A program made the position numbers and the translations under genes. A stretch of 64,000 nt of DNA from an uncultured Chloroflexia bacterium (GTDB lineage: Bacteria; Chloroflexota; Dehalococcoidia; Dehalococcoidales; RBG-16-60-22). The stretch is taken from the NCBI GenBank assembly GCA_963796365.1, contig CAWCLJ010000004.1:1162519-1226518 (forward strand). Reading direction: 5' to 3'. How positions within the stretch are numbered: position 1 is the first letter of the stretch; each line of letters begins with the position of its first letter. Below are positions 1 to 64,000 of the stretch, one piece after another. Below the pieces are notes generated by a model. It had not been told where the DNA came from. It did not search any database and saw only the letters and a program-made list of their open reading frames with translations.

Positions 1-202
1 TGGTTTGGGTGGGCTTCACCGTATTTATCGGGGCTATCGTATTTTACGCGAGGAGTCGGGGGAAAAGCGGGGAACAGGTAAAAATAGGGTGGCCTAACCG
101 GATTATGATGCTTACCTACCTGGCGTGGCTTGTTATAATAGCCCGGGCGGTTTGGTAACCGGGAAAGTTACAGGGTCCGCCGGTGCAAATCCAACCGCCG
201 CG

Positions 203-970
203 CTATTCGTGTAAGAATTGCAACAGGTCCATCGGATGCTGAATAAGCGCTTTTGCCCCTCCGGCGAGTAGTTCTTCCGCTGTACGGAAACCCCATAATG
301 CCCCGATGGGAAACATTTTCGCGGCAACCGCTGTCTGCATATCGGTAGCTGAATCACCCAGGTAAAGAAATTCGCCGGGCTTTATTTTCATCTGCCGCGA
401 TATTTGCAGCGCGGCTGAAGGGTCCGGTTTTAACGGAATGCCGGGCTGTTCCCCCTGCACGCTCTCAAAATGCCAGCGCGGTAAAAGTCTGGAGACCATT
501 ATTTCCGCCGGTTTCTGCGGCTTGTTGGAAAGGATGGCCATGCGGATGCCCGAGGTAGTCAGGGCGTCCAGTAATTCCGGTATACCCGGATAAGGCAGAG
601 TGTGTTCCGACCATTTTCTTGAATACGTTTCATCTATTTGAACGGCTGTTTTTTCCACCGTCGCCGGGTCGCGCCGGTCTTCCGGGAGCGCTCTGGATGC
701 CAGGACCCTGATGCCGTTACCGACAAAATAGCGGTAGGCTTCGACTTCGTGCTGCGGAAAGCCTGACCCGGCCAGGACATCGTTTGCTGCATCAGCCAGG
801 TCGCGGAGGGTATTTAAAAGAGTTCCATCGAGGTCAAACAGTACTGCCCGGTATACCACATTTAATATCTTAACATATCCTTTGACTTTGTCCGATAATC
901 TTATAGCGGACTTTAATGTTTTTATCGAATTAGCCTGCCTGAAACACGGCGGGCTTTTTTCCCCCATCAA
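203..970 (-). CDS. HAD-superfamily hydrolase, phosphoglycolate-phosphatase-like
   Basis: HAD motif I 'VLFDLDGTLLNT' and late motif 'YLGDSATD'. The first ~37 codons of the ORF look non-coding; GTG at 859, just before the DxD motif, is the more likely start. Confidence 0.8.
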   Translation of the reverse strand: MMGEKSPPCFRQANSIKTLKSAIRLSDKVKGYVKILNVVYRAVLFDLDGTLLNTLRDLADAANDVLAGSGFPQHEVEAYRYFVGNGIRVLASRALPEDRRDPATVEKTAVQIDETYSRKWSEHTLPYPGIPELLDALTTSGIRMAILSNKPQKPAEIMVSRLLPRWHFESVQGEQPGIPLKPDPSAALQISRQMKIKPGEFLYLGDSATDMQTAVAAKMFPIGALWGFRTAEELLAGGAKALIQHPMDLLQFLHE

Positions 971-1086
971 TTAGCACCCTTATCGTTTTTTAATGAAACC
1001 CCCAATTAGAGCTATGAAGATAACAGGTTTTCCCTAAGTGAGATTTACTATTGTCATCGGGCAAATATGTTCGGAAACTATAATCA

Positions 1087-1737
1087 GTGAACAAATTGCG
1101 CCAATCCATCCGGAAATATTTCCATCAGCCTAAAGCCATTATCCTGCTGGCTTCCACCGGCATAGGCATCCTTTTCTTTTGGCCGGTAACTTATATTTCA
1201 GAAATTCTGCACCAGCATTATGACCCGGTAAATAATACCGTCAGTCAGCTTCTCATAGGTCCGGGCAGTAATATCGAGCAGGCGGCTTTTCTCATCGTCG
1301 GATTTTTTGTCATCGTTTTCACCATCGGTCTGAACGCCTATATCAGACCGCCTAAAAAGAATACGTTTTACGCCGGCCTGATACTCATGATAATCGCGGG
1401 GCTGGCGGTATGTGCCATGGCATTTTCACCGCCGGAAAGCCCGGTTCACTCCGGAACAAAGCATGTTTTACTTGCGGTTACCACGCTCATGTTTTTCCCG
1501 GCTGCCTGCCTGCTCCTGGCCCGGCAGTTCCGGCATGAAGGCTGGCACGGGATAGCAATTTATACCCTGGTTGCAGGGCTGGCTGGCGCCGGTTTATGCG
1601 CCGCTGAAGCTTTTACGCCTGACAGGTGGCTGGGATTGGTGGAAAGGCTTGTAATAGCCAATGGGATGCTATGGTTCGGTATTATGGGCCTGTTTATGAT
1701 TTACCGTGTTTTAAAGATGGGGCTGAAAACCGCTTGA
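1087..1737 (+). CDS. multi-pass membrane protein, DUF998-like
   Basis: 216-aa hydrophobic ORF. 'YDPVNNTVSQL...G' resembles the Y-P-x4-ISxL start of DUF998 proteins. Paralogous to 3213-4088. Confidence 0.5.
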   Translation: MNKLRQSIRKYFHQPKAIILLASTGIGILFFWPVTYISEILHQHYDPVNNTVSQLLIGPGSNIEQAAFLIVGFFVIVFTIGLNAYIRPPKKNTFYAGLILMIIAGLAVCAMAFSPPESPVHSGTKHVLLAVTTLMFFPAACLLLARQFRHEGWHGIAIYTLVAGLAGAGLCAAEAFTPDRWLGLVERLVIANGMLWFGIMGLFMIYRVLKMGLKTA

Positions 1738-1881
1738 GCCCGGGTTGGTTTGCCCGATCCAGTATCAGCAAATGCAACAACAATGTAACTAATTCCGCGC
1801 GTGTTTTATAACTTCTTCATAAATCCGACTCTAGAATCGAAAGATGGGGATAGCCCCAAAAAAAACAATGGAGGGTAAATT

Positions 1882-2778
1882 ATGGGTTTCATTAATGTCG
1901 GCAAGGAGAATTCAACAAGCATCGATCTTTATTATGAGGACCACGGCATGGGAAAGCCGATCGTGCTGATACACGGCTGGCCGCTTAGCTCGGCGTCCTG
2001 GGAGAAGCAGCTTCATCCTTTGCTCGAGGCGGGTTACCGGGTAATAGCTTACGACCGCCGCGGGTTCGGGTATTCCAGCAGACCTTCGATGGGCTACAAT
2101 TATGATGTCATGGCGGAAGACCTGCACAAAATCATGACCAAACTCAACCTGCACGATGTAACGCTGGTAGGATTTTCCATGGGCGGCGGCGAGGTGGCGC
2201 GTTTTCTCGGTAAATACGGGTCCGACCGTGTAAGCAAGGCGGTTTTTATTTCGGCGATTACGCCTTTCCTGCTGAAGAAACCGGATAACCAGGAAGGCGT
2301 TGAAGGCAGCATGTTCGAAAGCATGCAGCAGGACCTTATGATGGACCGTCCGGCCTTCCTCACGAAATTCTTAAACGATTTCTACGATGTCGATATGTAC
2401 AAAGACAAACGGGTCACCGATGAAGTCCTGTGGCTTAGCTGGTACACCGGCGCTATGGCTTCCCCACTGGGGACGATAGAATGCGTCACCGCCTGGGGCA
2501 ACGATTTCCGGGACGACCTGCGGAAAATTGATATCCCCGCGCTTGTCATTCATGGCGATGCAGACCGGATTTGCCCTCTGGCGGCTTGCGGAAAGCGAAT
2601 GCCGGAGTTTGTTAAGGACTGCAAACTGTCCGTCATCAATGGCGCGCCGCACGGCATGAACTGGACGCATGCGGAAGAGATGCATAAAGAGCTAATGGCT
2701 TTCCTTAAGGAAGAAAGGCCGGTGAGAAAAGATAAGGTAAGAGTCGGCGCGAACTTGAACATGAATATGAATAAATAA
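1882..2778 (+). CDS. alpha/beta hydrolase, non-heme haloperoxidase/esterase family
   Basis: 'IVLIHGWPLSSASWEKQ', nucleophile elbow 'GFSMGGGEV' and C-terminal 'HG..W' are typical of this family. SD 'GGAGGG' lies upstream of the ATG. Confidence 0.85.
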   Translation: MGFINVGKENSTSIDLYYEDHGMGKPIVLIHGWPLSSASWEKQLHPLLEAGYRVIAYDRRGFGYSSRPSMGYNYDVMAEDLHKIMTKLNLHDVTLVGFSMGGGEVARFLGKYGSDRVSKAVFISAITPFLLKKPDNQEGVEGSMFESMQQDLMMDRPAFLTKFLNDFYDVDMYKDKRVTDEVLWLSWYTGAMASPLGTIECVTAWGNDFRDDLRKIDIPALVIHGDADRICPLAACGKRMPEFVKDCKLSVINGAPHGMNWTHAEEMHKELMAFLKEERPVRKDKVRVGANLNMNMNK

Positions 2779-2806
2779 AAAGCCCTGACAATTGGATATA
2801 AGACGA

Positions 2807-2835
2807 AGCCCCCGGTAAAATCCGGGGGCTTTTTT
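2807..2835 (+). terminator. rho-independent terminator after the hydrolase gene
   Basis: Perfect 9-bp stem AGCCCCCGG/CCGGGGGCT with a 6-nt loop, followed by TTTTTT. Confidence 0.8.
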
Positions 2836-3037
2836 GTTAACAAATAATCCATAATTCACGCCCATTTAACCTTTCATGTCTAGGGAACAGCATTACCTGA
2901 AAACCCCTTTTCAACCCTGGAAAAACCGGTGACCCAGCGATTCTCCATCGAGTTAAAAGCAGGGCGATTCGGCGGGTTTAAAATATATGAATAACGATGA
3001 AGTATCTTAGGTAAATACCTGATTTCCCCCGTATACA

Positions 3038-3066
3038 TTGACACAGGAAAGCACCATCGGTAGAAT
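3038..3066 (+). promoter_or_regulatory. near-consensus sigma70-type promoter
   Basis: TTGACA (3038-3043), a 17-bp spacer, then TAGAAT (3061-3066). Confidence 0.6.
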
Positions 3067-3139
3067 CAAAAGTGACGTAAGTATACCGGCCCAAAGAAAG
3101 CGTACCGGCGGCGAGGGGCGGATAGTTATAATAATACGA

Positions 3140-3169
3140 AACCGGGGGTCTTAGGTCCCCGGTTTTTTT
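3140..3169 (+). terminator. terminator/attenuator hairpin upstream of the DUF998-like gene
   Basis: 8-bp stem AACCGGGG/CCCCGGTT followed by a T7 run. It lies ~70 nt after the promoter at 3038 and ~45 nt before the start codon at 3213. Confidence 0.6.
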
Positions 3170-3212
3170 ATTGCTTTCCGGGACCGGTAAATCCAAAAAC
3201 AGGTGAGAAAAA

Positions 3213-4088
3213 ATGGTCCAGAATCTTACTCAAACCAAATTTTCGCCGGAAGAAATTACCGGCCAACTGGAGCAGGAAGTCCGGTCATTATGGCGGATGA
3301 TGCCGCGAGGAATATTACGCGGCGCCGAGTTACTGGTTTCCGCAATTCCGGTCCTCTGTATCATCGCGACGGTCATCGCCCAGGTATTATATACGGGCTA
3401 CAATCCCTGGCAGGATGCTATCAGCTCGCTGGTATGGAGCCCTCACGGGGCCATTCAAACGGCCGTCTTTTACCTCCTCGGGTTCTCGGTGTTAATCCTG
3501 GCGGTAAAATTATTCTTCAAGGCTAAACAGACGGTTTTGAAGACCGGTATTATCGCGCTGGCCTTAACCGGGGTAGGAATGGTGATGGTGGGGATATTCC
3601 CCGCGGCGCGTAACGGGTTCCCGCAAACGGTTATCAGCGATATCCATTTAAACACTTCTTCGGCGCTTATCTTCCTTTTCCCCATCGCCTGCTTTATTAT
3701 GGCCCCGAAGCTGAAAGAGTGCTTTTCCCGCCGCTGGCTATCCACATACACGCTGATTTCCGGCATACTGGGTATTGTATTCATCGGGGTAGAGGCATGG
3801 CTGCACTTTGCCGGCCGAGGCTGGATGGGCACTCTGGAACGGCTGGAGATATTGAACGGGATTGCCTGGGTGCAAACGGTGACGATACTGACGCTTAACA
3901 ACAGCAGCCAAAAGCGGCCTGAGACTGCCGGCGAGCTTAAAAACGCCGCAAAGAGTGAAGCAAAACCGCGGAGAACTTCAAGAATTATCCGGGCCGCGGC
4001 ACTAACGGCTTTGTGCGCTTTGATTCTGGTTCCGGCTATTCAGTTTGCCGGGCGGTCACGTAAAAAACAGGTGAAGGGTGGGTGTTAA
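3213..4088 (+). CDS. multi-pass membrane protein, DUF998-like, with basic C-terminal tail
   Basis: 291-aa ORF. 'YNPWQDAISSLVWSPHG' matches the same motif as ORF 1087-1737. Several TM segments. Confidence 0.5.
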   Translation: MVQNLTQTKFSPEEITGQLEQEVRSLWRMMPRGILRGAELLVSAIPVLCIIATVIAQVLYTGYNPWQDAISSLVWSPHGAIQTAVFYLLGFSVLILAVKLFFKAKQTVLKTGIIALALTGVGMVMVGIFPAARNGFPQTVISDIHLNTSSALIFLFPIACFIMAPKLKECFSRRWLSTYTLISGILGIVFIGVEAWLHFAGRGWMGTLERLEILNGIAWVQTVTILTLNNSSQKRPETAGELKNAAKSEAKPRRTSRIIRAAALTALCALILVPAIQFAGRSRKKQVKGGC

Positions 4089-4170
4089 TTCACTAAATTG
4101 ACGCCGGAGAGAGGGCAGGGGGAAAATATTTTTCAATCGTGGGGCAGCTTCAATTTGTGACAAAATACTA

Positions 4171-4200
4171 TTGACATGATTAGAACACCAGTGCTAATAT
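4171..4200 (+). promoter_or_regulatory. near-consensus promoter with extended -10
   Basis: TTGACA (4171-4176), an 18-bp spacer, then TGcTAATAT (4192-4200). It reads into the tandem repeat array. Confidence 0.6.
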
Positions 4201-4267
4201 AGGCTGTCAAGAGAAACGAAGATGGATAGGTGTGAACGTGAGACAACTATGAGAAATTCGATTCCAA

Positions 4268-4480
4268 CATTATGTTATTTCAGGCTTGACCCAGGCGTGA
4301 TTCGTTTTTCAGGGGTATTATGGAAAGCTAATCTCGCATCAGGCGTGAATCGTTTTTTAAGGGTATTATGTTAAATCAGGCTCGGTCCAGGCATAAATCG
4401 TTTTTTTGACATATTATGGTAAGCCTAGATACGATTCAGGCTCAAGGGCCTTTTTCAGGGTAGTTATGGTAAGTGATAGT
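4268..4480 (+). repeat. 48-bp tandem repeat, about 4.3 units
   Basis: Unit starts at 4268, 4316, 4364, 4412 and 4461. Conserved cores are TATTATGG, CAGGC and CGTTTTTT; the rest is degenerate. Confidence 0.85.
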
Positions 4481-4741
4481 GGATAGTGAATAGTGAATAG
4501 GGTTGAGGGTTAAGGGTTGAGGGGTGAGAAAAACTTCAAACTCTAAATCCTAAAACTCTAAACAAGCACGAAATACGAAGCTCGAAGCACGAAAGCCCCA
4601 CCACAAACCATTCCGTCCCCCGTATCGCAGTACGGGTTCAACCTGGTTCCACCGAGGTCACCACGAGGTGAACGGTTCACCGTGAACGGGGCAGGCTTGC
4701 AACGGTATGGTTACGGGTGGGTGATAACCCATCTTACTACA

Positions 4742-4870
4742 TTATTTCAGGACAGCGCGGACAAGGCGGATAACGCACTCTTCATCCAAAGAGGGCAGGC
4801 CCAAGTGAGCGCCGGCCAGGCCGATGGGCGAGACTCTTTCTCCGGTGCTACCGAGCGTGCGGTAAGTCAT
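4742..4870 (-). pseudogene. aldo/keto reductase, N-terminal 42-codon fragment
   Basis: Translates to 'MTYRTLGSTGERVSPIGLAGAHLGLPSLDEECVIRLVRAVLK*', a typical AKR N-terminus. The reading frame then ends in repeat modules. Confidence 0.6.
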
Positions 4871-4992
4871 GGAATTTTCAGGATATTTAAACCGGAGGGT
4901 TTTAAGATTAGGGGAGAATACTTATAAAGGTTAGACTGAACGAGAAAGGAAGGTAGGTATTTGCGGTAAATAATTTTAGTGGATTATGTATC

Positions 4993-6672
4993 TTAAGGAA
5001 TTTTATTTTCATATACGTAATCGTATAAATTCCTAGCTTCTAGGTTGTTATTTTCAGCAAGTATTTGTGCTAAATATGAAGTCGATAAGGTAAGATTAGC
5101 ATTGTCTTTTGCAAACTGACGTATTTTTGCAAGTAATTGTTTTCCTTCAGATAAAGTATGCCTTTTTGAGGCATCATTCCATATTAGATCAAATTTTGGC
5201 TTTATTTCTTCATAAACGGTATAAAATTCTTTACCTTTTGCAATAGGCGAAAATTTTATAGTTGCTTGTACATATTTTATTAGAGTTGGTTCATGTAACT
5301 CGTTATAAGTTGAATTTAAGAAATCTAAAAAGAGATTACGCAATTGTTGTGGAAATATCGATAATAATAAATCTTGTTGAAGAAAAATATTTTCAAATTC
5401 ATGTCCAGGTGTGAACGTTGTCCTAATCCCATTTCTTAAAAGCTCAATTGAAATTTTCTCAAGATAATCACCTGGATAAAAATCTTTGTCTAATAATAAA
5501 GAAAAAGAAGGTTCTTTTGCAAAGAACATTTTGTAAGCATTTTTATACGAAGAACAATCTTGCCACTTATTCAAGCCGAAAATTGGAATGTTATGAGTAC
5601 GAACAGATGAACCAAAGGCCTTAGCAATTTGTGTCAATAATGCATAGTCTTGAACATTCTCAGTAAAAATTATTCTCTCTACATCCTCAAATTGCGAGGC
5701 CACAAGATTAAATGAACTACCTATATCTTGGCGAATTTCCTCTAGACGATCTCTATTTTGAGTTGGTGTTGGTTTTGAAATATTGATTCCGCGTTTTATA
5801 TGTAAAATATGACTGAAATCAACCTCATTCATTAATTCAGAGGAATGTGTTGCAATTATCATTGAACCGGTAAAATATTCACGGAAGGTCTGTATCATAA
5901 TATGTTGCATTTCAGGATGTAAGAATATTTCAGGTTCATCTAATACTATTGTAGAACAATAAGAAAGTCTGACGAGATGGGTCATGAGTTGTAGCCAAAT
6001 TTGGAAACCTTGACCAGCGTAAGAAATTTCTCCCGTAATATTTCTTTCGGTAAAGGGACAATAAAGAATGTTTGTAGAACGATCATGTCCGACATCTCCG
6101 AGTATAGTTCTATTCCATGTTTCATAAATAATATTTTTTACTAATTCTCGTTGCTCGGGAGTTAGAAGTTGATATATATGATTTCTAATATGTAAAGGAG
6201 CTAATGAAGTATTTAAATGACTAAGAATATGGTCCCTACTTAAAAGTGCTTCCTCTTCGCGGATTTGACCTAATGGAGGCATAAACCCTAAAAGTGATTT
6301 AAGTGATGAAGGAGAATAAGCAGGTAAATTACATATAACCTGTTCCTTCTCACTATCAATATGAACTATTATTTCACGGCCGTTATCAAGTTCTGCCTGA
6401 ATTTCTGCAATACCATCTTGAAAACCATGGATTAGTCTGCGTAAATTTAAATCCTTAAGGTCACTAGCGTACAGTTGATGTTCAACCTCTCGGGTAGTTC
6501 CTTTTGCAAATCTAAAAGAATTTTCAAGCAATCTAAGCGCACGAAGAAGAGAACTCTTTCCAACATTATTCTTCCCTGTTATTAGAACGAATGCTTGATT
6601 GTCAGTAGGAAATTCAAATTCGTGACTAGAGTATGGACCAAAATTTTGCAAAATTATCCGTTGGATTTTCAT
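4993..6672 (-). CDS. ABC-type ATPase fused to TOPRIM/DUF4435-like domain (OLD-family / PARIS-like nuclease candidate)
   Basis: Start 'MKIQRIILQNFGPY' at 6672. The listed ORF extends upstream only because it reads into the IS. Walker A 'GKNNVGKS', 'YAGQGFQ', Walker B 'IVLDEPEIFLHP', 'ATHS'. C-terminal 'IIFTENVQD' and 'LLLDKDF'. Strongly AT-rich. Confidence 0.7.
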   Translation of the reverse strand: MKIQRIILQNFGPYSSHEFEFPTDNQAFVLITGKNNVGKSSLLRALRLLENSFRFAKGTTREVEHQLYASDLKDLNLRRLIHGFQDGIAEIQAELDNGREIIVHIDSEKEQVICNLPAYSPSSLKSLLGFMPPLGQIREEEALLSRDHILSHLNTSLAPLHIRNHIYQLLTPEQRELVKNIIYETWNRTILGDVGHDRSTNILYCPFTERNITGEISYAGQGFQIWLQLMTHLVRLSYCSTIVLDEPEIFLHPEMQHIMIQTFREYFTGSMIIATHSSELMNEVDFSHILHIKRGINISKPTPTQNRDRLEEIRQDIGSSFNLVASQFEDVERIIFTENVQDYALLTQIAKAFGSSVRTHNIPIFGLNKWQDCSSYKNAYKMFFAKEPSFSLLLDKDFYPGDYLEKISIELLRNGIRTTFTPGHEFENIFLQQDLLLSIFPQQLRNLFLDFLNSTYNELHEPTLIKYVQATIKFSPIAKGKEFYTVYEEIKPKFDLIWNDASKRHTLSEGKQLLAKIRQFAKDNANLTLSTSYLAQILAENNNLEARNLYDYVYENKIP

Positions 6673-6820
6673 AATATTTGACAAAGTATAAAACAAATAA
6701 ATAGGACAGTCAAGAAATAAAAATCGTTCATAACGCTTAAGATATACAAAAATCTCGTTTATTCTAAAAGCTAAATCATTATTTGTCAGTCCCCTCCTAG
6801 CCATATACGTAACCGAACCA

Positions 6821-8183
6821 GAGGTTCCGTCAATAGGTGTGTAAATGTCAGGCGACGGCAAGTACCTCCTCCTGTTTGATTTCTCCCGGGCCCAGGCTTT
6901 CGATACCCAGGTAAACTTCCTGTAATATCTCCGGTGCATCCAGCTTTCTGAATCGCTGCTCGGCAATCAAAAGCATCTTCCAGGTTACTGCCGTAGCGTT
7001 GGCCACTTTCTTAAAGCGCTTGGCCGCATCGGTCCGCAGTCTCAGAGCGGCGAAGGGCGATTCGACCGGGTTGGTGGTTCGAAGATGCTTCCAGTGCTCC
7101 TTCGGGAACCGATAAAAGGTCACCATCCGCTCCCAGTCATGCTCTAGTGCCGCGGCGGCCCGGTCATAGCCTTCTTTCCGGCACCAGCGGACGAAGTGGT
7201 CGCGCTTAACTTCGGCTTCCTCGCGGTCTGCCGAGTACACAATTCCCTGTAATTCATTCTTAGCATTGCCTTGTGCCTTCTTCGGTAACTTATCCAGCAC
7301 GTTTCGCACTTTGTGATTCCAGCAACGCTGCTCCAGCGCATCGGGAAAGACAGCATTCAAGGCTCCCCAGATGCCCAGGTGACCATCGCCCACTACCAGC
7401 CGGGGACAGTTCAGACCGCGTCCTTTGAGGGAACGCAACAGGTCGGACCAGCTTTCGGTAGATTCGCGATACCCGGGCTCCACCGCCAGGATCACCTTCC
7501 GCCCATCGCTTAATGCGCCGATCACCACCAGCAGCGCCGCCTTAGTTTTCTCCAGACCAGCCTTGATGTATACTCCGTCAACCCACATGTAGACCAGTCT
7601 CAGACCTTTGAGACTGCGCCGCCGCCACTCTTCCCATTCAGCTTGCCAGCTCTCCTTGAGTCGGGCTATCGTACTGGCGGAGATGGGCGCCTCTTCTCCC
7701 AACAGACCCCGTAGCGCCAGGTCAAAATCACCTTGCGCCAGACCGTGCAGGTAAAGCTGTGGTAAAAGCTGATTTACCTCTTTCGTCCTTCTGGCGAACA
7801 ACGGCAATACCCGGCTCTTGAAACGCTCCGCCAGACCTCTGACCCTGGGCCGGCGCACGGTAATGGTCCCACAGCCCAGCGTTAGCCTTCGCCGCTTGCC
7901 GTAGCCATTCCGGTACGCCCGCGAAGCATCCAGTCCCTCGCGCCGCTCGGACTTGCCGCGCCCCAACAGCTCTGTTATTTCATCTTCCAGTAGAGCCTGG
8001 ATGAATTCCCTCACCTTCACCCGCACCATCTCTTCGAGATAATCCCAGACTTTACTTGACGACTCCGGCTTCCCTGTGGTTTGCTTTCCCATGGTGGTGG
8101 GTACCCTCCTTCTGTTTGTTTCATCACTAACAGAAAGGGTACTCGCTGCCGCTAACTATTTCCACACTTTTTGATGATACCTC
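6821..8183 (-). mobile_element. IS256-family insertion sequence, apparently intact
   Basis: Imperfect terminal inverted repeats (GAGGTTCCGTCAATAGGTGTGTAAATG... versus the reverse complement GAGGTATCATCAAAAAGTGTGGAAATA...). 8-bp direct target duplication CCGAACCA at 6813-6820 and 8184-8191. Confidence 0.9.
6848..8092 (-). CDS. IS256-family (mutator-type) transposase
   Basis: 414-aa ORF with 'VYMWVDGVY', 'VVGDGHLG' and 'RCWNHKVRNVL' blocks characteristic of Transposase_mut. Confidence 0.9.
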   Translation of the reverse strand: MGKQTTGKPESSSKVWDYLEEMVRVKVREFIQALLEDEITELLGRGKSERREGLDASRAYRNGYGKRRRLTLGCGTITVRRPRVRGLAERFKSRVLPLFARRTKEVNQLLPQLYLHGLAQGDFDLALRGLLGEEAPISASTIARLKESWQAEWEEWRRRSLKGLRLVYMWVDGVYIKAGLEKTKAALLVVIGALSDGRKVILAVEPGYRESTESWSDLLRSLKGRGLNCPRLVVGDGHLGIWGALNAVFPDALEQRCWNHKVRNVLDKLPKKAQGNAKNELQGIVYSADREEAEVKRDHFVRWCRKEGYDRAAAALEHDWERMVTFYRFPKEHWKHLRTTNPVESPFAALRLRTDAAKRFKKVANATAVTWKMLLIAEQRFRKLDAPEILQEVYLGIESLGPGEIKQEEVLAVA

Positions 8184-8291
8184 CCGAACCAGGAAACCAT
8201 ACGCGTGTACTATAAGTGAGGTCACTTATTCTCGTGGAATATATACAGGTGGAATAATCGTAACGGCAATACGATTAAGGTGGTAACCGCT

Positions 8292-8522
8292 ATGTCTATC
8301 ACAGAAAAGTCAGAAAAAAAGATGCTCTCCCGGCTAAAGGGAGACAGCCGCTCCGGCCTGAAAATAGAAGTGGGGCCGGACAAACGCATTCGCCTGGTCC
8401 TGGATAAGAGTGGAGGCTCCCGGCAAAACTATATCAGCCCGGCCTATCTTGCCCAGGGAGAACTGGATTCTCTCCCCAATGAGACTTTTTTCGACGGGCA
8501 GGATGATGACTTCGATTTCTAA
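8292..8522 (+). CDS. small hypothetical protein with acidic C-terminus
   Basis: ATG at 8292 preceded by AAGGTGG. 76 aa ending in 'DGQDDDFDF'. Host-like composition. No family recognised. Confidence 0.4.
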   Translation: MSITEKSEKKMLSRLKGDSRSGLKIEVGPDKRIRLVLDKSGGSRQNYISPAYLAQGELDSLPNETFFDGQDDDFDF

Positions 8523-8567
8523 AGGCGGGTCGATGGCGGCGCCAAACCTGAATGACGGTACTGATGA

Positions 8568-9644
8568 ATGCGCATAGGTATGATAGCTCCCCTGGAAATG
8601 CGTGTCCCCCCGGTGGCTTACGGCGGCACGGAACTGCTGGTAAGCCTGCTCACGGAAGAGCTGGTGAGGCTGGGGCATAACGTCACCCTTTACGCCAGCG
8701 GGGATTCAGTGACCAATGCCAGGCTGGTATCCTGCTGCTCCACATTTTTAAGAGGGTCGCCCAAAGATAAGTGGGTCTATAACCTGCGCAACGTGGCGGC
8801 CTGCCTGGAAAACGCCGGGAGCTTCGATATTATCCACAACCATACGTTTACCGAGGGGCTTTCCATGGCGGGGTTGAGCAAGACGCCCGTCCTCACCACG
8901 CTGCACGGCATCCTCGAGACGGAATGGAAAGAGCTTTTCCTGGCTTATAAAGGCTGGTACAACACCATCAGTTTTTCCGCCAAGGAATTACTGCCGGCGA
9001 AAGACCGTTTTGCCGGGGTCATCTATAACGCCATCGACGTGGACTCCTATCCTTTTAAAGCGGCCGCCGGAGAGGACTACATGCTGTTTTTAAGCCGCAT
9101 CAGCCATGAAAAAGGGCCGGACATCGCCATCGAGGTGGCAAAAAGGATGGGGAGGAAGCTCATCATCGCCGGGAACATAGATACCAGAGATGTGCCTTTC
9201 TGGGAAGAAGAAATCAAGCCTGAAATCGATAACGACCTGATTACATACATCGGGGAAGCCGATTATAAGACGAAAAGAAAGCTGATGTCCGGGGCTTACT
9301 GCCTGCTGGCGCCCATCACCTGGAACGAGCCTTTCGGCCTTTTTATGGTAGAGGCGATGGCCTGCGGCACGCCGGTAATCGTTTTCAACCGGGGTTCGGC
9401 GCCGGAAATCGTCATCGACGGCCAGACGGGCTTTGTCGTGGACACGATAGACGATATGGTAAAAGCGGTGAAAAACGCCGGCAAAATAGATAGGGCGCGC
9501 TGCCGCCGGCACGTCAAATTCAACTTCGATGTACGGCGACTGGGGCAGGCCTATCTGGACGCCTACCGCCTGATACTGGAAGAAACTCACGGCAACGGCC
9601 GAAAAGGCTCCATGGAAACAAGGGAACAGTACTCTAATTACTAA
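8568..9644 (+). CDS. glycosyltransferase family 4
   Basis: 'PPVAYGGTELLVSLLTEEL' N-terminus and the E-x7-E region 'EPFGLFMVEAMACGTPVI'. Confidence 0.85.
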   Translation: MRIGMIAPLEMRVPPVAYGGTELLVSLLTEELVRLGHNVTLYASGDSVTNARLVSCCSTFLRGSPKDKWVYNLRNVAACLENAGSFDIIHNHTFTEGLSMAGLSKTPVLTTLHGILETEWKELFLAYKGWYNTISFSAKELLPAKDRFAGVIYNAIDVDSYPFKAAAGEDYMLFLSRISHEKGPDIAIEVAKRMGRKLIIAGNIDTRDVPFWEEEIKPEIDNDLITYIGEADYKTKRKLMSGAYCLLAPITWNEPFGLFMVEAMACGTPVIVFNRGSAPEIVIDGQTGFVVDTIDDMVKAVKNAGKIDRARCRRHVKFNFDVRRLGQAYLDAYRLILEETHGNGRKGSMETREQYSNY

Positions 9645-9871
9645 CATCAATTGGCAGGGGGTAAGTATCAATTGCCAAGTATCAAGTATCAAGGAAGTGA
9701 TAAGTGATAATCGTTAAATGATTAACCCCCTCCCCGAACCGATATCCTTCGCCAGGCTCAGGATGACAAAGGAGGGGAAGATTGATTATAAACAGAGATA
9801 CATGAGTTTGGCCAGTCATCCTCTCCCTTTGGTAAAGGGAGAGTAAGAGAAGGATTTTGAGTAAAAAATAA

Positions 9872-11947
9872 ATGGACCATCACCCTCAAGAAGAAAAGTC
9901 AGCCGCCAGCTTTGCATTTATACCCGCCATAGTTTCCATGGGGTCCGCCCGGGTTTCCTGCGGCACCCGCTTTATCGTCTCCGCCGATAACGGGGACATC
10001 GTTCCCCGGGAGCGCCACCAGGGTTTTTACGCGCATGATACGCGATTTCTTTCCCAGTTCACCGTTACCGTTAACGGAAAAAGGCTGAACAACGTCGGCC
10101 GTGCCACCTTCGAAGACCGGCTGGCGAGCTTTTACTGCACGGTCGGGCAGATGAGCATCGTGCGGGACCGGAACGTCTCCCAGGTTTTCCATGAGGACAT
10201 CAGCATTACCAATAACGGGATTCACCCGGTAAACGTAAACCTGGAGATTGCGCTGGGGGCGGACTTCGCCGATGTGTTCGAGGTGCGGCGTGGCACGGTA
10301 CATAAAGCCGGTAATATTACGCTGGAACAGTCCGGGCCGGAAGGGCTGACCCTTGCTTACCGGAGGGGAAATTATTTAAGGGAGACCAGAATCCGGTTCA
10401 ACACGCCGGTAGAGATGAAGGGCAACGTGGCCCATTTTGAATTTCAATTAATGCCGAAAGACATCTGGCGGACGTGCATCGATATCAGCCCGGTGATGAA
10501 CAGTCACGAACACCAGGCATCAGCGTGTGTCAGCGAGATACTGGGCAAGCCCTTCGGCAACTACCAGGACAAGACCTATCTGGGTTTCTTCCAGGAGGTC
10601 GAGACGGGGATGCCGCTGGAAAAAGTGCCTTCCATCAAGACCGATAACCCGGACCTGGCGCAGGCTTATCACCGGGCCGTGGGCGACCTGCGGGCGCTGC
10701 GCCTGCCGCAGCGAAACGGGTATTATGTGCTGGCGGCCGGTCTCCCCTGGTTCATGGCATTATTCGGGCGGGACTCCATCATCAGCGCCATGCAGACCAA
10801 GATACTCGGGCCGGAACTGATGGTCGGCACGCTGCATACACTTGCGAGTTTGCAAGCCACCGGGTTCGATAAATTCCGCGAGGCGGAGCCGGGCAAAATC
10901 ATCCATGAAATAAGGCGGGGGGAGCTTTCGCTCTTCGGGAATGTGCCGCATACCCGGTATTACGGCAGCGTGGACGCCACGCCGCTCTTTATCATGCTCT
11001 TATGGGAAGCCTACCGCTGGACCGGCGACGTTAAAATACTGGAAGACATGCTGCCTTACGCCGAACTGGCGATGGGCTGGATCGAAAAATACGGGGACGT
11101 GGATGAAGACGGCTTTACGGAGTACCGGCGGCGCATCAGCAAGGGGCTGATCAACCAGGGGTGGAAGGACTCTTACGACTCAATATCCTTTAACGACGGC
11201 ACCCTGGCGCGCGGGCCGATAGCTTTATGCGAGGAGCAGGGGTATGTTTATGCCGCCAGGAAAAGCCTGGCATCCGCCAATGAAGTCCTCGGCAACTTTA
11301 AACGCGCCGATGAGCTATTAAGCGGCGCCGAAAAATTAAAAAAACAGTTCAACCAGGCTTTCTGGATGCCGGAACATGATTATTACGCCATCGCGCTGGA
11401 CGGGAAAAAGCAACTGGTCGATGCCATTTCTTCCAACCCGGGGCACTGCCTCTGGACGGGCATCGCGGACGATGACAAGGTGGCAAAAGTGGCGCAGCGG
11501 CTGACAGCCCCGGACATGTTCGCGGGGTGGGGCGTGCGGACGCTTTCTTCCGAGGCGAAGCGGTACAATCCTCTTTCCTATCATAACGGCAGCATCTGGC
11601 CCCATGATAATTCCATCATCGCGGCGGGCTTAAGGCGATACGGGTTTTACCAGGAAGCGGCCAAAATAGCCATGGCTGTCATCGAGGCAACGGCCGTTTT
11701 ACCGTCCCACCGCCTCCCGGAACTGTATGCCGGCTATACGCGGCGCGCCTATTCTTTTCCCGTCCCTTATCCCGCCGCCAACTCCCCGCAGGCATGGGCA
11801 TCCGGCTCGGTCATTTATTTCATGGAGACGCTGCTGGAGATAACGCCGGAAAACGAGCAGCTTGTTTCCGGCCCGCTGGTAAAAGCCAACCCGATGTTTA
11901 TTTTAAACGGGGTGCGCTACAAGGATAAAAAGCAGGCACTGCCGTGA
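9872..11947 (+). CDS. amylo-alpha-1,6-glucosidase / glycogen-debranching-like (GDE_N_bis + GDE_C) protein
   Basis: 691 aa. N-terminal 'GFYAHDTRFLS' and C-terminal (alpha/alpha)6-type blocks 'GLPWFMALFGRDS', 'GWKDSYDS', 'YHNGSIWPHDN'. Confidence 0.8.
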   Translation: MDHHPQEEKSAASFAFIPAIVSMGSARVSCGTRFIVSADNGDIVPRERHQGFYAHDTRFLSQFTVTVNGKRLNNVGRATFEDRLASFYCTVGQMSIVRDRNVSQVFHEDISITNNGIHPVNVNLEIALGADFADVFEVRRGTVHKAGNITLEQSGPEGLTLAYRRGNYLRETRIRFNTPVEMKGNVAHFEFQLMPKDIWRTCIDISPVMNSHEHQASACVSEILGKPFGNYQDKTYLGFFQEVETGMPLEKVPSIKTDNPDLAQAYHRAVGDLRALRLPQRNGYYVLAAGLPWFMALFGRDSIISAMQTKILGPELMVGTLHTLASLQATGFDKFREAEPGKIIHEIRRGELSLFGNVPHTRYYGSVDATPLFIMLLWEAYRWTGDVKILEDMLPYAELAMGWIEKYGDVDEDGFTEYRRRISKGLINQGWKDSYDSISFNDGTLARGPIALCEEQGYVYAARKSLASANEVLGNFKRADELLSGAEKLKKQFNQAFWMPEHDYYAIALDGKKQLVDAISSNPGHCLWTGIADDDKVAKVAQRLTAPDMFAGWGVRTLSSEAKRYNPLSYHNGSIWPHDNSIIAAGLRRYGFYQEAAKIAMAVIEATAVLPSHRLPELYAGYTRRAYSFPVPYPAANSPQAWASGSVIYFMETLLEITPENEQLVSGPLVKANPMFILNGVRYKDKKQALP

Positions 11948-12078
11948 TAGGGGATAGAGAATAGGGAATAGTGAATAGGGAATAGGGAATAGGGAAAAGT
12001 TAAAACTCTAAATCTTAAACCCTAAATCCTAAACAAATTCTAATAACCAAATACCAAAACACCAAACTCGTCTTCTTA

Positions 12079-12185
12079 ACCATTCCGTACTTGATACGGA
12101 ATCCAGTGATTCCAAAAGTGCTGGATTTACCCAGTAAATGGTACCACCTTGGAAATATCTGGATTCCGATTTGCATCGGTATGGG
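12079..12185 (+). repeat. dispersed ~105-nt multi-hairpin element, copy B1
   Basis: Aligns by eye over ~105 nt with 39802-39910. Begins ACCATTCCGTAC..GATACGGAATCCAGTG. Confidence 0.75.
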
Positions 12186-12498
12186 ATTGATGGGTAAAAG
12201 AAGGGGGTAAGAGGTTTTACCCGCCCAACATGACTGTTGGATTCCTACCTGCGCAAGAATGACGATTGGGGACAGTTTGGTTATTGGCGCTTGTTTCTTG
12301 GTTATTGATTATTCCTCCCTTGTTTTGATATTCGTGCTTACTTACCCTTTATTCTATATCCCCGGACGCCGGAGACTTTCCCGGATTGTTTGAGACGCTT
12401 TATAAGCCCTTTCCGGACGCTTCAGCCGTAGATTCCGAACAAATATGAGTTTACGTAGTACTTTCGGTTATTGTAAAGGTGATAACCAAAGCATTATA

Positions 12499-12900
12499 AT
12501 GCACAAGATGGAAAATAAACCGATGGTGCTGCTGGTGGATGACGAGCCCGGTATTTTAAGGATATTGGCTATCCAGCTAAAACACAGCGGCTTTGAAACA
12601 ATCGGCACGACGAGCGGGGCCGAGGCGGTGGAACTGGTGCGGTCAAAAAACCCGGACGCCGTTTTGCTGGACGTCTTAATGCCGGGCATGAGCGGGCTGG
12701 AAGTGCTGCAGTGCATCAGGGAATTTTCCACGGTGCCGGTGGCCATCTTTACCGCCAACCCGAAGATTATCGAAATCGCTAACCAGATGGGAGTCAGCGA
12801 TTGCATTCCCAAGCCGTATGACCCGGACAGGCTGGTGGAAAAATTACGGGCGGTTATCGAGAACTACAAAAAGGAAACCGCAGGGGGAAATAACAACTAA
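12499..12900 (+). CDS. single-domain response regulator (CheY-like receiver)
   Basis: 'VLLVDDEPGIL', 'DAVLLDVLMPGMSG' and 'KP' motifs. The ORF opens at 12445, but ATG 12499 or 12508 is the more plausible start. Confidence 0.8.
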   Translation: MHKMENKPMVLLVDDEPGILRILAIQLKHSGFETIGTTSGAEAVELVRSKNPDAVLLDVLMPGMSGLEVLQCIREFSTVPVAIFTANPKIIEIANQMGVSDCIPKPYDPDRLVEKLRAVIENYKKETAGGNNN

Positions 12901-12925
12901 AGTTTAAACCTTAAATAACAGGAAT

Positions 12926-13339
12926 TTAGTCCGATTGCAGGTGTTTTTCCGTGATTTTGGGGCTTAAATAAATATTTCCCGACCCTACCTGCCGGATGGC
13001 CTCGACCAGGTCATCGATGCCGGAACCTTTCAGGACATAGCCCATGGCGCCTTCCTGCATGGACCGGGCGATATATCCGGCGTCATTATACATGGTCAGG
13101 ATAATGGTTTTAGTCTCCGGGGAGACTTTTTTTACTTCCCGCGTGACATCAATGCCGGTGAGGCCGTTCATCATCAGGTCGGAAACCACGATATCCGGTT
13201 TAAACTTTCCGGCGGCGGCTATTCCCTCCACCCCGTTGGCCCCTTCCCCGACGACTTTTAAATCAGGTTCATCCTCCAGCAGGCGGGCGATGCCGCTGCG
13301 GACGATTTTATGGTCGTCCACCAGAACGATGGTAATCAT
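12926..13339 (-). CDS. NarL/FixJ-type receiver domain protein lacking the HTH output domain
   Basis: 'IVLVDDHKIVR', 'DIVVSDLMMNGLTG', 'ILTMY' and 'GYVLKG'. It ends after the linker. Its start overlaps the kinase stop by 4 nt. Confidence 0.8.
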   Translation of the reverse strand: MITIVLVDDHKIVRSGIARLLEDEPDLKVVGEGANGVEGIAAAGKFKPDIVVSDLMMNGLTGIDVTREVKKVSPETKTIILTMYNDAGYIARSMQEGAMGYVLKGSGIDDLVEAIRQVGSGNIYLSPKITEKHLQSD

Positions 13340-14544
13340 GATTGCTTCCTTTCAGATAAGGGAATCAGGGCGTTGATATGCGTACCTTTCCCGGGGATTG
13401 ATTCGATGTTGAATTCACCGCCAAGCGCCAGCGCCCGCTCCCGCATGCCGGTAAGGCCGGTGGTCTTTTTCATCCGTTCCGGTTCGAAGCCGACTCCGTT
13501 ATCCTCCACATCGATGCGGATGGCATTCTGCAGCCGGGAAAGGTGCACTTTTACTTCCATAGCTTTAGCATGGCGGATGATATTGGTCAGCGATTCCTGC
13601 ACAATACGGTAACAGGCCAAAGCCGCTTCTTCAGGAATATCACTGCTGATTTCACCGCTGAAACGGACATCCACCTTGACCCTGGTGCGGCGGGTAAAAT
13701 CATCCACCAGGGAGCCCACGGCGTGACCCAGCCCGGCACTGCGTAAAAGGTTGGGCGAAAGCATCGAAGAAAGGTCGCGTATCCTGGATATAGCTTCCTG
13801 TACCGTCGTTTTGGCTTCCTCAAGAATTTTCGCATCGGGTTTGCGGGTTGCCTTATCGATGAGCAGGGTAGCATAGGTCAATAACTGGCCTATCTCATCG
13901 TGGAGGGAGATGCCAATGACGGCCCGTTCCTGTTCCTGGGCATCCACCAAACGGTGGGCAAGGTCACGCAGCTCCCGGGTCCGTTCAGCGACGAGTTGTT
14001 CAAGGTGGTCGCGATGGCGTGTTAATTCCTCTTCAGCCCTTTTGCGCATCAATACTTCTATAATTGCGGGCGCCAGGGCCTCGGCGATGCGGACTTCTTC
14101 AGACCGGTAGCCGCCTTCCCGGTTGGCCAGGGCCAGTATGCCGATGGTTTTACCCTGATAGTTAAGCGGTACTCCTAAAAAATTATTTAGTCTGGGATGC
14201 CCGGGCGGGGTACCGTCACTATGGGGGTGATGTTCCGGGTCGTTAGCTACAAGGCTTTTACCTTCTTCAAGAACACGTCCGTAAAGTCCCTTGACGGGCA
14301 GATTATTCGGAAGTTTTCCATGGCCGGAAAGGACAGATAATAAACAATCATCATATGAAATATGATTTAAAGCAAGGTCATCCAGCCTGCCTTCAGGTTT
14401 TATCTCCCCGATAAAACCGAACTTGCTCCCGGTTAATTCTTCGGTGACCGATAAACAAACCGCCCCGAGCTGCTCCATGGTATCGGTGACCATATATTCA
14501 TGGAAAATACGGTTAATACCCTGTACAAGCTTACTCGTCGGCAT
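13336..14544 (-). CDS. GAF-domain sensor histidine kinase (HisKA_3 / HATPase_c)
   Basis: N-terminal GAF-like region, H-box 'SLHDEIGQLLT', 'NIIRHA' and G-box 'DNGVGF'. Confidence 0.85.
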   Translation of the reverse strand: MPTSKLVQGINRIFHEYMVTDTMEQLGAVCLSVTEELTGSKFGFIGEIKPEGRLDDLALNHISYDDCLLSVLSGHGKLPNNLPVKGLYGRVLEEGKSLVANDPEHHPHSDGTPPGHPRLNNFLGVPLNYQGKTIGILALANREGGYRSEEVRIAEALAPAIIEVLMRKRAEEELTRHRDHLEQLVAERTRELRDLAHRLVDAQEQERAVIGISLHDEIGQLLTYATLLIDKATRKPDAKILEEAKTTVQEAISRIRDLSSMLSPNLLRSAGLGHAVGSLVDDFTRRTRVKVDVRFSGEISSDIPEEAALACYRIVQESLTNIIRHAKAMEVKVHLSRLQNAIRIDVEDNGVGFEPERMKKTTGLTGMRERALALGGEFNIESIPGKGTHINALIPLSERKQS

Positions 14545-14917
14545 GGCTGGCTCGCTGTGTTTTTACCATTATCTTTTTCTCCAGCTTACCAAGATGTTCC
14601 ATGTTCCGCATGCTTATCAAAGTAGCGACGCCGGGGCCCTTACGGTCTGCCTTTCTTCCAGTGGTCTGCCCATATCCTCCATTAAACTAAACCCCGATGA
14701 TCTCCCCCAAACGGTTTTTTTTAATCAGGCGACGTAATTTTTAATGCATGCATTTAAAATGTTTACTTCTTTGATATATTGCACACACAAACCATTTTAG
14801 TGATATCTAAAAATAGCGTCAAAAACTCCCACGAATAAGGAAGTTACGTTTCTATGACAAATCATGAGTAAAATATTACATTTTTATAACATGAGCATGA
14901 TTATCCTAGCTGAAACT

Positions 14918-15069
14918 TCATGCCACGGGTGTGCAGGCCCGGCCGGCGGCGTAATTTTCAATGCTTTTAACGGTGGTATCCAGGATTCTTTCCAACGCCT
15001 CCCGGCTGTCAAAACCGATATGCGGCGTATAAACCACGTTCTGGCGCCGCAGCAGAATTTCATTTTTGG
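14918..15069 (-). pseudogene. D-isomer-specific 2-hydroxyacid dehydrogenase, C-terminal ~50-codon remnant
   Basis: 'NVVYTPHIGFDSREALERILDTTVKSIENYAAG' is the conserved C-terminus of this family. Everything upstream is replaced by the rubredoxin gene in another frame. Confidence 0.55.
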
Positions 15070-15255
15070 CTAATGTTTTTCCGCGGCACCGGGCATTTTC
15101 TCGAACTGGTCTTTGCGCACGCCGCAGAGCGGACAAACCCAGTCATCCGGTATATCTTCAAAAGCCGTCCCCGGCGCGATACCGCCCTCCGGGTCGCCTT
15201 TATCCGGGTCGTAAATCCAGCCGCAAACGATACAAACCCATTTATCCATCGTCAT
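15070..15255 (-). CDS. rubredoxin
   Basis: '[12 protein letters not shown]' and 'DWVCPLCGV' (two CxxC pairs). Start MTMDKW at 15255. Confidence 0.9.
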
Positions 15256-15262
15256 GTTCCTT

Positions 15263-15441
15263 TCAGGCAAGGTCTTTCTTCATCCGGCCGTATCGTTCTT
15301 TGGTAATTTCACCGCGGGCGTAGCGTTCTTTAGCGATATCGAAGGCCGGCCGGCCGTTATAGGCGAAGCATGATGGCGTTTACCGGAAGACGCGATAATC
15401 CAGACAATCGGAATTACCAGCAGTATCGGCAATAAAAACAT
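15263..15441 (-). pseudogene. small membrane SHOCT-domain protein, frameshifted
   Basis: GGAGG-ATG at 15441 gives 'MFLLPILLVIPIVWIIASSGKRHH..'. The SHOCT motif '[26 protein letters not shown]' continues in another frame after the GGCCGGCCGGCC run (~15344-15356). Confidence 0.65.
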
Positions 15442-15732
15442 ATTTATCACCTCCGGAGGAATTCTTATATGATTCTTATTTGGCGTAAATGAAGAAACCA
15501 TAAGTAATCATACTTATATTAGAATCATTATTTTCTTAAAGAGAAAGACATATGTCACAATTATTGTTTTTCAATCATTGTTGGTCACTAATAACTCAAT
15601 CACTTGATTTATTTGATATAATAGAAGCATTGGCTTAGAGTAACTTCACCTATAAAAAGAAAAGAATTGATTAAGGAACCTCTGAAAAAGTTCCAGTCAG
15701 CCCCCTAAATCCCCCAATCTTGGGGGACTTTT

Positions 15733-15782
15733 GAGTCTGGGGGACACCCCCAGACCCCCGCCAGAGGGTTCTCTGGACTCCT
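15733..15782 (-). repeat. family-A triple-hairpin element, short copy A1
   Basis: The reverse complement reads GGAGTCCAGAGAACCCTCTGGCGGGGGTCTGGGGGTGTCCCCCAGACTC and is shared with the copies at 18694, 43824, 49661 and 57051. Confidence 0.75.
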
Positions 15783-15789
15783 TTTTCAG

Positions 15790-15957
15790 AGCATTCTTAA
15801 ATATTTAGGCCAAAAGTGCGTGTATTTGATAAGAGAAGGCAGCAGACATAGCATTTTCGCAAAAGGGAAATTGAGGACGGAAATTCCAAGACACAATGAA
15901 ATAATCGATGAATTAGCGAAAAAGATTTGCCGGGACCTTGAAATTCCGTGTAAATAA
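15790..15957 (+). pseudogene. hicA: HicA-like toxin, N-terminally disrupted
   Basis: The frame ending at TAA 15955-15957 reads '..ILKYLGQKCVYLIREGSRHSIFAKGKLRTEIPRHNEIIDELAKKICRDLEIP'. There is no start codon, and the upstream part of the frame is the family-A repeat. Confidence 0.55.
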
Positions 15958-15971
15958 TAAGGAGCGTGTAA

Positions 15972-16163
15972 ATGGAATACAGGGCAGTAATAAAAAAAAG
16001 TGGAGACTGGTGGATAGGTTGGCTTGTTGATTTACCGGGTGTTAATGCTCAAGAAAAAAGCCGGGCAAAGTTAATAGAATCACTCAAAATTGGGGCTGAA
16101 GATATGTTGAGTTTACCGGTAGAACCTAAAGATGAGGAAGAACTGGTCAAGATAGAAGTTTAA
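15972..16163 (+). CDS. hicB: HicB-like antitoxin (UPF0150 type, no DNA-binding domain)
   Basis: 'MEYRAVIKKSGDWWIGWLVDLPGVNAQEKSRAKLIESLKIGAEDML'. It starts 14 nt after the hicA remnant, with GGAG upstream. Confidence 0.7.
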   Translation: MEYRAVIKKSGDWWIGWLVDLPGVNAQEKSRAKLIESLKIGAEDMLSLPVEPKDEEELVKIEV

Positions 16164-16377
16164 TATCAACAATCCTGATTAAATTCACATAATCCCCCGA
16201 ACTTCGGGGGATTTTTCTTTTGGTAAAGAATTATTCGAAATAAACCGGGGATGGAGGCCCTATAGGAAGAGTACTGTCTTTCCCACGAGACGATAAGGAA
16301 GATTGTATATAAGTAAGAAAAAAGAACCTCTCGGCTTTATACAAAGGGATTCTTATGTTTTGCTTTGTCTGCAATTA

Positions 16378-16605
16378 TTAGTCAGCCGGTTGAATTTCAA
16401 TAATTCTATTATGTTCGACGGTCAGGAAGTAATGCCGAGATTTACAGTTAAGGTCGAACGTTTCCGTTTTGAACATAAACCTTCTTTCTCTTGATGGATC
16501 TTCAGCAGTCACAAAGGTGAGTTCATACATTTTTTTAACTGCACCTATCACGGTGCTAGATATCAATAATCCGGTGACAATAGCCATAGTTATCTCCCTC
16601 CCCAC
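16378..16605 (-). CDS. small hypothetical protein with N-terminal TM segment
   Basis: 75-aa ORF in an AT-rich patch, overlapping the upstream HTH gene by 16 nt. No family recognised. Confidence 0.35.
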   Translation of the reverse strand: MGREITMAIVTGLLISSTVIGAVKKMYELTFVTAEDPSRERRFMFKTETFDLNCKSRHYFLTVEHNRIIEIQPAD

Positions 16606-16811
16606 TTATTATTTAGTTTCTTTGCCCCTGTATCATATTCGAAGGATAAAAAATCGGTTAGCTGAGATTGGCTTATACGCCATATCTTTTTCCCAAGGTG
16701 GTAACCTTGTAGTCTTCCAGAGTTTAACCAACGACGTACCGTAACTATGTTGACCTGCAATAGAGAAGAAATCTGTTCAGGAGTAAAAAATTTTTCCGGC
16801 TGACTAATCAT
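16590..16811 (-). CDS. excisionase/MerR-type helix-turn-helix DNA-binding protein
   Basis: 'FTPEQISSLLQVNIVTVRRWLNSGRLQGYHLGKKIWRISQSQLTDFL' matches the HTH_17/excisionase pattern. AT-rich. Confidence 0.65.
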   Translation of the reverse strand: MISQPEKFFTPEQISSLLQVNIVTVRRWLNSGRLQGYHLGKKIWRISQSQLTDFLSFEYDTGAKKLNNKWGGR

Positions 16812-16879
16812 AACAATAAATTACTATACCATACAATAAAGCATAAAACAATACTATTTCATAAATAAATCAGGTGATT

Positions 16880-17206
16880 CTAAATGGCGTGTACCAGGAA
16901 ACCAAAGCCGACCGCCAGTATCAAATAAGCTGCACTGCCGCTCAGGCTGGTCAGGACAAAAGCGCTTAAAGCTTTGCCGCGGGCCACGCCCAGCCGTTTG
17001 CTGTGTATCAGCATAAAAAAGCCGATGGAAATGCCCACGCCCACGAGGAACTGGATAATGAGCGCCGGAGCAACCCAGCCGGAGACGAAGAACAGCCAGA
17101 ACAAAGCGCCGGGGAAAACGGCAAAGACAAAGTTGATGCCGGGATAAATCAGCGATTCCCACCACCCCATTTTCCGGTTATTGGCTTTACCCAGGAAAAC
17201 CGGCAT
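16880..17206 (-). CDS. small integral membrane protein
   Basis: 108 aa with three or four hydrophobic segments, directly downstream of the exported protein gene. Confidence 0.5.
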   Translation of the reverse strand: MPVFLGKANNRKMGWWESLIYPGINFVFAVFPGALFWLFFVSGWVAPALIIQFLVGVGISIGFFMLIHSKRLGVARGKALSAFVLTSLSGSAAYLILAVGFGFLVHAI

Positions 17207-17215
17207 TAAATAGTG

Positions 17216-18319
17216 TCAGGCAAACATCCAAATCAATATCCCGATAATTAAAGCAAAGAGGACCGAGTAGCCGAAACCGTGCTCCTCCATGTAAGCCAGG
17301 AAGCGGCTGAAACCGGAACTCGTTTTGACCGTGATGACAACATCGCTGGTGGCGTTGCTCTGCGTATAGGTCGCGCGCCAGACATGCCCGTAGCTGCCCC
17401 TCGCCTCATCCACCGCGTAAGCGGGCGCTGGAACATCGACAAACGGCTGGATGTTGGAACCGGAAATAAAATCGTAGCCGGAATGTTCGGCGCCAAGTTT
17501 GGGATACCGGACGCTGAAGTCCATCTCTGAAGGAGCGTTAATATAGACGCGCGTCAGCTTTATCGGCTTCGCCCAGGCATCACCGGTGCCGAGCGGATAG
17601 GTGATGGTCTTGCCGCCGTCCGCCGTAATCGCTTCGGTAGTCCAGGCAAGGTGCAAGCCGGGCTCGGTGGCGGCCGGCTGCCCGGGGGCGGTGCTTTCCT
17701 GCGTTAAAGTGGAGGCCGGCCTGGTATTCAGCTTCACAATAGCTATTTGCTGCCCTTTCAGGCGGGAAAGCGTTCCGATGACGTTATCCGGCAGGCCGTT
17801 AGTCTGTATCAGGTCGTTGAGGTCGGTATTATCATCAATGCCGTAGATGCTTATTTGGGAGCTGGCCGTCGTTAAAGTTTGTTCCGGCTTTTGCGAGGCG
17901 GCCCCGCAGCCGGTAAGCAGCACCGGCGCCCAGGCGGGGATGAGTATCGCGCCGTTATTCAAAAGCGCCCCGGCAAATAATGCCTGGAGAGCCCCTTGTC
18001 TATTATTCGCTCCGTCCCGGAGGTCGTTATCTATCCACTTAGTGACGTGTTCATCGAAGGTGAAAAGGTCCTGTTCAACCGCTTGAAAACCGGCGGTATT
18101 CTTGCCGATGGGCACGAAAAAGGTAATTTGATGGGAGACGGGGGTGGCATCCAGGATGGAAATAAAGAGGTCTATTTGCGCCTTGTCCTGCCCGAGGATG
18201 GTTACGACGCCTATCTGGTGCCCCTCTTCCAGGTCCGCCCAGAGGTCATGGGGAACAATAGGCCCGCCGTCGGCAAAAGCGGGGGAGGGAACATTGATAG
18301 CTAAAAGGACAACCAACAA
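17216..18319 (-). CDS. exported protein with C-terminal membrane anchor (possibly DUF2330-like)
   Basis: Signal-like N-terminus ending 'SPAFADGG' and a C-terminal TM 'VLFALIIGILIWMFA'. The hydrophobic leader continues upstream of 18319 in frame, so the true start may be further 5'. Confidence 0.6.
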   Translation of the reverse strand: MLVVLLAINVPSPAFADGGPIVPHDLWADLEEGHQIGVVTILGQDKAQIDLFISILDATPVSHQITFFVPIGKNTAGFQAVEQDLFTFDEHVTKWIDNDLRDGANNRQGALQALFAGALLNNGAILIPAWAPVLLTGCGAASQKPEQTLTTASSQISIYGIDDNTDLNDLIQTNGLPDNVIGTLSRLKGQQIAIVKLNTRPASTLTQESTAPGQPAATEPGLHLAWTTEAITADGGKTITYPLGTGDAWAKPIKLTRVYINAPSEMDFSVRYPKLGAEHSGYDFISGSNIQPFVDVPAPAYAVDEARGSYGHVWRATYTQSNATSDVVITVKTSSGFSRFLAYMEEHGFGYSVLFALIIGILIWMFA

Positions 18320-18693
18320 AAGGAAAACAACTGCAGGTAAAATTTTTCCGGCGGAAATGTTACCTCCCGGGGATTTATTGATACCAGTTTAGGGAATGGG
18401 AGGTATTTAGTCAATATTTCAACTATTTAGAGCGTAACAAAAAACAAAAATCCCCCGGAACTCTTGAAAGGAAACGGGGGATAAATCATTACTCGCTTAT
18501 TTCTACATTTGTCTCGTATACCAGTCAGGTCTACCGGTTAAATAATTTAAATTCTTTCCGCCCATTTTTTATCTATGAATTGTGTTTTTAAGATTTGCCC
18601 CCGTATCGCAGTACGGGGCATGCTTTTGACTTCTGATTTATTCTTATCAACCCCCTGAATGAGGGTGAGTGTGAGTAGTTGGTAGTTAGGGAT

Positions 18694-18747
18694 GACCGGG
18701 GGACGCCCCCGGAGCCCCCGCCAGAGAGAACTCTCTCCGGGCTCTCT
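18694..18747 (-). repeat. family-A element, copy A2
   Basis: The reverse complement reads GAGAGCCCGGAGAGAGTTCTCTCTGGCGGGGGCTCCGGGGGCGTCCCCCGGTC. Confidence 0.75.
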
Positions 18748-18956
18748 TTATTTCGTATATTTCTTGCTCATGCCTATTAAATTACCAAATCTCTTTACCC
18801 ACCGCAGGCCCCGTATCAACCTCTTTATGCAGATTATCTTTAGTAATTTTGGCTAATAGTTGATTAAGGGTAACAGGTTTTCTATTAACCAGTTTTTTAT
18901 TTTTGAGTTGTGGTTTTGAGATGTGAGATTTGATTTTTGATTTCTCCTTCCCACCC

Positions 18957-19409
18957 CTATTTCGTGTATTTCTGGCTCATGCCGGCCGTAAAGTGGAACA
19001 TCGGCTTATCTATTTTCCGGATGTTTATTGGGCCGTGTTTGGTGCCGGCCGGGACGAAACAGAGGAAGCTCCGGTCAATAAAGTTCTGCTTGCCGTCAAT
19101 CCAGATTTCAATCAGGCCGTTGAGATTATAACGGTCATCGGGGTCGGTGCCGACCCAGGCGATGACCTCGTCGTAATCATGGACGTGCTCACCGATGGTG
19201 CGGTCTTTCCGCGTGCCGGTCTTATCCGGCCAGTCGTCGGGCAGGAACCAGGCTGTTTCCATGTAGAAAGCGCCCTTCATGACGTTGTTATCGAGTGAGA
19301 TAACGCGCCGCGCCTCATTATCCGTAAACACCGGCGACCACGGCGCAGCTCCCACCACGTCCTGCAGCTCGGTCACAAAATATTTTTTGTCCCATTTAGC
19401 TTTAGCCAT
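18957..19409 (-). CDS. metal-binding cupin paralog 3
   Basis: Cupin motif 1 'GEHVHDYDEVIAWVG' and motif 2 'FVPAGTKHGP'. Its ATG shares one base with the stop codon of paralog 2 (TAATG). Confidence 0.7.
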   Translation of the reverse strand: MAKAKWDKKYFVTELQDVVGAAPWSPVFTDNEARRVISLDNNVMKGAFYMETAWFLPDDWPDKTGTRKDRTIGEHVHDYDEVIAWVGTDPDDRYNLNGLIEIWIDGKQNFIDRSFLCFVPAGTKHGPINIRKIDKPMFHFTAGMSQKYTK

Positions 19410-19891
19410 TATTTTTTCCTCCCCTTTTGCTGCTCATGGATTTGTTTTTGATGCCCGCCGGGGTCGGCTTCGGCGAGGGACCCGGCGCCGATCATGATGG
19501 TAAATTCAAGGTGCGGATGCCAGAATTTTTTCCAGGTCAGCGGCCCGTGCTTAACGCCCTTCGGGACGAAGACACAGGATGTTTTATTGAGAATGAGCAG
19601 CTGCCCGTCCACCATGAACTCGATTTCCCCGCCCAGGTCCTCCTGGTCTTTGGGGTCGGTGCCGAGGTGGATAACGATTTCATCGTAATCATGCGTGTGC
19701 TCGAGGATGTGGGGATTGGGGTCCGGCATGCCCAGCACCCAGCCGGTCTCGATATAGAAGTTGGAGCCGGGCACCAGGGCGTTGCTCAATAACGTCATCG
19801 CATTGGTGCGGCCCTTCACAACCATCGGCGGGACGACTTCATAGCCGGGTTGGCTGACGAAGTATTTTTTGGCATCGAACTTTTTCGGCAT
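19409..19891 (-). CDS. metal-binding cupin paralog 2
   Basis: 'LEHTHDYDEIVIHLG' and 'VFVPKGVKHGP'. 160 aa with a basic C-terminal tail. Confidence 0.7.
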   Translation of the reverse strand: MPKKFDAKKYFVSQPGYEVVPPMVVKGRTNAMTLLSNALVPGSNFYIETGWVLGMPDPNPHILEHTHDYDEIVIHLGTDPKDQEDLGGEIEFMVDGQLLILNKTSCVFVPKGVKHGPLTWKKFWHPHLEFTIMIGAGSLAEADPGGHQKQIHEQQKGRKK

Positions 19892-19911
19892 CTTTACCTC
19901 CTTACGAGATA

Positions 19912-20382
19912 TTACTTCATTATATAGGCGGAATTGTTACCGGACTCGAACATGAAAACGGGTGTATCCAACCGCTTGATAATCAACGGGCAGTGCTTCA
20001 GTCCCTTAGGTATGAAAATATAGCTGCTTTTGGTTATCGGGTAAGGCTCACCGTCCATCCAAAGCTCTATTTCTCCTCCAAGCTCACGCGGGCTATTCCG
20101 GTTAGACCCCACAAACGCGATGATCTCATCGAAGTCATGCTTGTGCTCCGTCTCTATCTGGACGGGTTTGCCGCCGGGAAGCTCCCAGAGCCATTCGCAA
20201 CCCGCGAAAAAAGCCCCTTTCACGAAGGAGTCCTGGATGGCCATCATCATCGTCCGGTCGAGTGTTTTCCCGGCTTTAGCCTGGTCGTCCATCATTTTTA
20301 CGTATTGAGCAGGACGCGGCGGCATCAGGTCTTCCGTGAGGATATTTTTAGCGTATTTTTGAGACTTTTTTTTTACGGGCAT
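19912..20382 (-). CDS. metal-binding cupin paralog 1
   Basis: 'TEHKHDFDEIIAFVG' and 'IFIPKGLKHCP'. It starts 12 nt after the reductase stop, with AGGAGGGG upstream. Confidence 0.7.
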   Translation of the reverse strand: MPVKKKSQKYAKNILTEDLMPPRPAQYVKMMDDQAKAGKTLDRTMMMAIQDSFVKGAFFAGCEWLWELPGGKPVQIETEHKHDFDEIIAFVGSNRNSPRELGGEIELWMDGEPYPITKSSYIFIPKGLKHCPLIIKRLDTPVFMFESGNNSAYIMK

Positions 20383-20394
20383 CGCCGCCCCTCC

Positions 20395-22485
20395 TTATAT
20401 ACCGCGTGCCGCCTGCATGCCGGCGCTGATAGCGTCCGCGATCAAGAGCGGGTCTTTGCAGTCGCCCACGGCATAAACCTCCGGCGCTTTTCCTTTCAGA
20501 CTTTCATACAATGACAAGTCCGGCGCTAAAGGCAAAGCTGTTACGACGGTATCCGCCGGCAGGGCTTTGCGTTCCCCGGCGTCGGTCATAATCATGACCC
20601 CCCGGGGCGTTATTTCGATATCTTTCAAGCCGCTGATGAGCTCGACATTCTTGCGGCGGAACCAGCCGAAGAGGTACGCCTGGATAACGTCCACCATGTT
20701 CTGCCCCAACCGTTCGGCTTTATCGATGATGATGACCTGGCGGCCGCGCAGGGTGAAAAACTCGCCAAGCTCACAGCCCTGAAGCGCGCCCCCGATGATG
20801 ACCACCCGTTTCCCGATAGGGAGATAGAAATTGGTCAGCCACCGCAACATCAGCGGCGGTATAAAACGCAGATAAGACTTAAGCTGTTTGTGCAAGGCGG
20901 CATTGCTGACCACATTAGCGTTCTGAATGCCTTTAATATCCGGGGTGACCTGCTTGCCGCCCACGGCGACGATAACGGCGTCCGGCTTTATTTTGTCGAC
21001 CGTTTCCAGCGTTACTTCTTTCCCGAGCTTAATTTCTACACCCAGGTTTTTCAGTTGCCGCCGGTAATAATTTACCAGTTCCGGCAGGGGTTCCAGTTCC
21101 GTGCCTTTGACCAGCGCGGCAATCCCTAATAATCCGCCTAATTTTGTCTGTTTATCGTACAGGGTAACGTCATGCCCGCGCAGGGCGGCGACCCTGGCGG
21201 CTTCCAGCCCGGCCGGTCCGGCCCCGATGACGAGCACCTTTTTCTTTTTGTCCGCTTGCCCGGCAGTATTATATTCCTTGCCCATAAAAGCATTAACACG
21301 GCAGCGCTGGCTGCCCAGGCAGTTTTCACAGGCCATGCAAGGCACGATATCTTTCATTTGGCCGGCAATAACTTTGTTGGGGTAGTCCGGGTCCGCCTGG
21401 AGACGCCGCGTCATGGCGATGAAGTCGGCCTTGCCTTCGCGTAAAGTTTTTTCTCCCAGCCCGGCATCCAGCTTGGCGACCACCATCACCGGGATTTTGA
21501 CCGCCTCTTTAATCTGCCCGGCCAGGTTGACGTTCCAGGCTTTGCCTTTTTCCTTGATGTTATAGACATCCGGGAACGATTTATCGGGGATGGGCGGTTC
21601 CGGGTAGAAAAGCAGGTCCGGCAGGTAGGCGCCGACGTGGTAGCCGAGCCAGTGGCTGCGGATGTGCAACATATTGACGCCGGCGGCTTCCAGCAGTTTT
21701 GCGGTGGCTTTAGCGTCATCGATGGTAATGCATTTTTCGTTGGGAATACCGGCCATCAAGCCGAATTCCGAAGCGTTGATGCAAACGGAGACCGGGAAAT
21801 CGTTCCCCAGCCGCCGTTTAATTTCTTTAACGATAGAGATAACGAAACGGGCGCGGTTTTCGGCCGAACCGCCGTAGATATCCTGCCGCCGGTTCCAGAA
21901 CGGCGATAGGAAGTTATGCAGTAAATGGCTGCTGGCGGCGTTGATATCCACGCCGTCGAACCCGGCTTTTTGCGCCCGCACCGCCGCACTGACAAACTTT
22001 TCGATGATAACCTCGATTTCCGGTATCGTCAGCGCGTGGGGCACCTGGTTATGGAAGTCATTTTCCGCCTTCAGGCTAACGGGGGAGGCGGCGATAGGGG
22101 GGCCTAGAAAAGCGGGGTCGGGGTCTTCGAAGAGGGGGGCCTGCCAGGGGCCGTCATGGTTCATCTGCATGAAAGTGGGGCAGCCGTAGCTGTGAATCAT
22201 CTTCGGGAGGGCGCTTAAACCCGGCACGAACTTATCGTCATCGATGCGGTAGCGGGCGCGCCACCTGGCGCCGGAAGGGTAGTCTATCGTCGGGGACTCT
22301 ACGATGAGCAGGCCGATGCCGCCCCGCGCCAGCGACTCATAATACGCCATGACTTTGCCGTTCATGGTCGTTTCGCTTTCGTGCCACATCATTACCCCCG
22401 CCCCGGTCTTGACCATGCGGTTGCGCGTTTTGACTGGCCCGATATAGCCCGGCTCGAGGAGTTTTTCGAATTGCTTGTTGGCCAT
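20395..22485 (-). CDS. OYE-family NADH:flavin oxidoreductase with Fe-S and FAD/NAD(P) domains (2,4-dienoyl-CoA / enoate reductase architecture)
   Basis: 696 aa. N-terminal TIM-barrel OYE blocks, a cysteine cluster 'PCMACENCLGSQRC' and a Rossmann 'VLVIGAGPAGLEAA'. Confidence 0.85.
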   Translation of the reverse strand: MANKQFEKLLEPGYIGPVKTRNRMVKTGAGVMMWHESETTMNGKVMAYYESLARGGIGLLIVESPTIDYPSGARWRARYRIDDDKFVPGLSALPKMIHSYGCPTFMQMNHDGPWQAPLFEDPDPAFLGPPIAASPVSLKAENDFHNQVPHALTIPEIEVIIEKFVSAAVRAQKAGFDGVDINAASSHLLHNFLSPFWNRRQDIYGGSAENRARFVISIVKEIKRRLGNDFPVSVCINASEFGLMAGIPNEKCITIDDAKATAKLLEAAGVNMLHIRSHWLGYHVGAYLPDLLFYPEPPIPDKSFPDVYNIKEKGKAWNVNLAGQIKEAVKIPVMVVAKLDAGLGEKTLREGKADFIAMTRRLQADPDYPNKVIAGQMKDIVPCMACENCLGSQRCRVNAFMGKEYNTAGQADKKKKVLVIGAGPAGLEAARVAALRGHDVTLYDKQTKLGGLLGIAALVKGTELEPLPELVNYYRRQLKNLGVEIKLGKEVTLETVDKIKPDAVIVAVGGKQVTPDIKGIQNANVVSNAALHKQLKSYLRFIPPLMLRWLTNFYLPIGKRVVIIGGALQGCELGEFFTLRGRQVIIIDKAERLGQNMVDVIQAYLFGWFRRKNVELISGLKDIEITPRGVMIMTDAGERKALPADTVVTALPLAPDLSLYESLKGKAPEVYAVGDCKDPLLIADAISAGMQAARGI

Positions 22486-22617
22486 AGAGATTCCCCCGTT
22501 GGTAAAACTTGCTGATATTATACAACTTTAACTATTCAAATTCATGTTATAACCGCTGCGTGTAAACATCAAAGACCGATGGTACGAAGAGAATGAATGA
22601 CCGGAATTAGTGAAGGG

Positions 22618-23367
22618 CTAACCCGGGAACAGGGAGTGAAAAATTAGTGCGCCGTAATAATAAGGTTCATGCCAGTAAATAATATTGACCACTTTCGGGA
22701 ACAGCGTCTCAAAGACGGGGCCGATGTATCGCCAGGCAAAAAAGAGGAAGACAAAACCGATAAAACTGAAGGCGCGGCTGGTGACCAACGCCCCGTATTT
22801 ACGGGCGGCATTTTCCGTCAGGAACAGGGAGATGATGCCGCTCCCATCCAGCGGCGGTATGGGTATGATGTTGAAGATAAACAATATCAGGTTCTGGGTA
22901 AACAGCATGCTGAAGAACGTAGCGAGGCCGGTCAAAACACCGCCGGAAACCGGGGCGACGATGGTATAAAAGTTAATTGATTTAGGCCCGGTGAAGAAAC
23001 CGGTAAGCACGCCAGTCTCCAGGACGATGAATGAAACGATGAGCAGCAACAGGTTGGCCGCCGGTCCCGCGGCAGACATTAAAGCGGCTTGGCGCGGGTT
23101 TTTATGTGCCCAGAAAACATCGTACGGCGTGGATGCCCATCCGATAGGCCAATGGATTAAGATGATAGAGATGATGGGTATGACCACCATGCCTATCGGC
23201 GACCGTCTAATATGCGGCCACGGGTTCAATGATACCTGCCCGCCTTCATAAGCCGTAGGATCGCCGCCTTTTAAGGCCGCCCAGGCATGAGCCGCTTCAT
23301 GGAACGTCGCGGAAATAATAAAAATGAAGAACCAGGCAAAACCATAGGCTATTTCCGATTTATTCAT
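22618..23367 (-). CDS. site-2 protease family (peptidase M50) membrane metalloprotease
   Basis: 'FHEAAHAWAA' HExxH within a TM segment, a multi-pass protein, and 'PIPPLDGS'. Confidence 0.8.
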   Translation of the reverse strand: MNKSEIAYGFAWFFIFIISATFHEAAHAWAALKGGDPTAYEGGQVSLNPWPHIRRSPIGMVVIPIISIILIHWPIGWASTPYDVFWAHKNPRQAALMSAAGPAANLLLLIVSFIVLETGVLTGFFTGPKSINFYTIVAPVSGGVLTGLATFFSMLFTQNLILFIFNIIPIPPLDGSGIISLFLTENAARKYGALVTSRAFSFIGFVFLFFAWRYIGPVFETLFPKVVNIIYWHEPYYYGALIFHSLFPG

Positions 23368-23603
23368 AGACCGGCGTTATTATAGGCAATGGTATAAATG
23401 TATGTCAACTAAAAAGGAAAATATCAAGTAACAACTGGTTAAGTAACAAGGAATGATTAAGGGGTAAGTGATCAGGGGTTAGGGGTAAGTTCACCCTCAC
23501 CCCGTATCGAGTACGGGGCAAGCTCTTAATCCTCTCCCGTCAAGGGAGAGGAAACTTGGGGGATTTTATCACTTATTATTCCTCACTTGCTACCTGGCAG
23601 TTG

Positions 23604-23999
23604 CTACTTCCCCCTCAGCATCTTCTTCATCGGCGTCCAGTAGTAGTCTTTCCACCCCTGGGAAACGTCTTCAAACTGGTCTTCCGGGACGCCGGTCTGG
23701 GTAAAAGTCATTTTGGTGCCGCCGTCAGCTTTAGCGAAGGCGAAGGTGACTTCAGAATAGTGCCCCTCCGGCCAGTCATCTGCCCGCCAGGTCTGCACGA
23801 TTTTTTTATCTGGGTCCAGCTCTTTGTTTACGCCGGTAGCATAGCCATCGAAAACATTGAACTTTCCGCCGACTTTCCGGCTGATGGTCGCCTTGCCGCC
23901 GGTGAATTCCGCGTGCTTTTTAGCGTCTATCAAGGCCTCATAGACATCATGCGGGCTAGCTTTGAAAGTTACCGATTGTTTAATTGTTTTAGTCTCCAT
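23604..23999 (-). CDS. SRPBCC / AHSA1 (activator of Hsp90 ATPase homolog 1-like) domain protein
   Basis: 'IKQSVTFKASPHDVYEALIDAKKHAEFTG' and 'VTFAFAKADGGTKMTFTQTGVP' are typical of AHSA1-family proteins. Confidence 0.8.
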   Translation of the reverse strand: METKTIKQSVTFKASPHDVYEALIDAKKHAEFTGGKATISRKVGGKFNVFDGYATGVNKELDPDKKIVQTWRADDWPEGHYSEVTFAFAKADGGTKMTFTQTGVPEDQFEDVSQGWKDYYWTPMKKMLRGK

Positions 24000-24095
24000 T
24001 TTTCCCTCCCCATAATTTAAAAATACCAGTTACTTGACTGATATTCAACCCCTTGAATGAGGGTGAGTGCGAGTGCGAGTAGTTAATAGTTTGGG

Positions 24096-24446
24096 TTATC
24101 GGGGGTGTCCGGACTCCTTATTCTCCATCCCGTCCAAACATTCTTTTTTATCCAGCCCCGCCTGCCATATGGCGCAGCATTCCGGTTTTACCGTGTGAAT
24201 AGCGCAGGCGCTTAAGCCCCCCTCCCACTTCAGGAAGGCGCAGGCCCCGTTGACATGGCGTATCAGGCGCCACTCGGAGAATTTCCAGCGCGGGTCGTCG
24301 TAAAGCTCGTCCCACTCTTTGAGCGTAATTCCCAGGTACTTAACGATACGTGGGATATCTTCAGGCGTCACGAAGGCCTGGTGCCTCGTGCAGCAGGTGC
24401 CGCAGCGACGGCACGCGATAGGTTGTTTAGATTCCGCAGTGGCCAT
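24096..24446 (-). CDS. YkgJ-family CxxCxxCC cysteine-cluster protein
   Basis: 'CRRCGTCCTRH' motif. Start MATAESK at 24446. The upstream part of the listed ORF is a repeat module. Confidence 0.75.
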   Translation of the reverse strand: MATAESKQPIACRRCGTCCTRHQAFVTPEDIPRIVKYLGITLKEWDELYDDPRWKFSEWRLIRHVNGACAFLKWEGGLSACAIHTVKPECCAIWQAGLDKKECLDGMENKESGHPR

Positions 24447-24568
24447 TTTACTCACATCCCCTTTAATCCCCCTTCGAAGGGGGAAAGGAAAGGGCAAACC
24501 AGCGGTTCTTTGTTTTAGCAAATTATCCTCGCCCTTCTAAGGGAGAGTTAGAGAGGGATTTTTCAATT

Positions 24569-25120
24569 TTACTTGATAATCGCGCTTATCTGCTTGAACT
24601 TATCGCCTTTGGCAACTTTCAGCAGCTCAAAGAGCGCCATCTCGGTTGAGGTTATGCCTACGCCGCCGGTACCCAGTTTAAAAAGCGCTGCCAGGCGGTT
24701 TTCCGGTTCGCGTGAAGCTATGCAGTCCCCGACCACTTCCACCTGGTAAAACGACCGCGCCAGCGCGGCGGCGGTCTGGTAAACGCAGATATGGGCTTCG
24801 ATGCCGGCCATCAGCACCTGCTTGCGCTTTACGGCATCCAGCGCCGCGGTAAAAGCCGGTTCATCGCAACAGCTAAAGCAGGTCTTTTCCACCGGCTTTA
24901 TATCGGGGAGGAGTTTTTTAATCTCCGGGATGGTCGGCCCGAGGCCGTTGGGGTACTGCTCGGTGATAATGACCGGAATTTCCAACGTTATAGCGCCCTT
25001 AATCAGCTTCAGGACATTATTCAACAGCTTTTCTTTGTCGTGCATGGCGGGGAAAAGTCTTTCCTGGAAATCGATAAGCACCAGCACCGTCTTTTCAACT
25101 GTCAAAGCATCCGGAAGCAT
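24569..25120 (-). CDS. isochorismatase-family cysteine hydrolase
   Basis: 'VLVLIDFQ' and 'LMAGIEAHICV' (catalytic Cys context). Confidence 0.8.
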   Translation of the reverse strand: MLPDALTVEKTVLVLIDFQERLFPAMHDKEKLLNNVLKLIKGAITLEIPVIITEQYPNGLGPTIPEIKKLLPDIKPVEKTCFSCCDEPAFTAALDAVKRKQVLMAGIEAHICVYQTAAALARSFYQVEVVGDCIASREPENRLAALFKLGTGGVGITSTEMALFELLKVAKGDKFKQISAIIK

Positions 25121-25181
25121 ATATTTTACCTCAACTCAAATATAACGTTATGGCTAACTTATTAAGTATAAATACCGGTTG

Positions 25182-25439
25182 TTGAAGTGTCAAAAAGATA
25201 CCCTTTTCGATATCAAGGAATAATACCCGGAGCTTATCCCGGAACTGGCGGCGCAGGGGTTTGCCGGGGTCGCCAATGAAAAAATGCGCACCACCCACGC
25301 TAAAGAAATGACGATCATCAAGGGCTGCGAACATTTAGGAATCGATATCCAGAAGGTAGTCAAGGCGCTGAAAGCCAAAGGCTTTACCGTTAAAAACTGC
25401 CCCCGCTTAAGCCGGTTACTTTATCCGGCCAGATTATGA
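25182..25439 (+). pseudogene. DUF1858-like protein with in-frame TAA at codon ~14
   Basis: Reads '(TTG)KCQKDTLFDIKE*YPELIPELAAQGFAGVANEKMRTTHAKEMTIIKGCEHLGIDIQKVVKALKAKGF'. The stop TAA is at 25221-25223, inside the conserved 'ILEKYPE'-type segment. Confidence 0.5.
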
Positions 25440-25476
25440 ATATTTCCCCGGCTGTCAGCAGGTAAACATTTATAAT

Positions 25477-26244
25477 CTACTTCAATACCAGCACATTGGC
25501 AAAAACCTGCCACGCGAGCAGCGACTTGGCGGTGAGACTAAGAATAATATAGGCCTTTTCGCCGTAGAGATAATCGCGCCAGCGCCCAACCTGTTTGTAT
25601 TGCAGCACCATATTAATAGCAAAGCAGTTAAAGAAAACAAACAGGGAAACGATGATGCCGTAAACGAACCCGGGCGGCGATACGCTGATTCCGGGTGCCG
25701 CCACATAAACGGCGATGGCAATCCACGGAATGATGCCGGCAAAGCTCCCCATCCAGAACGGCAGCCAGCCCGCTTTGCCCGGTTTTTCATATTTTTCCTG
25801 CAGCGCGCCGAAAAGAATCATGCAGGCGTTGACGCCGAAGATGGCCATCAACGCGGCTACATCGCTGATGCCGGTAATCTGGGCTATCAGCACAATCATT
25901 ATCGAAGAGCTGAAGAAATACTCTATCCAGCGCCCGTAATTTTTGTTCTCCAGCAGGTTGCGCCTGTACCAGGGAAAAACCCAGGGAGACGCGATGGTCA
26001 GCAGTGAAAGCGCGGAGATGGCCATGAAGGCGAAAACACCCCAGCCGGTCTGGATGTCCCAGATTTGATGGAGCGTGACGGCGCTGCCGGGCGGGCCCTG
26101 CATGAAGGTAGCGGATACCGGCAAAGAGAAATTATTCGTGAATACCGCCATGGCGACGGCCTGGGCGGCGAGAACCAGCCCGACCACGATATTCCAGACT
26201 CTTAGATTATTGAGTTTGCGTTCCATAGACTGGTCAACAGCCAT
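25477..26244 (-). CDS. heliorhodopsin
   Basis: 255 aa, 7-TM. Family blocks 'RWIEYFFSSSIMIVLIAQ', 'AIFGVNACMILFGALQEKY', 'PGFVYGIIVSLFVFFN' and 'ILSLTAKSLLAWQ' (retinal Lys), plus the counterion-position Glu in 'WIEY'. Confidence 0.85.
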   Translation of the reverse strand: MAVDQSMERKLNNLRVWNIVVGLVLAAQAVAMAVFTNNFSLPVSATFMQGPPGSAVTLHQIWDIQTGWGVFAFMAISALSLLTIASPWVFPWYRRNLLENKNYGRWIEYFFSSSIMIVLIAQITGISDVAALMAIFGVNACMILFGALQEKYEKPGKAGWLPFWMGSFAGIIPWIAIAVYVAAPGISVSPPGFVYGIIVSLFVFFNCFAINMVLQYKQVGRWRDYLYGEKAYIILSLTAKSLLAWQVFANVLVLK

Positions 26245-26360
26245 ACTGAACTCCTTTCTCCCCTGTTGAGTAGTCCCGCTTTTTTGTTAAATTTGTTTTA
26301 CCGCTCACGAGAAAGGGTAACTCGATAAGTGTTTCAGGTAACCACCCCGGCTCCGATTCT

Positions 26361-26828
26361 CTATTTTACCTGGGTCGTAAGGAACATCTGCAGGCCCATC
26401 TGTGTCATCTGGTCTTGCGCCTCTTCAATATCGTTGACATGGCCGTCTTCGTCATTCAATATGTGCTCAAGGATTTCACGGGTAGCGAAGTCCTTGGCAT
26501 CCCCGCACAGTTTGATAGCCGCATTATACCGCTTCACGGCATCCAGCTCGGCTTCGTGGTCGCTGGCAAACATCTTGGGAACGTCGGCGCCGATATTCAT
26601 TTTCTCGAGTTCGCTTACTACCGGGATACCGTCAAGAAATAATATCCGCCCGATGAGTGTTTCCGAGTGTTTCATCTCGGTCACGGCGCGCTTCTGGATG
26701 GTGTCATGAAGTTTGGTATAACCCCAGTTATCGCACATTTCGGCATGGACCATGTACTGGCTGACGACGGTCAGCTCGCGGGCCAACAAAGAATTAAGTG
26801 CCTCCAGGACTCCAGTATCCCCTTTCAT
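26361..26828 (-). CDS. bfr: bacterioferritin
   Basis: 'LNSLLARELTVVSQYMVHAEM', 'AVTEMKHSETL' (heme Met context) and 'ILNDEDGHVNDIEE' (ferroxidase ligands). Confidence 0.9.
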   Translation of the reverse strand: MKGDTGVLEALNSLLARELTVVSQYMVHAEMCDNWGYTKLHDTIQKRAVTEMKHSETLIGRILFLDGIPVVSELEKMNIGADVPKMFASDHEAELDAVKRYNAAIKLCGDAKDFATREILEHILNDEDGHVNDIEEAQDQMTQMGLQMFLTTQVK

Positions 26829-26996
26829 TTTTGCCTCCTATTTGTTTTAATTTCACTTAGTTTTATACCGAGAGCATCAGCGACACCTTTTCCATAAGCT
26901 TTACCGGCTTTTCAGACAGTTGCCGATGTGCCTGATTTTAACTTCTTTCGGCGCATCTCCCGTTTGGAAACGATGTTCAATACCGTGTGTCAATGA

Positions 26997-29270
<2,274 letters not shown>

Positions 29271-29302
29271 TCACAAATTAAAGGAGGCAAGGAAGAAATA
29301 AA

Positions 29303-29331
29303 TTGACGGGACTGTTTTTACAGACTATTAT
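29303..29331 (+). promoter_or_regulatory. candidate marR promoter in the katG-marR divergent region
   Basis: TTGACG (29303-29308), a 17-bp spacer, then TATTAT (29326-29331), about 25 nt before the marR ATG. Confidence 0.5.
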
Positions 29332-29356
29332 CTGAATAAACACAAAGAATGGCGCA

Positions 29357-29821
29357 ATGAAAGAAAAACCTGTTTTTGACGAATATTACAGACTCTGGAT
29401 GCTTTTAGCCGAGACCAGGTCGGCGGTATTTAAGGTGAGGCATAAAGTAGTCGGGAAATATCTGCCTCCCAATCATACGGCTGCCCTTATCGCAATCTGG
29501 AATTGGGAAGGACGGATAAGCCCGGCAATTCTGTCACAGCGGCTTTTCCTCGAGCCGCATACCGTCTCCGAGCTTATCAAGCGGATGCAAAAAAAAGGCC
29601 TGGTGACGAAGAAAAAGGACCCGGAGCGCGGCAATATCGTCAGGATTTCCATTACGGCAAAGGGACAGGAAGTCTGCAACCAGACCATGGGGCAGGAACT
29701 AATTCGTGGTTACATGTCCGCCCTTACCGCCGAACAGCGGGAGAAGCTGCGGGAAATATTGACGGTCCTGCACAGTAAAGCGCTGAAGGAACTGGGGATA
29801 GAAGAAGATGAATATCCCTAA
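29357..29821 (+). CDS. MarR-family transcriptional regulator
   Basis: Winged-helix region 'ISPAILSQRLFLEPHTVSELIKRMQKKGLVTKKKDPERGNIVRISIT'. Confidence 0.85.
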   Translation: MKEKPVFDEYYRLWMLLAETRSAVFKVRHKVVGKYLPPNHTAALIAIWNWEGRISPAILSQRLFLEPHTVSELIKRMQKKGLVTKKKDPERGNIVRISITAKGQEVCNQTMGQELIRGYMSALTAEQREKLREILTVLHSKALKELGIEEDEYP

Positions 29822-30128
29822 TCTTTTTCCACCCAGGCATCAAATCCCCAGGCCATGCGCAGGATATCTTGGCCGGCCATTCTGTCCATGCGTATGTGAG
29901 CATCCAGGATTTTCACACCCGACCTCCTTGTGAAACAAATATGTAAAAATCCCGTTGTCTTATCAATTTGCCGTGTTCCGGTGTTAAACACGATGAAAGT
30001 TTCAAACCTGACGAAATATCGCGACGTTCCTTATTTATTCTTTTAAAATCAGATTGTCAAACAGGGCAGTTTGGCCCTTTACGGCCAGCGCCTGCGTAAC
30101 AGCTATAATAAAATAGGTTAAAGCACTA

Positions 30129-30157
30129 TTGCAAAAACAAATATGCCAGTATATAAT
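30129..30157 (+). promoter_or_regulatory. near-consensus promoter of the zinc-ribbon gene
   Basis: TTGCAA (30129-30134), a 17-bp spacer, then TATAAT (30152-30157). This implies a 5' UTR of ~105-110 nt. Confidence 0.6.
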
Positions 30158-30223
30158 ATGCAACGGTGGTTTTCAGTCTAGGTTATCGCAAATGCTAAGA
30201 AATTACTTATACCCGACCCAGTT

Positions 30224-30273
30224 ACGGATGACCTTAGCTCTAACCAACTAATATAGGAAAGGAGGTCATCCGT
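30224..30273 (+). promoter_or_regulatory. 5' UTR hairpin sequestering SD and start codon
   Basis: Perfect 11-bp inverted repeat ACGGATGACCT (30224-30234) / AGGTCATCCGT (30263-30273). The 3' arm covers part of AAGGAGG and the first two bases of the GTG start (30272). Confidence 0.6.
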
Positions 30274-30568
30274 GGCTTTTCAGGACAAAACATTAACTTG
30301 CTCCGATTGCGGCACGCAGTTCACCTTCTCCGCAGCCGAACAGGAGTTTTTCCAGTCCAAGGGTTACACTAATGAACCCAAACGCTGCCCCACCTGCCGT
30401 CAGGCGAGAAAGACCGAACGCATGGGTTCCAGCGGCATGAAACAACGCCAGATGTACCCCGCTACCTGTGCCGAATGCGGCAAGGATACGGAAGTACCTT
30501 TTGAGCCCAGGGAAGGCAGACCCGTGTATTGCTCCGACTGCTTTAGCAAAATGCGGACTAACCGCTAA
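30272..30568 (+). CDS. tandem zinc-ribbon protein (CxxC-x17-CxxC type)
   Basis: 'CSDCGTQFTFSAAEQEFFQSKGYTNEPKRCPTCR' and 'CAECGKDTEVPFEPREGRPVYCSDC'. Confidence 0.8.
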   Translation: MAFQDKTLTCSDCGTQFTFSAAEQEFFQSKGYTNEPKRCPTCRQARKTERMGSSGMKQRQMYPATCAECGKDTEVPFEPREGRPVYCSDCFSKMRTNR

Positions 30569-30595
30569 TTAAGTCCTCTATAATTGCTGGCACAA

Positions 30596-30636
30596 AGATA
30601 GGCCGGTGAAATTACTTTCACCGGCCTATCTTTTTA
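30596..30636 (+). terminator. rho-independent terminator
   Basis: Long stem AGATAGGCCGGTGAAA/TTTCACCGGCCTATCT followed by TTTTT. Confidence 0.85.
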
Positions 30637-30854
30637 TATCAGGGAATAGGGTAAAGGGAATAGGGTGTTGGAAGGATTATACAAACCGATTATTTAGTGT
30701 TTAGGAGTCAGAATTTTAACAGGGTGGAGGAGTGCCCGTGGATTGAAAGCTGAAAGCAGATAACTGACAGCTAATAACTAACCCCTGTTCTTTATACAAA
30801 CAAATTGAAATGAGAATGCCGCAAGCAATATCCTTAGAGGGACGTCTTAAATTT

Positions 30855-31172
30855 TTATTCTTTGATATATGAACAGCAATAATCGGAAACCTCATCGGCG
30901 GCAACCTTGAATTTGCTGTTCGCAGGGATTTCAAAAGCCTGTCCGGGGCCGAATGATTCCCATTTTTTGCCGCCGGGTAAGAGAGCTTTAAGTATCCCGG
31001 CTAAAACTTCCATGCGCTCCCTGTCCGCGGTACCAAATTCATATTCGCCGGGCAGGATAATACCCAGCGTTTTCCTGGTCCCGTCCTCAAACAAGACCGT
31101 CCGGGATGTAACATTTCCTTTGAAATAAATGTTGGCTTTTTTTACGACGGTCACATTGGTAAAATTATCCAC
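30855..31172 (-). CDS. ppnP: pyrimidine/purine nucleoside phosphorylase PpnP (DUF1255/YaiE family)
   Basis: '[14 protein letters not shown]', '[18 protein letters not shown]' and 'YCCSY' match the UPF0345 pattern. Confidence 0.8.
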
Positions 31173-31244
31173 AACAATCTCCTGTTATATTATGTATCAC
31201 AAAAAAGGGGTGGGGACTAAAAGCTGACAGCTAATAACTAACAG

Positions 31245-32177
31245 CTATTCTTTATACAAATACAGCGGCTTTTTGTCCGTAATCACCCTGGTCTGCGCCG
31301 CCAGCGCATCCCGGATATATTTGGGAATCGCAAACATGCCGCGATGGGTGACGCCGTCGTAAAACTTGAGGCCGGTAATGCCCCTGGCCTTAATACGGTT
31401 GTCCACTTCATAGGAAGTTATCATCGAAGGGTCGTGCTTTCTCGAAGCGATGCAGAACCCCCACGGCCCGCCAAAACAGGGTACGTAAACCACGCACTGG
31501 GTAACCACCGGGAAAGCGGTCTTTAGCGTTTTGTTTACCGCCGTAAAATTCAGCAGTTCGGTAGGATTGGCGGAACCGGCCTGGACGGAAACCAGCCCGT
31601 CTTCATTAAGCCGGTCACGGCACAGCCAGTAAAATTCAGAAGTAAATAACTTCGCTGCCGGGCCTTCTTCTATCGGGTCCGGCAAATCGATGATGATAAT
31701 ATCATATTTTTCTTTGGACTTTTTTAAATATTCCCGCGCATCCACATGGTGAACTTCAGCGCGGCGGTCTTCCAATGCGCCGGCAGCATGGTTCGGTAAA
31801 TATTTCCTGCTTAATACAGTCACTTCCTCATCGATGTCCACCATCACCGCTTTTTGCACGCTTTTATGACGCAGGACTTCCCTTAAAGTGGCGCCCTCCC
31901 CGCCGCCGGCAATAAACACCGTCTTTGGTTCCGGGTGCGTCACCATTACCGGCTGCACCAGCCCCTCGTGATAGATAAACTCATCCCTTTCGCTGGACTG
32001 TATCTTGTTGTCCAGTATCAGGCAAATGCCCAAATTTCTGCTGCGCACGATTCTGGCGGCCTGAAATTTCGTCTGCCCCTCATAGAGCACTTCATCCAGC
32101 CGGTGCCGCTGCAGGAAATTTTCGTTTATCTTGTCTTCAAACCATTGATTGTTTAAATTATCTGGGTCTTTATCCAT
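31245..32177 (-). CDS. speE: spermidine synthase
   Basis: 'VFIAGGGEGATLREVLRH' and 'YDIIIIDLPDP'. It lies directly downstream of speH. Confidence 0.9.
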   Translation of the reverse strand: MDKDPDNLNNQWFEDKINENFLQRHRLDEVLYEGQTKFQAARIVRSRNLGICLILDNKIQSSERDEFIYHEGLVQPVMVTHPEPKTVFIAGGGEGATLREVLRHKSVQKAVMVDIDEEVTVLSRKYLPNHAAGALEDRRAEVHHVDAREYLKKSKEKYDIIIIDLPDPIEEGPAAKLFTSEFYWLCRDRLNEDGLVSVQAGSANPTELLNFTAVNKTLKTAFPVVTQCVVYVPCFGGPWGFCIASRKHDPSMITSYEVDNRIKARGITGLKFYDGVTHRGMFAIPKYIRDALAAQTRVITDKKPLYLYKE

Positions 32178-32187
32178 AAAAATCCGT

Positions 32188-32547
32188 TTATTGTACGGTT
32201 ACAAGGACTCCTCTCGGTACTTCTATCAGGGAATGATTTTTGGCCTCGAGCTTTTCGATGAGTACATCGGCGGCAATTTGCGGGTTGACGGAGGTGCCGC
32301 AGGTAAAAACATCCACCGCTGCATAGCCGAATTCCGGCCAGGTATGAATGGAAATGTGAGATTCAGCAATGACCACCACCCCGCTCACCCCCTGCGGATT
32401 GAAATGATGAAATTGGCTGCCGAGGACTACTGCGCCGCAATCTATGGCGGCTTTCAGCATGACATCGCGGATAAGGTCCGTGTTGTCTAGAGCCTCCCGG
32501 TTACAGTCGTGAAGCTCTACAAGCAAGTGCCTACCTAAAGCATTCAA
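32188..32547 (-). CDS. speH: S-adenosylmethionine decarboxylase proenzyme (small bacterial type)
   Basis: 'GRHLLVELHDC' and the self-processing site context 'VIAESHISIHTWPE'. TTG start. Confidence 0.9.
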   Translation of the reverse strand: MNALGRHLLVELHDCNREALDNTDLIRDVMLKAAIDCGAVVLGSQFHHFNPQGVSGVVVIAESHISIHTWPEFGYAAVDVFTCGTSVNPQIAADVLIEKLEAKNHSLIEVPRGVLVTVQ

Positions 32548-32761
32548 TCACCTGCCCCCCTTTGAAGAGTTTATTCCCTTTCTTGTTAAATGGCCGGGTC
32601 GCCATGGTAATTATCCTCATTTATATTACCTTACCAAATAAAAATTCCCAGAGCAATAATGCCACCCCAGGAACCCGCCCCGCTTTCCCCTTTTATTGAA
32701 GCGCAGGGCTTTCACTTAATTATAACGGTTAAACCGCTATGTTGATAAGTCCCCTTTCCTG

Positions 32762-33691
32762 TTACCCAAAAATTTTCATATCCAGGTTTTGTTTGACAAT
32801 TTCTCCCAGCTTGGCCAGTTTCTTTTCCTGGTTCAGCCGTGATTTTGCCAATGCATTCTCGATACCGGTAACGATGTCATTCGTGTCTGAATCGGTTACG
32901 ATTACCGGCACGCCCCTGCGGTTGGCTTTGTTAACGACATTATAAATAGGCGGCTGGGTGCTGCCCGCCAGCACCAGGGCGGCAGTTGGGGTTTCCAGGG
33001 CGGCAAGCTGCATGTCCGCGCGTTCCTGCCGGATGACGGCGGCTTTTTTGCTCTTGCGGATGAAATAATCCACACCGGAGTCCGGCGTCATCGCCCCGAG
33101 CATGTAATTTTCTACCAGCTCGTCGTTGTTCTTTGTTTGGTTGATGATTTTGCCTTTGATGCCTTCCGCCAGTTCGGCGACCGTTATCGCCAGCAGTATC
33201 CGGTTTTCCGGAATGACCCCCAGTACTTTAACTGCCCCGGCAGCGGCTTCCTTGACCTTCTTCAGCAGGCTTTGCGGTACTTTATTGATGATGACGCCGA
33301 GGAAACTATCCCCGAAACCCTTGTATAATTCGGCATATTTAACGCCGGAAAAATCGGGAGTGTAAGCTTCAACGGCGATAACTTTGGCTTTCATTTCTTT
33401 GGAAGCGCCGTAAGCGTCTTTGCTGGCAGCGTCGGAAGCTTTTTCCCCGAGCCTGGCTTCAACCAGCACGACATCCCGTCCCTGGATAATGTCAGGAGCA
33501 TTAACGATGTCCGCCAGGCCCAGCGTTTTTCTCATGAAAGAGATATCGCCGTCCGCCACGCCTTTATCGGAGGCCTGGGGTTTAAGATATCCTACTTTTT
33601 TCCCTGCGTTGACCAGGTTGATAGCGATACCGGCGCAAATAGCTGTCTTTCCTGCCGCTTCTTCTGCCGATACGATGTATAAAACGCCCAA
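32762..33691 (-). CDS. BioD-like P-loop / DRTGG domain protein (Pta N-terminal-like)
   Basis: 'SAEEAAGKTAICAGIA' P-loop and the DRTGG-type block 'IRQERADMQLAALETPTAALVLAGSTQP'. Confidence 0.75.
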   Translation of the reverse strand: MGVLYIVSAEEAAGKTAICAGIAINLVNAGKKVGYLKPQASDKGVADGDISFMRKTLGLADIVNAPDIIQGRDVVLVEARLGEKASDAASKDAYGASKEMKAKVIAVEAYTPDFSGVKYAELYKGFGDSFLGVIINKVPQSLLKKVKEAAAGAVKVLGVIPENRILLAITVAELAEGIKGKIINQTKNNDELVENYMLGAMTPDSGVDYFIRKSKKAAVIRQERADMQLAALETPTAALVLAGSTQPPIYNVVNKANRRGVPVIVTDSDTNDIVTGIENALAKSRLNQEKKLAKLGEIVKQNLDMKIFG

Positions 33692-34289
33692 TTTTTACTC
33701 CGGGTTTATTACTTATAATTAACCAATATATTATAATGCATTACGCACATGACGTAAAGGGTTTTTAAATATTTTTAGGGGATAGAGAATAGGGTATAGG
33801 GAAATAGGACACAATGGATAGAGTTTGTCACTCCCGCGCAGCCTGCCCCGCACGACAATCGGGGGCCGGAATCTAACATTACCCAAATATATTTTAAGGG
33901 CTGTAACATAACGCATTGAATCAGCATAATACATTGTCACCCCTTGTTAAAGGGAGAGACGAAGAGGATTTGGGGGGAAGAGATTAACAGCTTATAAAAG
34001 GTAAATCCAGCCATCGCCACATATCAGGCGAAACAGGCTTCCAGTCTATCGGCACAGGCGGGGACGCCTGTGCCGCCGGGGAAAAAGGGTTGGGCTTTAG
34101 AATTTTCCCCTACTTATCTTCCCTTCGCCCTTCTCCCTGAAATCAGTATTTATCTATGTAACTGACTTGACAAGCCTGCGCGCAAGTGATAGGTTATACA
34201 TTGGTTTTCCAAGAGAGGCTGGGAATTCCTTTTTTACATTTAGTTCGATTCTATTACCGGCAGCCCTGTGAGTTACGAGAGGTGGAAAG

Positions 34290-34580
34290 ATGACTATTGA
34301 GCTCATTCACATTGGATTCGGGAACATACTGGCTATGAACAGGGCTATCGCCATCGCTTCTCCCAACTCCGCCCCCACCAAGCGCATCATCCATGACGGC
34401 CGGGAAGCCGGCAAAGTAATCGATATGACGAGCGGCAGAAGGACCAAGGCAGTAATCTTTACCGATAGCGGGCACATCGTTTTAGCCGCCCTCGCCCCGG
34501 AAACTATTGCCTCGCGCCTGCAGGCAACCAAAACCGGGGTTCTTTCTAAACAGGACAGTGACAATCCAGATGAGCCCTAA
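34290..34580 (+). CDS. remA: RemA/DUF370 family regulatory protein
   Basis: '[64 protein letters not shown]' is close to RemA throughout. Confidence 0.9.
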
Positions 34581-35196
34581 AAGCTTTTCTTTACCCAATA
34601 ATCCGGTCAAGCCTTTATTAATCGTCCTTTCCGGCCTTTCCGGCGTCGGCAAAGATACCGTTTTAGCCGGTCTCCGAAAATCGGGACTTCCGGCTGCTAT
34701 CAGCATCTCCGCTACTACCCGCGCCCGCCGCCCGGCGGAAAAAGACGGTGTGGACTATTATTTTGTCTCTGACGCAAAATTCCAGGAAATGATTGACGGC
34801 AACGAACTGCTGGAATGGGCGGTTGTTTACGGCAACCGATACGGTATTCCCAAAGCGCCGGTGCGGCAATGGCTCAAAGAGGGTAAAGACGTCATCGTAA
34901 AAATAGATGTGCAGGGCGCAGCCACCATAAAGAAAAATGTCCCGGAGGCCGTTCTCATATTCCTCTGCACGTTAAGCATGGAGGAACTGGAAAGGCGTTT
35001 GAAGAAACGCCGCACGGAATCCCCGAAAGAGCTTGCTCTGCGCCTGAAGACGGCGGAAAATGAAATGGCTAAAATGGATATGTTCGATTACGTCATTATC
35101 AACCGGGAAAATGAAGTGGAACGTACTATCGAAGATGTTAAATCGATAATCGCAGCGGAAAAATGCCGCGTAAAACGGCGGGAAGTAAACCTCTAA
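34570..35196 (+). CDS. gmk: guanylate kinase
   Basis: '[11 protein letters not shown]' P-loop and '[21 protein letters not shown]'. The ATG at 34570 overlaps the end of remA. Confidence 0.9.
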
Positions 35197-35199
35197 TCT

Positions 35200-36195
35200 T
35201 TAAAGGAACCTGGTTAGAATCAGCGAAAAAATATATCCCATCAGTCCACATATCGGGAACGTTATTATCCACGTCAGAACGATGTTCCTGGCAACACCCC
35301 ACCGCACCGCCGTAAAGCGCCGGCTGGCACCTACGCCCAATATCGATGTCGTTATGCAGTGTGTCGTGCTTAGCGGTACCCCGAACCTGGATGCTATCAA
35401 TATCGCCGCGCTGGCGGAAGTTTCTGCCGCAAAACCGTTTATCGGTTCCAGTTTGGTCAGCTTATTCCCCAGCGTGTGAATAATGCGCCACCCCCCGATG
35501 ATGGTACCCAGCCCCATAATGGTCCCGCAGGCAACCATGACATACCACGGCACGCTGAATTTCGCCAGCTTTCCGCCCAGCACCAGCGCTAAAGCAAAGA
35601 CCCCCATGAATTTCTGGCCGTCATTGCTGCCGTGGCTGAATGCCATGAAGGCTGAAGACAGGATTTGGAGACGGCTGAACACTTTACGGATGCTGCCGAG
35701 TTTGAAACCTTGTAACGCCCAGTAAAGAATACTCATGATAATGGCGCCGAAAAGGAAACCGACAATCGTTGAAAATCCAAGGCCGATAAGCACTTTCTCC
35801 CAACCCGACCACAGCAGCGCATTTTTGCCTGCCGCCGCCAGCCCGGCCCCGGTCATCCCGGCGATAAGCTCGTGGCTTTTGCTGGTAGGAATCGCAAAAT
35901 ACCAGGTGAAGCCGCTCCATATCAGTATCGTTATCATGGCCGCGGCTACCACCTCCAGGGAAATAGAGCCCGGTTTAACAATGCCGGACCCGATGGTGGA
36001 AGCGACAGCCGTGCCCGTCGTCAAAGCGCCGGTGAGGTTGAGGACGGCTGCCATGAGGACGGCCTGCAACGGTGAAAGTACTCGGGTGGCAACGACCGTA
36101 GCGATAGCATTGGGTGCGTCCGTCCAGCCGTTAACGAATTCAGCGCCCAGCACCAGAACCAGCGTCACCGCCAGCAGGGCAGTGGAGTTAGGCAT
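35200..36195 (-). CDS. inorganic phosphate transporter, PiT (PHO4) family
   Basis: 'GWTDAPNAIATVV' and 'GSNDGQKFMG' PiT signatures. Confidence 0.9.
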   Translation of the reverse strand: MPNSTALLAVTLVLVLGAEFVNGWTDAPNAIATVVATRVLSPLQAVLMAAVLNLTGALTTGTAVASTIGSGIVKPGSISLEVVAAAMITILIWSGFTWYFAIPTSKSHELIAGMTGAGLAAAGKNALLWSGWEKVLIGLGFSTIVGFLFGAIIMSILYWALQGFKLGSIRKVFSRLQILSSAFMAFSHGSNDGQKFMGVFALALVLGGKLAKFSVPWYVMVACGTIMGLGTIIGGWRIIHTLGNKLTKLEPINGFAAETSASAAILIASRFGVPLSTTHCITTSILGVGASRRFTAVRWGVARNIVLTWIITFPICGLMGYIFSLILTRFL

Positions 36196-36817
36196 TCTTT
36201 AGAGCGACCCCTTCCAGGACATCGGCGACATCTTCGCACCGATCCGTCGTGGTTTCCATGTGTTCGTAAATTTCCCGCCATTTAATAATTTTGGCGATAT
36301 CTCCCGTATCGTCAAAAAGCTCACCGATGGCGGCGCGGTAAACGCGGTCGGCAGCGTTTTCCAGCCGGTTTATCTCCACACATTCTTCAAGAATGTTTTT
36401 AAATTCTGACTTGCGCCGTAAGCCGCGGACGGCTTTTTCCGTGACGGTTGTTGCCTGCACGATGATATCCGCCAGCTCTTTGGCGCGCTGGGTAGGGGCG
36501 GTTATTTTATAGATGAACATCGAGTCGGCCGCGGCGTGGATAAAGTCCATGATATCATCCATCGTATGCGCCAGCAGGGCGATGTCCTCACGGTCGAAAG
36601 GCGTCACGAAGGTGCGGTGCAGCAGTGAGATTACCTGGTGGGTAATAGAATCCCCTTCATGCTCCATCTCCGTGATTTCCGCCACGTGGCTATCGATGAA
36701 CTGCCAGGTATCGACCATTTCCTTCAGGCTTTGCGCCGCCTTGATGGTATTTTTTGCGCTCGCCTCGAAAAGGTCGAAGAATTTTTGCTCTTTAGGCATG
36801 AAAGATAATTTAGCCAT
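36188..36817 (-). CDS. DUF47 / PhoU-like phosphate-transport regulator
   Basis: 209 aa, helical, 'FDLFEASAKN', 'EHEGDSITHQV', 'ENAADRVYR'. Overlaps the pit start by 8 nt. Confidence 0.85.
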   Translation of the reverse strand: MAKLSFMPKEQKFFDLFEASAKNTIKAAQSLKEMVDTWQFIDSHVAEITEMEHEGDSITHQVISLLHRTFVTPFDREDIALLAHTMDDIMDFIHAAADSMFIYKITAPTQRAKELADIIVQATTVTEKAVRGLRRKSEFKNILEECVEINRLENAADRVYRAAIGELFDDTGDIAKIIKWREIYEHMETTTDRCEDVADVLEGVALKNA

Positions 36818-36853
36818 ACCGATACCTCTTTTGTACCTTTAGTTTATCCCCGT

Positions 36854-36892
36854 AAAAATAAAAATCCGGCGGTTAATGATAAATCCGCCGGA
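36854..36892 (-). terminator. terminator-like hairpin in the leader of the DUF47-pit operon
   Basis: On the minus strand: TCCGGCGG, an 12-nt loop, CCGCCGGA, then TTTTTATTTTT. It ends ~37 nt upstream of the DUF47 ATG. Confidence 0.55.
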
Positions 36893-37553
36893 ATAATTGT
36901 TGTTGAAAAAAAGAAATAGACGGCTTGAAAAACAGTTTGATAAATGATGGTTTGCGGCGCCACAAGCACCCAAAGTTATCTGGCAAGCTAAATCTCCTTA
37001 CGGGGGGGGAATAACATGGGCTTCTGACCTAGAAAAGTTTAATTTAGAGACCAACCGGTTGTCAAGAAAATATAACCTTCAGCGATGGATTTTTTGTACA
37101 TTTTTTCATTGTAATTACCGACCCCGTATCAAGTATGTGGCAGGCTCTGACCGGGAATCCAGCATTGGTTTGACTTAATCAACGCCTTATCAGTATTCTT
37201 TCAAAAAGTGAAAACTAATAAATTTAGGAGTTTCGCTATTCAATGTTTGTTACAGTGGAAAGGCAGAACACTTCACTAAACCATGAGGTGAGATTACCAC
37301 GCCTCCTTCCGATGGTGCCCTTCGCTTCCCGATTTACTTCGTTCATATGGGACAGGTCGCTCGAGGGCAGGCTATTAGCTCACCATGACCCTTCGACAAG
37401 CACAGGGTGAGCGGGGAAGGATGGCCCGCAATTACATATCTTCCAAACGCGAAAGTACTAAACTTGTAACTAAAGTAAGGTGGGGCGGTGCATTGAAATA
37501 TTTGTCGTTGGTCCTTCCGATACCGGAAGGATTAGTATTTACCGGTAATATTT

Positions 37554-38915
37554 TTACTTTCCAGGATTCCCGGGCTCAGTCGGTCTGTCTTTCCGGTCTT
37601 GCCATTCCTTATAACGTTCCCAGATCTGGTTCTCATAACCCTGCAGGCCCGGGTTATAAAATTTTTTGTCTTTCATAGCATCCGGCAGGTGCTGCTGTTC
37701 TACTCTGTGGTCGGGGTAATCATGGGCGTATTTATAGTCTTTTCCGTAGCCCATGTCTTTCATCAATTGAGTAGGGGCATTACGCAGGTGCATCGGGACG
37801 CTTTCGCTGGCGCCGCGCTTGATATATTCCTGTACTTTGCTGAAAGCAGTATAAAGTGAATTGCTTTTGGGCGCGGTGGCGAGGTAAACGGCCGCTTCGG
37901 CCAGGGCCAGGTTGCCCTCCGGTAGCCCGATAAAGTGCACTGCCTGCTGCGCCGCCATGGCAATGACCAGCGCCTGCGGGTCCGCCATGCCGATATCTTC
38001 CGAGGCAAAACGCACCATCCGCCGGGCGATGTAAAGCGGGTCTTCGCCGCCTTCCAGCATCATCGCCACCCAGTAGATGGCGGCGTCAGGGTCGGAATCT
38101 CTCATGGACTTATGGAGAGCGGAAATCAGGTCATAATGCTGGTCGCCGGCCCGGTCGTACTGTATCGCCCGTTTTCCCATCGCATCTTCAATGACGGGCA
38201 GGGTAATAATTCTTTTCCCGAACTCGTCCGGGTTGGTGCTCAAAGCTGCGATTTCCAGCGTGTTCAGGGAAATGCGCGCGTCATTATTGGAGGCGTTTAT
38301 CAAGTGCAGCATGGCTTCCGGCGTAAGCTCGGCGTTAAGTTCCCCGATGCCGAGGAATTTATCTTTTAATGCCCGCTGTATCAGTACCTGTATTTCTTCC
38401 GCTTTCAACGGCTTAAGCGGGACGACGCGCGAGCGTGAAAGCAACGGTGATGTGACTTCAAAAGAGGGATTTTCCGTCGTTGCGCCGATGAGGGTTACCG
38501 TCCCATCTTCCACATAAGGGAGAACGGCATCCTGCTGCGTTTTATTGAAGCGGTGAATTTCATCGATGAAGAGGATGGTGCGCTGGCCGTGAACCTTGCG
38601 GCGTTCCTGCGCCTGGGAAACGATACGCCGGAGGTCGGCGACGCTGGCGCTCACGGCGCTGACCGGGGCAAAGACCGCCCCCGTGCCGTTGGCGATAACG
38701 TTGGCCAGTGTTGTTTTGCCGCAGCCGGGCGGCCCCCAGAATATCATGGAGGGGATGCGGTCTGCCTCGATAGCGCGCCGCAGCACCCGTCCCTTGCCTA
38801 TCAAATGCTCCTGGCCCACAAAGCCGTTGAGATTAGTCGGCCGCATACGGGTAGCCAGCGGTGCTCCCTGCATCGCCTGGCGCTCGGCCTCTTTATCAAA
38901 CATGTCCATGCTCAT
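37554..38915 (-). CDS. rarA: replication-associated recombination protein A (MgsA/RarA AAA+ ATPase)
   Basis: 'FWGPPGCGKTTLA', 'LFIDEIHRFNK' and C-terminal MgsA blocks 'HYDLISALHKSMRDSDPDAA'. Confidence 0.9.
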   Translation of the reverse strand: MSMDMFDKEAERQAMQGAPLATRMRPTNLNGFVGQEHLIGKGRVLRRAIEADRIPSMIFWGPPGCGKTTLANVIANGTGAVFAPVSAVSASVADLRRIVSQAQERRKVHGQRTILFIDEIHRFNKTQQDAVLPYVEDGTVTLIGATTENPSFEVTSPLLSRSRVVPLKPLKAEEIQVLIQRALKDKFLGIGELNAELTPEAMLHLINASNNDARISLNTLEIAALSTNPDEFGKRIITLPVIEDAMGKRAIQYDRAGDQHYDLISALHKSMRDSDPDAAIYWVAMMLEGGEDPLYIARRMVRFASEDIGMADPQALVIAMAAQQAVHFIGLPEGNLALAEAAVYLATAPKSNSLYTAFSKVQEYIKRGASESVPMHLRNAPTQLMKDMGYGKDYKYAHDYPDHRVEQQHLPDAMKDKKFYNPGLQGYENQIWERYKEWQDRKDRPTEPGNPGK

Positions 38916-39801
38916 GGTATGCCTGCTTATGTTTAATCTAAGATAAATTTACTCCAAACAGAATCAATATACAAGACGTGCAATCTCAAAAATCAAAAAT
39001 GAAATCTCATAACCACATCTTAAAGGTAAAATCTGTAGCGGTTTTTAGATACGAATCGTTTTGTAAAATATTGGATTTTAAAGTAATCTTTTTTATCGAA
39101 TATTTTTTGAGCGCGGCTGAAGCTAAATATTCGATATTCGATTTATGGTAAATAGCTTAATTTTCCCGGTTATTCGTTCCTTCGATTTACCAGCAGTCGG
39201 CTATTAGCTGTGAGCGATTAGCGATTGGCTTTCCAAATCCTCCTCGGCTCCTCCTTTTACAAAGGAGTGACGATGTACCCTGCAAAACGAGCAACATACA
39301 ATATAACCCCAAAATATATGCTAAGACAATGGTGGATTCCCGATTAGATCGGGAATGACAAGTGTAAAAAGGTGGGGCAGGCCTCCGTGCCTGCCCTGCA
39401 CAGGCGTGACGCCTGTAATACCGGCTTTATTCAGTTGTTAAGTTGCTTTAAAAGTACTTCTCTATTTTGTCATTCTGAGGAGTCCCGGAAGGACGACGTG
39501 AGAATCTCGAACATCGGGTTTGCACATACATTTAGATTCTCACGCCTTTCGGCCTTCGGCCTCAATGGCTCGCAATGACGGAGAAAAAAGAGCGAAGGTA
39601 ATAGTGCAAGGCAATAATAGTACAAATGTTCCGATAATGTCAAGAGGATTTTGTCAGAAATTGAAGCCGTAAAGAGAATGAAAATCCCTCTCTAACCCTC
39701 CCCTTACAAAGGGGAGAGGATGATTAGCTAAATCAATATATCTTTGGTTATATTCAATCTTTCCCTCTTTCGTAAGGAGGGATTAAGGGAGATTTAAAGA
39801 G

Positions 39802-39910
39802 ACCATTCCGTACCAGATACGGAATCCAGTGGTTCTAAAGGCGCTGGATTTGCCTTTAAATGGCACTTACCCGGGGAGATTTGGATAACGTTTTATAGCG
39901 TTATGGTTAT
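39802..39910 (+). repeat. dispersed ~105-nt multi-hairpin element, copy B2
   Basis: Homologous to 12079-12185. The terminal hairpin differs in sequence but stays self-complementary (ATAACG/CGTTAT here, CCGAT/ATCGG in B1). Confidence 0.75.
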
Positions 39911-39956
39911 CATGAGGTTTTGAGTTTTATATTTCGCGCTTTTTATTGCTCTCTTC

Positions 39957-40466
39957 TCACTTGTAGCGTTTCACTTCGAATCTATAAAGCTTCACCGGCT
40001 CTTCCGGGGAGATGCCGCCTTTTTGCCGGCAAATATCTATCTGGTACTGCGCCGTGTCCACGCCCTCAAGGTCCGGCAGCAATAAGCCCCGTCGCCACCC
40101 GCAAGAAACGATGACGCCGTATTTTTTCGGGTCGAGCTGGCTCATGTTGTCGATTGGCTCCGGGGTGGTCAAAACATCCACAGAATATTCCAGGTCTTTG
40201 AGTTCGTCGGGGGCAATAGCATCGAAACGCGGGTCCTGGGTGGCCGCACTCACCGCGTTGGTAATTATCTCGCCGGCGACGTTTTTTTGCTGCGGCTCGA
40301 AAGTGCCGATGCAGCCGCGCAAATCGCCGTTCTTCTTGTGTATGGAGACGAAGACCCCGGCTTTGGCTTTCATTTCCGTGGTAAGTTCCTTGGGCGGGGA
40401 GGGTCTTCGGCCGGTCCGTACGTAGGTTTCCACCGTCTCTTTGGCCAGAGCAACAATAGTGTCCAT
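39957..40466 (-). CDS. AmmeMemoRadiSam system protein A (AMMECR1 domain)
   Basis: '[10 protein letters not shown]' motif. Last gene of the three-gene operon. Confidence 0.85.
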
Positions 40467-41285
40467 TTAGGCGCCTCCTTTTTTAAAGATTACCCCCGCA
40501 TAGCCCACCACCTGCCGGTAATCGCCGGTGGCATCGCCGCTGTTCTGGTATTTCACCAGTTCGGCGCTTACCGCACCCAGCTCTTTCACCGCCGCCATGA
40601 GCGTCGTTACCGGGGCGTGGGCGCACATCGTGATATGCAAACGGTTATAGCGCCGTGTCAGTTCATCTTCATCCAGCGCCAGCATCGCCTCGACCGCTTT
40701 CATATCTTTTTCTTTAGCCTGGTCCGCCGATTCATAGTGTGTCATATCGCCGCTGGCGAGGATAACTGTTCCGTGTCCGGTTTTTTGGATTGCCTGTGCT
40801 ATCGCGTGCCCGATTTCTTTAAAAACTTCCTGCGGAGCCTCGGTTAGTATCATCGGCACGATACGTACATCCGGTTTGATGTATTGCAGGAAAGGAAGCT
40901 GTACTTCTACCGCGTGCTCTTCTTTATGGGCCAAATAGTCCTCTTTGGCATACCCGGACTTGCCTATGATTTCCCAGGCGAGTTCGGAATCTATTTCTAC
41001 CTTGCCGAGCGGTGTTTCCCATGTCCCTTCCGGCATGACGCTGAAAGGCTCCCCGAGGCCGGAATGGGTCGGCCCGATGATAATAAAGGTGTCTTTGAAA
41101 ACGATGCGGGAAACGGTCGCCCCGGTCACGGCGCCGGAATACTGGTAGCCGGCATGAGGTACCAGCAGACCGAGAGCCTCCTCTTTAGGGGCTTTTTTAT
41201 CGATATATTTAGCCAGGGCGGCTTTTAGCTGGGCGGCCGTACCCGGGTAGAAATATCCGGCGACCGATGGGCTTCTCGTTATCAT
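40467..41285 (-). CDS. AmmeMemoRadiSam system protein B (MEMO1 family)
   Basis: 'LLVPHAGYQYSG' and 'ASGDMTHY'. Its stop abuts the next ATG. Confidence 0.85.
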   Translation of the reverse strand: MITRSPSVAGYFYPGTAAQLKAALAKYIDKKAPKEEALGLLVPHAGYQYSGAVTGATVSRIVFKDTFIIIGPTHSGLGEPFSVMPEGTWETPLGKVEIDSELAWEIIGKSGYAKEDYLAHKEEHAVEVQLPFLQYIKPDVRIVPMILTEAPQEVFKEIGHAIAQAIQKTGHGTVILASGDMTHYESADQAKEKDMKAVEAMLALDEDELTRRYNRLHITMCAHAPVTTLMAAVKELGAVSAELVKYQNSGDATGDYRQVVGYAGVIFKKGGA

Positions 41286-42322
41286 TTTACGCCTCCTACA
41301 ACCTCGGCCAGCCGGAAATTCAAATCCGCGCCGCAGAACTTGCAGTGCGTACCTGCCAGCCCGATAATTTCCGTATCGTAACCCGTCCGCTTTACCACCA
41401 GGTTTTTGCAGTTATAACAGTAGGTGCTTTCAGCCTCGTGGCCGGGCACGTTGCCGGAATAAACGAATTTCAGCCCGGCCTTTTTCCCTATCTCAAAGGC
41501 TTTATCGATGGTTTCGACGGGGGTGGGCGGGAGTTCCCTTAAATGGTGCTGCGGATAAAAGCGGGTAACGTGCCAGGGGGTCAATTCTCCCAGCTCGTCC
41601 TTGACCCATTGCGCCAACCCCGTAAGCTGCTCATCATCGTCATTCATCGTCGGCACGATATTCGTCACTACCTCGATGTGCATGTGCCACTTATTTTTGG
41701 CGCGTTTGGTAACCTCCAGGATTTCCCGCCAGTTCGGCACCCCGGTAAGTTCTTTATACAGCTTATCGGAAAAGCCCTTGATGTCCACCCGCCAGGCGTC
41801 CAGGTAAGGCCCGATGGTATCCAGCGTTTCCGGGGTGGCGTAGCCGTTGGTCACGTAAACGGTGTAAAGGCCGGCTTTTTTCGCTAGCTGGGCGGACTCC
41901 AGCGTATATTCGAACCAGACAGTCGGCTCGTTGTAGGTCCAGGCGATGCCGCGGCAGCCGTTATGTTTGGCCATTTTGACGGCATCTTCCGGCTTTACTT
42001 CGCGGCACATCCCGGCAATCGAGTTATGGTCGGGCGTGGAAATTTCCCAGTTCTGGCAGTGTTTGCAATGGAAATTACAGCCTAATGTGCCGAGGGAAAA
42101 GCATAAAGTTCCGGGATAGAAGTGAAAGAGGGGTTTTTTTTCAATGGGGTCGACGGCCATGGAAGAGGCGAAAGGATAATTGACATTGTACTCGACGCCT
42201 TCGATATTGGTGTACATACCGCAGACGCCGTAACGGCCCGGGTTAATCCGGCAGCGCCACTGGCAGGTGCCGCACTTTACTTTGAAATCCGGGAGTCTTT
42301 CGTATATGACGGCCTCACGCAT
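41282..42322 (-). CDS. AmmeMemoRadiSam system radical SAM enzyme
   Basis: 'CNFHCKHCQNWE' CxxxCxxC plus N- and C-terminal extra Cys pairs. 4-nt overlap with protein B. Confidence 0.85.
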   Translation of the reverse strand: MREAVIYERLPDFKVKCGTCQWRCRINPGRYGVCGMYTNIEGVEYNVNYPFASSMAVDPIEKKPLFHFYPGTLCFSLGTLGCNFHCKHCQNWEISTPDHNSIAGMCREVKPEDAVKMAKHNGCRGIAWTYNEPTVWFEYTLESAQLAKKAGLYTVYVTNGYATPETLDTIGPYLDAWRVDIKGFSDKLYKELTGVPNWREILEVTKRAKNKWHMHIEVVTNIVPTMNDDDEQLTGLAQWVKDELGELTPWHVTRFYPQHHLRELPPTPVETIDKAFEIGKKAGLKFVYSGNVPGHEAESTYCYNCKNLVVKRTGYDTEIIGLAGTHCKFCGADLNFRLAEVVGGVK

Positions 42323-42471
42323 ATCCGCACCACCCTAAAACAATTATAACACAACAAAGAACGGTAAAAAGTGGTGGATTTATTACAATATGCTGTCATC
42401 CTGGCGAAGATTGAAGTCCCGTGCGGATTTGACGTAAAATTATCTTTTTAAATGCTTTAAAATAAAGTAAA

Positions 42472-43713
42472 TCAGGTAATATTTATCCCTATCATTTTTA
42501 GAATGCTGGCCGGCACCAGCGGTGAAAGAATCAGGAAAGAAACGATATGAGCAACGATTACCAGTATCACTATCGAAAGCGCCAACCACTTCAGCTTACC
42601 GTTTCGACGATTCTTGAAAATATCGATTAGCTGTGAAAGCCCCATGCCTATCGCCAGACAGACCGCTCCCACCGCCGGGTAAAAGTAATAAATATAAGTT
42701 ACCCTCCTTGTCACGAGCGTAATCGGTATCCATATCAGGTAGGTAGCGACGAACCAGCAAAGCCCGAAAATCCCCGCTTCGTCACGTTTTATGGCCCGGT
42801 AAATCAGATACGCGAAGGCGGGAATAATCAAAACCCAGATGCTGAAACTGACGGCCGCTGTGTAATGCGGCGTGATATAAAACGGCATCGTCTTGAAACG
42901 ATAGAGCCATTCCCAGGGCGGGCTTTTGGAGGGGTGGGTCGAGTAGCTAAAGGTCAGACCGCCGGTCAGCCCCAGCATTTCGATTATGCGGGCGATGGGA
43001 TTCAGGAAACTGTTAAATTTCTGGACGATAGCAAAATTCAGCAATACCATCAGAATGATAAATACCGCGATGGCGGCGACAACCGTCCAAACAAACCGCC
43101 GGTGTCGCCGGTGCCGGTAGGAATAAATCCAGTCCAGGACCACCGTCAGCCCCCCGAAGAATCCGGACAATTTGGAAAGAGTGCTTAACCCTATAGCGAC
43201 CCCGGCCCGGACGTACTTCTGCCCGGCGAAAAGCAGGAAACCGGCCATCATAAAAGTGACGTAATAAACGTCCAGCATGGCGACGCTGCCCATCAAAAAG
43301 GTCAGGTTTTCAAAAGCCAGCAAAAAAGCCGCGATAGATGAACCGGTCCGCGATATATTGAGGCGGCGGCAGAGCAGGTAAAACAGCAAGATAGTCGCGG
43401 TGCCGAAGAGAATTGGCAAAACTCTCCAGCCCCACGGGTTGTTCCCAAACGCATCGATGCCGCCGGTAATGAGCAGCTTGGCCAGCGGCGGGTGCTCGAG
43501 ACGACCAGTCTCGTGATTCTGGGTGATATTTTGCGCGTCGGTAATATAATACTGCTCATCCAGGATAGGGGTTTTGGCGCTGTTGATTAAACTGAAATGC
43601 AGCACCAGCGTGGCGATGACGATTAAAGTCAGCCAGAAATACTCCCACCGGTAAATCCGGCCGGCGTATTCTTTAACGCTATTGCCGGGACTATCATCGT
43701 AAGATGTTGCCAT
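42472..43713 (-). CDS. GT39/PMT_2-type (ArnT-like) membrane glycosyltransferase
   Basis: Start MATSYDD at 43713. 'DEQYYITDA', 'EHPPLAKLLI', about 11 TM segments. Confidence 0.75.
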   Translation of the reverse strand: MATSYDDSPGNSVKEYAGRIYRWEYFWLTLIVIATLVLHFSLINSAKTPILDEQYYITDAQNITQNHETGRLEHPPLAKLLITGGIDAFGNNPWGWRVLPILFGTATILLFYLLCRRLNISRTGSSIAAFLLAFENLTFLMGSVAMLDVYYVTFMMAGFLLFAGQKYVRAGVAIGLSTLSKLSGFFGGLTVVLDWIYSYRHRRHRRFVWTVVAAIAVFIILMVLLNFAIVQKFNSFLNPIARIIEMLGLTGGLTFSYSTHPSKSPPWEWLYRFKTMPFYITPHYTAAVSFSIWVLIIPAFAYLIYRAIKRDEAGIFGLCWFVATYLIWIPITLVTRRVTYIYYFYPAVGAVCLAIGMGLSQLIDIFKNRRNGKLKWLALSIVILVIVAHIVSFLILSPLVPASILKMIGINIT

Positions 43714-43823
43714 GAATAATTTTCTGACTAAAAGACGATAATTGATTTTATTATAGCTTACCCGCTGAAATACTACGAGGAAGGGGGGACTAAAGCAAGA
43801 AACTCTAAGCACGAAACCCTAAA

Positions 43824-43916
43824 AGAGAGTCCAGAGAGAAATCTCGCTGGCGGTCCGCCTGAGGCGGACGGGGGTGTCCCCCGGCCACTTCTCTCTTCGG
43901 GAAGGGAAAAGGGGAG
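43824..43916 (+). repeat. family-A triple-hairpin element, copy A3
   Basis: GAGTCCAGAGAGAAATCTCGCTGGCGGTCCGCCTGAGGCGGACGGGGGTGTCCCCCGG, followed by a CTCTC../GGGAA tail. Confidence 0.8.
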
Positions 43917-43968
43917 AAATATGAAAACTTATTTAGAATTTTTTCTTTCCTATTGCTGGCGCTTGCGA

Positions 43969-44369
43969 TTAGTAAGTCGTATTGACCCCCACCCACTTGA
44001 AAAAGTCCACCGGGATGAACGGAGACAATATCAGGAAAGAAATGACGTGCGCCAGCCAAATAACTATCACCACGGAAAGCGCCAGCCCCAGGGATTGTCC
44101 CCGAACATCTGTATGCCGGCCACGATTATCAGCTTGGCCAGCGGCGCGTGCTCCAAACGCTGTGTGCCGTTATCGGCGATAAGGCTCCGGGCGTCCGTGA
44201 CGTAATGGACTTCATCCGGGATGATTTGCCTGGGGTAAAGGATGTTGGAAAAATGCAGTATCAAATATACAATGACGATGAGCGAAAGCCAGAAATACTC
44301 CCACCGGTAATAGCGGCGCGCGCTTTCCTTTATCGCCAGGCCCAGACGGTGCTTAGAAAATAGTTCCAT
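43969..44369 (-). pseudogene. GT39 paralog with large internal deletion and frameshift
   Basis: The N-terminal ~95 codons ('YRWEYFWLSLIVI...EHAPLAKLIIVAGIQMFGDNPWGW') parallel 42472-43713. The C-terminal ~38 codons ('LALSVVIVIWLAHVISFLILSP..') continue in another frame straight after the junction near 44067-44100. Confidence 0.7.
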
Positions 44370-45403
44370 ATGAAGGCTATCACTATCCCCACAAAGTTAG
44401 AAAGATAGGCGTTCACTCCCGCATGTGCCATTCCGGTATATATCCCCCAGTTGATAGCCGCTCCGGCCAGAGCAATAGTGTTGTATTTGCCTAAACGTCC
44501 GAACAGGGAAAGGGTGTTACCCGTGCGGCGGTCGGCAAATGTAAAAACGTCATTGAGAATAAAATTAGTAATGATAGAAACTTCTATGCCCGGTAGGTTT
44601 TGGACAAAAACATTCCAGCTTGTAAAGTGCCTCACGAGGTATAAAATGCCCTCGTTGACCACCACCCCGCTAAGCCCCACCCCGATGAATTTCAGGAACC
44701 GCCATACCTCGCCGGTACGCGCCATCAGGCTGAAAATATGCTTTAAGTAATCTATCTGCGTCTTCATGCGCAGCTTGCTTTGCCCGGCCGCGCGGTTCTC
44801 GAAAACGTAGGGGACTTCGGTGACATTCTTGAAATTGCCCATCAGCAATACTTCCAGCGCAATCTTGTAGCCGATAGGTTTAAGCCTGTCCGAGTCTACT
44901 CCGCTGCGCCGGAAGATAAAGAAGCCGGTCATGGTGTCATGGACCTTGCGGCTTTGCGGCAGCAGGACATGGCATATCTGTGTCGCCCCTTTGGAGATTA
45001 TCCGCCGCGTCAGCCCCCAGCCCGCCGACCCTCCGCCCGGCACGTAACGGCTGGCGAAAGCTATGTCCGCCCCGTTCTCGATGGCTTTGACCAGTTCCGG
45101 GAGTTTTTCCGGCGGGTGCTGTAAGTCCGCGTCCATCACGCAGACGATGGGATTCGTAGTATTTTTGATGCCGTGTATTATGGCGGTCGCCAGGCCTTTT
45201 TCATTTTTACGCACCATCAGCTTTACCGGGTACTTCGATGACAGGCCGTTGACGATATCGATAGTGCCGTCCTGGCTGTTATCGTCGACGATAACAATCT
45301 CGTAATCGTAGCCCTCGAGCGCCTTGTGGATTCTCTCGATGAGAGGCGTAATATTATCCTTTTCGTTATAGGTAGGTATGATAAGCGAGATAGTCTCTTT
45401 CAT
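44330..45403 (-). CDS. GT2 polyprenol-phosphate glycosyltransferase fused to GtrA-like domain
   Basis: 'LIIPTYNEKDNI', 'VMDADLQHPP', and C-terminal TM helices 'FLKFIGVGLSGVVVNEG'. Confidence 0.85.
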   Translation of the reverse strand: MKETISLIIPTYNEKDNITPLIERIHKALEGYDYEIVIVDDNSQDGTIDIVNGLSSKYPVKLMVRKNEKGLATAIIHGIKNTTNPIVCVMDADLQHPPEKLPELVKAIENGADIAFASRYVPGGGSAGWGLTRRIISKGATQICHVLLPQSRKVHDTMTGFFIFRRSGVDSDRLKPIGYKIALEVLLMGNFKNVTEVPYVFENRAAGQSKLRMKTQIDYLKHIFSLMARTGEVWRFLKFIGVGLSGVVVNEGILYLVRHFTSWNVFVQNLPGIEVSIITNFILNDVFTFADRRTGNTLSLFGRLGKYNTIALAGAAINWGIYTGMAHAGVNAYLSNFVGIVIAFIWNYFLSTVWAWR

Positions 45404-45517
45404 CTTTTTCCTATCTTATCCGTTCTTTAGCGTAATAAATATATGAGATATCTCTTATATTTATCCGGTTCTTTAACGATTATATTATATTCGACATACA
45501 TAATGTAAATATTAATT

Positions 45518-46205
45518 TTGATGCTTAACATAAAGCAGTCCCCTCATGGCCTCGGTCATGTCTTTGGCCGAGATACCCCTGCCGGTAAAACTTTGAGCTT
45601 TATTAAAAGGCATTTGCCCAACCCGGACGCAAAAGGTTACATTGGAATTTTTGTTCTGGTGCTGGGTTTTAGGGCTTATGCCCGGTTCTGGGCCGCCCCG
45701 CTTTCTTCCGGCGTGGATGTCCCGCAGTTCTGGGGTTTTGCCAAAGTTTTCGAGCAGTACGACCTGGATTTTTACCGTTACGCCGGTGACACGTTGAAAA
45801 TCTTCCCGGAAAAGGGCTGGGGCATACGTCTACCCTCCCATATGGCTTCTAATTTTGAGGCTGGCGCTCCTGGCGGCCACCACCCGGTACAAGTTTGAAA
45901 AGCTGGCGGCCATGATTATAGCCGTCGTTCCCGCCATCTGGGTATGGATGTTCAATGATGCTTTCTGGTTTTATTACGCGCTGCCGCATCATCTTGAAGC
46001 GGTGAGCGCGCTTAAACGGCTCGGGATGTACAGCGTGAACGCCCCGGACTGGGCGTATGTTACCCTGACGATGGTGTTGTGGGGCCTTTTCCTGGCCTAT
46101 ATCGTCCTGACTTTCACGATATGGCATAAAAGGAAAGAAGATACGCTTCCGGGAGATGGAGTAGTAAGTACCGGAGCTGTCATTGCGTGCCATCAGGATA
46201 AATAA
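45518..46205 (+). pseudogene. membrane protein of the glycosylation cluster, frameshifted
   Basis: ORFs 45518-45898 and 45855-46205 join into one sequence ('..FPEKGW|AYVYPPIWLLILRLALLAATT..') if one G is removed from the CTGGGG run near 45820. Confidence 0.6.
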
Positions 46206-46245
46206 CCAAATCACAAGATACAATGACCAAATCAAATAAAAAAAC

Positions 46246-46363
46246 ATTTGTCATTCCCGTACATTCGCTTTGCTCAGTATAAACTCCGGCGGGAATCCAA
46301 CACGTTATCCTTTTATCATCGGTTTTTCAAAGTGGATTCCCGATTGGATCGGGAATGACAAAT
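46246..46363. repeat. 118-bp MITE-like element with 14-bp perfect terminal inverted repeats (C1)
   Basis: ATTTGTCATTCCCG at 46246-46259 and its exact reverse complement at 46350-46363. The left half recurs inverted at ~51375-51435 and the right half at ~39331-39365. Confidence 0.75.
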
Positions 46364-46433
46364 AAGGAAAGAGAAAAAGAAGAGCCCCCCGACTTGTCGG
46401 GGGGCTCTTTGATTTAGCTGATGTTTCGCCCGG

Positions 46434-49241
<2,808 letters not shown>

Positions 49242-49387
49242 AAAAATCTCCTTGAGGGCAGAGAGGAGCCTGGGGTATCACTCTAATTCTAATCTTATAA
49301 TACAGAAAGTGTTAAAGCAATAGTTAGGAGGATACGGAGGAAAAAATTGAGTAATCAACTATACGTAAGTATTAAAAAATAAAAGTC

Positions 49388-49506
49388 CCCTGGCAATGGC
49401 ATATTTTCCGCAAAGGGTTGCCCCCTCAGTATCGTCTGCGCTGAGGCGTTTCACTTCCGTGTTCGGGATGGGAACGGGTGGGTCCACCTCGCTCTAATCA
49501 CCAAGA
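49388..49506 (-). rRNA. rrf: 5S ribosomal RNA
   Basis: The minus strand reads CTTGGTGATTAGAGCGAGGTGGACCCACCCGTTCCCATCCCGAACACGGAAGTGAAACGCCTCAGCGC...GCCAGGG. The ends pair as helix I, and a T-run follows. Confidence 0.9.
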
Positions 49507-49660
49507 GACTTCTATTTCAAACCTTATATAGTTGTTAAAGGACTTTCACAATTACAGAATACATTATAGCACGGATTTTTGCCTTTGAAAAGACCTTTTG
49601 CGGTATTTTTAGCCCCGGTGCGTAAATTCTTATTAAGGGATTAGGGGTGAAGGCTTGGGG

Positions 49661-49762
49661 GAGTCCAGAGAACTCTCTGGCGGTCCGCCTGAGGTGGACG
49701 GGGGTGTCCCCCGGCATCCTCTCTCCTTGGGGAGGGAAAAAGGCGGGGCGCAAGGATTTAGA
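49661..49762 (+). repeat. family-A triple-hairpin element, copy A4
   Basis: GAGTCCAGAGAACTCTCTGGCGGTCCGCCTGAGGTGGACGGGGGTGTCCCCCGGC..GGGAGGGAAAAAGG..GGATTTAGA. Confidence 0.8.
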
Positions 49763-49891
49763 TATTAAAGTTTAGAATTTTATTTAATTGTACTTATTTG
49801 TAGTATTCTTTACCCCTCCTGTATAATAGGGCGTAACGCTTTAATACTTAACGCAAAACTTCAGTTTTAGGGGAGCGGAAAGGAGCCCGTC

Positions 49892-50113
49892 TTGGCCAGG
49901 GAAACGATAGGGGTACCGATTACGGGTAAAATCATCGCCGTCAACGTCAAACCCGGCGATAAGGTAAAAGAGGGGGACGTCCTCTGCACGCTGGAGTCCA
50001 TGAAAATGGAAAACCCCATTCTCTCGTCAGTGGACGGCACGGTGCTTGAAGTTGGCGTTAAGCCGGAACAAGTTGTAAAGCCCGGCGAGGTCATTGCGGT
50101 GATAGAGTATTAG
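49892..50113 (+). CDS. small biotin/lipoyl-attachment domain protein (BCCP-like)
   Basis: 'VLCTLESMKMENPI' biotinyl-Lys motif. 73 aa, TTG start after GGAAAGGAG. Confidence 0.75.
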   Translation: MARETIGVPITGKIIAVNVKPGDKVKEGDVLCTLESMKMENPILSSVDGTVLEVGVKPEQVVKPGEVIAVIEY

Positions 50114-50249
50114 GGGTTAGTGGGTAGTGGATAGTGAATAGTGGATAGGAAAATCCGAAGCACGAAGCAAGAAATAAGAAACAAATTCAAAACTTTAGAT
50201 AATAAGTTCAAAAGGGGGCCGAAAGGCCCCTTACTTTTTTTACAAGCGG

Positions 50250-51101
50250 CTAAGAATACTGAGTGTCGTCCAAAGATTGAACGTCTGGCTTTTCAGACCC
50301 TGATTTTAAACGCTCCCAGCGTTCTGCTGTTGGATAATTAATAATAAGAATAACTGCAACTACTAATATTAAAGGCAAAGCCACAAAAAATAGACCATCA
50401 GCGATGCCTATTATCAAAGCCATTATTGATGCGATTAGTAAAAATGAAAATTGTCCACCTAAAATTACATAAACTGAAAAGTCATCAAATTCTTTTTTCC
50501 AGATTCTTTTAATAACCCTTGGTGCAAAGATTCCAATTAATAAAAAGGGTACTGCCGCAATAGCGAATATTAATTCCAAAGTAGTTTTTTTACCGGTTAA
50601 GTCGGTCTTTCCAAGGATTGTTAAAACGATTAATGCTATTATTATTGCCACAACCGCTAACATTGTTATCCAATAAATTATTTTCGCTGGTGTGGTAAAG
50701 GGTTTTGTTAAAAATTCTGTTTGCTGGGGGTCTTGGGGGATCGGCTCTTTTTTGATAATGTATCTATAGAAATAAATTGAGTTAATCATTAGCAAAAAAA
50801 CAAGCCATATACTTCCTATTGGTTTTAAAAAATTGATTGTCATCGAAAGCACAATCGGAACGAAAGTACCTATTAGAGTAATAGTACGTATTAAATACCC
50901 GTATCGTTTCCGGCCTGATAGATAACGTTTATGGCAATAGTAAATTATAAATGTGAGTATTACTGCCACGATAAAAGCGGCCCAAAAGACTGGTTTATTC
51001 GGAAAACCAAAACTTAAATAACCATAAACAAGTATCCCAGCGATAAAAATTTCGGTGGGGATTATTATGGCTTTTTGGTTTTTCAGCAACCAATTTAGCA
51101 T
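50250..51101 (-). CDS. AT-rich multi-pass membrane protein, no recognised family
   Basis: About 8 hydrophobic segments and strongly AT-rich compared with its neighbours. The ORF opens at 51170, but MLNWLLK at 51101 is the more plausible start. Confidence 0.55.
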   Translation of the reverse strand: MLNWLLKNQKAIIIPTEIFIAGILVYGYLSFGFPNKPVFWAAFIVAVILTFIIYYCHKRYLSGRKRYGYLIRTITLIGTFVPIVLSMTINFLKPIGSIWLVFLLMINSIYFYRYIIKKEPIPQDPQQTEFLTKPFTTPAKIIYWITMLAVVAIIIALIVLTILGKTDLTGKKTTLELIFAIAAVPFLLIGIFAPRVIKRIWKKEFDDFSVYVILGGQFSFLLIASIMALIIGIADGLFFVALPLILVVAVILIINYPTAERWERLKSGSEKPDVQSLDDTQYS

Positions 51102-51324
51102 GGTGTTTATTGTTGTAGTTTTCTCCCTCAATAGTTTCCCAATTATATAACGGGGGAGGGGTGGTAGCAAGCGTTTTAGACCTTTTCTTCATATTCTCCC
51201 TCTCCGTCGACAGAGAGGGAGACACAAGAATCATTAGAATTATACATAAACTATTGCCTCCTCTCTGCCAGCGGAGAGGAGGTCAGGAGAAAAGGTCGGT
51301 ATCCTCCTTTTCCCTCCTCCGCCA

Positions 51325-51435
51325 TTCTGACGAAGGTCAGAATCCAGCAAAAACTTCAGAGTTTCTTTGCCTTTTTAAATGGATTCCAGCCGGAGTTTAT
51401 ACTGAGCAAAGCGAATGTACGGGAATGACATTTGT
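51325..51435 (-). repeat. composite hairpin-module element C2
   Basis: Its reverse complement begins CAAATGTCATTCCCGTACATTCGCTTTGCTCAGTATAAACTCCGGC, as does the left half of C1, then continues with a GGATTCTGACCTTCGTCAGAATGG hairpin. Confidence 0.7.
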
Positions 51436-51545
51436 TTTTTATCTTTGATTTGTGTTTTTGAGATTTGAGATTTGATTTTTGAGATTACACCCTCCCCCCT
51501 CCCCGCCCTTGCCTTTCCCAGCTAAACATAATATCCTGATAATGT

Positions 51546-52958
51546 ATGGCAAAATCATCACAAAAAACCGTTTTTATGTGCCGCGAATGCGGCTATGAAA
51601 GCGCCAAGTGGTTCGGCCGCTGCCCGGAGTGCCAGGCCTGGAACAGCTTTAGCGAAATGAACGTTAAAGCGACCAAAGCGCCCACCCGGCGCCCCACCGC
51701 CCCGCTTTCTGCCCCGCAGGAGCTTTCGGAAGTCGAAATCCAGGCCCACGACCGCCGTCCTGTTCCTCTCAGCGAGTTCAACCGGGTCCTTGGCGGCGGG
51801 CTCGTCTCCGGCTCTTTAGTGCTCATCAGCGGCGACCCCGGCATCGGCAAATCGACGCTTCTATTGCAGGCAGCCGCCTCCATGGCTAACGATAACCGGC
51901 GCGTCGTCTATGTCACCGGCGAGGAAACAGCCGGTCAGATAAAAATAAGGGCCAACCGGCTGGGTCTCGAAGGCGGCGGGCTTTTCGTTCTGGCGGAAAC
52001 TGCCCTTGATGCCGTTCTTGAAGAAGCCGAGCGCATCAAACCCGCTTTGCTGGTGGTGGACTCCATCCAGACGGTCTACATCCCGGAACTGGAATCCGCC
52101 GCCGGCAGCGTGACCCAGGTAAGGGACGGCACCATGCGCCTGATGAATTGGGCCAAGTCCACCGGCGTCCCCGTCTTTATCACCGGCCACGTTACCAAGG
52201 AGGGCGCCATCGCCGGGCCGCGCATTTTAGAGCATATCGTCGATGTTGTTTTATACCTGGAGGGCGAACCCTTCAGCGCTTACAGGTTATTACGCTCCGT
52301 GAAAAACCGCTTCGGCTCTACTAATGAAGTCGGTGTTTTCGAGATGAAAGAGGAAGGCATGATCGAGGTGGAAAACCCCTCGCTGGCTTTCCTTTCCCAG
52401 CGGGGCACGGAAACAATCGGCAGCGCCGTCGTACCGGTCATCGAGGGTTCACGGCCTCTGCTGGTGGAAATCCAGGCCTTAACGACCTTTAACAGTTTCG
52501 GCCAGGTGCGGCGTACCGCTAACGGCGTTGACTTTAACCGGCTCTTGCTCGTGGCGGCGGTGCTTTCCAGGAGGGTGGGACTGAAATTAAGCAACCAGGA
52601 CATCATCGTTAACGTCACCGGCGGCCTCAAAGTCGGCGAGCCGGCGGCGGACCTCGCCATGGCCTTGGCGATTACCTCATCCTACCGCGATGTGGAGGTT
52701 AAACCGGAGCTGGCAGCCATCGGGGAGGTGGGCTTAAGCGGCGAGCTGCGCCCCGCCGCCCAGATGGATAGAAGGCTGGCGGAAGTCGCCCGCCTCGGCT
52801 TTACCAAATGCATCATCCCCCGCACCGGCGCCCAACTCAAACCCCCTGAAAAATTAGAACTCGTGGTTGCCGGCACTTTAAGGGAAGCCGTTTTCAAAGG
52901 CCTTAAAGAAGGCGGCCCGAAGACCAAGGAAAAGGAAGAGGAAGATGGCGGAGGCTAA
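51546..52958 (+). CDS. radA: DNA repair protein RadA/Sms
   Basis: Zinc finger 'CRECGYESAKWFGRCPECQAWNS', 'GDPGIGKSTLLLQ', 'KNRFG', and a Lon-like C-terminal domain. Confidence 0.95.
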   Translation: MAKSSQKTVFMCRECGYESAKWFGRCPECQAWNSFSEMNVKATKAPTRRPTAPLSAPQELSEVEIQAHDRRPVPLSEFNRVLGGGLVSGSLVLISGDPGIGKSTLLLQAAASMANDNRRVVYVTGEETAGQIKIRANRLGLEGGGLFVLAETALDAVLEEAERIKPALLVVDSIQTVYIPELESAAGSVTQVRDGTMRLMNWAKSTGVPVFITGHVTKEGAIAGPRILEHIVDVVLYLEGEPFSAYRLLRSVKNRFGSTNEVGVFEMKEEGMIEVENPSLAFLSQRGTETIGSAVVPVIEGSRPLLVEIQALTTFNSFGQVRRTANGVDFNRLLLVAAVLSRRVGLKLSNQDIIVNVTGGLKVGEPAADLAMALAITSSYRDVEVKPELAAIGEVGLSGELRPAAQMDRRLAEVARLGFTKCIIPRTGAQLKPPEKLELVVAGTLREAVFKGLKEGGPKTKEKEEEDGGG

Positions 52959-53544
52959 AAAGACTTACGCCGTTGCCCTGGTACTTTCAGATAAAACAGC
53001 GGAAAAATTAAGCCAGTTACGCACGGACTATCAGCAGGTAATGGATTATAATATCATCCCCCATATAACGCTGGTATACCGTTTCTCACCGGTGTTCAGC
53101 CTGTTCCAGATAAATGAGCAGCTGGAAAAAGTGGCCAAAAGATACGAGCAATTCAACATAACTCTAAATGGCATCGGATTCTTTGAAAACGGCAACAATG
53201 TAGTTTACGCCTCGCTGGAGAATATCCGGCCGGTAAAAAAACTGCATACGGATATTATCGGGTCCCTGGAAAGCTTTATAAAAGAGTGGCATACCGATGG
53301 AGAATATAACCTGGAGAGATATGTCCCGCATGTGACGATCGGCTCAAAAATCCCGGATAGTATTTTCCCGGAAATAAAAAAGAAGTATGCCAGGTACAGA
53401 CTAAATTATGAAGATACCATAACGCATTTCAGCCTTTTCTCGGAGAAAAGAGGCACCTGGGAAAGAAAAAGGGTATACAAGCTGGGGAATCAGGGAAAAG
53501 AGCGGAAGTTCCCCAAAAATATCGGGCCGGCTTTTATTATTTGA
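52945..53544 (+). CDS. 2H phosphoesterase / LigT-like protein, paralog 1
   Basis: Two HxT motifs, 'PHITLVY' and 'PHVTIGS'. Overlaps the radA stop by 14 nt. Confidence 0.8.
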   Translation: MAEAKKTYAVALVLSDKTAEKLSQLRTDYQQVMDYNIIPHITLVYRFSPVFSLFQINEQLEKVAKRYEQFNITLNGIGFFENGNNVVYASLENIRPVKKLHTDIIGSLESFIKEWHTDGEYNLERYVPHVTIGSKIPDSIFPEIKKKYARYRLNYEDTITHFSLFSEKRGTWERKRVYKLGNQGKERKFPKNIGPAFII

Positions 53545-53553
53545 CCGCCCTAA

Positions 53554-53700
53554 GGCCAAATCCTCCTTATATGCTCCCTCAAAGGGAGGACAATTACCGG
53601 GTCAACAAATAAAGCTCTACATATAAAAGGCTAACATCGTCTCCCCTTTTAAGAGCCTGCCCCGTACCGCGATACGGGAGGAGATGAGAAAAGGATTCGA
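53554..53700 (+). repeat. ~148-bp composite intergenic block, copy 1
   Basis: Shares CAAATCCTCYTTATAT..CTCCCTYRAAAGGGAGGACAA and CTAACWTCGTCTCCCCTTTTAAGAGCCTGCCCCGTACCGCGATACGGGRGGAGATGAGARAAGGATTCG with 54462-54610. Confidence 0.8.
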
Positions 53701-53722
53701 GAGCAGGAGCGGAGGCGGATTC

Positions 53723-54271
53723 GTGATTTCAAATACTAACCTTTACGCCGTCGCCCTGACTTTTCCCGGGGAGCCGGAAATACTTTTAAGCAAGCTCCGC
53801 GAGCCGTTCCGTCCCCACATGCATTACGCTTTCCTTCCCCATATCACGCTGGTATATCCCTTCGCGCCTGCCCGCGATATTGAAGATGTCATTGCCCGGC
53901 TGGAAAAAGTGGCCGCTGGAACCCGTCCGTTCCGGCTGACGCTGGAAGGCATCAACTATTTTCAAACGGTTAATAATGTAGCTTACATCGCGATAAAAGA
54001 CAGAGAACCGGTCAATATCTTGGCTTTGAATATCGTGCAATCAATTAAAGACGTTATCACCGGTTACTACGCCGAGATGGAATATGACTACACCCATTAC
54101 ATTCCTCACATGACCATCGGGGAAAAGATACCGGCGCATATCTTCCCGGAGGTAAAAAAGCACTTTACTGATTACCAAATCCACCAAGAAGTGGATGTCA
54201 CTTATTTTTCCCTCGCCGGTGAGAATAACGGACTGTGGGAACAGTTGAGGACGTTTAAGTTTAAAGGATAA
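53723..54271 (+). CDS. 2H phosphoesterase / LigT-like protein, paralog 2
   Basis: 'PHITLVYPF' and 'PHMTIGEKI'. The listed ATG at 53684 lies inside the repeat block; GTG at 53723 is an alternative start. Confidence 0.75.
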   Translation: MISNTNLYAVALTFPGEPEILLSKLREPFRPHMHYAFLPHITLVYPFAPARDIEDVIARLEKVAAGTRPFRLTLEGINYFQTVNNVAYIAIKDREPVNILALNIVQSIKDVITGYYAEMEYDYTHYIPHMTIGEKIPAHIFPEVKKHFTDYQIHQEVDVTYFSLAGENNGLWEQLRTFKFKG

Positions 54272-54461
54272 AGACATCACATTCTTCTCCCTTGCGGGGA
54301 GAAAAAACATCGGGTTAATCCAACGGCTATCCCTTATTTTTATTCTCCCCCAAGAGGCGAGAATAAATTGGTAGTTTAACTTTGGGTACTGTAAACTAGT
54401 AACAAGAAATTAGTAACTTTCATCCAGAAAGCTCTTCATGCACAAACTCCTTTTAATTGAC

Positions 54462-54610
54462 GGCAAAATCCTCTTTATATCCTCCCTTGAAAGGGAGGAC
54501 AACTAATCGGCTGTTAAATGACGATTAATGCGCGAGAGGCTAACTTCGTCTCCCCTTTTAAGAGCCTGCCCCGTACCGCGATACGGGGGGAGATGAGAGA
54601 AGGATTCGTG
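54462..54610 (+). repeat. ~148-bp composite intergenic block, copy 2
   Basis: See 53554-53700. It ends with the same ..GAGATGAGAGAAGGATTCGTG context in front of the DUF559 gene. Confidence 0.8.
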
Positions 54611-54982
54611 ATACCTTATAATAAAAACCTCGTAGAATTAGCCAAAGATTTAAGAAACAACATGACGAAGGCGGAGAAGTGCCTTTGGACAAGAATCAAA
54701 TCAAAATCTTTGGGGTATGCTTTTTTCAGACAAAGGCCGATAGGAGAATATATCGCGGATTTCTATTGCCCGAAAGCATTTCTCGTGGTTGAGGTTGATG
54801 GCGAACGGCACCTTATGAAAGACGTAATAGAAAACGATAGTGTAAGAGACGAATATATGCATAGCCTTGGTTTAACTGTATTCAGGTTCTCAAACATAGA
54901 AGTGCTGGAGAATACCGATAAAACCGTAGAAAAAATCTACAAGTTCTTAGATAATAAATCCAAACCGGGAAGTATTGCGTGA
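54593..54982 (+). CDS. DUF559 (Vsr-like) endonuclease-domain protein
   Basis: 'LRNNMTKAEKCLW', 'FRQRPIGEYIADFYCPKAFLVVEVDG..H', 'D..RDEYMHSLGLTVFRFSN'. The start is uncertain (54518, 54593 or GTG 54608). Confidence 0.75.
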   Translation: MREGFVIPYNKNLVELAKDLRNNMTKAEKCLWTRIKSKSLGYAFFRQRPIGEYIADFYCPKAFLVVEVDGERHLMKDVIENDSVRDEYMHSLGLTVFRFSNIEVLENTDKTVEKIYKFLDNKSKPGSIA

Positions 54983-55767
54983 ACCGGTTGCTGCTTATCG
55001 ACGGCCATAACTTGCTCTTTAAAGCCTTTTTCGGCGTACCGGAGCAGCTTCTTTCCAGCGGTTTTCCCGTCCAGGGTATCACCGGCTTTATCGGGATGAC
55101 GGTAAAAATTATCCGGAATGTTAACCCCACCCACGTTCTGGTCGTCTTTGACCCTGAGGAGACCCCCTCCCGTACCGAGTTTTACCCGGAATACAAGTCC
55201 AACCGTAAGGATTACGGCGGTCTGCCGGATAAAGAAAATCCCTTCAGCCAGCTCGCCGGGATTAAAAATGCGCTGGAAAAAATCGGGATAAAATTCTGCG
55301 AGCAGCCCGGCTTTGAGGCGGATGACTTGATTGCCAGCTATGCTTCCGACCCTGAATACCAGACCGTCATCGTCTCCACGGATACGGATTTCTTCCAGCT
55401 CGTTAATAAGACTACCGCCGTCTATCATTATCACGGCAAAAATTCTATCTGGTATAACATCGGCGAGGTCGTTAAAAAATACGGCATTCAACCTTCCAGC
55501 TACCTCGACTATAAAGCGCTGGTGGGGGACAAATCGGACACGATAAGCGGCGTCAGAGGCATCGGCCCCAAGACCGCCCTCAAAGTCCTGCAGAACGAAA
55601 GGCCCCTCACCCCGGAAGAACAGGTCATCTTTGAAAGAAATAAAGAACTCATCCGACTCAACTGCCGCGTCAACCTGCCCTATCAAATGGATGAACTGAC
55701 TTATAACAACCGCCTCGAAATGTTCGGCATCGGGGCTATCTTAAGAAATGCCGGGGTTTTGGAATAG
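54979..55767 (+). CDS. stand-alone 5'-3' exonuclease (FEN / Pol I N-terminal domain type)
   Basis: 'LLLIDGHNLLFKAFF', 'EADDLIAS' and the H3TH 'GDKSDTISGVRGIGPKTA'. The GTG start overlaps the DUF559 stop (GTGA). Confidence 0.85.
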   Translation: MNRLLLIDGHNLLFKAFFGVPEQLLSSGFPVQGITGFIGMTVKIIRNVNPTHVLVVFDPEETPSRTEFYPEYKSNRKDYGGLPDKENPFSQLAGIKNALEKIGIKFCEQPGFEADDLIASYASDPEYQTVIVSTDTDFFQLVNKTTAVYHYHGKNSIWYNIGEVVKKYGIQPSSYLDYKALVGDKSDTISGVRGIGPKTALKVLQNERPLTPEEQVIFERNKELIRLNCRVNLPYQMDELTYNNRLEMFGIGAILRNAGVLE

Positions 55768-56363
55768 CTGCCAGCCTTTAGCTATCGGCTTTCAGTCCCC
55801 CCTGCCCCTTTTCCCCTTTTCCCCGCTCATCCTGAGCTTGTCGAAGGATATCATGCTGTAGGAGTCCTTCCGCTTTTAGTGAGCTATAGTTTACCTTGAG
55901 CGAAGTCGAAGGGAACTATCGGAAGAACGGCGAAGCATCTCAGGGCGGCGGGGTAATTATTCCTTAATTCTAAAATGTCCTCCCCACCCTGATATCCTTC
56001 GTCCGCCTGCGGCGTCCTCCAGGATGACAAGAAATATTATTTTACTCGTAACCTGGCTTCAATTTTTGACAAAATCCCCTTTACAACCTCCTCTCAACAC
56101 TACTATACTGAAAGCTGAAAACTGACTACTGATAAATCACTTGCACCTTTACAAATCAACAAAAATCGAATTATTTAGCAAGACAAAATATTAGTAAAAC
56201 ACAGCTAAATTAACATAATATATGGGAACGAATAACCGGACGAATCAGCTTCGGCCCAAAGTTAACTGGGTAAAAAATTGCTGAAAAAACGAATCGAATA
56301 AAAAGAGGTGGTCGGGTGGTGTAACTGTATACCGTAAACTGTTAACTCCACCAGGAGCAGCAT

Positions 56364-57047
56364 ATGGCAGATGTAAAAATCAAAGTAGCGGCGGTTATCG
56401 TCGCGGCGGGGGATAGCCAGCGCATGGACGGCATGGATAAAATCCTGGCCTGCATCGGCGGCCGGCCCGTCCTGGCGCGCGTCCTGGATACTTTCCAGAA
56501 TTGCGATAAGGTAGAGCAAATCATTGTCGTTATGAATTCCAAAAATCTCGATGAAGCCAAACAGCTTATTGCCAAAGAGAAGAAATGGAACAAGGTCACC
56601 GATGTCGTCGTCGGGGGAAAACGGCGGCAGGACTCGGTTATCGAAGGCCTGAAAAAACTCAAGACCTGTGAATGGATTGTTATTCACGATGGCGCCCGTC
56701 CCCTCATGCGCGCCGAGCTTATCGAAAAAGGCCTTGAAGCCGCCAAAGAGACCGGCGCCGCCGCCCCGGCCGTCCCGGTAACGGACACCATCAAATTTAT
56801 TAAAGACAGCGATCTCGTGGTGCAGACCCTTCCTCGCCAGAATCTAAGAGCCACCCAGACCCCGCAGGTCTTCCGCTTCGATGTTGTGCAGAACACCTAT
56901 AAATTTACCCCCGGTGAGTATACCGATGATGCCTCGCTCGTGGAAAAAGCCGGTTTTAAGGTTAAGCTTTTCCCGGGTGCTCATGATAACATTAAGATAA
57001 CCACCCCGGATGACCTCGCCATCGCCGAAATTTTACTGAAATATTAA
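56364..57047 (+). CDS. ispD: 2-C-methyl-D-erythritol 4-phosphate cytidylyltransferase
   Basis: 'AVIVAAGDSQRM', 'VVGGKRRQDSV', 'VIHDGARP', 'TQTPQVF'. Confidence 0.9.
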   Translation: MADVKIKVAAVIVAAGDSQRMDGMDKILACIGGRPVLARVLDTFQNCDKVEQIIVVMNSKNLDEAKQLIAKEKKWNKVTDVVVGGKRRQDSVIEGLKKLKTCEWIVIHDGARPLMRAELIEKGLEAAKETGAAAPAVPVTDTIKFIKDSDLVVQTLPRQNLRATQTPQVFRFDVVQNTYKFTPGEYTDDASLVEKAGFKVKLFPGAHDNIKITTPDDLAIAEILLKY

Positions 57048-57050
57048 AAA

Positions 57051-57155
57051 AGAGAGTCCAGAGAGACTAGTCTCTTTGGCGGGGGCTCCGGGGGTGTCCC
57101 CCGGCTTCTTCTCTTCCCGGGGAGGGGAAAAGGAGTGGGGCATCAGGATTTAGAG
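57051..57155 (+). repeat. family-A triple-hairpin element, copy A5
   Basis: AGAGAGTCCAGAGAGACTAGTCTCTTTGGCGGGGGCTCCGGGGGTGTCCCCCGGC..GGGGAGGGGAAAAGG..GGATTTAGAG, located between ispD and ispF. Confidence 0.8.
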
Positions 57156-57202
57156 TTTTCTTCACTTGTTATTTATTTAAAGAGGCATAAACAGGAATTG
57201 TT

Positions 57203-57676
57203 ATGAGAATTGGAAATGGATATGATGTCCACCCGCTCGTCCCGGGGCGGAAACTGGTGCTGGGCGGCGTGGAAATCCCTTTCGATAAAGGCCTTGAGGG
57301 CTGGAGCGATGCCGATGTCCTTACTCATGCCGTCATGGATGCCCTCCTCGGCGCCGCGGCTTTAGCGGATATCGGTCACCATTTCCCGCCCGGCCACGCC
57401 GATTATAAGGATATCTCCAGCCTCAACCTGCTTAAAGAGGTTGTCAAGAAGCTGGGGGAAAAGGGCTACCGGGTGGGAAATATAGACGTTACCGTGGTGG
57501 CGGAACGCCCCAGGCTCCGTGAATATATCGATGATATACGCGCTCTTTTAAGCAAAACGATGGGAATTGACATGGATAAAGTTAGCGTTAAAGCCAGCAC
57601 CAGCAATGGCCTCGGCTTTATCGGTAACGGGCAGGGCATTGCCGCCTATGCAGTGGCGCTGATAGAAGAGAAGTAA
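57203..57676 (+). CDS. ispF: 2-C-methyl-D-erythritol 2,4-cyclodiphosphate synthase
   Basis: 'MRIGNGYDVHPL', 'SDADVLTHAVMDALLGA', 'DIGHHFP'. Confidence 0.95.
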   Translation: MRIGNGYDVHPLVPGRKLVLGGVEIPFDKGLEGWSDADVLTHAVMDALLGAAALADIGHHFPPGHADYKDISSLNLLKEVVKKLGEKGYRVGNIDVTVVAERPRLREYIDDIRALLSKTMGIDMDKVSVKASTSNGLGFIGNGQGIAAYAVALIEEK

Positions 57677-57777
57677 ACACTACACAGTAGACAGTAAACG
57701 GTTGGTGGGATGGGGAGGAGGTACCGTTGATAAAAACTGTTAACTGTAGACTATAAACTATTGAAAAAGGAACAATT

Positions 57778-59223
57778 ATGAAAATCAGTGATACCCTGAC
57801 AGGTCAAAAAACCGAATTTAAACCTTTAAGCTCCCCGGTCACGATGTACGTCTGCGGCATCAATCCGTATGCGGACTCTCACATCGGCCACGCTATGAGC
57901 TATATTATTTTCGATGTCGTCCGGCGTTACCTGGAATTCCGCGGCTATAAAGTCAGGCACGTGGAAAACGTTACGGATGTCGAGGACAACATCATCAACC
58001 ATGCCAACCGCCTCGGTATCACCGTAAAAGAACTAACGACAAAGTACACCCAGCGCTATTTCGAGGACATGGCCGCGCTTAACATCCTTAAGCCCCATTT
58101 CGCTCCCCTCGCCACGGAGACTATCCCGGAAATCATCAAGACGACCCAAGGTCTTATCGATAAAGGCTTCGCTTATGCCGTCGGCGGCAATGTTTTTTTC
58201 CGTGTCCGTAAAGTATCGGACTACGGCAAGCTGTCCAAACGCACCCCGGAGCAAATGATGGCCGGGGCGCGTGTCGAAGCCGCCGAGCAGAAAGAAGACC
58301 CCATGGACTTCGCCCTCTGGAAAGAAGCCAAGCCCGGCGAGCCGTCCTGGGACAGCCCCTGGGGCAAAGGAAGGCCCGGCTGGCACATCGAGTGCTCCGC
58401 TATGTCCATGAAATTCCTCGGCGAGCAGATAGATATCCACGGCGGCGGCCAGGACGTCGTCTTCCCCCACCATGAAAATGAAATCGCCCAGTCGGAAAGC
58501 TACACCGGGAAAAAGCCCTTCGTCCAGCACTGGCTGCACAACGGCCTGCTGCAGTTAGGCGCGGAAAAGATGAGCAAGAGCCTCGGCAACCTTATCACCA
58601 TCCGCGATGCCCTTAAAAAATATACTTCCGATGGATTGCGTATTTTTGTATTAAGTTCGTACTATCGCAGCCCGCTTACCTATACCCAGGAGGCGATGGA
58701 TGCCGCCCAGACCGGCGCCGACCGGCTGCAGCGCGTGGCTGATAAGCAGACTACTGGCAAAGGAATGTTCGTTGACCCCAAGCCCTATTATGATAAATTC
58801 ATCGAAGCGATGGATGATGATTTTAATACCCCGCAGGCCATCGCCGTTCTCTTCGACCTTGCCCGGGACATCAACCGGGCGGAGGAAGACGGTAAAATCG
58901 CCGGCCAGGCCCGCCGCACGTTAAGGGAGTTGGGCGGTGTCCTGGGGCTGACCTTTAAATCCCGGGAAGAGACCCCTTTGGATGTCGAACCGCTCAAAAA
59001 ACTGGCCGAGAACATTTCGGAAAAAGCTAAAGCCGCCGGTATTTCTACCGCTGCTGTTCCACCAGATGTGGATGGTATTATGGCACTTTTGATCGATACC
59101 AGAAAAGAGCTGCGTCAAGTCAAGCAGTTCCAGCTCGCCGATGAAATCCGTAACGGTTTGAACGGAATCGGGATTATCCTGGAAGATACGCCCCAGGGCA
59201 CCACCTGGAAGCGGAAGCATTAA
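57778..59223 (+). CDS. cysS: cysteine--tRNA ligase
   Basis: HIGH-type 'DSHIGHA', 'GWHIECSAM' and 'KMSKSLGN'. Confidence 0.95.
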   Translation: MKISDTLTGQKTEFKPLSSPVTMYVCGINPYADSHIGHAMSYIIFDVVRRYLEFRGYKVRHVENVTDVEDNIINHANRLGITVKELTTKYTQRYFEDMAALNILKPHFAPLATETIPEIIKTTQGLIDKGFAYAVGGNVFFRVRKVSDYGKLSKRTPEQMMAGARVEAAEQKEDPMDFALWKEAKPGEPSWDSPWGKGRPGWHIECSAMSMKFLGEQIDIHGGGQDVVFPHHENEIAQSESYTGKKPFVQHWLHNGLLQLGAEKMSKSLGNLITIRDALKKYTSDGLRIFVLSSYYRSPLTYTQEAMDAAQTGADRLQRVADKQTTGKGMFVDPKPYYDKFIEAMDDDFNTPQAIAVLFDLARDINRAEEDGKIAGQARRTLRELGGVLGLTFKSREETPLDVEPLKKLAENISEKAKAAGISTAAVPPDVDGIMALLIDTRKELRQVKQFQLADEIRNGLNGIGIILEDTPQGTTWKRKH

Positions 59224-60275
59224 CCCCGGGCTTTTTCCGGCGATATCGCTCTGGAGCTCACCAGTCCCAGTCCCTCCAGGCTGAACACAATCACAAAAGC
59301 CGCCGCCAGTACCAAAAGCTGGCTGATGTTTGGTTTGGTGATTCTTAACCCTTCCAGTATAAAACTCACGGTATAAATAATTGTTATCAGGTGATCGTAG
59401 AGCATTGTCCTGATGCTTAATGATTCCTGGACCTTTTTATCCCTTATCCCCTGCTTCTGAATCGTGCGGATGTTCCAAACTATCAAAGGCAGCAGCAGAA
59501 TCGAGAAGTAAGCGCTGGCGGCTGGTACCTTGAAAAATACCATCGCAATAATGCTCGTGTAGCTGATAAACAGCACGGCAATATACAGGACGATTGCTTT
59601 ATCTATTCCCAGCCTGACCGCCAGGTTCCTTTTTCCGTATTGCGTATCTGATGTGATATCCGGTATTTCGTTAATCAGGATAACGAGAAAAACACTGAAA
59701 GCCCCCGGTAATGAAGCCAGCGTAGTGATGGCATTAAAACGCCCTGTTTGAAGATAATAGCCTATCGTCGTGGCCAGCCACCCGCAGGAAAACCAGATAC
59801 TTATTTCCCCCCACCCCCGGTAAGAAAGCCGGAAAGGACTGGACGTATACATGTACCCGATGGCGATAGCCAGTGCCCCCAGCGGAATGGTAAGAGGGCC
59901 GGTCTTGAAACCAAAAAACAGCCAGAGACCTATGCCCATAGCAATGACTGCGAAGATATAAGCCGCCAACAAGGCATGGCGGCGCGGGATAATACCTGTC
60001 GGCAGGACACGGCTGCCGCCGGAAAGCTTATGGTAATTTTGGTTGGCAATATCGGTACCGTAATCGTAATACTCGTTCACCAGGAAAGTCATCAGCATGA
60101 CGCAAATTACCGCCGCGGACGACAGGACTAATACTGTCCAATTTATCGGATTGCCCTGGCTCCAGGCAATGACTGCCCCGAGCAGGAAAGGTAGCACGCC
60201 GCGTGCCGTAGCCCCGAGCCGCAGTAGTGTCAGCCATGAAAATAATAAATTCAAAGAAGGCGAAAAATACCCCAA
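59220..60275 (-). CDS. UbiA-family prenyltransferase (MenA-like)
   Basis: 'VNEYYDYGTD' Asp-rich motif and about 9 TM segments. Its stop codon overlaps the cysS stop in the palindromic TTAA. Confidence 0.75.
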   Translation of the reverse strand: MGYFSPSLNLLFSWLTLLRLGATARGVLPFLLGAVIAWSQGNPINWTVLVLSSAAVICVMLMTFLVNEYYDYGTDIANQNYHKLSGGSRVLPTGIIPRRHALLAAYIFAVIAMGIGLWLFFGFKTGPLTIPLGALAIAIGYMYTSSPFRLSYRGWGEISIWFSCGWLATTIGYYLQTGRFNAITTLASLPGAFSVFLVILINEIPDITSDTQYGKRNLAVRLGIDKAIVLYIAVLFISYTSIIAMVFFKVPAASAYFSILLLPLIVWNIRTIQKQGIRDKKVQESLSIRTMLYDHLITIIYTVSFILEGLRITKPNISQLLVLAAAFVIVFSLEGLGLVSSRAISPEKARG

Positions 60276-60332
60276 CCGGTTTCTCCCTCCCGAATCTTAA
60301 TTAATGTAGTAATATCATATCGCTTATTACGA

Positions 60333-60371
60333 ATAAAATAAAACAAGGCACCGAGCTTTCTCGATGCCTTG
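60333..60371 (-). terminator. rho-independent terminator downstream of the DUF5679 gene
   Basis: The minus strand reads CAAGGCATCGAG-AAAG-CTCGGTGCCTTG (one mismatch) followed by TTTTATTTTATT. Confidence 0.7.
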
Positions 60372-60537
60372 TCTTTCTAGACAGCACACAATATTTCCAG
60401 GGCGGAATTATTTACGGAGAGCTTGTTGACTCACCGCAAGTCACCGCCGGTTTTTTTACCGTTCCGTTGGGATGGCGCTTTACCATTAACGTAACAACGC
60501 TTTATCCCGGCTGTGCTAAGAGGAAAATTACTTAATG

Positions 60538-60678
60538 TTATCCTTTGCCGATACGGAATACTTTCGTGCCGCAAGAGGGGCAGGAGCCCTGGGTGGCCGG
60601 TCTCTTGTTTTTAAGAGTGATGGCCTTAGGGTTCTTCATTTCAACTTTCTTCCTGCATTTCATGCAATAAGCCTGCAT
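60538..60678 (-). CDS. DUF5679 zinc-ribbon protein
   Basis: AAGGAGG then ATG at 60678. 'MQAYCMKCRKKVEMKNPKAITLKNKRPATQGSCPSCGTKVFRIGKG'. Confidence 0.8.
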   Translation of the reverse strand: MQAYCMKCRKKVEMKNPKAITLKNKRPATQGSCPSCGTKVFRIGKG

Positions 60679-60869
60679 CTCGCACCTCCTTATGCTTTCC
60701 TTGCCTAGCAGAGTAACAAAATTGAAGCTATTTGTCAATAGCTGCAGGCTCAAAAATAGTCACTAATTTTAGCCAAAAAGTATAAAAAATGGGGGAAAAG
60801 CCTGGTTAAAATGGGCTTAAAGCAGGTAAAAAATACGTGTTTTACTATTAGTGCTGAGCCTTAGTGAAA

Positions 60870-61067
60870 CTATTGAAGGACGATGAAAATAACGACCAGG
60901 ACGATGGTAAGCTGGAAGAGGGTTTTTTCCACGCCCCGCTTGGTGCGGTAGACCGTATCCGCCTGCCCGAAGATGCCGCCCAGCCCGCCGCCCTTTACCT
61001 GGAGCAAGGATACGACGATCAGGGCTACCGCCACGACAATCTGCGCAATATATAAATAATTTATCAT
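60870..61067 (-). CDS. secG: preprotein translocase subunit SecG
   Basis: 'IVVSLLQVKGGGLGGIFG' and two TM segments. Confidence 0.85.
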   Translation of the reverse strand: MINYLYIAQIVVAVALIVVSLLQVKGGGLGGIFGQADTVYRTKRGVEKTLFQLTIVLVVIFIVLQ

Positions 61068-62548
<1,481 letters not shown>

Positions 62549-62635
62549 ATGTATTTCAGTTCAAAGACAACATTTCCAGTATAGCAACAATAGCGTTGGA
62601 GCGTGACAAGATATATGGAGACAGCCTGTAATTTA

Positions 62636-62644
62636 TGCTATAAT
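62636..62644 (+). promoter_or_regulatory. extended -10 element in front of the tRNA fragment
   Basis: TGcTATAAT ends 14 nt before the first tRNA nucleotide. Confidence 0.5.
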
Positions 62645-62658
62645 TTTTACGTTACTGC

Positions 62659-62705
62659 GGGGCCGTAGTTCACTCGGGAGAACGTCGCGTTTGCATCGCG
62701 CAGTC
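62659..62705 (+). pseudogene. tRNA-Ala(UGC) 5' fragment (acceptor 5' strand, D-arm, anticodon arm only)
   Basis: GGGGCCG-TA-GTTC-ACTCGGGA-GAAC-G-TCGCG-TTTGCAT-CGCGC. No T-arm or 3' acceptor strand follows; the sequence turns AT-rich instead. Confidence 0.7.
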
Positions 62706-63796
62706 AAGACCTAATGTACATTCCGGGCTATATGTCAACCAATCTCAAATTTCCAATTGTACAAAACTAAAATCCGAAAAAGTCTCAATAACAAAGACCA
62801 TCAAAAAATGCACTCGTCTTATTTAAAAGCATTCATGATCTCGACAATGCTCTTTTATATGTAATACCACTATATATATGAAATACCATATATTGGTACC
62901 TTTATATGAAATTTCCTGTAATCATTAATCAAGTGAGTGTATTTACCTTATCCCCTATGGCCCCCTTTTCCCTTCTTTTACAAAACAAATGGGCGAAGAA
63001 GACTCAGGACAAACTACAATCCAAATTTACAAGTATATCTATCATTCTATTTAAACGCTTGCTACCCCTTATAAAATCCTTCTACAGGGCTTCTCGTAAT
63101 CATTTAAAACACCAACTACATTCTAAACATTTAAATTTTTTCCAATACTTCAAAACTTCCCAAGAAATTTATCCAAAAAAACATGACTTTATTGACCTTT
63201 TTACCCCCTTCTTTTATCCTTTTTTTATACCCTCTGTGACATTTTTGATACTATTAATCAAGGGGCACTCCGGTGCGGCTGGGGCCGCTGCCGGAGTGGC
63301 GCCGACCATCCGAAACCGTCACCGCCTTTTTATTCTTTTTATATAAACTTTTTTTTACCTGCCAATCATTGCAAGACTTAATCAAGACGGCTATCAAAAT
63401 CAACATACTATTTTCAAACCTGAGAGAATTAATATACGTAGTCAAGTAATATAGTCGGCAGGCTTTCGGCCTCGGCGCCGACCGAGTCATCAAAGCCTTT
63501 CTCCAATCTTTTCTCAAACCGTCACTACACAACATATAATCAAAAAAAAGAGGGACTTATACACTAAACGTATAAATCCCTCTGAAATGCCAACCTTTAA
63601 CTAAAAGGCCATGTGTGTTAAGGTTCTCGCACACATTAAATGGCGTGATACTTCAAAACTGATGCGCATTAGTTTTATACCAGTACCGCAACCCTTACAT
63701 ATTAACTTTTTATGATACCCTCCATGATGTCAACTAAATCATACTTTTTATGTAAAAGTTTATCGATATCATTACATTCTAACTGCTAAAAAATTT

Positions 63797-64000
63797 TCAC
63801 TTTTCTTCCATTATCTTCTCTATCCTCACAATCAATATAGACAATACAATTGTGTAAATACCGATCAACATTAATAATATTGGTCTGTCTATATAAGGAA
63901 ACACATAATTTTTTATCAAAATCCAATTCTTAATAAAGTCAAATACACCTGAAAGAGTAATAATAGCTCCTAATGCAATTCCAACTTTAGCATTATTCTC
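63797..64000 (-). CDS. C-terminal part of a hydrophobic protein, 5' end outside the window
   Basis: Open frame from the window edge reads '..IALGAIITLSGVFDFIKNWILIKNYVFPYIDRPILLMLIGIYTIVLSILIVRIEKIMEEK*'. AT-rich. No family recognised. Confidence 0.35.
   Translation of the reverse strand, partial: ENNAKVGIALGAIITLSGVFDFIKNWILIKNYVFPYIDRPILLMLIGIYTIVLSILIVRIEKIMEEK

Follow-up and report, generated by a model that had tools for sequence, protein, structure and literature searches.

Family-A, a small mosaic repeat of Chloroflexota with a covarying two-hairpin core and a possible MITE-like mobility

Five intergenic copies of a hairpin-bearing repeat, Family-A, are dispersed in both orientations over a 64-kb window (the whole stretch of DNA that was analysed, within which all positions are numbered), and they belong to a family that recurs across Chloroflexota with a conserved structure, a modular build, patchy presence among relatives, and a bias toward the sense orientation. 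We read Family-A as the local (Dehalococcoidales) branch of a Chloroflexota-wide set of small noncoding mosaic repeats that behave as nonautonomous mobile DNA, a reading to which we give about even odds (a probability of roughly 0.5). Such an element is most likely MITE-like and nonautonomous, mostly kept in the sense orientation, and would work much like the Correia elements of Neisseria.

Five Copies in the Window

The string GGGGGYGTCCCCC, with at most one mismatch allowed, occurs five times in the window and solely at Family-A sites, against a shuffle expectation of 0.40, and none of 100 shuffles of the window reached five occurrences. A covariance model of the core (R1), built on homologues from other genomes and run over the window with filters off, recovered exactly the five copies at 69.6, 60.8, 57.7, 34.0, and 32.9 bits (E = 1e-15 to 1e-6), with the best nonmember match at E = 0.32. 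The positions and the two orientations that had been assigned to these copies from the letters alone (hereafter the sequence-only reading) were thus recovered in full (Table 1), and the description of a dispersed intergenic repeat of serial hairpins stands. All five copies are also intergenic in our own gene calls, which came from a codon-usage frame-vote caller that found 39 of 43 reference gene ends in a benchmark with no internal false positives. Copy 5 does lie between ispD and ispF, as had been proposed, with flanks that encode IspD (PF01128) and IspF (PF02542). A separately assembled Logan contig (L001) matches this copy letter for letter, and a JGI metagenome contig (L119), the IspF of which is 92% identical, carries the element at the orthologous site as well. 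Because copy 5 was assembled independently in both, the Family-A copies are not assembly artefacts, an outcome that the sequence-only reading had named as one that would undo its claim.

Other parts of that reading required revision. Three hairpins had been described; the serial hairpins are real, but the shared unit has two of them, and the middle hairpin is found in two of the five copies (43824 and 49661). The last palindrome had been given as its reverse complement, and the element strand reads CCGGGGGTGTCCCCCGG. The "short" copies at 15733 and 18694 are both longer than had been supposed (~15671-15800 and to ~18647, respectively). A tail common to the three long copies is also real, but the hairpin proposed for it is weak (-3.9 kcal/mol for the consensus, mostly U-G pairs). 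Clear terminal repeats are present on copy 1, the full element of which folds at -55.7 kcal/mol (z = -4.8), and lacking on the other four copies. Copies 3 and 4 share 86% identity over 77 nt (repeat family D7), and copy 3 starts 3 nt from the start of the adjoining minus-strand gene. The boundaries of copy 5 were set by comparison with contigs L120 and L146. Relative to the genes around them, the copies at 57051, 18694, and 15733 are sense to their neighbours, and those at 43824 and 49661 run antisense to the large genes beside them.

Table 1. Family-A copies in the 64-kb window and their parts, with positions numbered within the window and the strand of the element
Feature	Position	Strand	Remarks
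Copy 1, complete 130-nt element	~15671-15800	-	outer ends TTAAG...CTTAA; R1 60.8 bits
Copy 1 terminal inverted repeats	15781-15791 and 15680-15690 (exact core)	-	~20 nt, imperfect; 11-nt exact core CTCTGAAAAAG
Copy 1 H1	15761-15776	-	
Copy 1 H2	15735-15755	-	9-bp stem GTCTGGGGG/CCCCCAGAC
Copy 1 H3, third hairpin	15710-15727	-	UCCCCCAA-GA-UUGGGGGA, then UUUAGGGGGCUGA
Copy 1 3' motif	15697-15709	-	TTTAGGGGGCTGA
Copy 2	18647-18752	-	R1 57.7 bits
Copy 2 H1	18721-18740	-	one G-U pair
Copy 2 H2	18696-18712	-	loop CGU
Copy 2 spacer	between H2 and 3' motif	-	C/A-rich, without hairpin
Copy 2 3' motif	18647-18657	-	CAGGGGGTTGA (CAGGGGGUUGA); also in elements of other genomes
Copy 3 (centre of the sequence-only reading)	43821-43939	+	leader AAAAGAGAGU, core, tail to TTTAGAAT; R1 34 bits, E = 7e-7
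Copy 3 H1	43831-43850	+	CCAGAGAG-aaat-CUCGCUGG; one mismatch
Copy 3 optional middle hairpin	43853-43869	+	GUCCGCC-UGA-GGCGGAC, immediately 3' of UGGCGG
Copy 3 H2	43870-43882	+	GGGGG-UGU-CCCCC; 98.9% of H2 cells paired across 134 family copies
Copy 3 pyrimidine-tract/purine-tract tail	43885-43916	+	CUUCUCUCUUCGGGAAGGGAAAAGGGGAG; repeat family D3; hairpin weakly supported
Copy 4	49659-49778	+	upstream of 5S rRNA-clpC block, where homology to relatives breaks off
Copy 4 H1	49665-49680	+	
Copy 4 middle hairpin	49683-49699	+	G-U pair at the G-C position of copy 3
Copy 4 H2	49700-49712	+	
Copy 4 tail end	49754-49762	+	GGATTTAGA
Copy 5	57048-57162	+	directly after ispD stop TAA (57045-57047); R1 69.6 bits
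Copy 5 H1	57058-57079	+	
Copy 5 H2	57088-57104	+	
Copy 5 tail	57105-57162	+	ispF start at 57203

A Two-Hairpin Core with Exchangeable Modules

The invariant unit of the family is GGGAGU, a hairpin with a variable stem (H1), UGGCGG(GGG), and a second hairpin (H2) of the form G5-UGU-C5 with a variable outer extension, and the full element is ~110-200 nt long. On the element strand, every copy in the window follows the order (A)AAGRGAGYCC, H1, GGCGG, linker, and H2. Here H1 is CCAGAG...CUCUGG with 6-9 bp, H2 is G5-YGU-C5 plus 1-4 additional pairs, and the linker is either GGGYYY or, in the copies at 43824 and 49661, an inserted hairpin (GUCCGCC-UGA-GGYGGAC). This optional hairpin enters right after UGGCGG, and its sequence differs by genome, as is seen when the window is compared with L053 and L085 (UCCUUCC...GGAAGGA).

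The region that follows H2 is exchangeable. It holds either a C5...G5 hairpin or a block of G-tracts, and the forms recorded include the CU/GA tail of the window, G3N1G3N1G3N1G3 blocks, UCCCCCAAGAUUGGGGGA (as in window copy 1), and CCCCCUUCCUGGCCAGGAAGGGGG, which is a perfect palindrome. A YAGGGGGYUGA-like motif usually comes next. When loops of 1-7 nt are allowed, tracts of the G-quadruplex type are found on the sense strand of 43 of 121 tails versus 4 in antisense, and those with 1-nt loops (G3N1G3N1G3N1G3) number 16 versus 0. Several G5 runs compete for two C5 runs, so alternative pairings are possible. Some MAGs carry head-to-tail arrays of the element (L087, L114, L081, and L042) with periods of ~155 or 230 nt, and in one MAG (DATDQG) H1 has been swapped for UCAUCCUGAGCCUGUCGAAGGAUGG, a hairpin of another widespread repeat. 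The swappable 3' modules, the optional hairpin, and this H1 replacement give the family a modular mosaic make-up, in line with the likeness to BIMEs that had been suggested. The repeat UCAUCCUGAGCCUGUCGAAGGAUGG also stands alone in the window.

Distribution and Covariation

A scan of 185,579 species genomes with the pattern TGGCGGN{5,20}GGGGGYGTCCCCC found at least 117 stretches. Among the matches listed, all that carry both GGGAGUCC and H1 are MAGs labelled Chloroflexota (Dehalococcoidia/Dehalococcoidales, Anaerolineae, and "Chloroflexia"); also among the matches listed, the hits in Actinomycetota, Bacillota, and other phyla are isolated, lack H1, and are mostly GC-rich sequence. The window itself is Dehalococcoidales-like, with a ClpC that is 83% identical to proteins bearing the name "Dehalococcoidales bacterium." The DNA available to R1 was 64 kb of the 1,996,400-nt source genome (the window) together with pieces of 8 kb from other genomes, and in it R1 found 134 copies from 36 sources (~30 Chloroflexota MAGs), many of which miss the exact scan pattern.

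Over these 134 copies, 90.8% of pair cells are paired, compared with 75.0% in shuffles and no more than 65.5% when the partners are slid; both sides have changed in 325 cells compared with 94 in shuffles; and the covariation score is 0.327 compared with 0.103 in shuffles, all values from an alignment that was fitted to the model, with related copies that are not independent and palindromes that template switching can also homogenise. Double changes occur in all 10 H1 pairs and in the three outer H2 pairs. The five central G-C pairs of H2 are near-invariant and therefore uninformative for or against structure, and the search pattern itself accounts for part of the constancy of UGGCGG and the H2 centre. 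Entire H1 stems are exchanged, as from CCAGAGGGGC/GCCCCUCUGG to CCAUCCCGA/UCGGGAUGG, and a compensatory change is found within the window itself, where the H2 stem CCGGGGG/CCCCCGG becomes GUCUGGGGG/CCCCCAGAC in the copy at 15733. A covariance-model check for compensatory changes had been proposed along with the sequence-only reading, and such changes are strong in H1 and the outer H2 pairs; the alternative outcome considered there, a family with no conserved structure, is not what the 134 copies display.

The strand on which the hairpins matter is suggested by their wobble pairs. Stems read on the element strand contain 62 G-U/U-G pairs versus 32 A-C/C-A pairs, an excess that suggests a role for the hairpins on this strand, as RNA or as single-stranded DNA. 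Unpaired nucleotides of the core (GGGAGU, CGG, and the loop UGU) are conserved across classes. The interior core is also better conserved across the phylum than are the ends of the element, which suggests that the core itself is recognised or selected.

Genomic Context and Orientation

Gene calls place 125 of the 134 copies between genes and 9 inside ORFs; two of these 9 were checked, and errors of gene calling may explain the others. In L105, IleRS carries a ~70-residue in-frame sense insert that includes the core, and the positions flanking this insert are separated by 8 residues in a solved structure (8c8v); in L066 the element is in frame and sense inside an Eco57I-like methylase ORF. Spacers between co-directional genes hold the element in the sense orientation in 28 regions and in antisense in 8 (binomial p = 0.0012); divergent spacers account for 13 regions and convergent spacers for 5. 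The 50 co-oriented downstream genes match 85 Pfam families, none of them more than twice, and represent unrelated housekeeping functions that include UvrD, aconitase, LeuRS, L13, IspF, and MoeA. A riboswitch or a regulon-specific gene leader was rejected on account of this diversity.

Scans for promoters and terminators gave no consistent signal at the copies, and terminator-like sites near the copies are no commoner than in shuffles. A loose terminator scan calls H2 of copy 5 (sense) and the hairpins of copy 1 (antisense) and none of the other copies. A T-run lies 6 nt after the antisense H1, where the terminator criterion is a U-tract within 0-2 nt of a GC-rich stem. An intrinsic terminator was set aside as a general explanation of the copies for want of consistent calls.

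Turnover between Relatives and the Ends of the Element

The ispD-ispF spacer has different occupants in different relatives (IspF identity in parentheses). The window and L119 (92%) have Family-A; L120 (91%) and L121/L122 (82%) have a palindromic AT-rich repeat that is unrelated to it; L146 (89%) has the AT-rich repeat with a third repeat nested inside; and in L144/L145 (82%), L147 (86%), L125, and contigs of P0007 and P0009 (85%), the spacer is 7-12 nt or the genes overlap. The last ~40 nt of the AT-rich repeat are kept in the window and in L119, and from this remnant beside copy 5 it follows that Family-A entered, or mostly replaced, an older insertion. Since the orthologous site lacks the element in close relatives, the copy is dispensable for ispF. 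With filters off, R1 found no copy in L120-L125, which represent 72 kb of relatives that are largely syntenic (ClpC 84-90%), compared with 5 in the 64 kb of the window. The elements are small and present or absent between relatives, as MITEs are, and they are noncoding because their indels and covariation are incompatible with coding. Phage as a vehicle was discounted on finding one real copy among 2.9 million viral contigs.

Clear terminal inverted repeats are found on 12 of 112 copies. Each copy that has them is flanked by TA on both sides, in the contexts C-TA-G, C-TA-A, or T-TA-A, and 5 of the 12 have ends of the TA-bracketed type. Window copy 1 is one of the five (T-TA-AGAATGCTCTGAAAAAG...CTTTTTCAGAGGTTCCT-TA-A); further examples read TA-GCAGGGTGCTGAAAAA...TTTTTCAGCACCCTGC-TA, C-TA-GCAGGCTGCGGAA...TTCAGCAGCCTGC-TA-G, TA-GCAGGGTG...CACCCTGC-TA, and C-TA-GAAGCTATTCGG...CCGAATAGCCTC-TA-G. 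In two cases the gene upstream ends with its stop codon in the terminal TAG. Comparison with the inverted repeats of Tc1 (TA-CAGTGCTGGCCAAAAAG) and Himar1 (TA-ACAGGTTGGCTGATAAGTCC) (PMC3680223) gives a short match that is modestly above shuffles (fraction reaching the score, 0.0015-0.18), and elements of the IS630 family are known to insert at TA, which is duplicated (PMC2170065). The TA brackets and the likeness to Tc1/Himar1 are a lead, not proof, that the ends are those of a MITE. No exact filled/empty pair with TA duplication was found at ispD-ispF, where the filled lineages share an extra 40-nt segment from another repeat. A search by terminal-repeat motif yielded no autonomous parent in the window or the retrieved loci, and the motifs are almost confined to small elements. 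An IS256-type transposase, the only transposase seen in the window, was rejected as the parent when its ends (GGTATCATCAAAAAGTG...) did not match.

Mechanistic Interpretation and Alternatives

The MITE kind fits Family-A because the elements are small, noncoding, and multi-copy, are patchy among relatives, are stacked with other repeats, have TA-bracketed inverted ends, and include in-gene insertions. Elements of this kind would be moved by a transposase acting in trans, most plausibly of the IS630/Tc1/mariner type, to judge by the ends. They would insert at TA, in many cases one that belongs to a stop codon, with putative duplication of the TA. Copies may afterwards decay, shed their ends, exchange modules, or amplify in tandem, and survivors in transcribed spacers would mostly be sense and so co-transcribed. 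Their hairpins and G-tracts might then act on mRNA stability or processing, as those of Correia elements do.

A plain MITE model leaves several features unexplained, namely the better conservation of the core than of the ends, the hairpin covariation, the one-strand wobble pairs and G-tracts, and the sense excess. Conservation of the core over the ends is the reverse of a typical MITE, and a cut-and-paste DDE mechanism predicts neither the sense bias, nor the G-U excess (62 vs 32), nor G-tracts that favour one strand (43 vs 4). Taken together, the unexplained features suggest one of two things, a single-strand transposition intermediate that is recognised by its hairpins or selection on co-transcribed RNA. 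A bolder idea, which we regard as doubtful while keeping it in view, is that the core GGGAGU-H1-UGGCGGGGG-G5UGUC5 is a phylum-wide selected single-strand recognition module and not passive MITE filling. It could then be the substrate of a Chloroflexota-specific enzyme (a new transposase acting on ssDNA, or a factor that processes or binds RNA), and the competing G5/C5 runs and G-quadruplex tails could form a switchable RNA or DNA structure. If true, such a module would explain why conservation favours the core over the ends, why wobble is tolerated on one strand, and why sense copies predominate.

Two alternatives place the single strand at the centre of the explanation, one as DNA and the other as RNA. 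In the former, Family-A would be a REP/BIME-type element that is moved or maintained on ssDNA by an HUH (Y1, RAYT-like) enzyme recognising H1 and H2, and its orientation would reflect the replication strand. Hairpins that are kept by compensatory change while the stem sequence drifts, wobble tolerance on one strand, terminal repeats missing from most copies, and arrays with mosaic modules all speak for such an element. Neighbouring copies less than 8 kb apart are also usually co-oriented (L049, L079, L083, and L098), and the three copies between 43 and 57 kb of the window share the plus strand irrespective of gene direction. However, the GTAG/CGTC head is absent, the arrays are direct rather than alternating, divergent spacers are frequent (13 vs 5 convergent), and a subset of copies has TA-bracketed terminal repeats. 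In IS200/IS605-type and REP elements the hairpins at the two ends resemble each other, whereas H1, H2, and H3 of Family-A are mutually unlike. A look for a RAYT gene had been recommended with the sequence-only reading, and no RAYT or Y1 transposase was present among the 10 unannotated window ORFs scanned, which yielded the IS256-type transposase. We consider this explanation unlikely. We are equally sceptical of a cis-acting RNA module under host selection (such as a stabiliser, a processing site for RNase III/E, or a G-quadruplex switch in the RNA) that spread anciently in untranslated or intercistronic mRNA and was kept for its function. The 28:8 sense bias, the excess of G-U over A-C, the sense-biased G-quadruplex-type tracts (43 vs 4 and 16 vs 0), the conserved unpaired core nucleotides, and the alternative pairings open to the G5 and C5 runs would each suit an RNA with such a role, but the orthologous ispD-ispF site is empty of the element in close relatives, the neighbouring genes are functionally unrelated, a quarter of the co-directional copies are antisense, some copies are inside ORFs, and the conservation of the core is in part imposed by the search pattern.

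The remaining candidates fare worse. Family-A is multi-copy, structured, and ~100-150 nt long, and it gives weak but repeated sub-threshold matches to an Rfam small RNA family (Clostridiales-2), all of which would befit an independently transcribed family of trans-acting small RNAs. Yet upstream conservation ends with the terminal repeat, promoter and terminator signals are inconsistent at the copies, and copies abut stop codons or sit in ORFs, which leaves this reading highly improbable. Little credence is likewise due to a double-stranded binding site for a nucleoid or topology protein with G5-TGT-C5 as an inverted-repeat operator. BIMEs are binding sites for gyrase and IHF, the H2 of Family-A is a near-perfect inverted repeat with an invariant centre, and the copies are dispersed and intergenic; however, H1 keeps its pairing without its sequence, which a duplex site would not demand, and the strand asymmetries are unexpected of a duplex site. 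An integron attC site was rejected by inspection alone, which found no GTTRRRY core sites, a structure other than a single bulged hairpin, and housekeeping flanks.

Significance

Chloroflexota (Dehalococcoidia and Anaerolineae) are abundant in sediments, groundwater, and wastewater, and no description of an interspersed repeat family for the phylum was found in Rfam or the literature searched. The practical consequences begin with assembly: many contigs end in Family-A arrays, so the family breaks MAG assemblies. It is also a source of spurious ORFs and of extra peptides in real proteins such as IleRS, and a model of it would improve annotation. Its copies mark sites of rapid intergenic turnover and possibly of rearrangement. 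The covarying core, which is unusually well conserved, and the strand-specific G-tracts make Family-A a tractable candidate for a conserved protein-nucleic acid interaction, or for mRNA control within operons, in a phylum that has been little studied.

Comparison with Known Systems

The likeness to REP/BIME elements noted in the sequence-only reading holds for the serial hairpins and the modular mosaic and fails for the head, the array geometry, and the spacer preference. REP elements are short imperfect palindromes headed by GTAG or CGTC, and a RAYT (Y1, IS200-like) gene is typically flanked by the repeats. They form clusters of alternating orientation at the 3' ends of genes or in convergent spacers, are rare in divergent spacers, are known with RAYT from Enterobacteria and Pseudomonas, and have a possible mRNA-stabilising role. 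Family-A resembles them as a GC-rich extragenic palindromic repeat with mosaic composites, a location within operons (ispD-ispF), and a possible mRNA-stabilising role of its own. It is, in contrast, longer and multi-hairpin, its conserved head is GGG(A/G)GU followed by CC with no GTAG/CGTC in the alignments, its arrays run head-to-tail, and it is not depleted from divergent spacers. Membership was rejected on the head, the arrays, and the spacer preference, and the TA-bracketed terminal repeats of a subset of copies are a signature of DDE-transposase MITEs rather than of REP elements.

Several other systems share part of this description. Rfam family RF02937 (Clostridiales-2) has a GGGnGU, a CAGGGG...CCCCUG hairpin, and a CG on the 5' side with GUCGAAGGG on the 3' side, all reminiscent of Family-A, but it comes from a different phylum, and H2 is not in that model. 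The best score is 24.2 bits (E = 0.09) against a gathering score of 58.6, with four sub-threshold hits in nine loci, and membership was rejected. At the gathering score, the window matches Rfam for 5S rRNA alone and has no Family-A match; hits at an E-value threshold were dismissed as weak Clostridiales-2, Chlorobi-1, and Pxr noise. No relation to tRNA or tmRNA was found. A literature search returned no paper with the H2 core string and nothing relevant on a Chloroflexi MITE or REP, in keeping with the failure of the sequence-only reading to recognise the family. The BOX elements of Streptococcus pneumoniae, which are built as boxA-boxB(n)-boxC with middle modules that vary in number and are confined to one species group, are likewise modular, intergenic, and stable in secondary structure, yet unrelated in sequence and host. 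Rickettsia palindromic elements (RPE) are small palindromic repeats that also occur in frame inside protein-coding genes, as Family-A does in IleRS, but in-gene copies of Family-A are exceptional.

The closest parallel is with the Correia elements (CREE/NEMIS) of Neisseria. These are ~100-150 nt long with terminal inverted repeats and insertion at TA, and their hairpins affect mRNA processing. Many copies lie near or between genes and are co-transcribed, and strains differ in which copies they have. The elements are restricted to a single genus, and each is essentially one long hairpin formed by its ends. Family-A is similar in its size, its noncoding nature, the TA-bracketed terminal repeats of a subset, its intergenic copies, and its patchy presence. 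It differs in its unrelated sequence, its conserved interior of separate local hairpins, its swappable 3' modules, and its phylum-wide reach. Family-A is a previously uncatalogued member of this company, a new family of the familiar bacterial small-repeat kind ("junk-or-regulator" DNA).

Genomic surroundings of the Family-A copies

The window and its relatives place their 5S rRNA genes in a similar setting. In the window the 5S rRNA gene is isolated, as the 64 kb contain neither a 16S nor a 23S gene. In the relatives it is likewise unlinked and located upstream of clpC. In the relatives L123-L125, the 5S rRNA gene, clpC, and the downstream biotinyl-carrier gene all run in the same direction, whereas the 5S-clpC block is inverted in the window. 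Within window region 49242-49900, homology to the relatives ends at ~49572, and Family-A copy 4 is located in that break. An inverted repeat flanks the 46.3-51.4 kb segment on both sides.

Judging from the relative L123, which carries two intact PMT paralogues at the corresponding place, copy 3 lies in a decayed gene. Directly beyond this copy is the remnant of a second PMT-family gene.

Several repeat families use the ispD-ispF spacer, which houses copy 5 in the window, as a landing pad. In relatives of the window, this spacer is occupied by an AT-rich palindromic repeat (ATACAAACTACAAACAAG...CTTGTTTCTTGG) that is unrelated to Family-A. One of these relatives, L146, has yet another repeat (GTCATTCCTGCGTAGGCAGGAATCC), the third, nested within the AT-rich one.

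Features of the window and of DNA pieces from other genomes or metagenomes (L-numbers)
Feature	Location	Strand	Remarks
AAA_15/AAA_21 (AbiEii-like) ATPase ORF	window 4993-6966	-	inside low-GC block
IS256/Mutator-family transposase ORF	window 6848-8092	-	PF00872, E = 2.5e-61
7-nt-unit arrays (GGGAATA / GTGAATA / GGGTTGA)	window 4467-4530, 11945-12008, 23460-23484, 30641-30665, 33759-33808, 50108-50157
Repeat GCTCATCCTGAGCTTGTCGAAGG	window 9741-9766, 37390-37418, 55819-55852
Hairpin repeat CCCCGTAYCGCRRTACGGGG	window 4617-4636, 18598-18617, 53659-53678, 54568-54587
PMT-family glycosyltransferase remnant	window 44067-44369	-	~75% identical, compared with 43426-43674
61-nt inverted repeat	window 46239-46299 / 51380-51440		95% identical
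5S rRNA gene	window 49388-49505	-
75-nt repeat	window 53628-53702 / 54537-54611		95% identical; one ahead of each of two 2',5'-RNA-ligase paralogues
AT-rich repeat, ispD-ispF spacer	L120 1125-1313; L121 5849-6000; L146 982-1245
Family-A member in isoleucyl-tRNA synthetase gene	L105 1396-1464	-	ORF 244-2169 (-); in frame, sense
Family-A member within Eco57I-like methylase ORF	L066 1053-1121	-

Other repeats and mobile sequences

The short 7-nt-unit arrays occupy at least six intergenic sites in the window. Repeat GCTCATCCTGAGCTTGTCGAAGG would read '...PFDKLRVSG' if translated, and its hairpin substitutes for H1 in Family-A elements of MAG DATDQG (L004, L030, L093). One copy of hairpin repeat CCCCGTAYCGCRRTACGGGG is directly downstream of Family-A copy 2. 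A low-GC block (38%, window 4000-7000) adjoins the transposase ORF; together with its ATPase and this transposase it possibly represents an island, mobile or for defence, that was inserted here. The ends of the IS256-type element of the window (GGTATCATCAAAAAGTG...) do not resemble Family-A.

Tandem arrays and members within genes

Family-A also forms head-to-tail arrays with periods of ~155 nt and ~230 nt in L109, L114, L081, L005, and L061 (all Anaerolineae RSWS10) and in L087. Many short contigs of the array-bearing MAGs terminate within these arrays, which suggests that the repeat breaks up their assemblies. Members inside protein-coding genes could also signify a pseudogene or a misassembly. 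The insert in the isoleucyl-tRNA synthetase of L105 amounts to ~70 residues, and its flanking positions are only 8 residues apart in PDB 8c8v. Together with the methylase member of L066, this in-gene element brings to mind the Rickettsia palindromic elements.

Follow-up and report, generated by a model that had tools for sequence, protein, structure and literature searches.

A non-restoring integrative element probably splits a host tRNA-Ala(UGC) gene and carries a complete tRNA-Ala(UGC) of its own

A truncated tRNA-Ala(UGC) gene near the end of the window (the whole 64,000-nt stretch of DNA analysed) very probably marks the attL junction of a ∼6-kb integrative element, which has split the host gene and carries a complete tRNA-Ala(UGC) instead of restoring its target. 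We propose that a tyrosine integrase recombined the host tRNA-Ala(UGC) gene adjacent to gatB, at its anticodon loop and 3′ stem, with a short attP core (TTTA-CATCGCG-CAG). Insertion split the gene, leaving the promoter and tRNA positions 1-42 at the left junction and placing positions 36-76 at a distance of ∼6 kb, a short way upstream of the integrase gene. Neither junction regenerates a tRNA; the tRNA-Ala(UGC) of the element may substitute for the host gene, which precise excision would be expected to restore.

A promoter-bearing tRNA-Ala fragment next to gatB

The fragment of the host tRNA-Ala(UGC) is located on the plus strand at 62659-62700 and comprises tRNA positions 1-42. It reads GGGGCCG-TA-GTTC-ACTCGGGA-GAAC-G-TCGCG-TTTGCAT-CGCG, followed by CAGTCAAGACCTAATGTACATTCC and then by AT-rich sequence up to the window end, and contains the acceptor 5′ strand (GGGGCCG), the D arm (GTTC/GAAC) and the anticodon arm (TCGCG-TTTGCAT-CGCG). 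A promoter scan places the host tRNA-Ala promoter at 62616-62644 on the plus strand (TGGAGA, a 17-nt spacer and a TG-extended TATAAT; 10/12 matches with TG). Its TG-extended -10 box TGCTATAAT (62636-62644) is spaced 14 nt from the tRNA start G at 62659, and the TGnTATAAT box is kept upstream of the tRNA in relatives. ARAGORN called no tRNA in the whole 64-kb window. The Rfam tRNA model aligned the 5′ half alone, with 16.4 bits versus a gathering score of 29, and the remaining matches in 62400-64000 were sub-threshold chance matches. With the intact relative L048 as the source of the expected 3′ half (GGGGGTTCGAATCCCCCCGGCTCCA), no copy of it occurs in the window at ≤3 mismatches, and the sole T-loop-like match, at 13481, is at chance level. 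Downstream of the fragment the base composition changes: the GC content is 0.346 in 63001-64000 compared with ∼0.50 in the rest of the window, and the plus strand of 62691-64000 contains 298 C versus 153 G.

The host flank is formed by gatB (60817-62548, minus strand, from the ORF list), which is oriented divergently to the tRNA promoter and which single-base indels break up into three ORF pieces. Window gatB shares 82% nucleotide identity with the intact gatB of the metagenome contig L081, and the ∼9 single-base indels that we mapped in it make the assembly quality of this stretch doubtful. A 65-aa ORF downstream of gatB probably represents SecG, and the window also encodes CysS. A scan of species-representative genomes with the gatB N-terminus returned Dehalococcoidia and other Chloroflexota (the best match shares 90% amino-acid identity). 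In many Dehalococcoidia a complete tRNA-Ala (UGC or CGC) and gatB are arranged divergently on opposite strands, with the tRNA ∼100 bp upstream. In L048 the tRNA-Ala(UGC) is uninterrupted and its 3′ half reads GGTAGGGGGTTCGAATCCCCCCGGCTCCA; 44/45 of its first 45 nt are identical to the window fragment, the sole difference being tRNA position 43 (A in L048, C in the window). Judged from these alignments, the site adjacent to gatB is evidently the ancestral home of the tRNA-Ala gene. Since the fragment sits where relatives have a complete tRNA-Ala by gatB and shares 44/45 identity with the L048 5′ half, it is confirmed as a real feature, and chance is excluded. Relatives carry other integration scars at the same tRNA-Ala locus.

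The original prediction, made from the letters of the window, had described the promoter box together with the acceptor strand, D arm and anticodon arm of a tRNA-Ala(UGC), and we see all of these in 62616-62700 as described. It had further noted that no 3′ half follows in the window, in agreement with our motif search and with ARAGORN, and that an AT-rich block with weak ORFs extends from there, which the base composition and the lack of a credible ORF in 62765-63453 bear out. The end of the tRNA had been put at about position 44-47 and has to be moved: host sequence stops at 62700, corresponding to tRNA position 42, and the CAG that follows is assigned to the element (see below).

The left junction, its continuation and the missing 3′ half

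The window covers only attL and 1.3 kb of the element. Beyond the attL arm, 62765-63453 is AT-rich, C-skewed and apparently non-coding, as judged by six-frame translation and base composition, and has no homology to any locus compared; at the corresponding position, between the region downstream of the cargo and attL, the related locus L082 has orf93 and a Rep-like gene. A conserved, hairpin-rich region follows at 63454-63743 (minus strand), which is 70-77% identical to the post-cargo region of L081/L082 and includes a minus-strand intrinsic terminator at 63549-63583 (terminator scan). The 3′ end of a hydrophobic cargo ORF of 197 aa occupies 63797-64000 on the minus strand and runs off the window. 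Pfam gave nothing meaningful for this terminal ORF or for a 146-aa ORF at 62906-63346. When the AT-rich block was compared with 81 gatB loci by BLAST and tblastx, L081 was the only match.

The element continues on contig L085, which comes from another data set. Its reverse complement is 100% identical to window 63221-64000 over 780 nt, at which point the contig ends, and this perfect overlap is the link between the window and the integrase and 3′ half; 62701-63220 has no independent copy, with the first ∼30 nt alone matching the family arm. L085 adds 4.8 kb and gives an extended sequence of 68,761 nt. In window orientation, and all on the minus strand, the element contains the 197-aa ORF (L085 gene 4372-4965), a 496-aa TPR protein, a 351-aa protein kinase, a complete tRNA-Ala(UGC) (67446-67519 in extended coordinates, called by ARAGORN) and a 386-aa integrase. 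The attR core lies at ∼68724-68730 (extended coordinates) and is followed by the 3′ tRNA fragment, which ends at 68761, so that the cores are ∼6.03 kb apart.

The integrase (P0004) matches PF00589 at 3.8e-14, starts ∼40 nt from attR and is 83% identical to the L082 integrase. In the family alignment its residues R155, K177, H245, R248 and Y280 do not vary; they occupy the catalytic R, K, H-x-x-R and Y columns. The kinase (L085 1630-2685) matches PADLOC PDC-M71A at 3.7e-100 over the full profile length, and the TPR protein (L085 2682-4172), whose gene overlaps the kinase gene by 4 nt, matches PDC-M71B at 2.6e-120; the adjacent pair is thus a candidate PDC-M71 anti-phage system. The 197-aa ORF encodes a small membrane protein among the cargo.

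An exact 28-nt query with the fragment recovered one metagenome contig, L081, which has the identical 5′ part and the continuation TCAAGACC. Its longer locus, L082, and the independent assemblies L083 and L084 were retrieved via the integrase protein. The attL 18-mer and the attR 20-mer are the same in these three independent assemblies (L082, L083, L084) of one related organism, the gatB of which is 82% identical to window gatB. L082 contains the exact missing 3′ half, on the same strand as the 5′ fragment, ∼9.4 kb away from it and 50 nt upstream of the integrase gene. A complete tRNA in L081, considered as an inverted partner of the fragment, was rejected, the true 3′ fragment being the one upstream of the integrase in L082. 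The L082-type element is 9.4 kb in size, with Vsr, Dcm, a restriction-like ATPase, HNH and a Rep-like gene as cargo.

The junctions share the sequence CATCGCG, found at 62694-62700 on the plus strand in attL, where it comprises anticodon-loop positions 36-38 and the 3′ strand of the anticodon stem and forms the putative crossover region common to attR. We read attL as TTTG-CATCGCG-CAGTCAAG, attR as TTTA-CATCGCG-AAGGTAAG and the intact attB of L048 as TTTGCATCGCGAAGGTAG, which splits at the core into TTTG-CATCGCG-AAGGTAG. The L082 comparison gives ...GTCGCGTTTG-CATCGCG-CAGTCAAGACC... for attL and ...ACACATTTA-CATCGCG-AAGGTAGGGGGTTCGAATCCCCCCGGCTCCA for attR. The corresponding junction strings are TTTGCATCGCGCAGTCAAGACC (attL), ACATTTACATCGCGAAGGTAAGG (attR), ACATTTACATCGCGCAGTCAAGACC (attP) and TTTGCATCGCGAAGGTAAGGGG (empty attB). 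The core is present at both element ends within a wider block that matches in 12/14 positions (TTTGCATCGCGCAG versus TTTACATCGCGAAG). The CAG at 62701-62703 mimics tRNA positions 43-45, which read AAG in intact genes, and the element arm CAGTCAAGAC is kept in other copies. By this comparison, the CAG belongs to the inserted element and not to the host tRNA, which accounts for the single ‘mismatch’ at position 43. When window 62659-62693 and the L085 3′ fragment are fused at CATCGCG, ARAGORN calls a tRNA-Ala(UGC) with every stem paired and with G3:U70. These junction sequences bear the hallmarks of site-specific recombination at a 7-bp crossover core.

ARAGORN found no tRNA at the window attL, nor at attL and attR of L082-L085 and of the further family members L087 and L090. 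The internal tRNA is the sole call in L082-L085, L087 and L090, and the element side of the junctions is non-tRNA DNA. Viral contigs scanned for the attP, attL and attR strings returned no match, and no excised circle (attP) was found; an integrase profile scan of these contigs gave a single match, 27% identical. The element is thus unrepresented in this viral set. No recombination directionality factor was identified.

The ∼9 indels in gatB raise the question of an assembly chimera at ∼62700, joining host sequence to unrelated AT-rich DNA, or of a tRNA 3′ half lost in assembly. Multiple single-base indels in the adjoining gatB do suggest an error-prone assembly, and exact look-ups of the window proteins CysS and the 65-aa ORF gave no record in the contig collection. 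However, three independent assemblies of other samples show the identical transition from tRNA positions 1-42 to CAGTCAAGACC, the element arm is kept family-wide, window 63221-64000 is 100% identical to L085, and the 3′ half is located where the att model predicts it. We regard an assembly artefact as highly improbable.

The element-side arm of attL (62701-62764, plus strand) comprises CAGTCAAGACCTA, the palindrome ATGTACAT at 62714-62721 and a degenerate second copy, ATTGTACAA, at 62756-62764. It is kept in L082, L087 and L090 beside their 5′ fragments, with the exact 18-mer in L081-L084, and its consensus across the family is [C/A]A[G/A]TCAAG[A/T]C[C/T]TAATGTACATTC. The palindrome is also found on the other arm, beside the integrase start, and the ATGTACAT palindromes flanking the core may represent binding sites for the integrase or an accessory protein.

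The same palindrome is relevant to a functional split tRNA, in which the two halves would give separate transcripts that are then joined or annealed, in the manner of Nanoarchaeum. A strong promoter remains on the 5′ half, and since the self-complementary ATGTACAT follows the 5′ half and also precedes the 3′ half, an 8-bp pairing could form between the two RNAs. Archaeal split tRNA genes yield separate transcripts with GC-rich complementary leader and trailer sequences, which are joined by a splicing endonuclease. The present halves share only an 8-bp AT-rich palindrome, far weaker than such leaders, and we know of no archaeal splicing endonuclease in bacteria. No promoter was seen for the 3′ half, whose reading would be antisense to the integrase gene, and the complete tRNA of the same anticodon on the element makes a split gene unnecessary. 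A functional split tRNA is hardly conceivable here.

With attL assigned as the boundary of the element, several further points of the original prediction can be settled. The partial hydrophobic ORF at the window end turns out to be the 3′ end of the 197-aa ORF completed in L085. An integrase gene had been anticipated beyond 64000 and the missing 3′ half as a distal att repeat; L085, through its 100% overlap with the window end, encodes the tyrosine integrase and ends with the 3′ half past the attR core. The proposed disruption of the tRNA at an island junction is upheld by a clean attL common to the whole element family, which leaves the alternative of a rearranged junction unneeded. Two outcomes had been named that would speak against the prediction, and neither was seen: no complete tRNA is recoverable at the site, and the downstream block matches mobile-element copies only, not conserved host DNA.

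The element family and its carried tRNA

The layout recurs, as that of a Dehalococcoidia element family, in at least four further lineages, with integrases that are 52-100% identical, sizes of 2.8-9.4 kb where both junctions are present, and varying cargo. It consists of an opposite-strand tRNA-Ala 3′ fragment, the integrase, a whole tRNA-Ala(UGC), variable cargo and the promoter-bearing 5′ fragment. In homologues with ∼52% integrase identity, the 3′ fragment again lies just upstream of the integrase gene and a complete tRNA-Ala(UGC) starts 4-25 nt past its stop codon. L087-89 (6.9 kb) show the full layout and encode an N6/N4 methyltransferase and DUF6610; L090 (2.8 kb) shows it with a NikA-like protein, its short twin L091 represents the attR side only, and L092 contains an attR-side module followed by the contig end. 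The core of L087 and L090, CATTCAGGA, matches the anticodon stem of their own hosts, which suggests that the attP core tracks its target. Integrase P0002 is 87% identical and has SNF2, SMC and Dnd-associated genes as neighbours. Judging by gene content, the family members appear to be small defence islands. Related integrases are associated with other designs: L095 (48% identical, tRNA-Ala(GGC)) is of the canonical, restoring design, and L097 (37% identical, tRNA-Val(CAC)) is of the reverse type. L094 is a tRNA-Lys variant with an inverted short 3′ core.

The recurrence of the layout also bears on whether the junction is a decaying relic, that is, an old canonical island whose restored 3′ part was later deleted or rearranged, leaving a dead tRNA stub without a mobile element. 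The first 750 nt past the junction are non-coding and of low complexity, the Rep-like gene and orf93 of L082 are absent at this position, the other scars at the tRNA-Ala locus in relatives could be read in the same way, and the poor state of gatB leaves some room. Yet the two cores are identical to each other and intact, L085 has a full-length integrase ORF (386 aa) with conserved catalytic columns, and a perfect tRNA results when the two fragments are put together. Elements of differing size and cargo share this non-restoring layout, which argues for design over repeated decay, and we consider a relic unlikely.

The carried tRNA adjoins the integrase gene on its downstream side, and its sequence is unlike that of the host tRNA. 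The acceptor stems are GGGGCGT/ACGCTCC in the element and GGGGCCG/CGGCTCC in the host, and the element 3′ half ACGCTCCA is unlike the host 3′ half CGGCTCCA, which is present separately at attR. The carried gene is internal to the element and on the strand opposite to both host fragments. In a cloverleaf test with five distinct element tRNAs, 100% of cells form standard pairs, compared with 36-56% of cells in a control in which the 3′ partner was slid by 1-3 columns. Changes on both sides of a pair (compensatory) occur in 8/21 pairs, and the covariation score is 0.381 versus 0.122 for shuffles. G3:U70, the alanine identity pair, is invariant in all five. A -10-like GTAGAAT precedes the tRNA in every copy, and lies outside the integrase ORF in L087 and L090. 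On the strength of the eight compensatory pairs and the invariant G3:U70, the carried tRNA is by all appearances a real gene under selection. Its anticodon stem (CTTGG/CCAAG in the window element) is without the CATCGCG core, and the element would thus not target its own tRNA.

These features also distinguish the element from a reverse-orientation tRNA island. On that reading, regeneration of the target would have produced the tRNA beside the integrase, and the host 5′ end would have been displaced to form the window fragment. A promoter-bearing displaced 5′ fragment is the hallmark of that rare class (PMC6563490), and the distant integrase-family member L097, at tRNA-Val, has exactly this layout. 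However, regeneration would yield a target that runs in the direction of the 5′ fragment and contains the host 3′ half, whereas the complete tRNA here is internal, lies on the strand opposite to both host fragments and is unlike the host gene in each of its halves, and the host 3′ fragment stands separately at attR. We judge a reverse-orientation island to be very unlikely.

For the element proposed here, the carried tRNA may functionally replace the interrupted host gene. In all non-restoring members seen, namely five Ala-UGC lineages and the tRNA-Lys(CUU) variant L094, the carried anticodon equals the disrupted one. A further reading, which we put forward tentatively and hold to be possible rather than probable, is that of a ‘hostage’ tRNA: the element would split the only tRNA-Ala(UGC) of its host and supply the sole working copy, and its loss would be lethal save by precise integrase-mediated excision.

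Comparison with known tRNA-associated elements

The attP of an island at a tRNA gene normally includes a tDNA fragment, by which integration restores the gene (PMC4383910). In canonical islands one junction regenerates the gene and a single displaced fragment is left, usually the 3′ one (PMC4383910). In Dehalococcoides, tRNA-Ala is an established hot spot of recombination, described through repeated 3′ fragments (PMC2764846). The present element resembles canonical tRNA/tmRNA islands (Islander/Williams; the Dehalococcoides tRNA-Ala and ssrA islands) in its tyrosine integrase acting site-specifically inside a tRNA gene, in the sublocation near the anticodon loop, in the short tRNA-derived direct repeats at its ends and in its AT-rich cargo. 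It differs from them in the core of 7-9 bp, the displacement of both halves, the lack of a junction tRNA and the presence of a whole internal tRNA gene.

In the type of Zhao and Williams 2002, the element is said to supply the promoter and the tRNA 5′ part. The present element shares with reverse-orientation elements (Zhao and Williams 2002; archaeal examples cited in PMC6563490) a promoter-bearing host 5′ fragment at one end. Recombination with the tRNA 5′ part is known but rare (PMC6563490). Reverse-orientation elements regenerate the tRNA at the far junction, from an element promoter and 5′ part and co-oriented with the fragment, whereas here the complete tRNA is off the junction, on the opposite strand, and has neither half in common with the host gene. 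By its sequence organization, the element does not show the target regeneration that defines the canonical and the reverse class, yet it evidently works like both, with a tyrosine integrase and a short core in a tRNA gene.

Small integrative defence islands (tycheposons, pipolins and PICI-like elements at tRNA genes) are likewise a few kb in size, with a tyrosine integrase beside att, variable defence cargo (restriction-modification, Vsr, HNH, PDC-M71, Dnd-associated) and sometimes a Rep-like gene. Tycheposons, by their description, have partial tRNA flanks beside a full-length target tRNA, unlike the present element. In the literature searched, the coverage of which is partial, we found no description of a non-restoring element with a whole replacement tRNA, which is weak evidence of novelty.

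That tRNA-integrating elements regenerate their target is taken for granted in island-finding software and in textbook models. The Islander filters discard a candidate if its fragment and tRNA gene point in opposite directions (PMC4383910), and elements like the present one would therefore probably be missed. A recurrent family of this kind suggests that junction restoration is not the sole way for an element to use a tRNA gene, and points to a possible tRNA-based deletion resistance of small defence islands. If the hostage reading were true, such islands would be stabilized in an addiction-like manner by a tRNA gene and not by a toxin-antitoxin pair. The integrase family also holds restoring (3′) and reverse (5′) designs and may thus show how a hostage strategy evolves. 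As a case from bacteria in which a mobile element has physically split a tRNA gene, the locus bears on the origins of split tRNA genes, and insertions of this kind would account for the many Dehalococcoidia contigs that break at this tRNA.

Recurrent events at the gatB-linked tRNA-Ala

We find that many contigs from related genomes end ∼50–300 nt from the gatB-linked tRNA-Ala (gatB loci L004, L006, L007, L008, L010, L011, L013, L026, and L047). This is the pattern that a site polymorphic or repeated in natural populations would give. In L081, a related contig with the same tRNA 5' fragment, a histidine kinase/response regulator pair is located between gatB and the tRNA fragment (9099–11982; histidine kinase, 9336–11453; response regulator, 11383–11880). 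On both sides of the pair, 22 bp of the tRNA promoter region (ATATGYTATAATTTTTAGGTCAG) recur as a direct repeat, and this segment is a second insertion at the locus that also holds the tRNA-splitting element.

Three further gatB loci contain an extra partial tRNA-Ala copy beside the intact gene (L001, 9671–9725 (-); L015, 9520–9570 (-); L048, 9830–9894 (-)), each with a pseudo-anticodon arm, TCCCGATTAYATCGGGR. In L015, the tRNA and its partial copy are separated by a small ORF, which we assigned by eye as GIY-YIG-like. The partial copies resemble scars left by some other small element that used the same tRNA.

The window gatB (60817–62548 (-)) is broken into three overlapping ORF pieces and differs from the intact gatB of L081 by ∼9 single-base indels, for the most part insertions, located outside homopolymers. 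Its neighbor cysS (57778–59223) is intact. As an essential role is expected for GatB in the host's group, the broken gene looks more like a local assembly error or strain mixing beside an integration hot spot than like a pseudogene.

Junction designs in the integrase family

Loci encoding homologues of the element's tyrosine integrase reveal that junction designs other than the non-restoring one are also present in this family. L095 contains a canonical 3'-restoring element (9900–13279) targeting tRNA-Ala(GGC), and L097 a reverse, 5'-restoring element (2551–5893) targeting tRNA-Val(CAC). L094 (947–11243) is an odd tRNA-Lys(CUU) case, in which the 3' core is inverted, truncated, and positioned upstream of the integrase, and the ∼9-kb cargo is plasmid- or virus-like (SSB, a Rep-like protein, and a 921-aa protein).

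Other features and repeats of the window

A second AT-rich block (4993–8092 (-), GC 0.31–0.37) encodes a 657-aa AAA_15/AAA_21 ATPase (OLD/AbiEii-like), which is adjoined by an IS256-family (Transposase_mut) transposase and is probably another acquired defence gene. A solitary 5S rRNA gene is found at 49388–49505 (-) (88 bits); the whole 64-kb window contains no match to 23S or 16S rRNA, and no tRNA gene was detected in it.

Several intergenic repeat families are present in the window, with intervals in three groups (first, 4467–4554, 11945–12033, 33759–33808, and 50108–50157; second, 43837–43922, 49667–49752, 57089–57142, and 18696–18753; third, 39332–39361 and 46332–46361). The families are, in order, heptamers resembling GGATAGTGAATAG that occur in runs, a GC-rich palindrome (CGGGGGTGTCCCCCGG) whose flanks are conserved, and a hairpin (GTGGATTCCCGATTRGATCGGGAATGACAA), the stem of which is similar to the pseudo-anticodon arm in the tRNA scars of the relatives.
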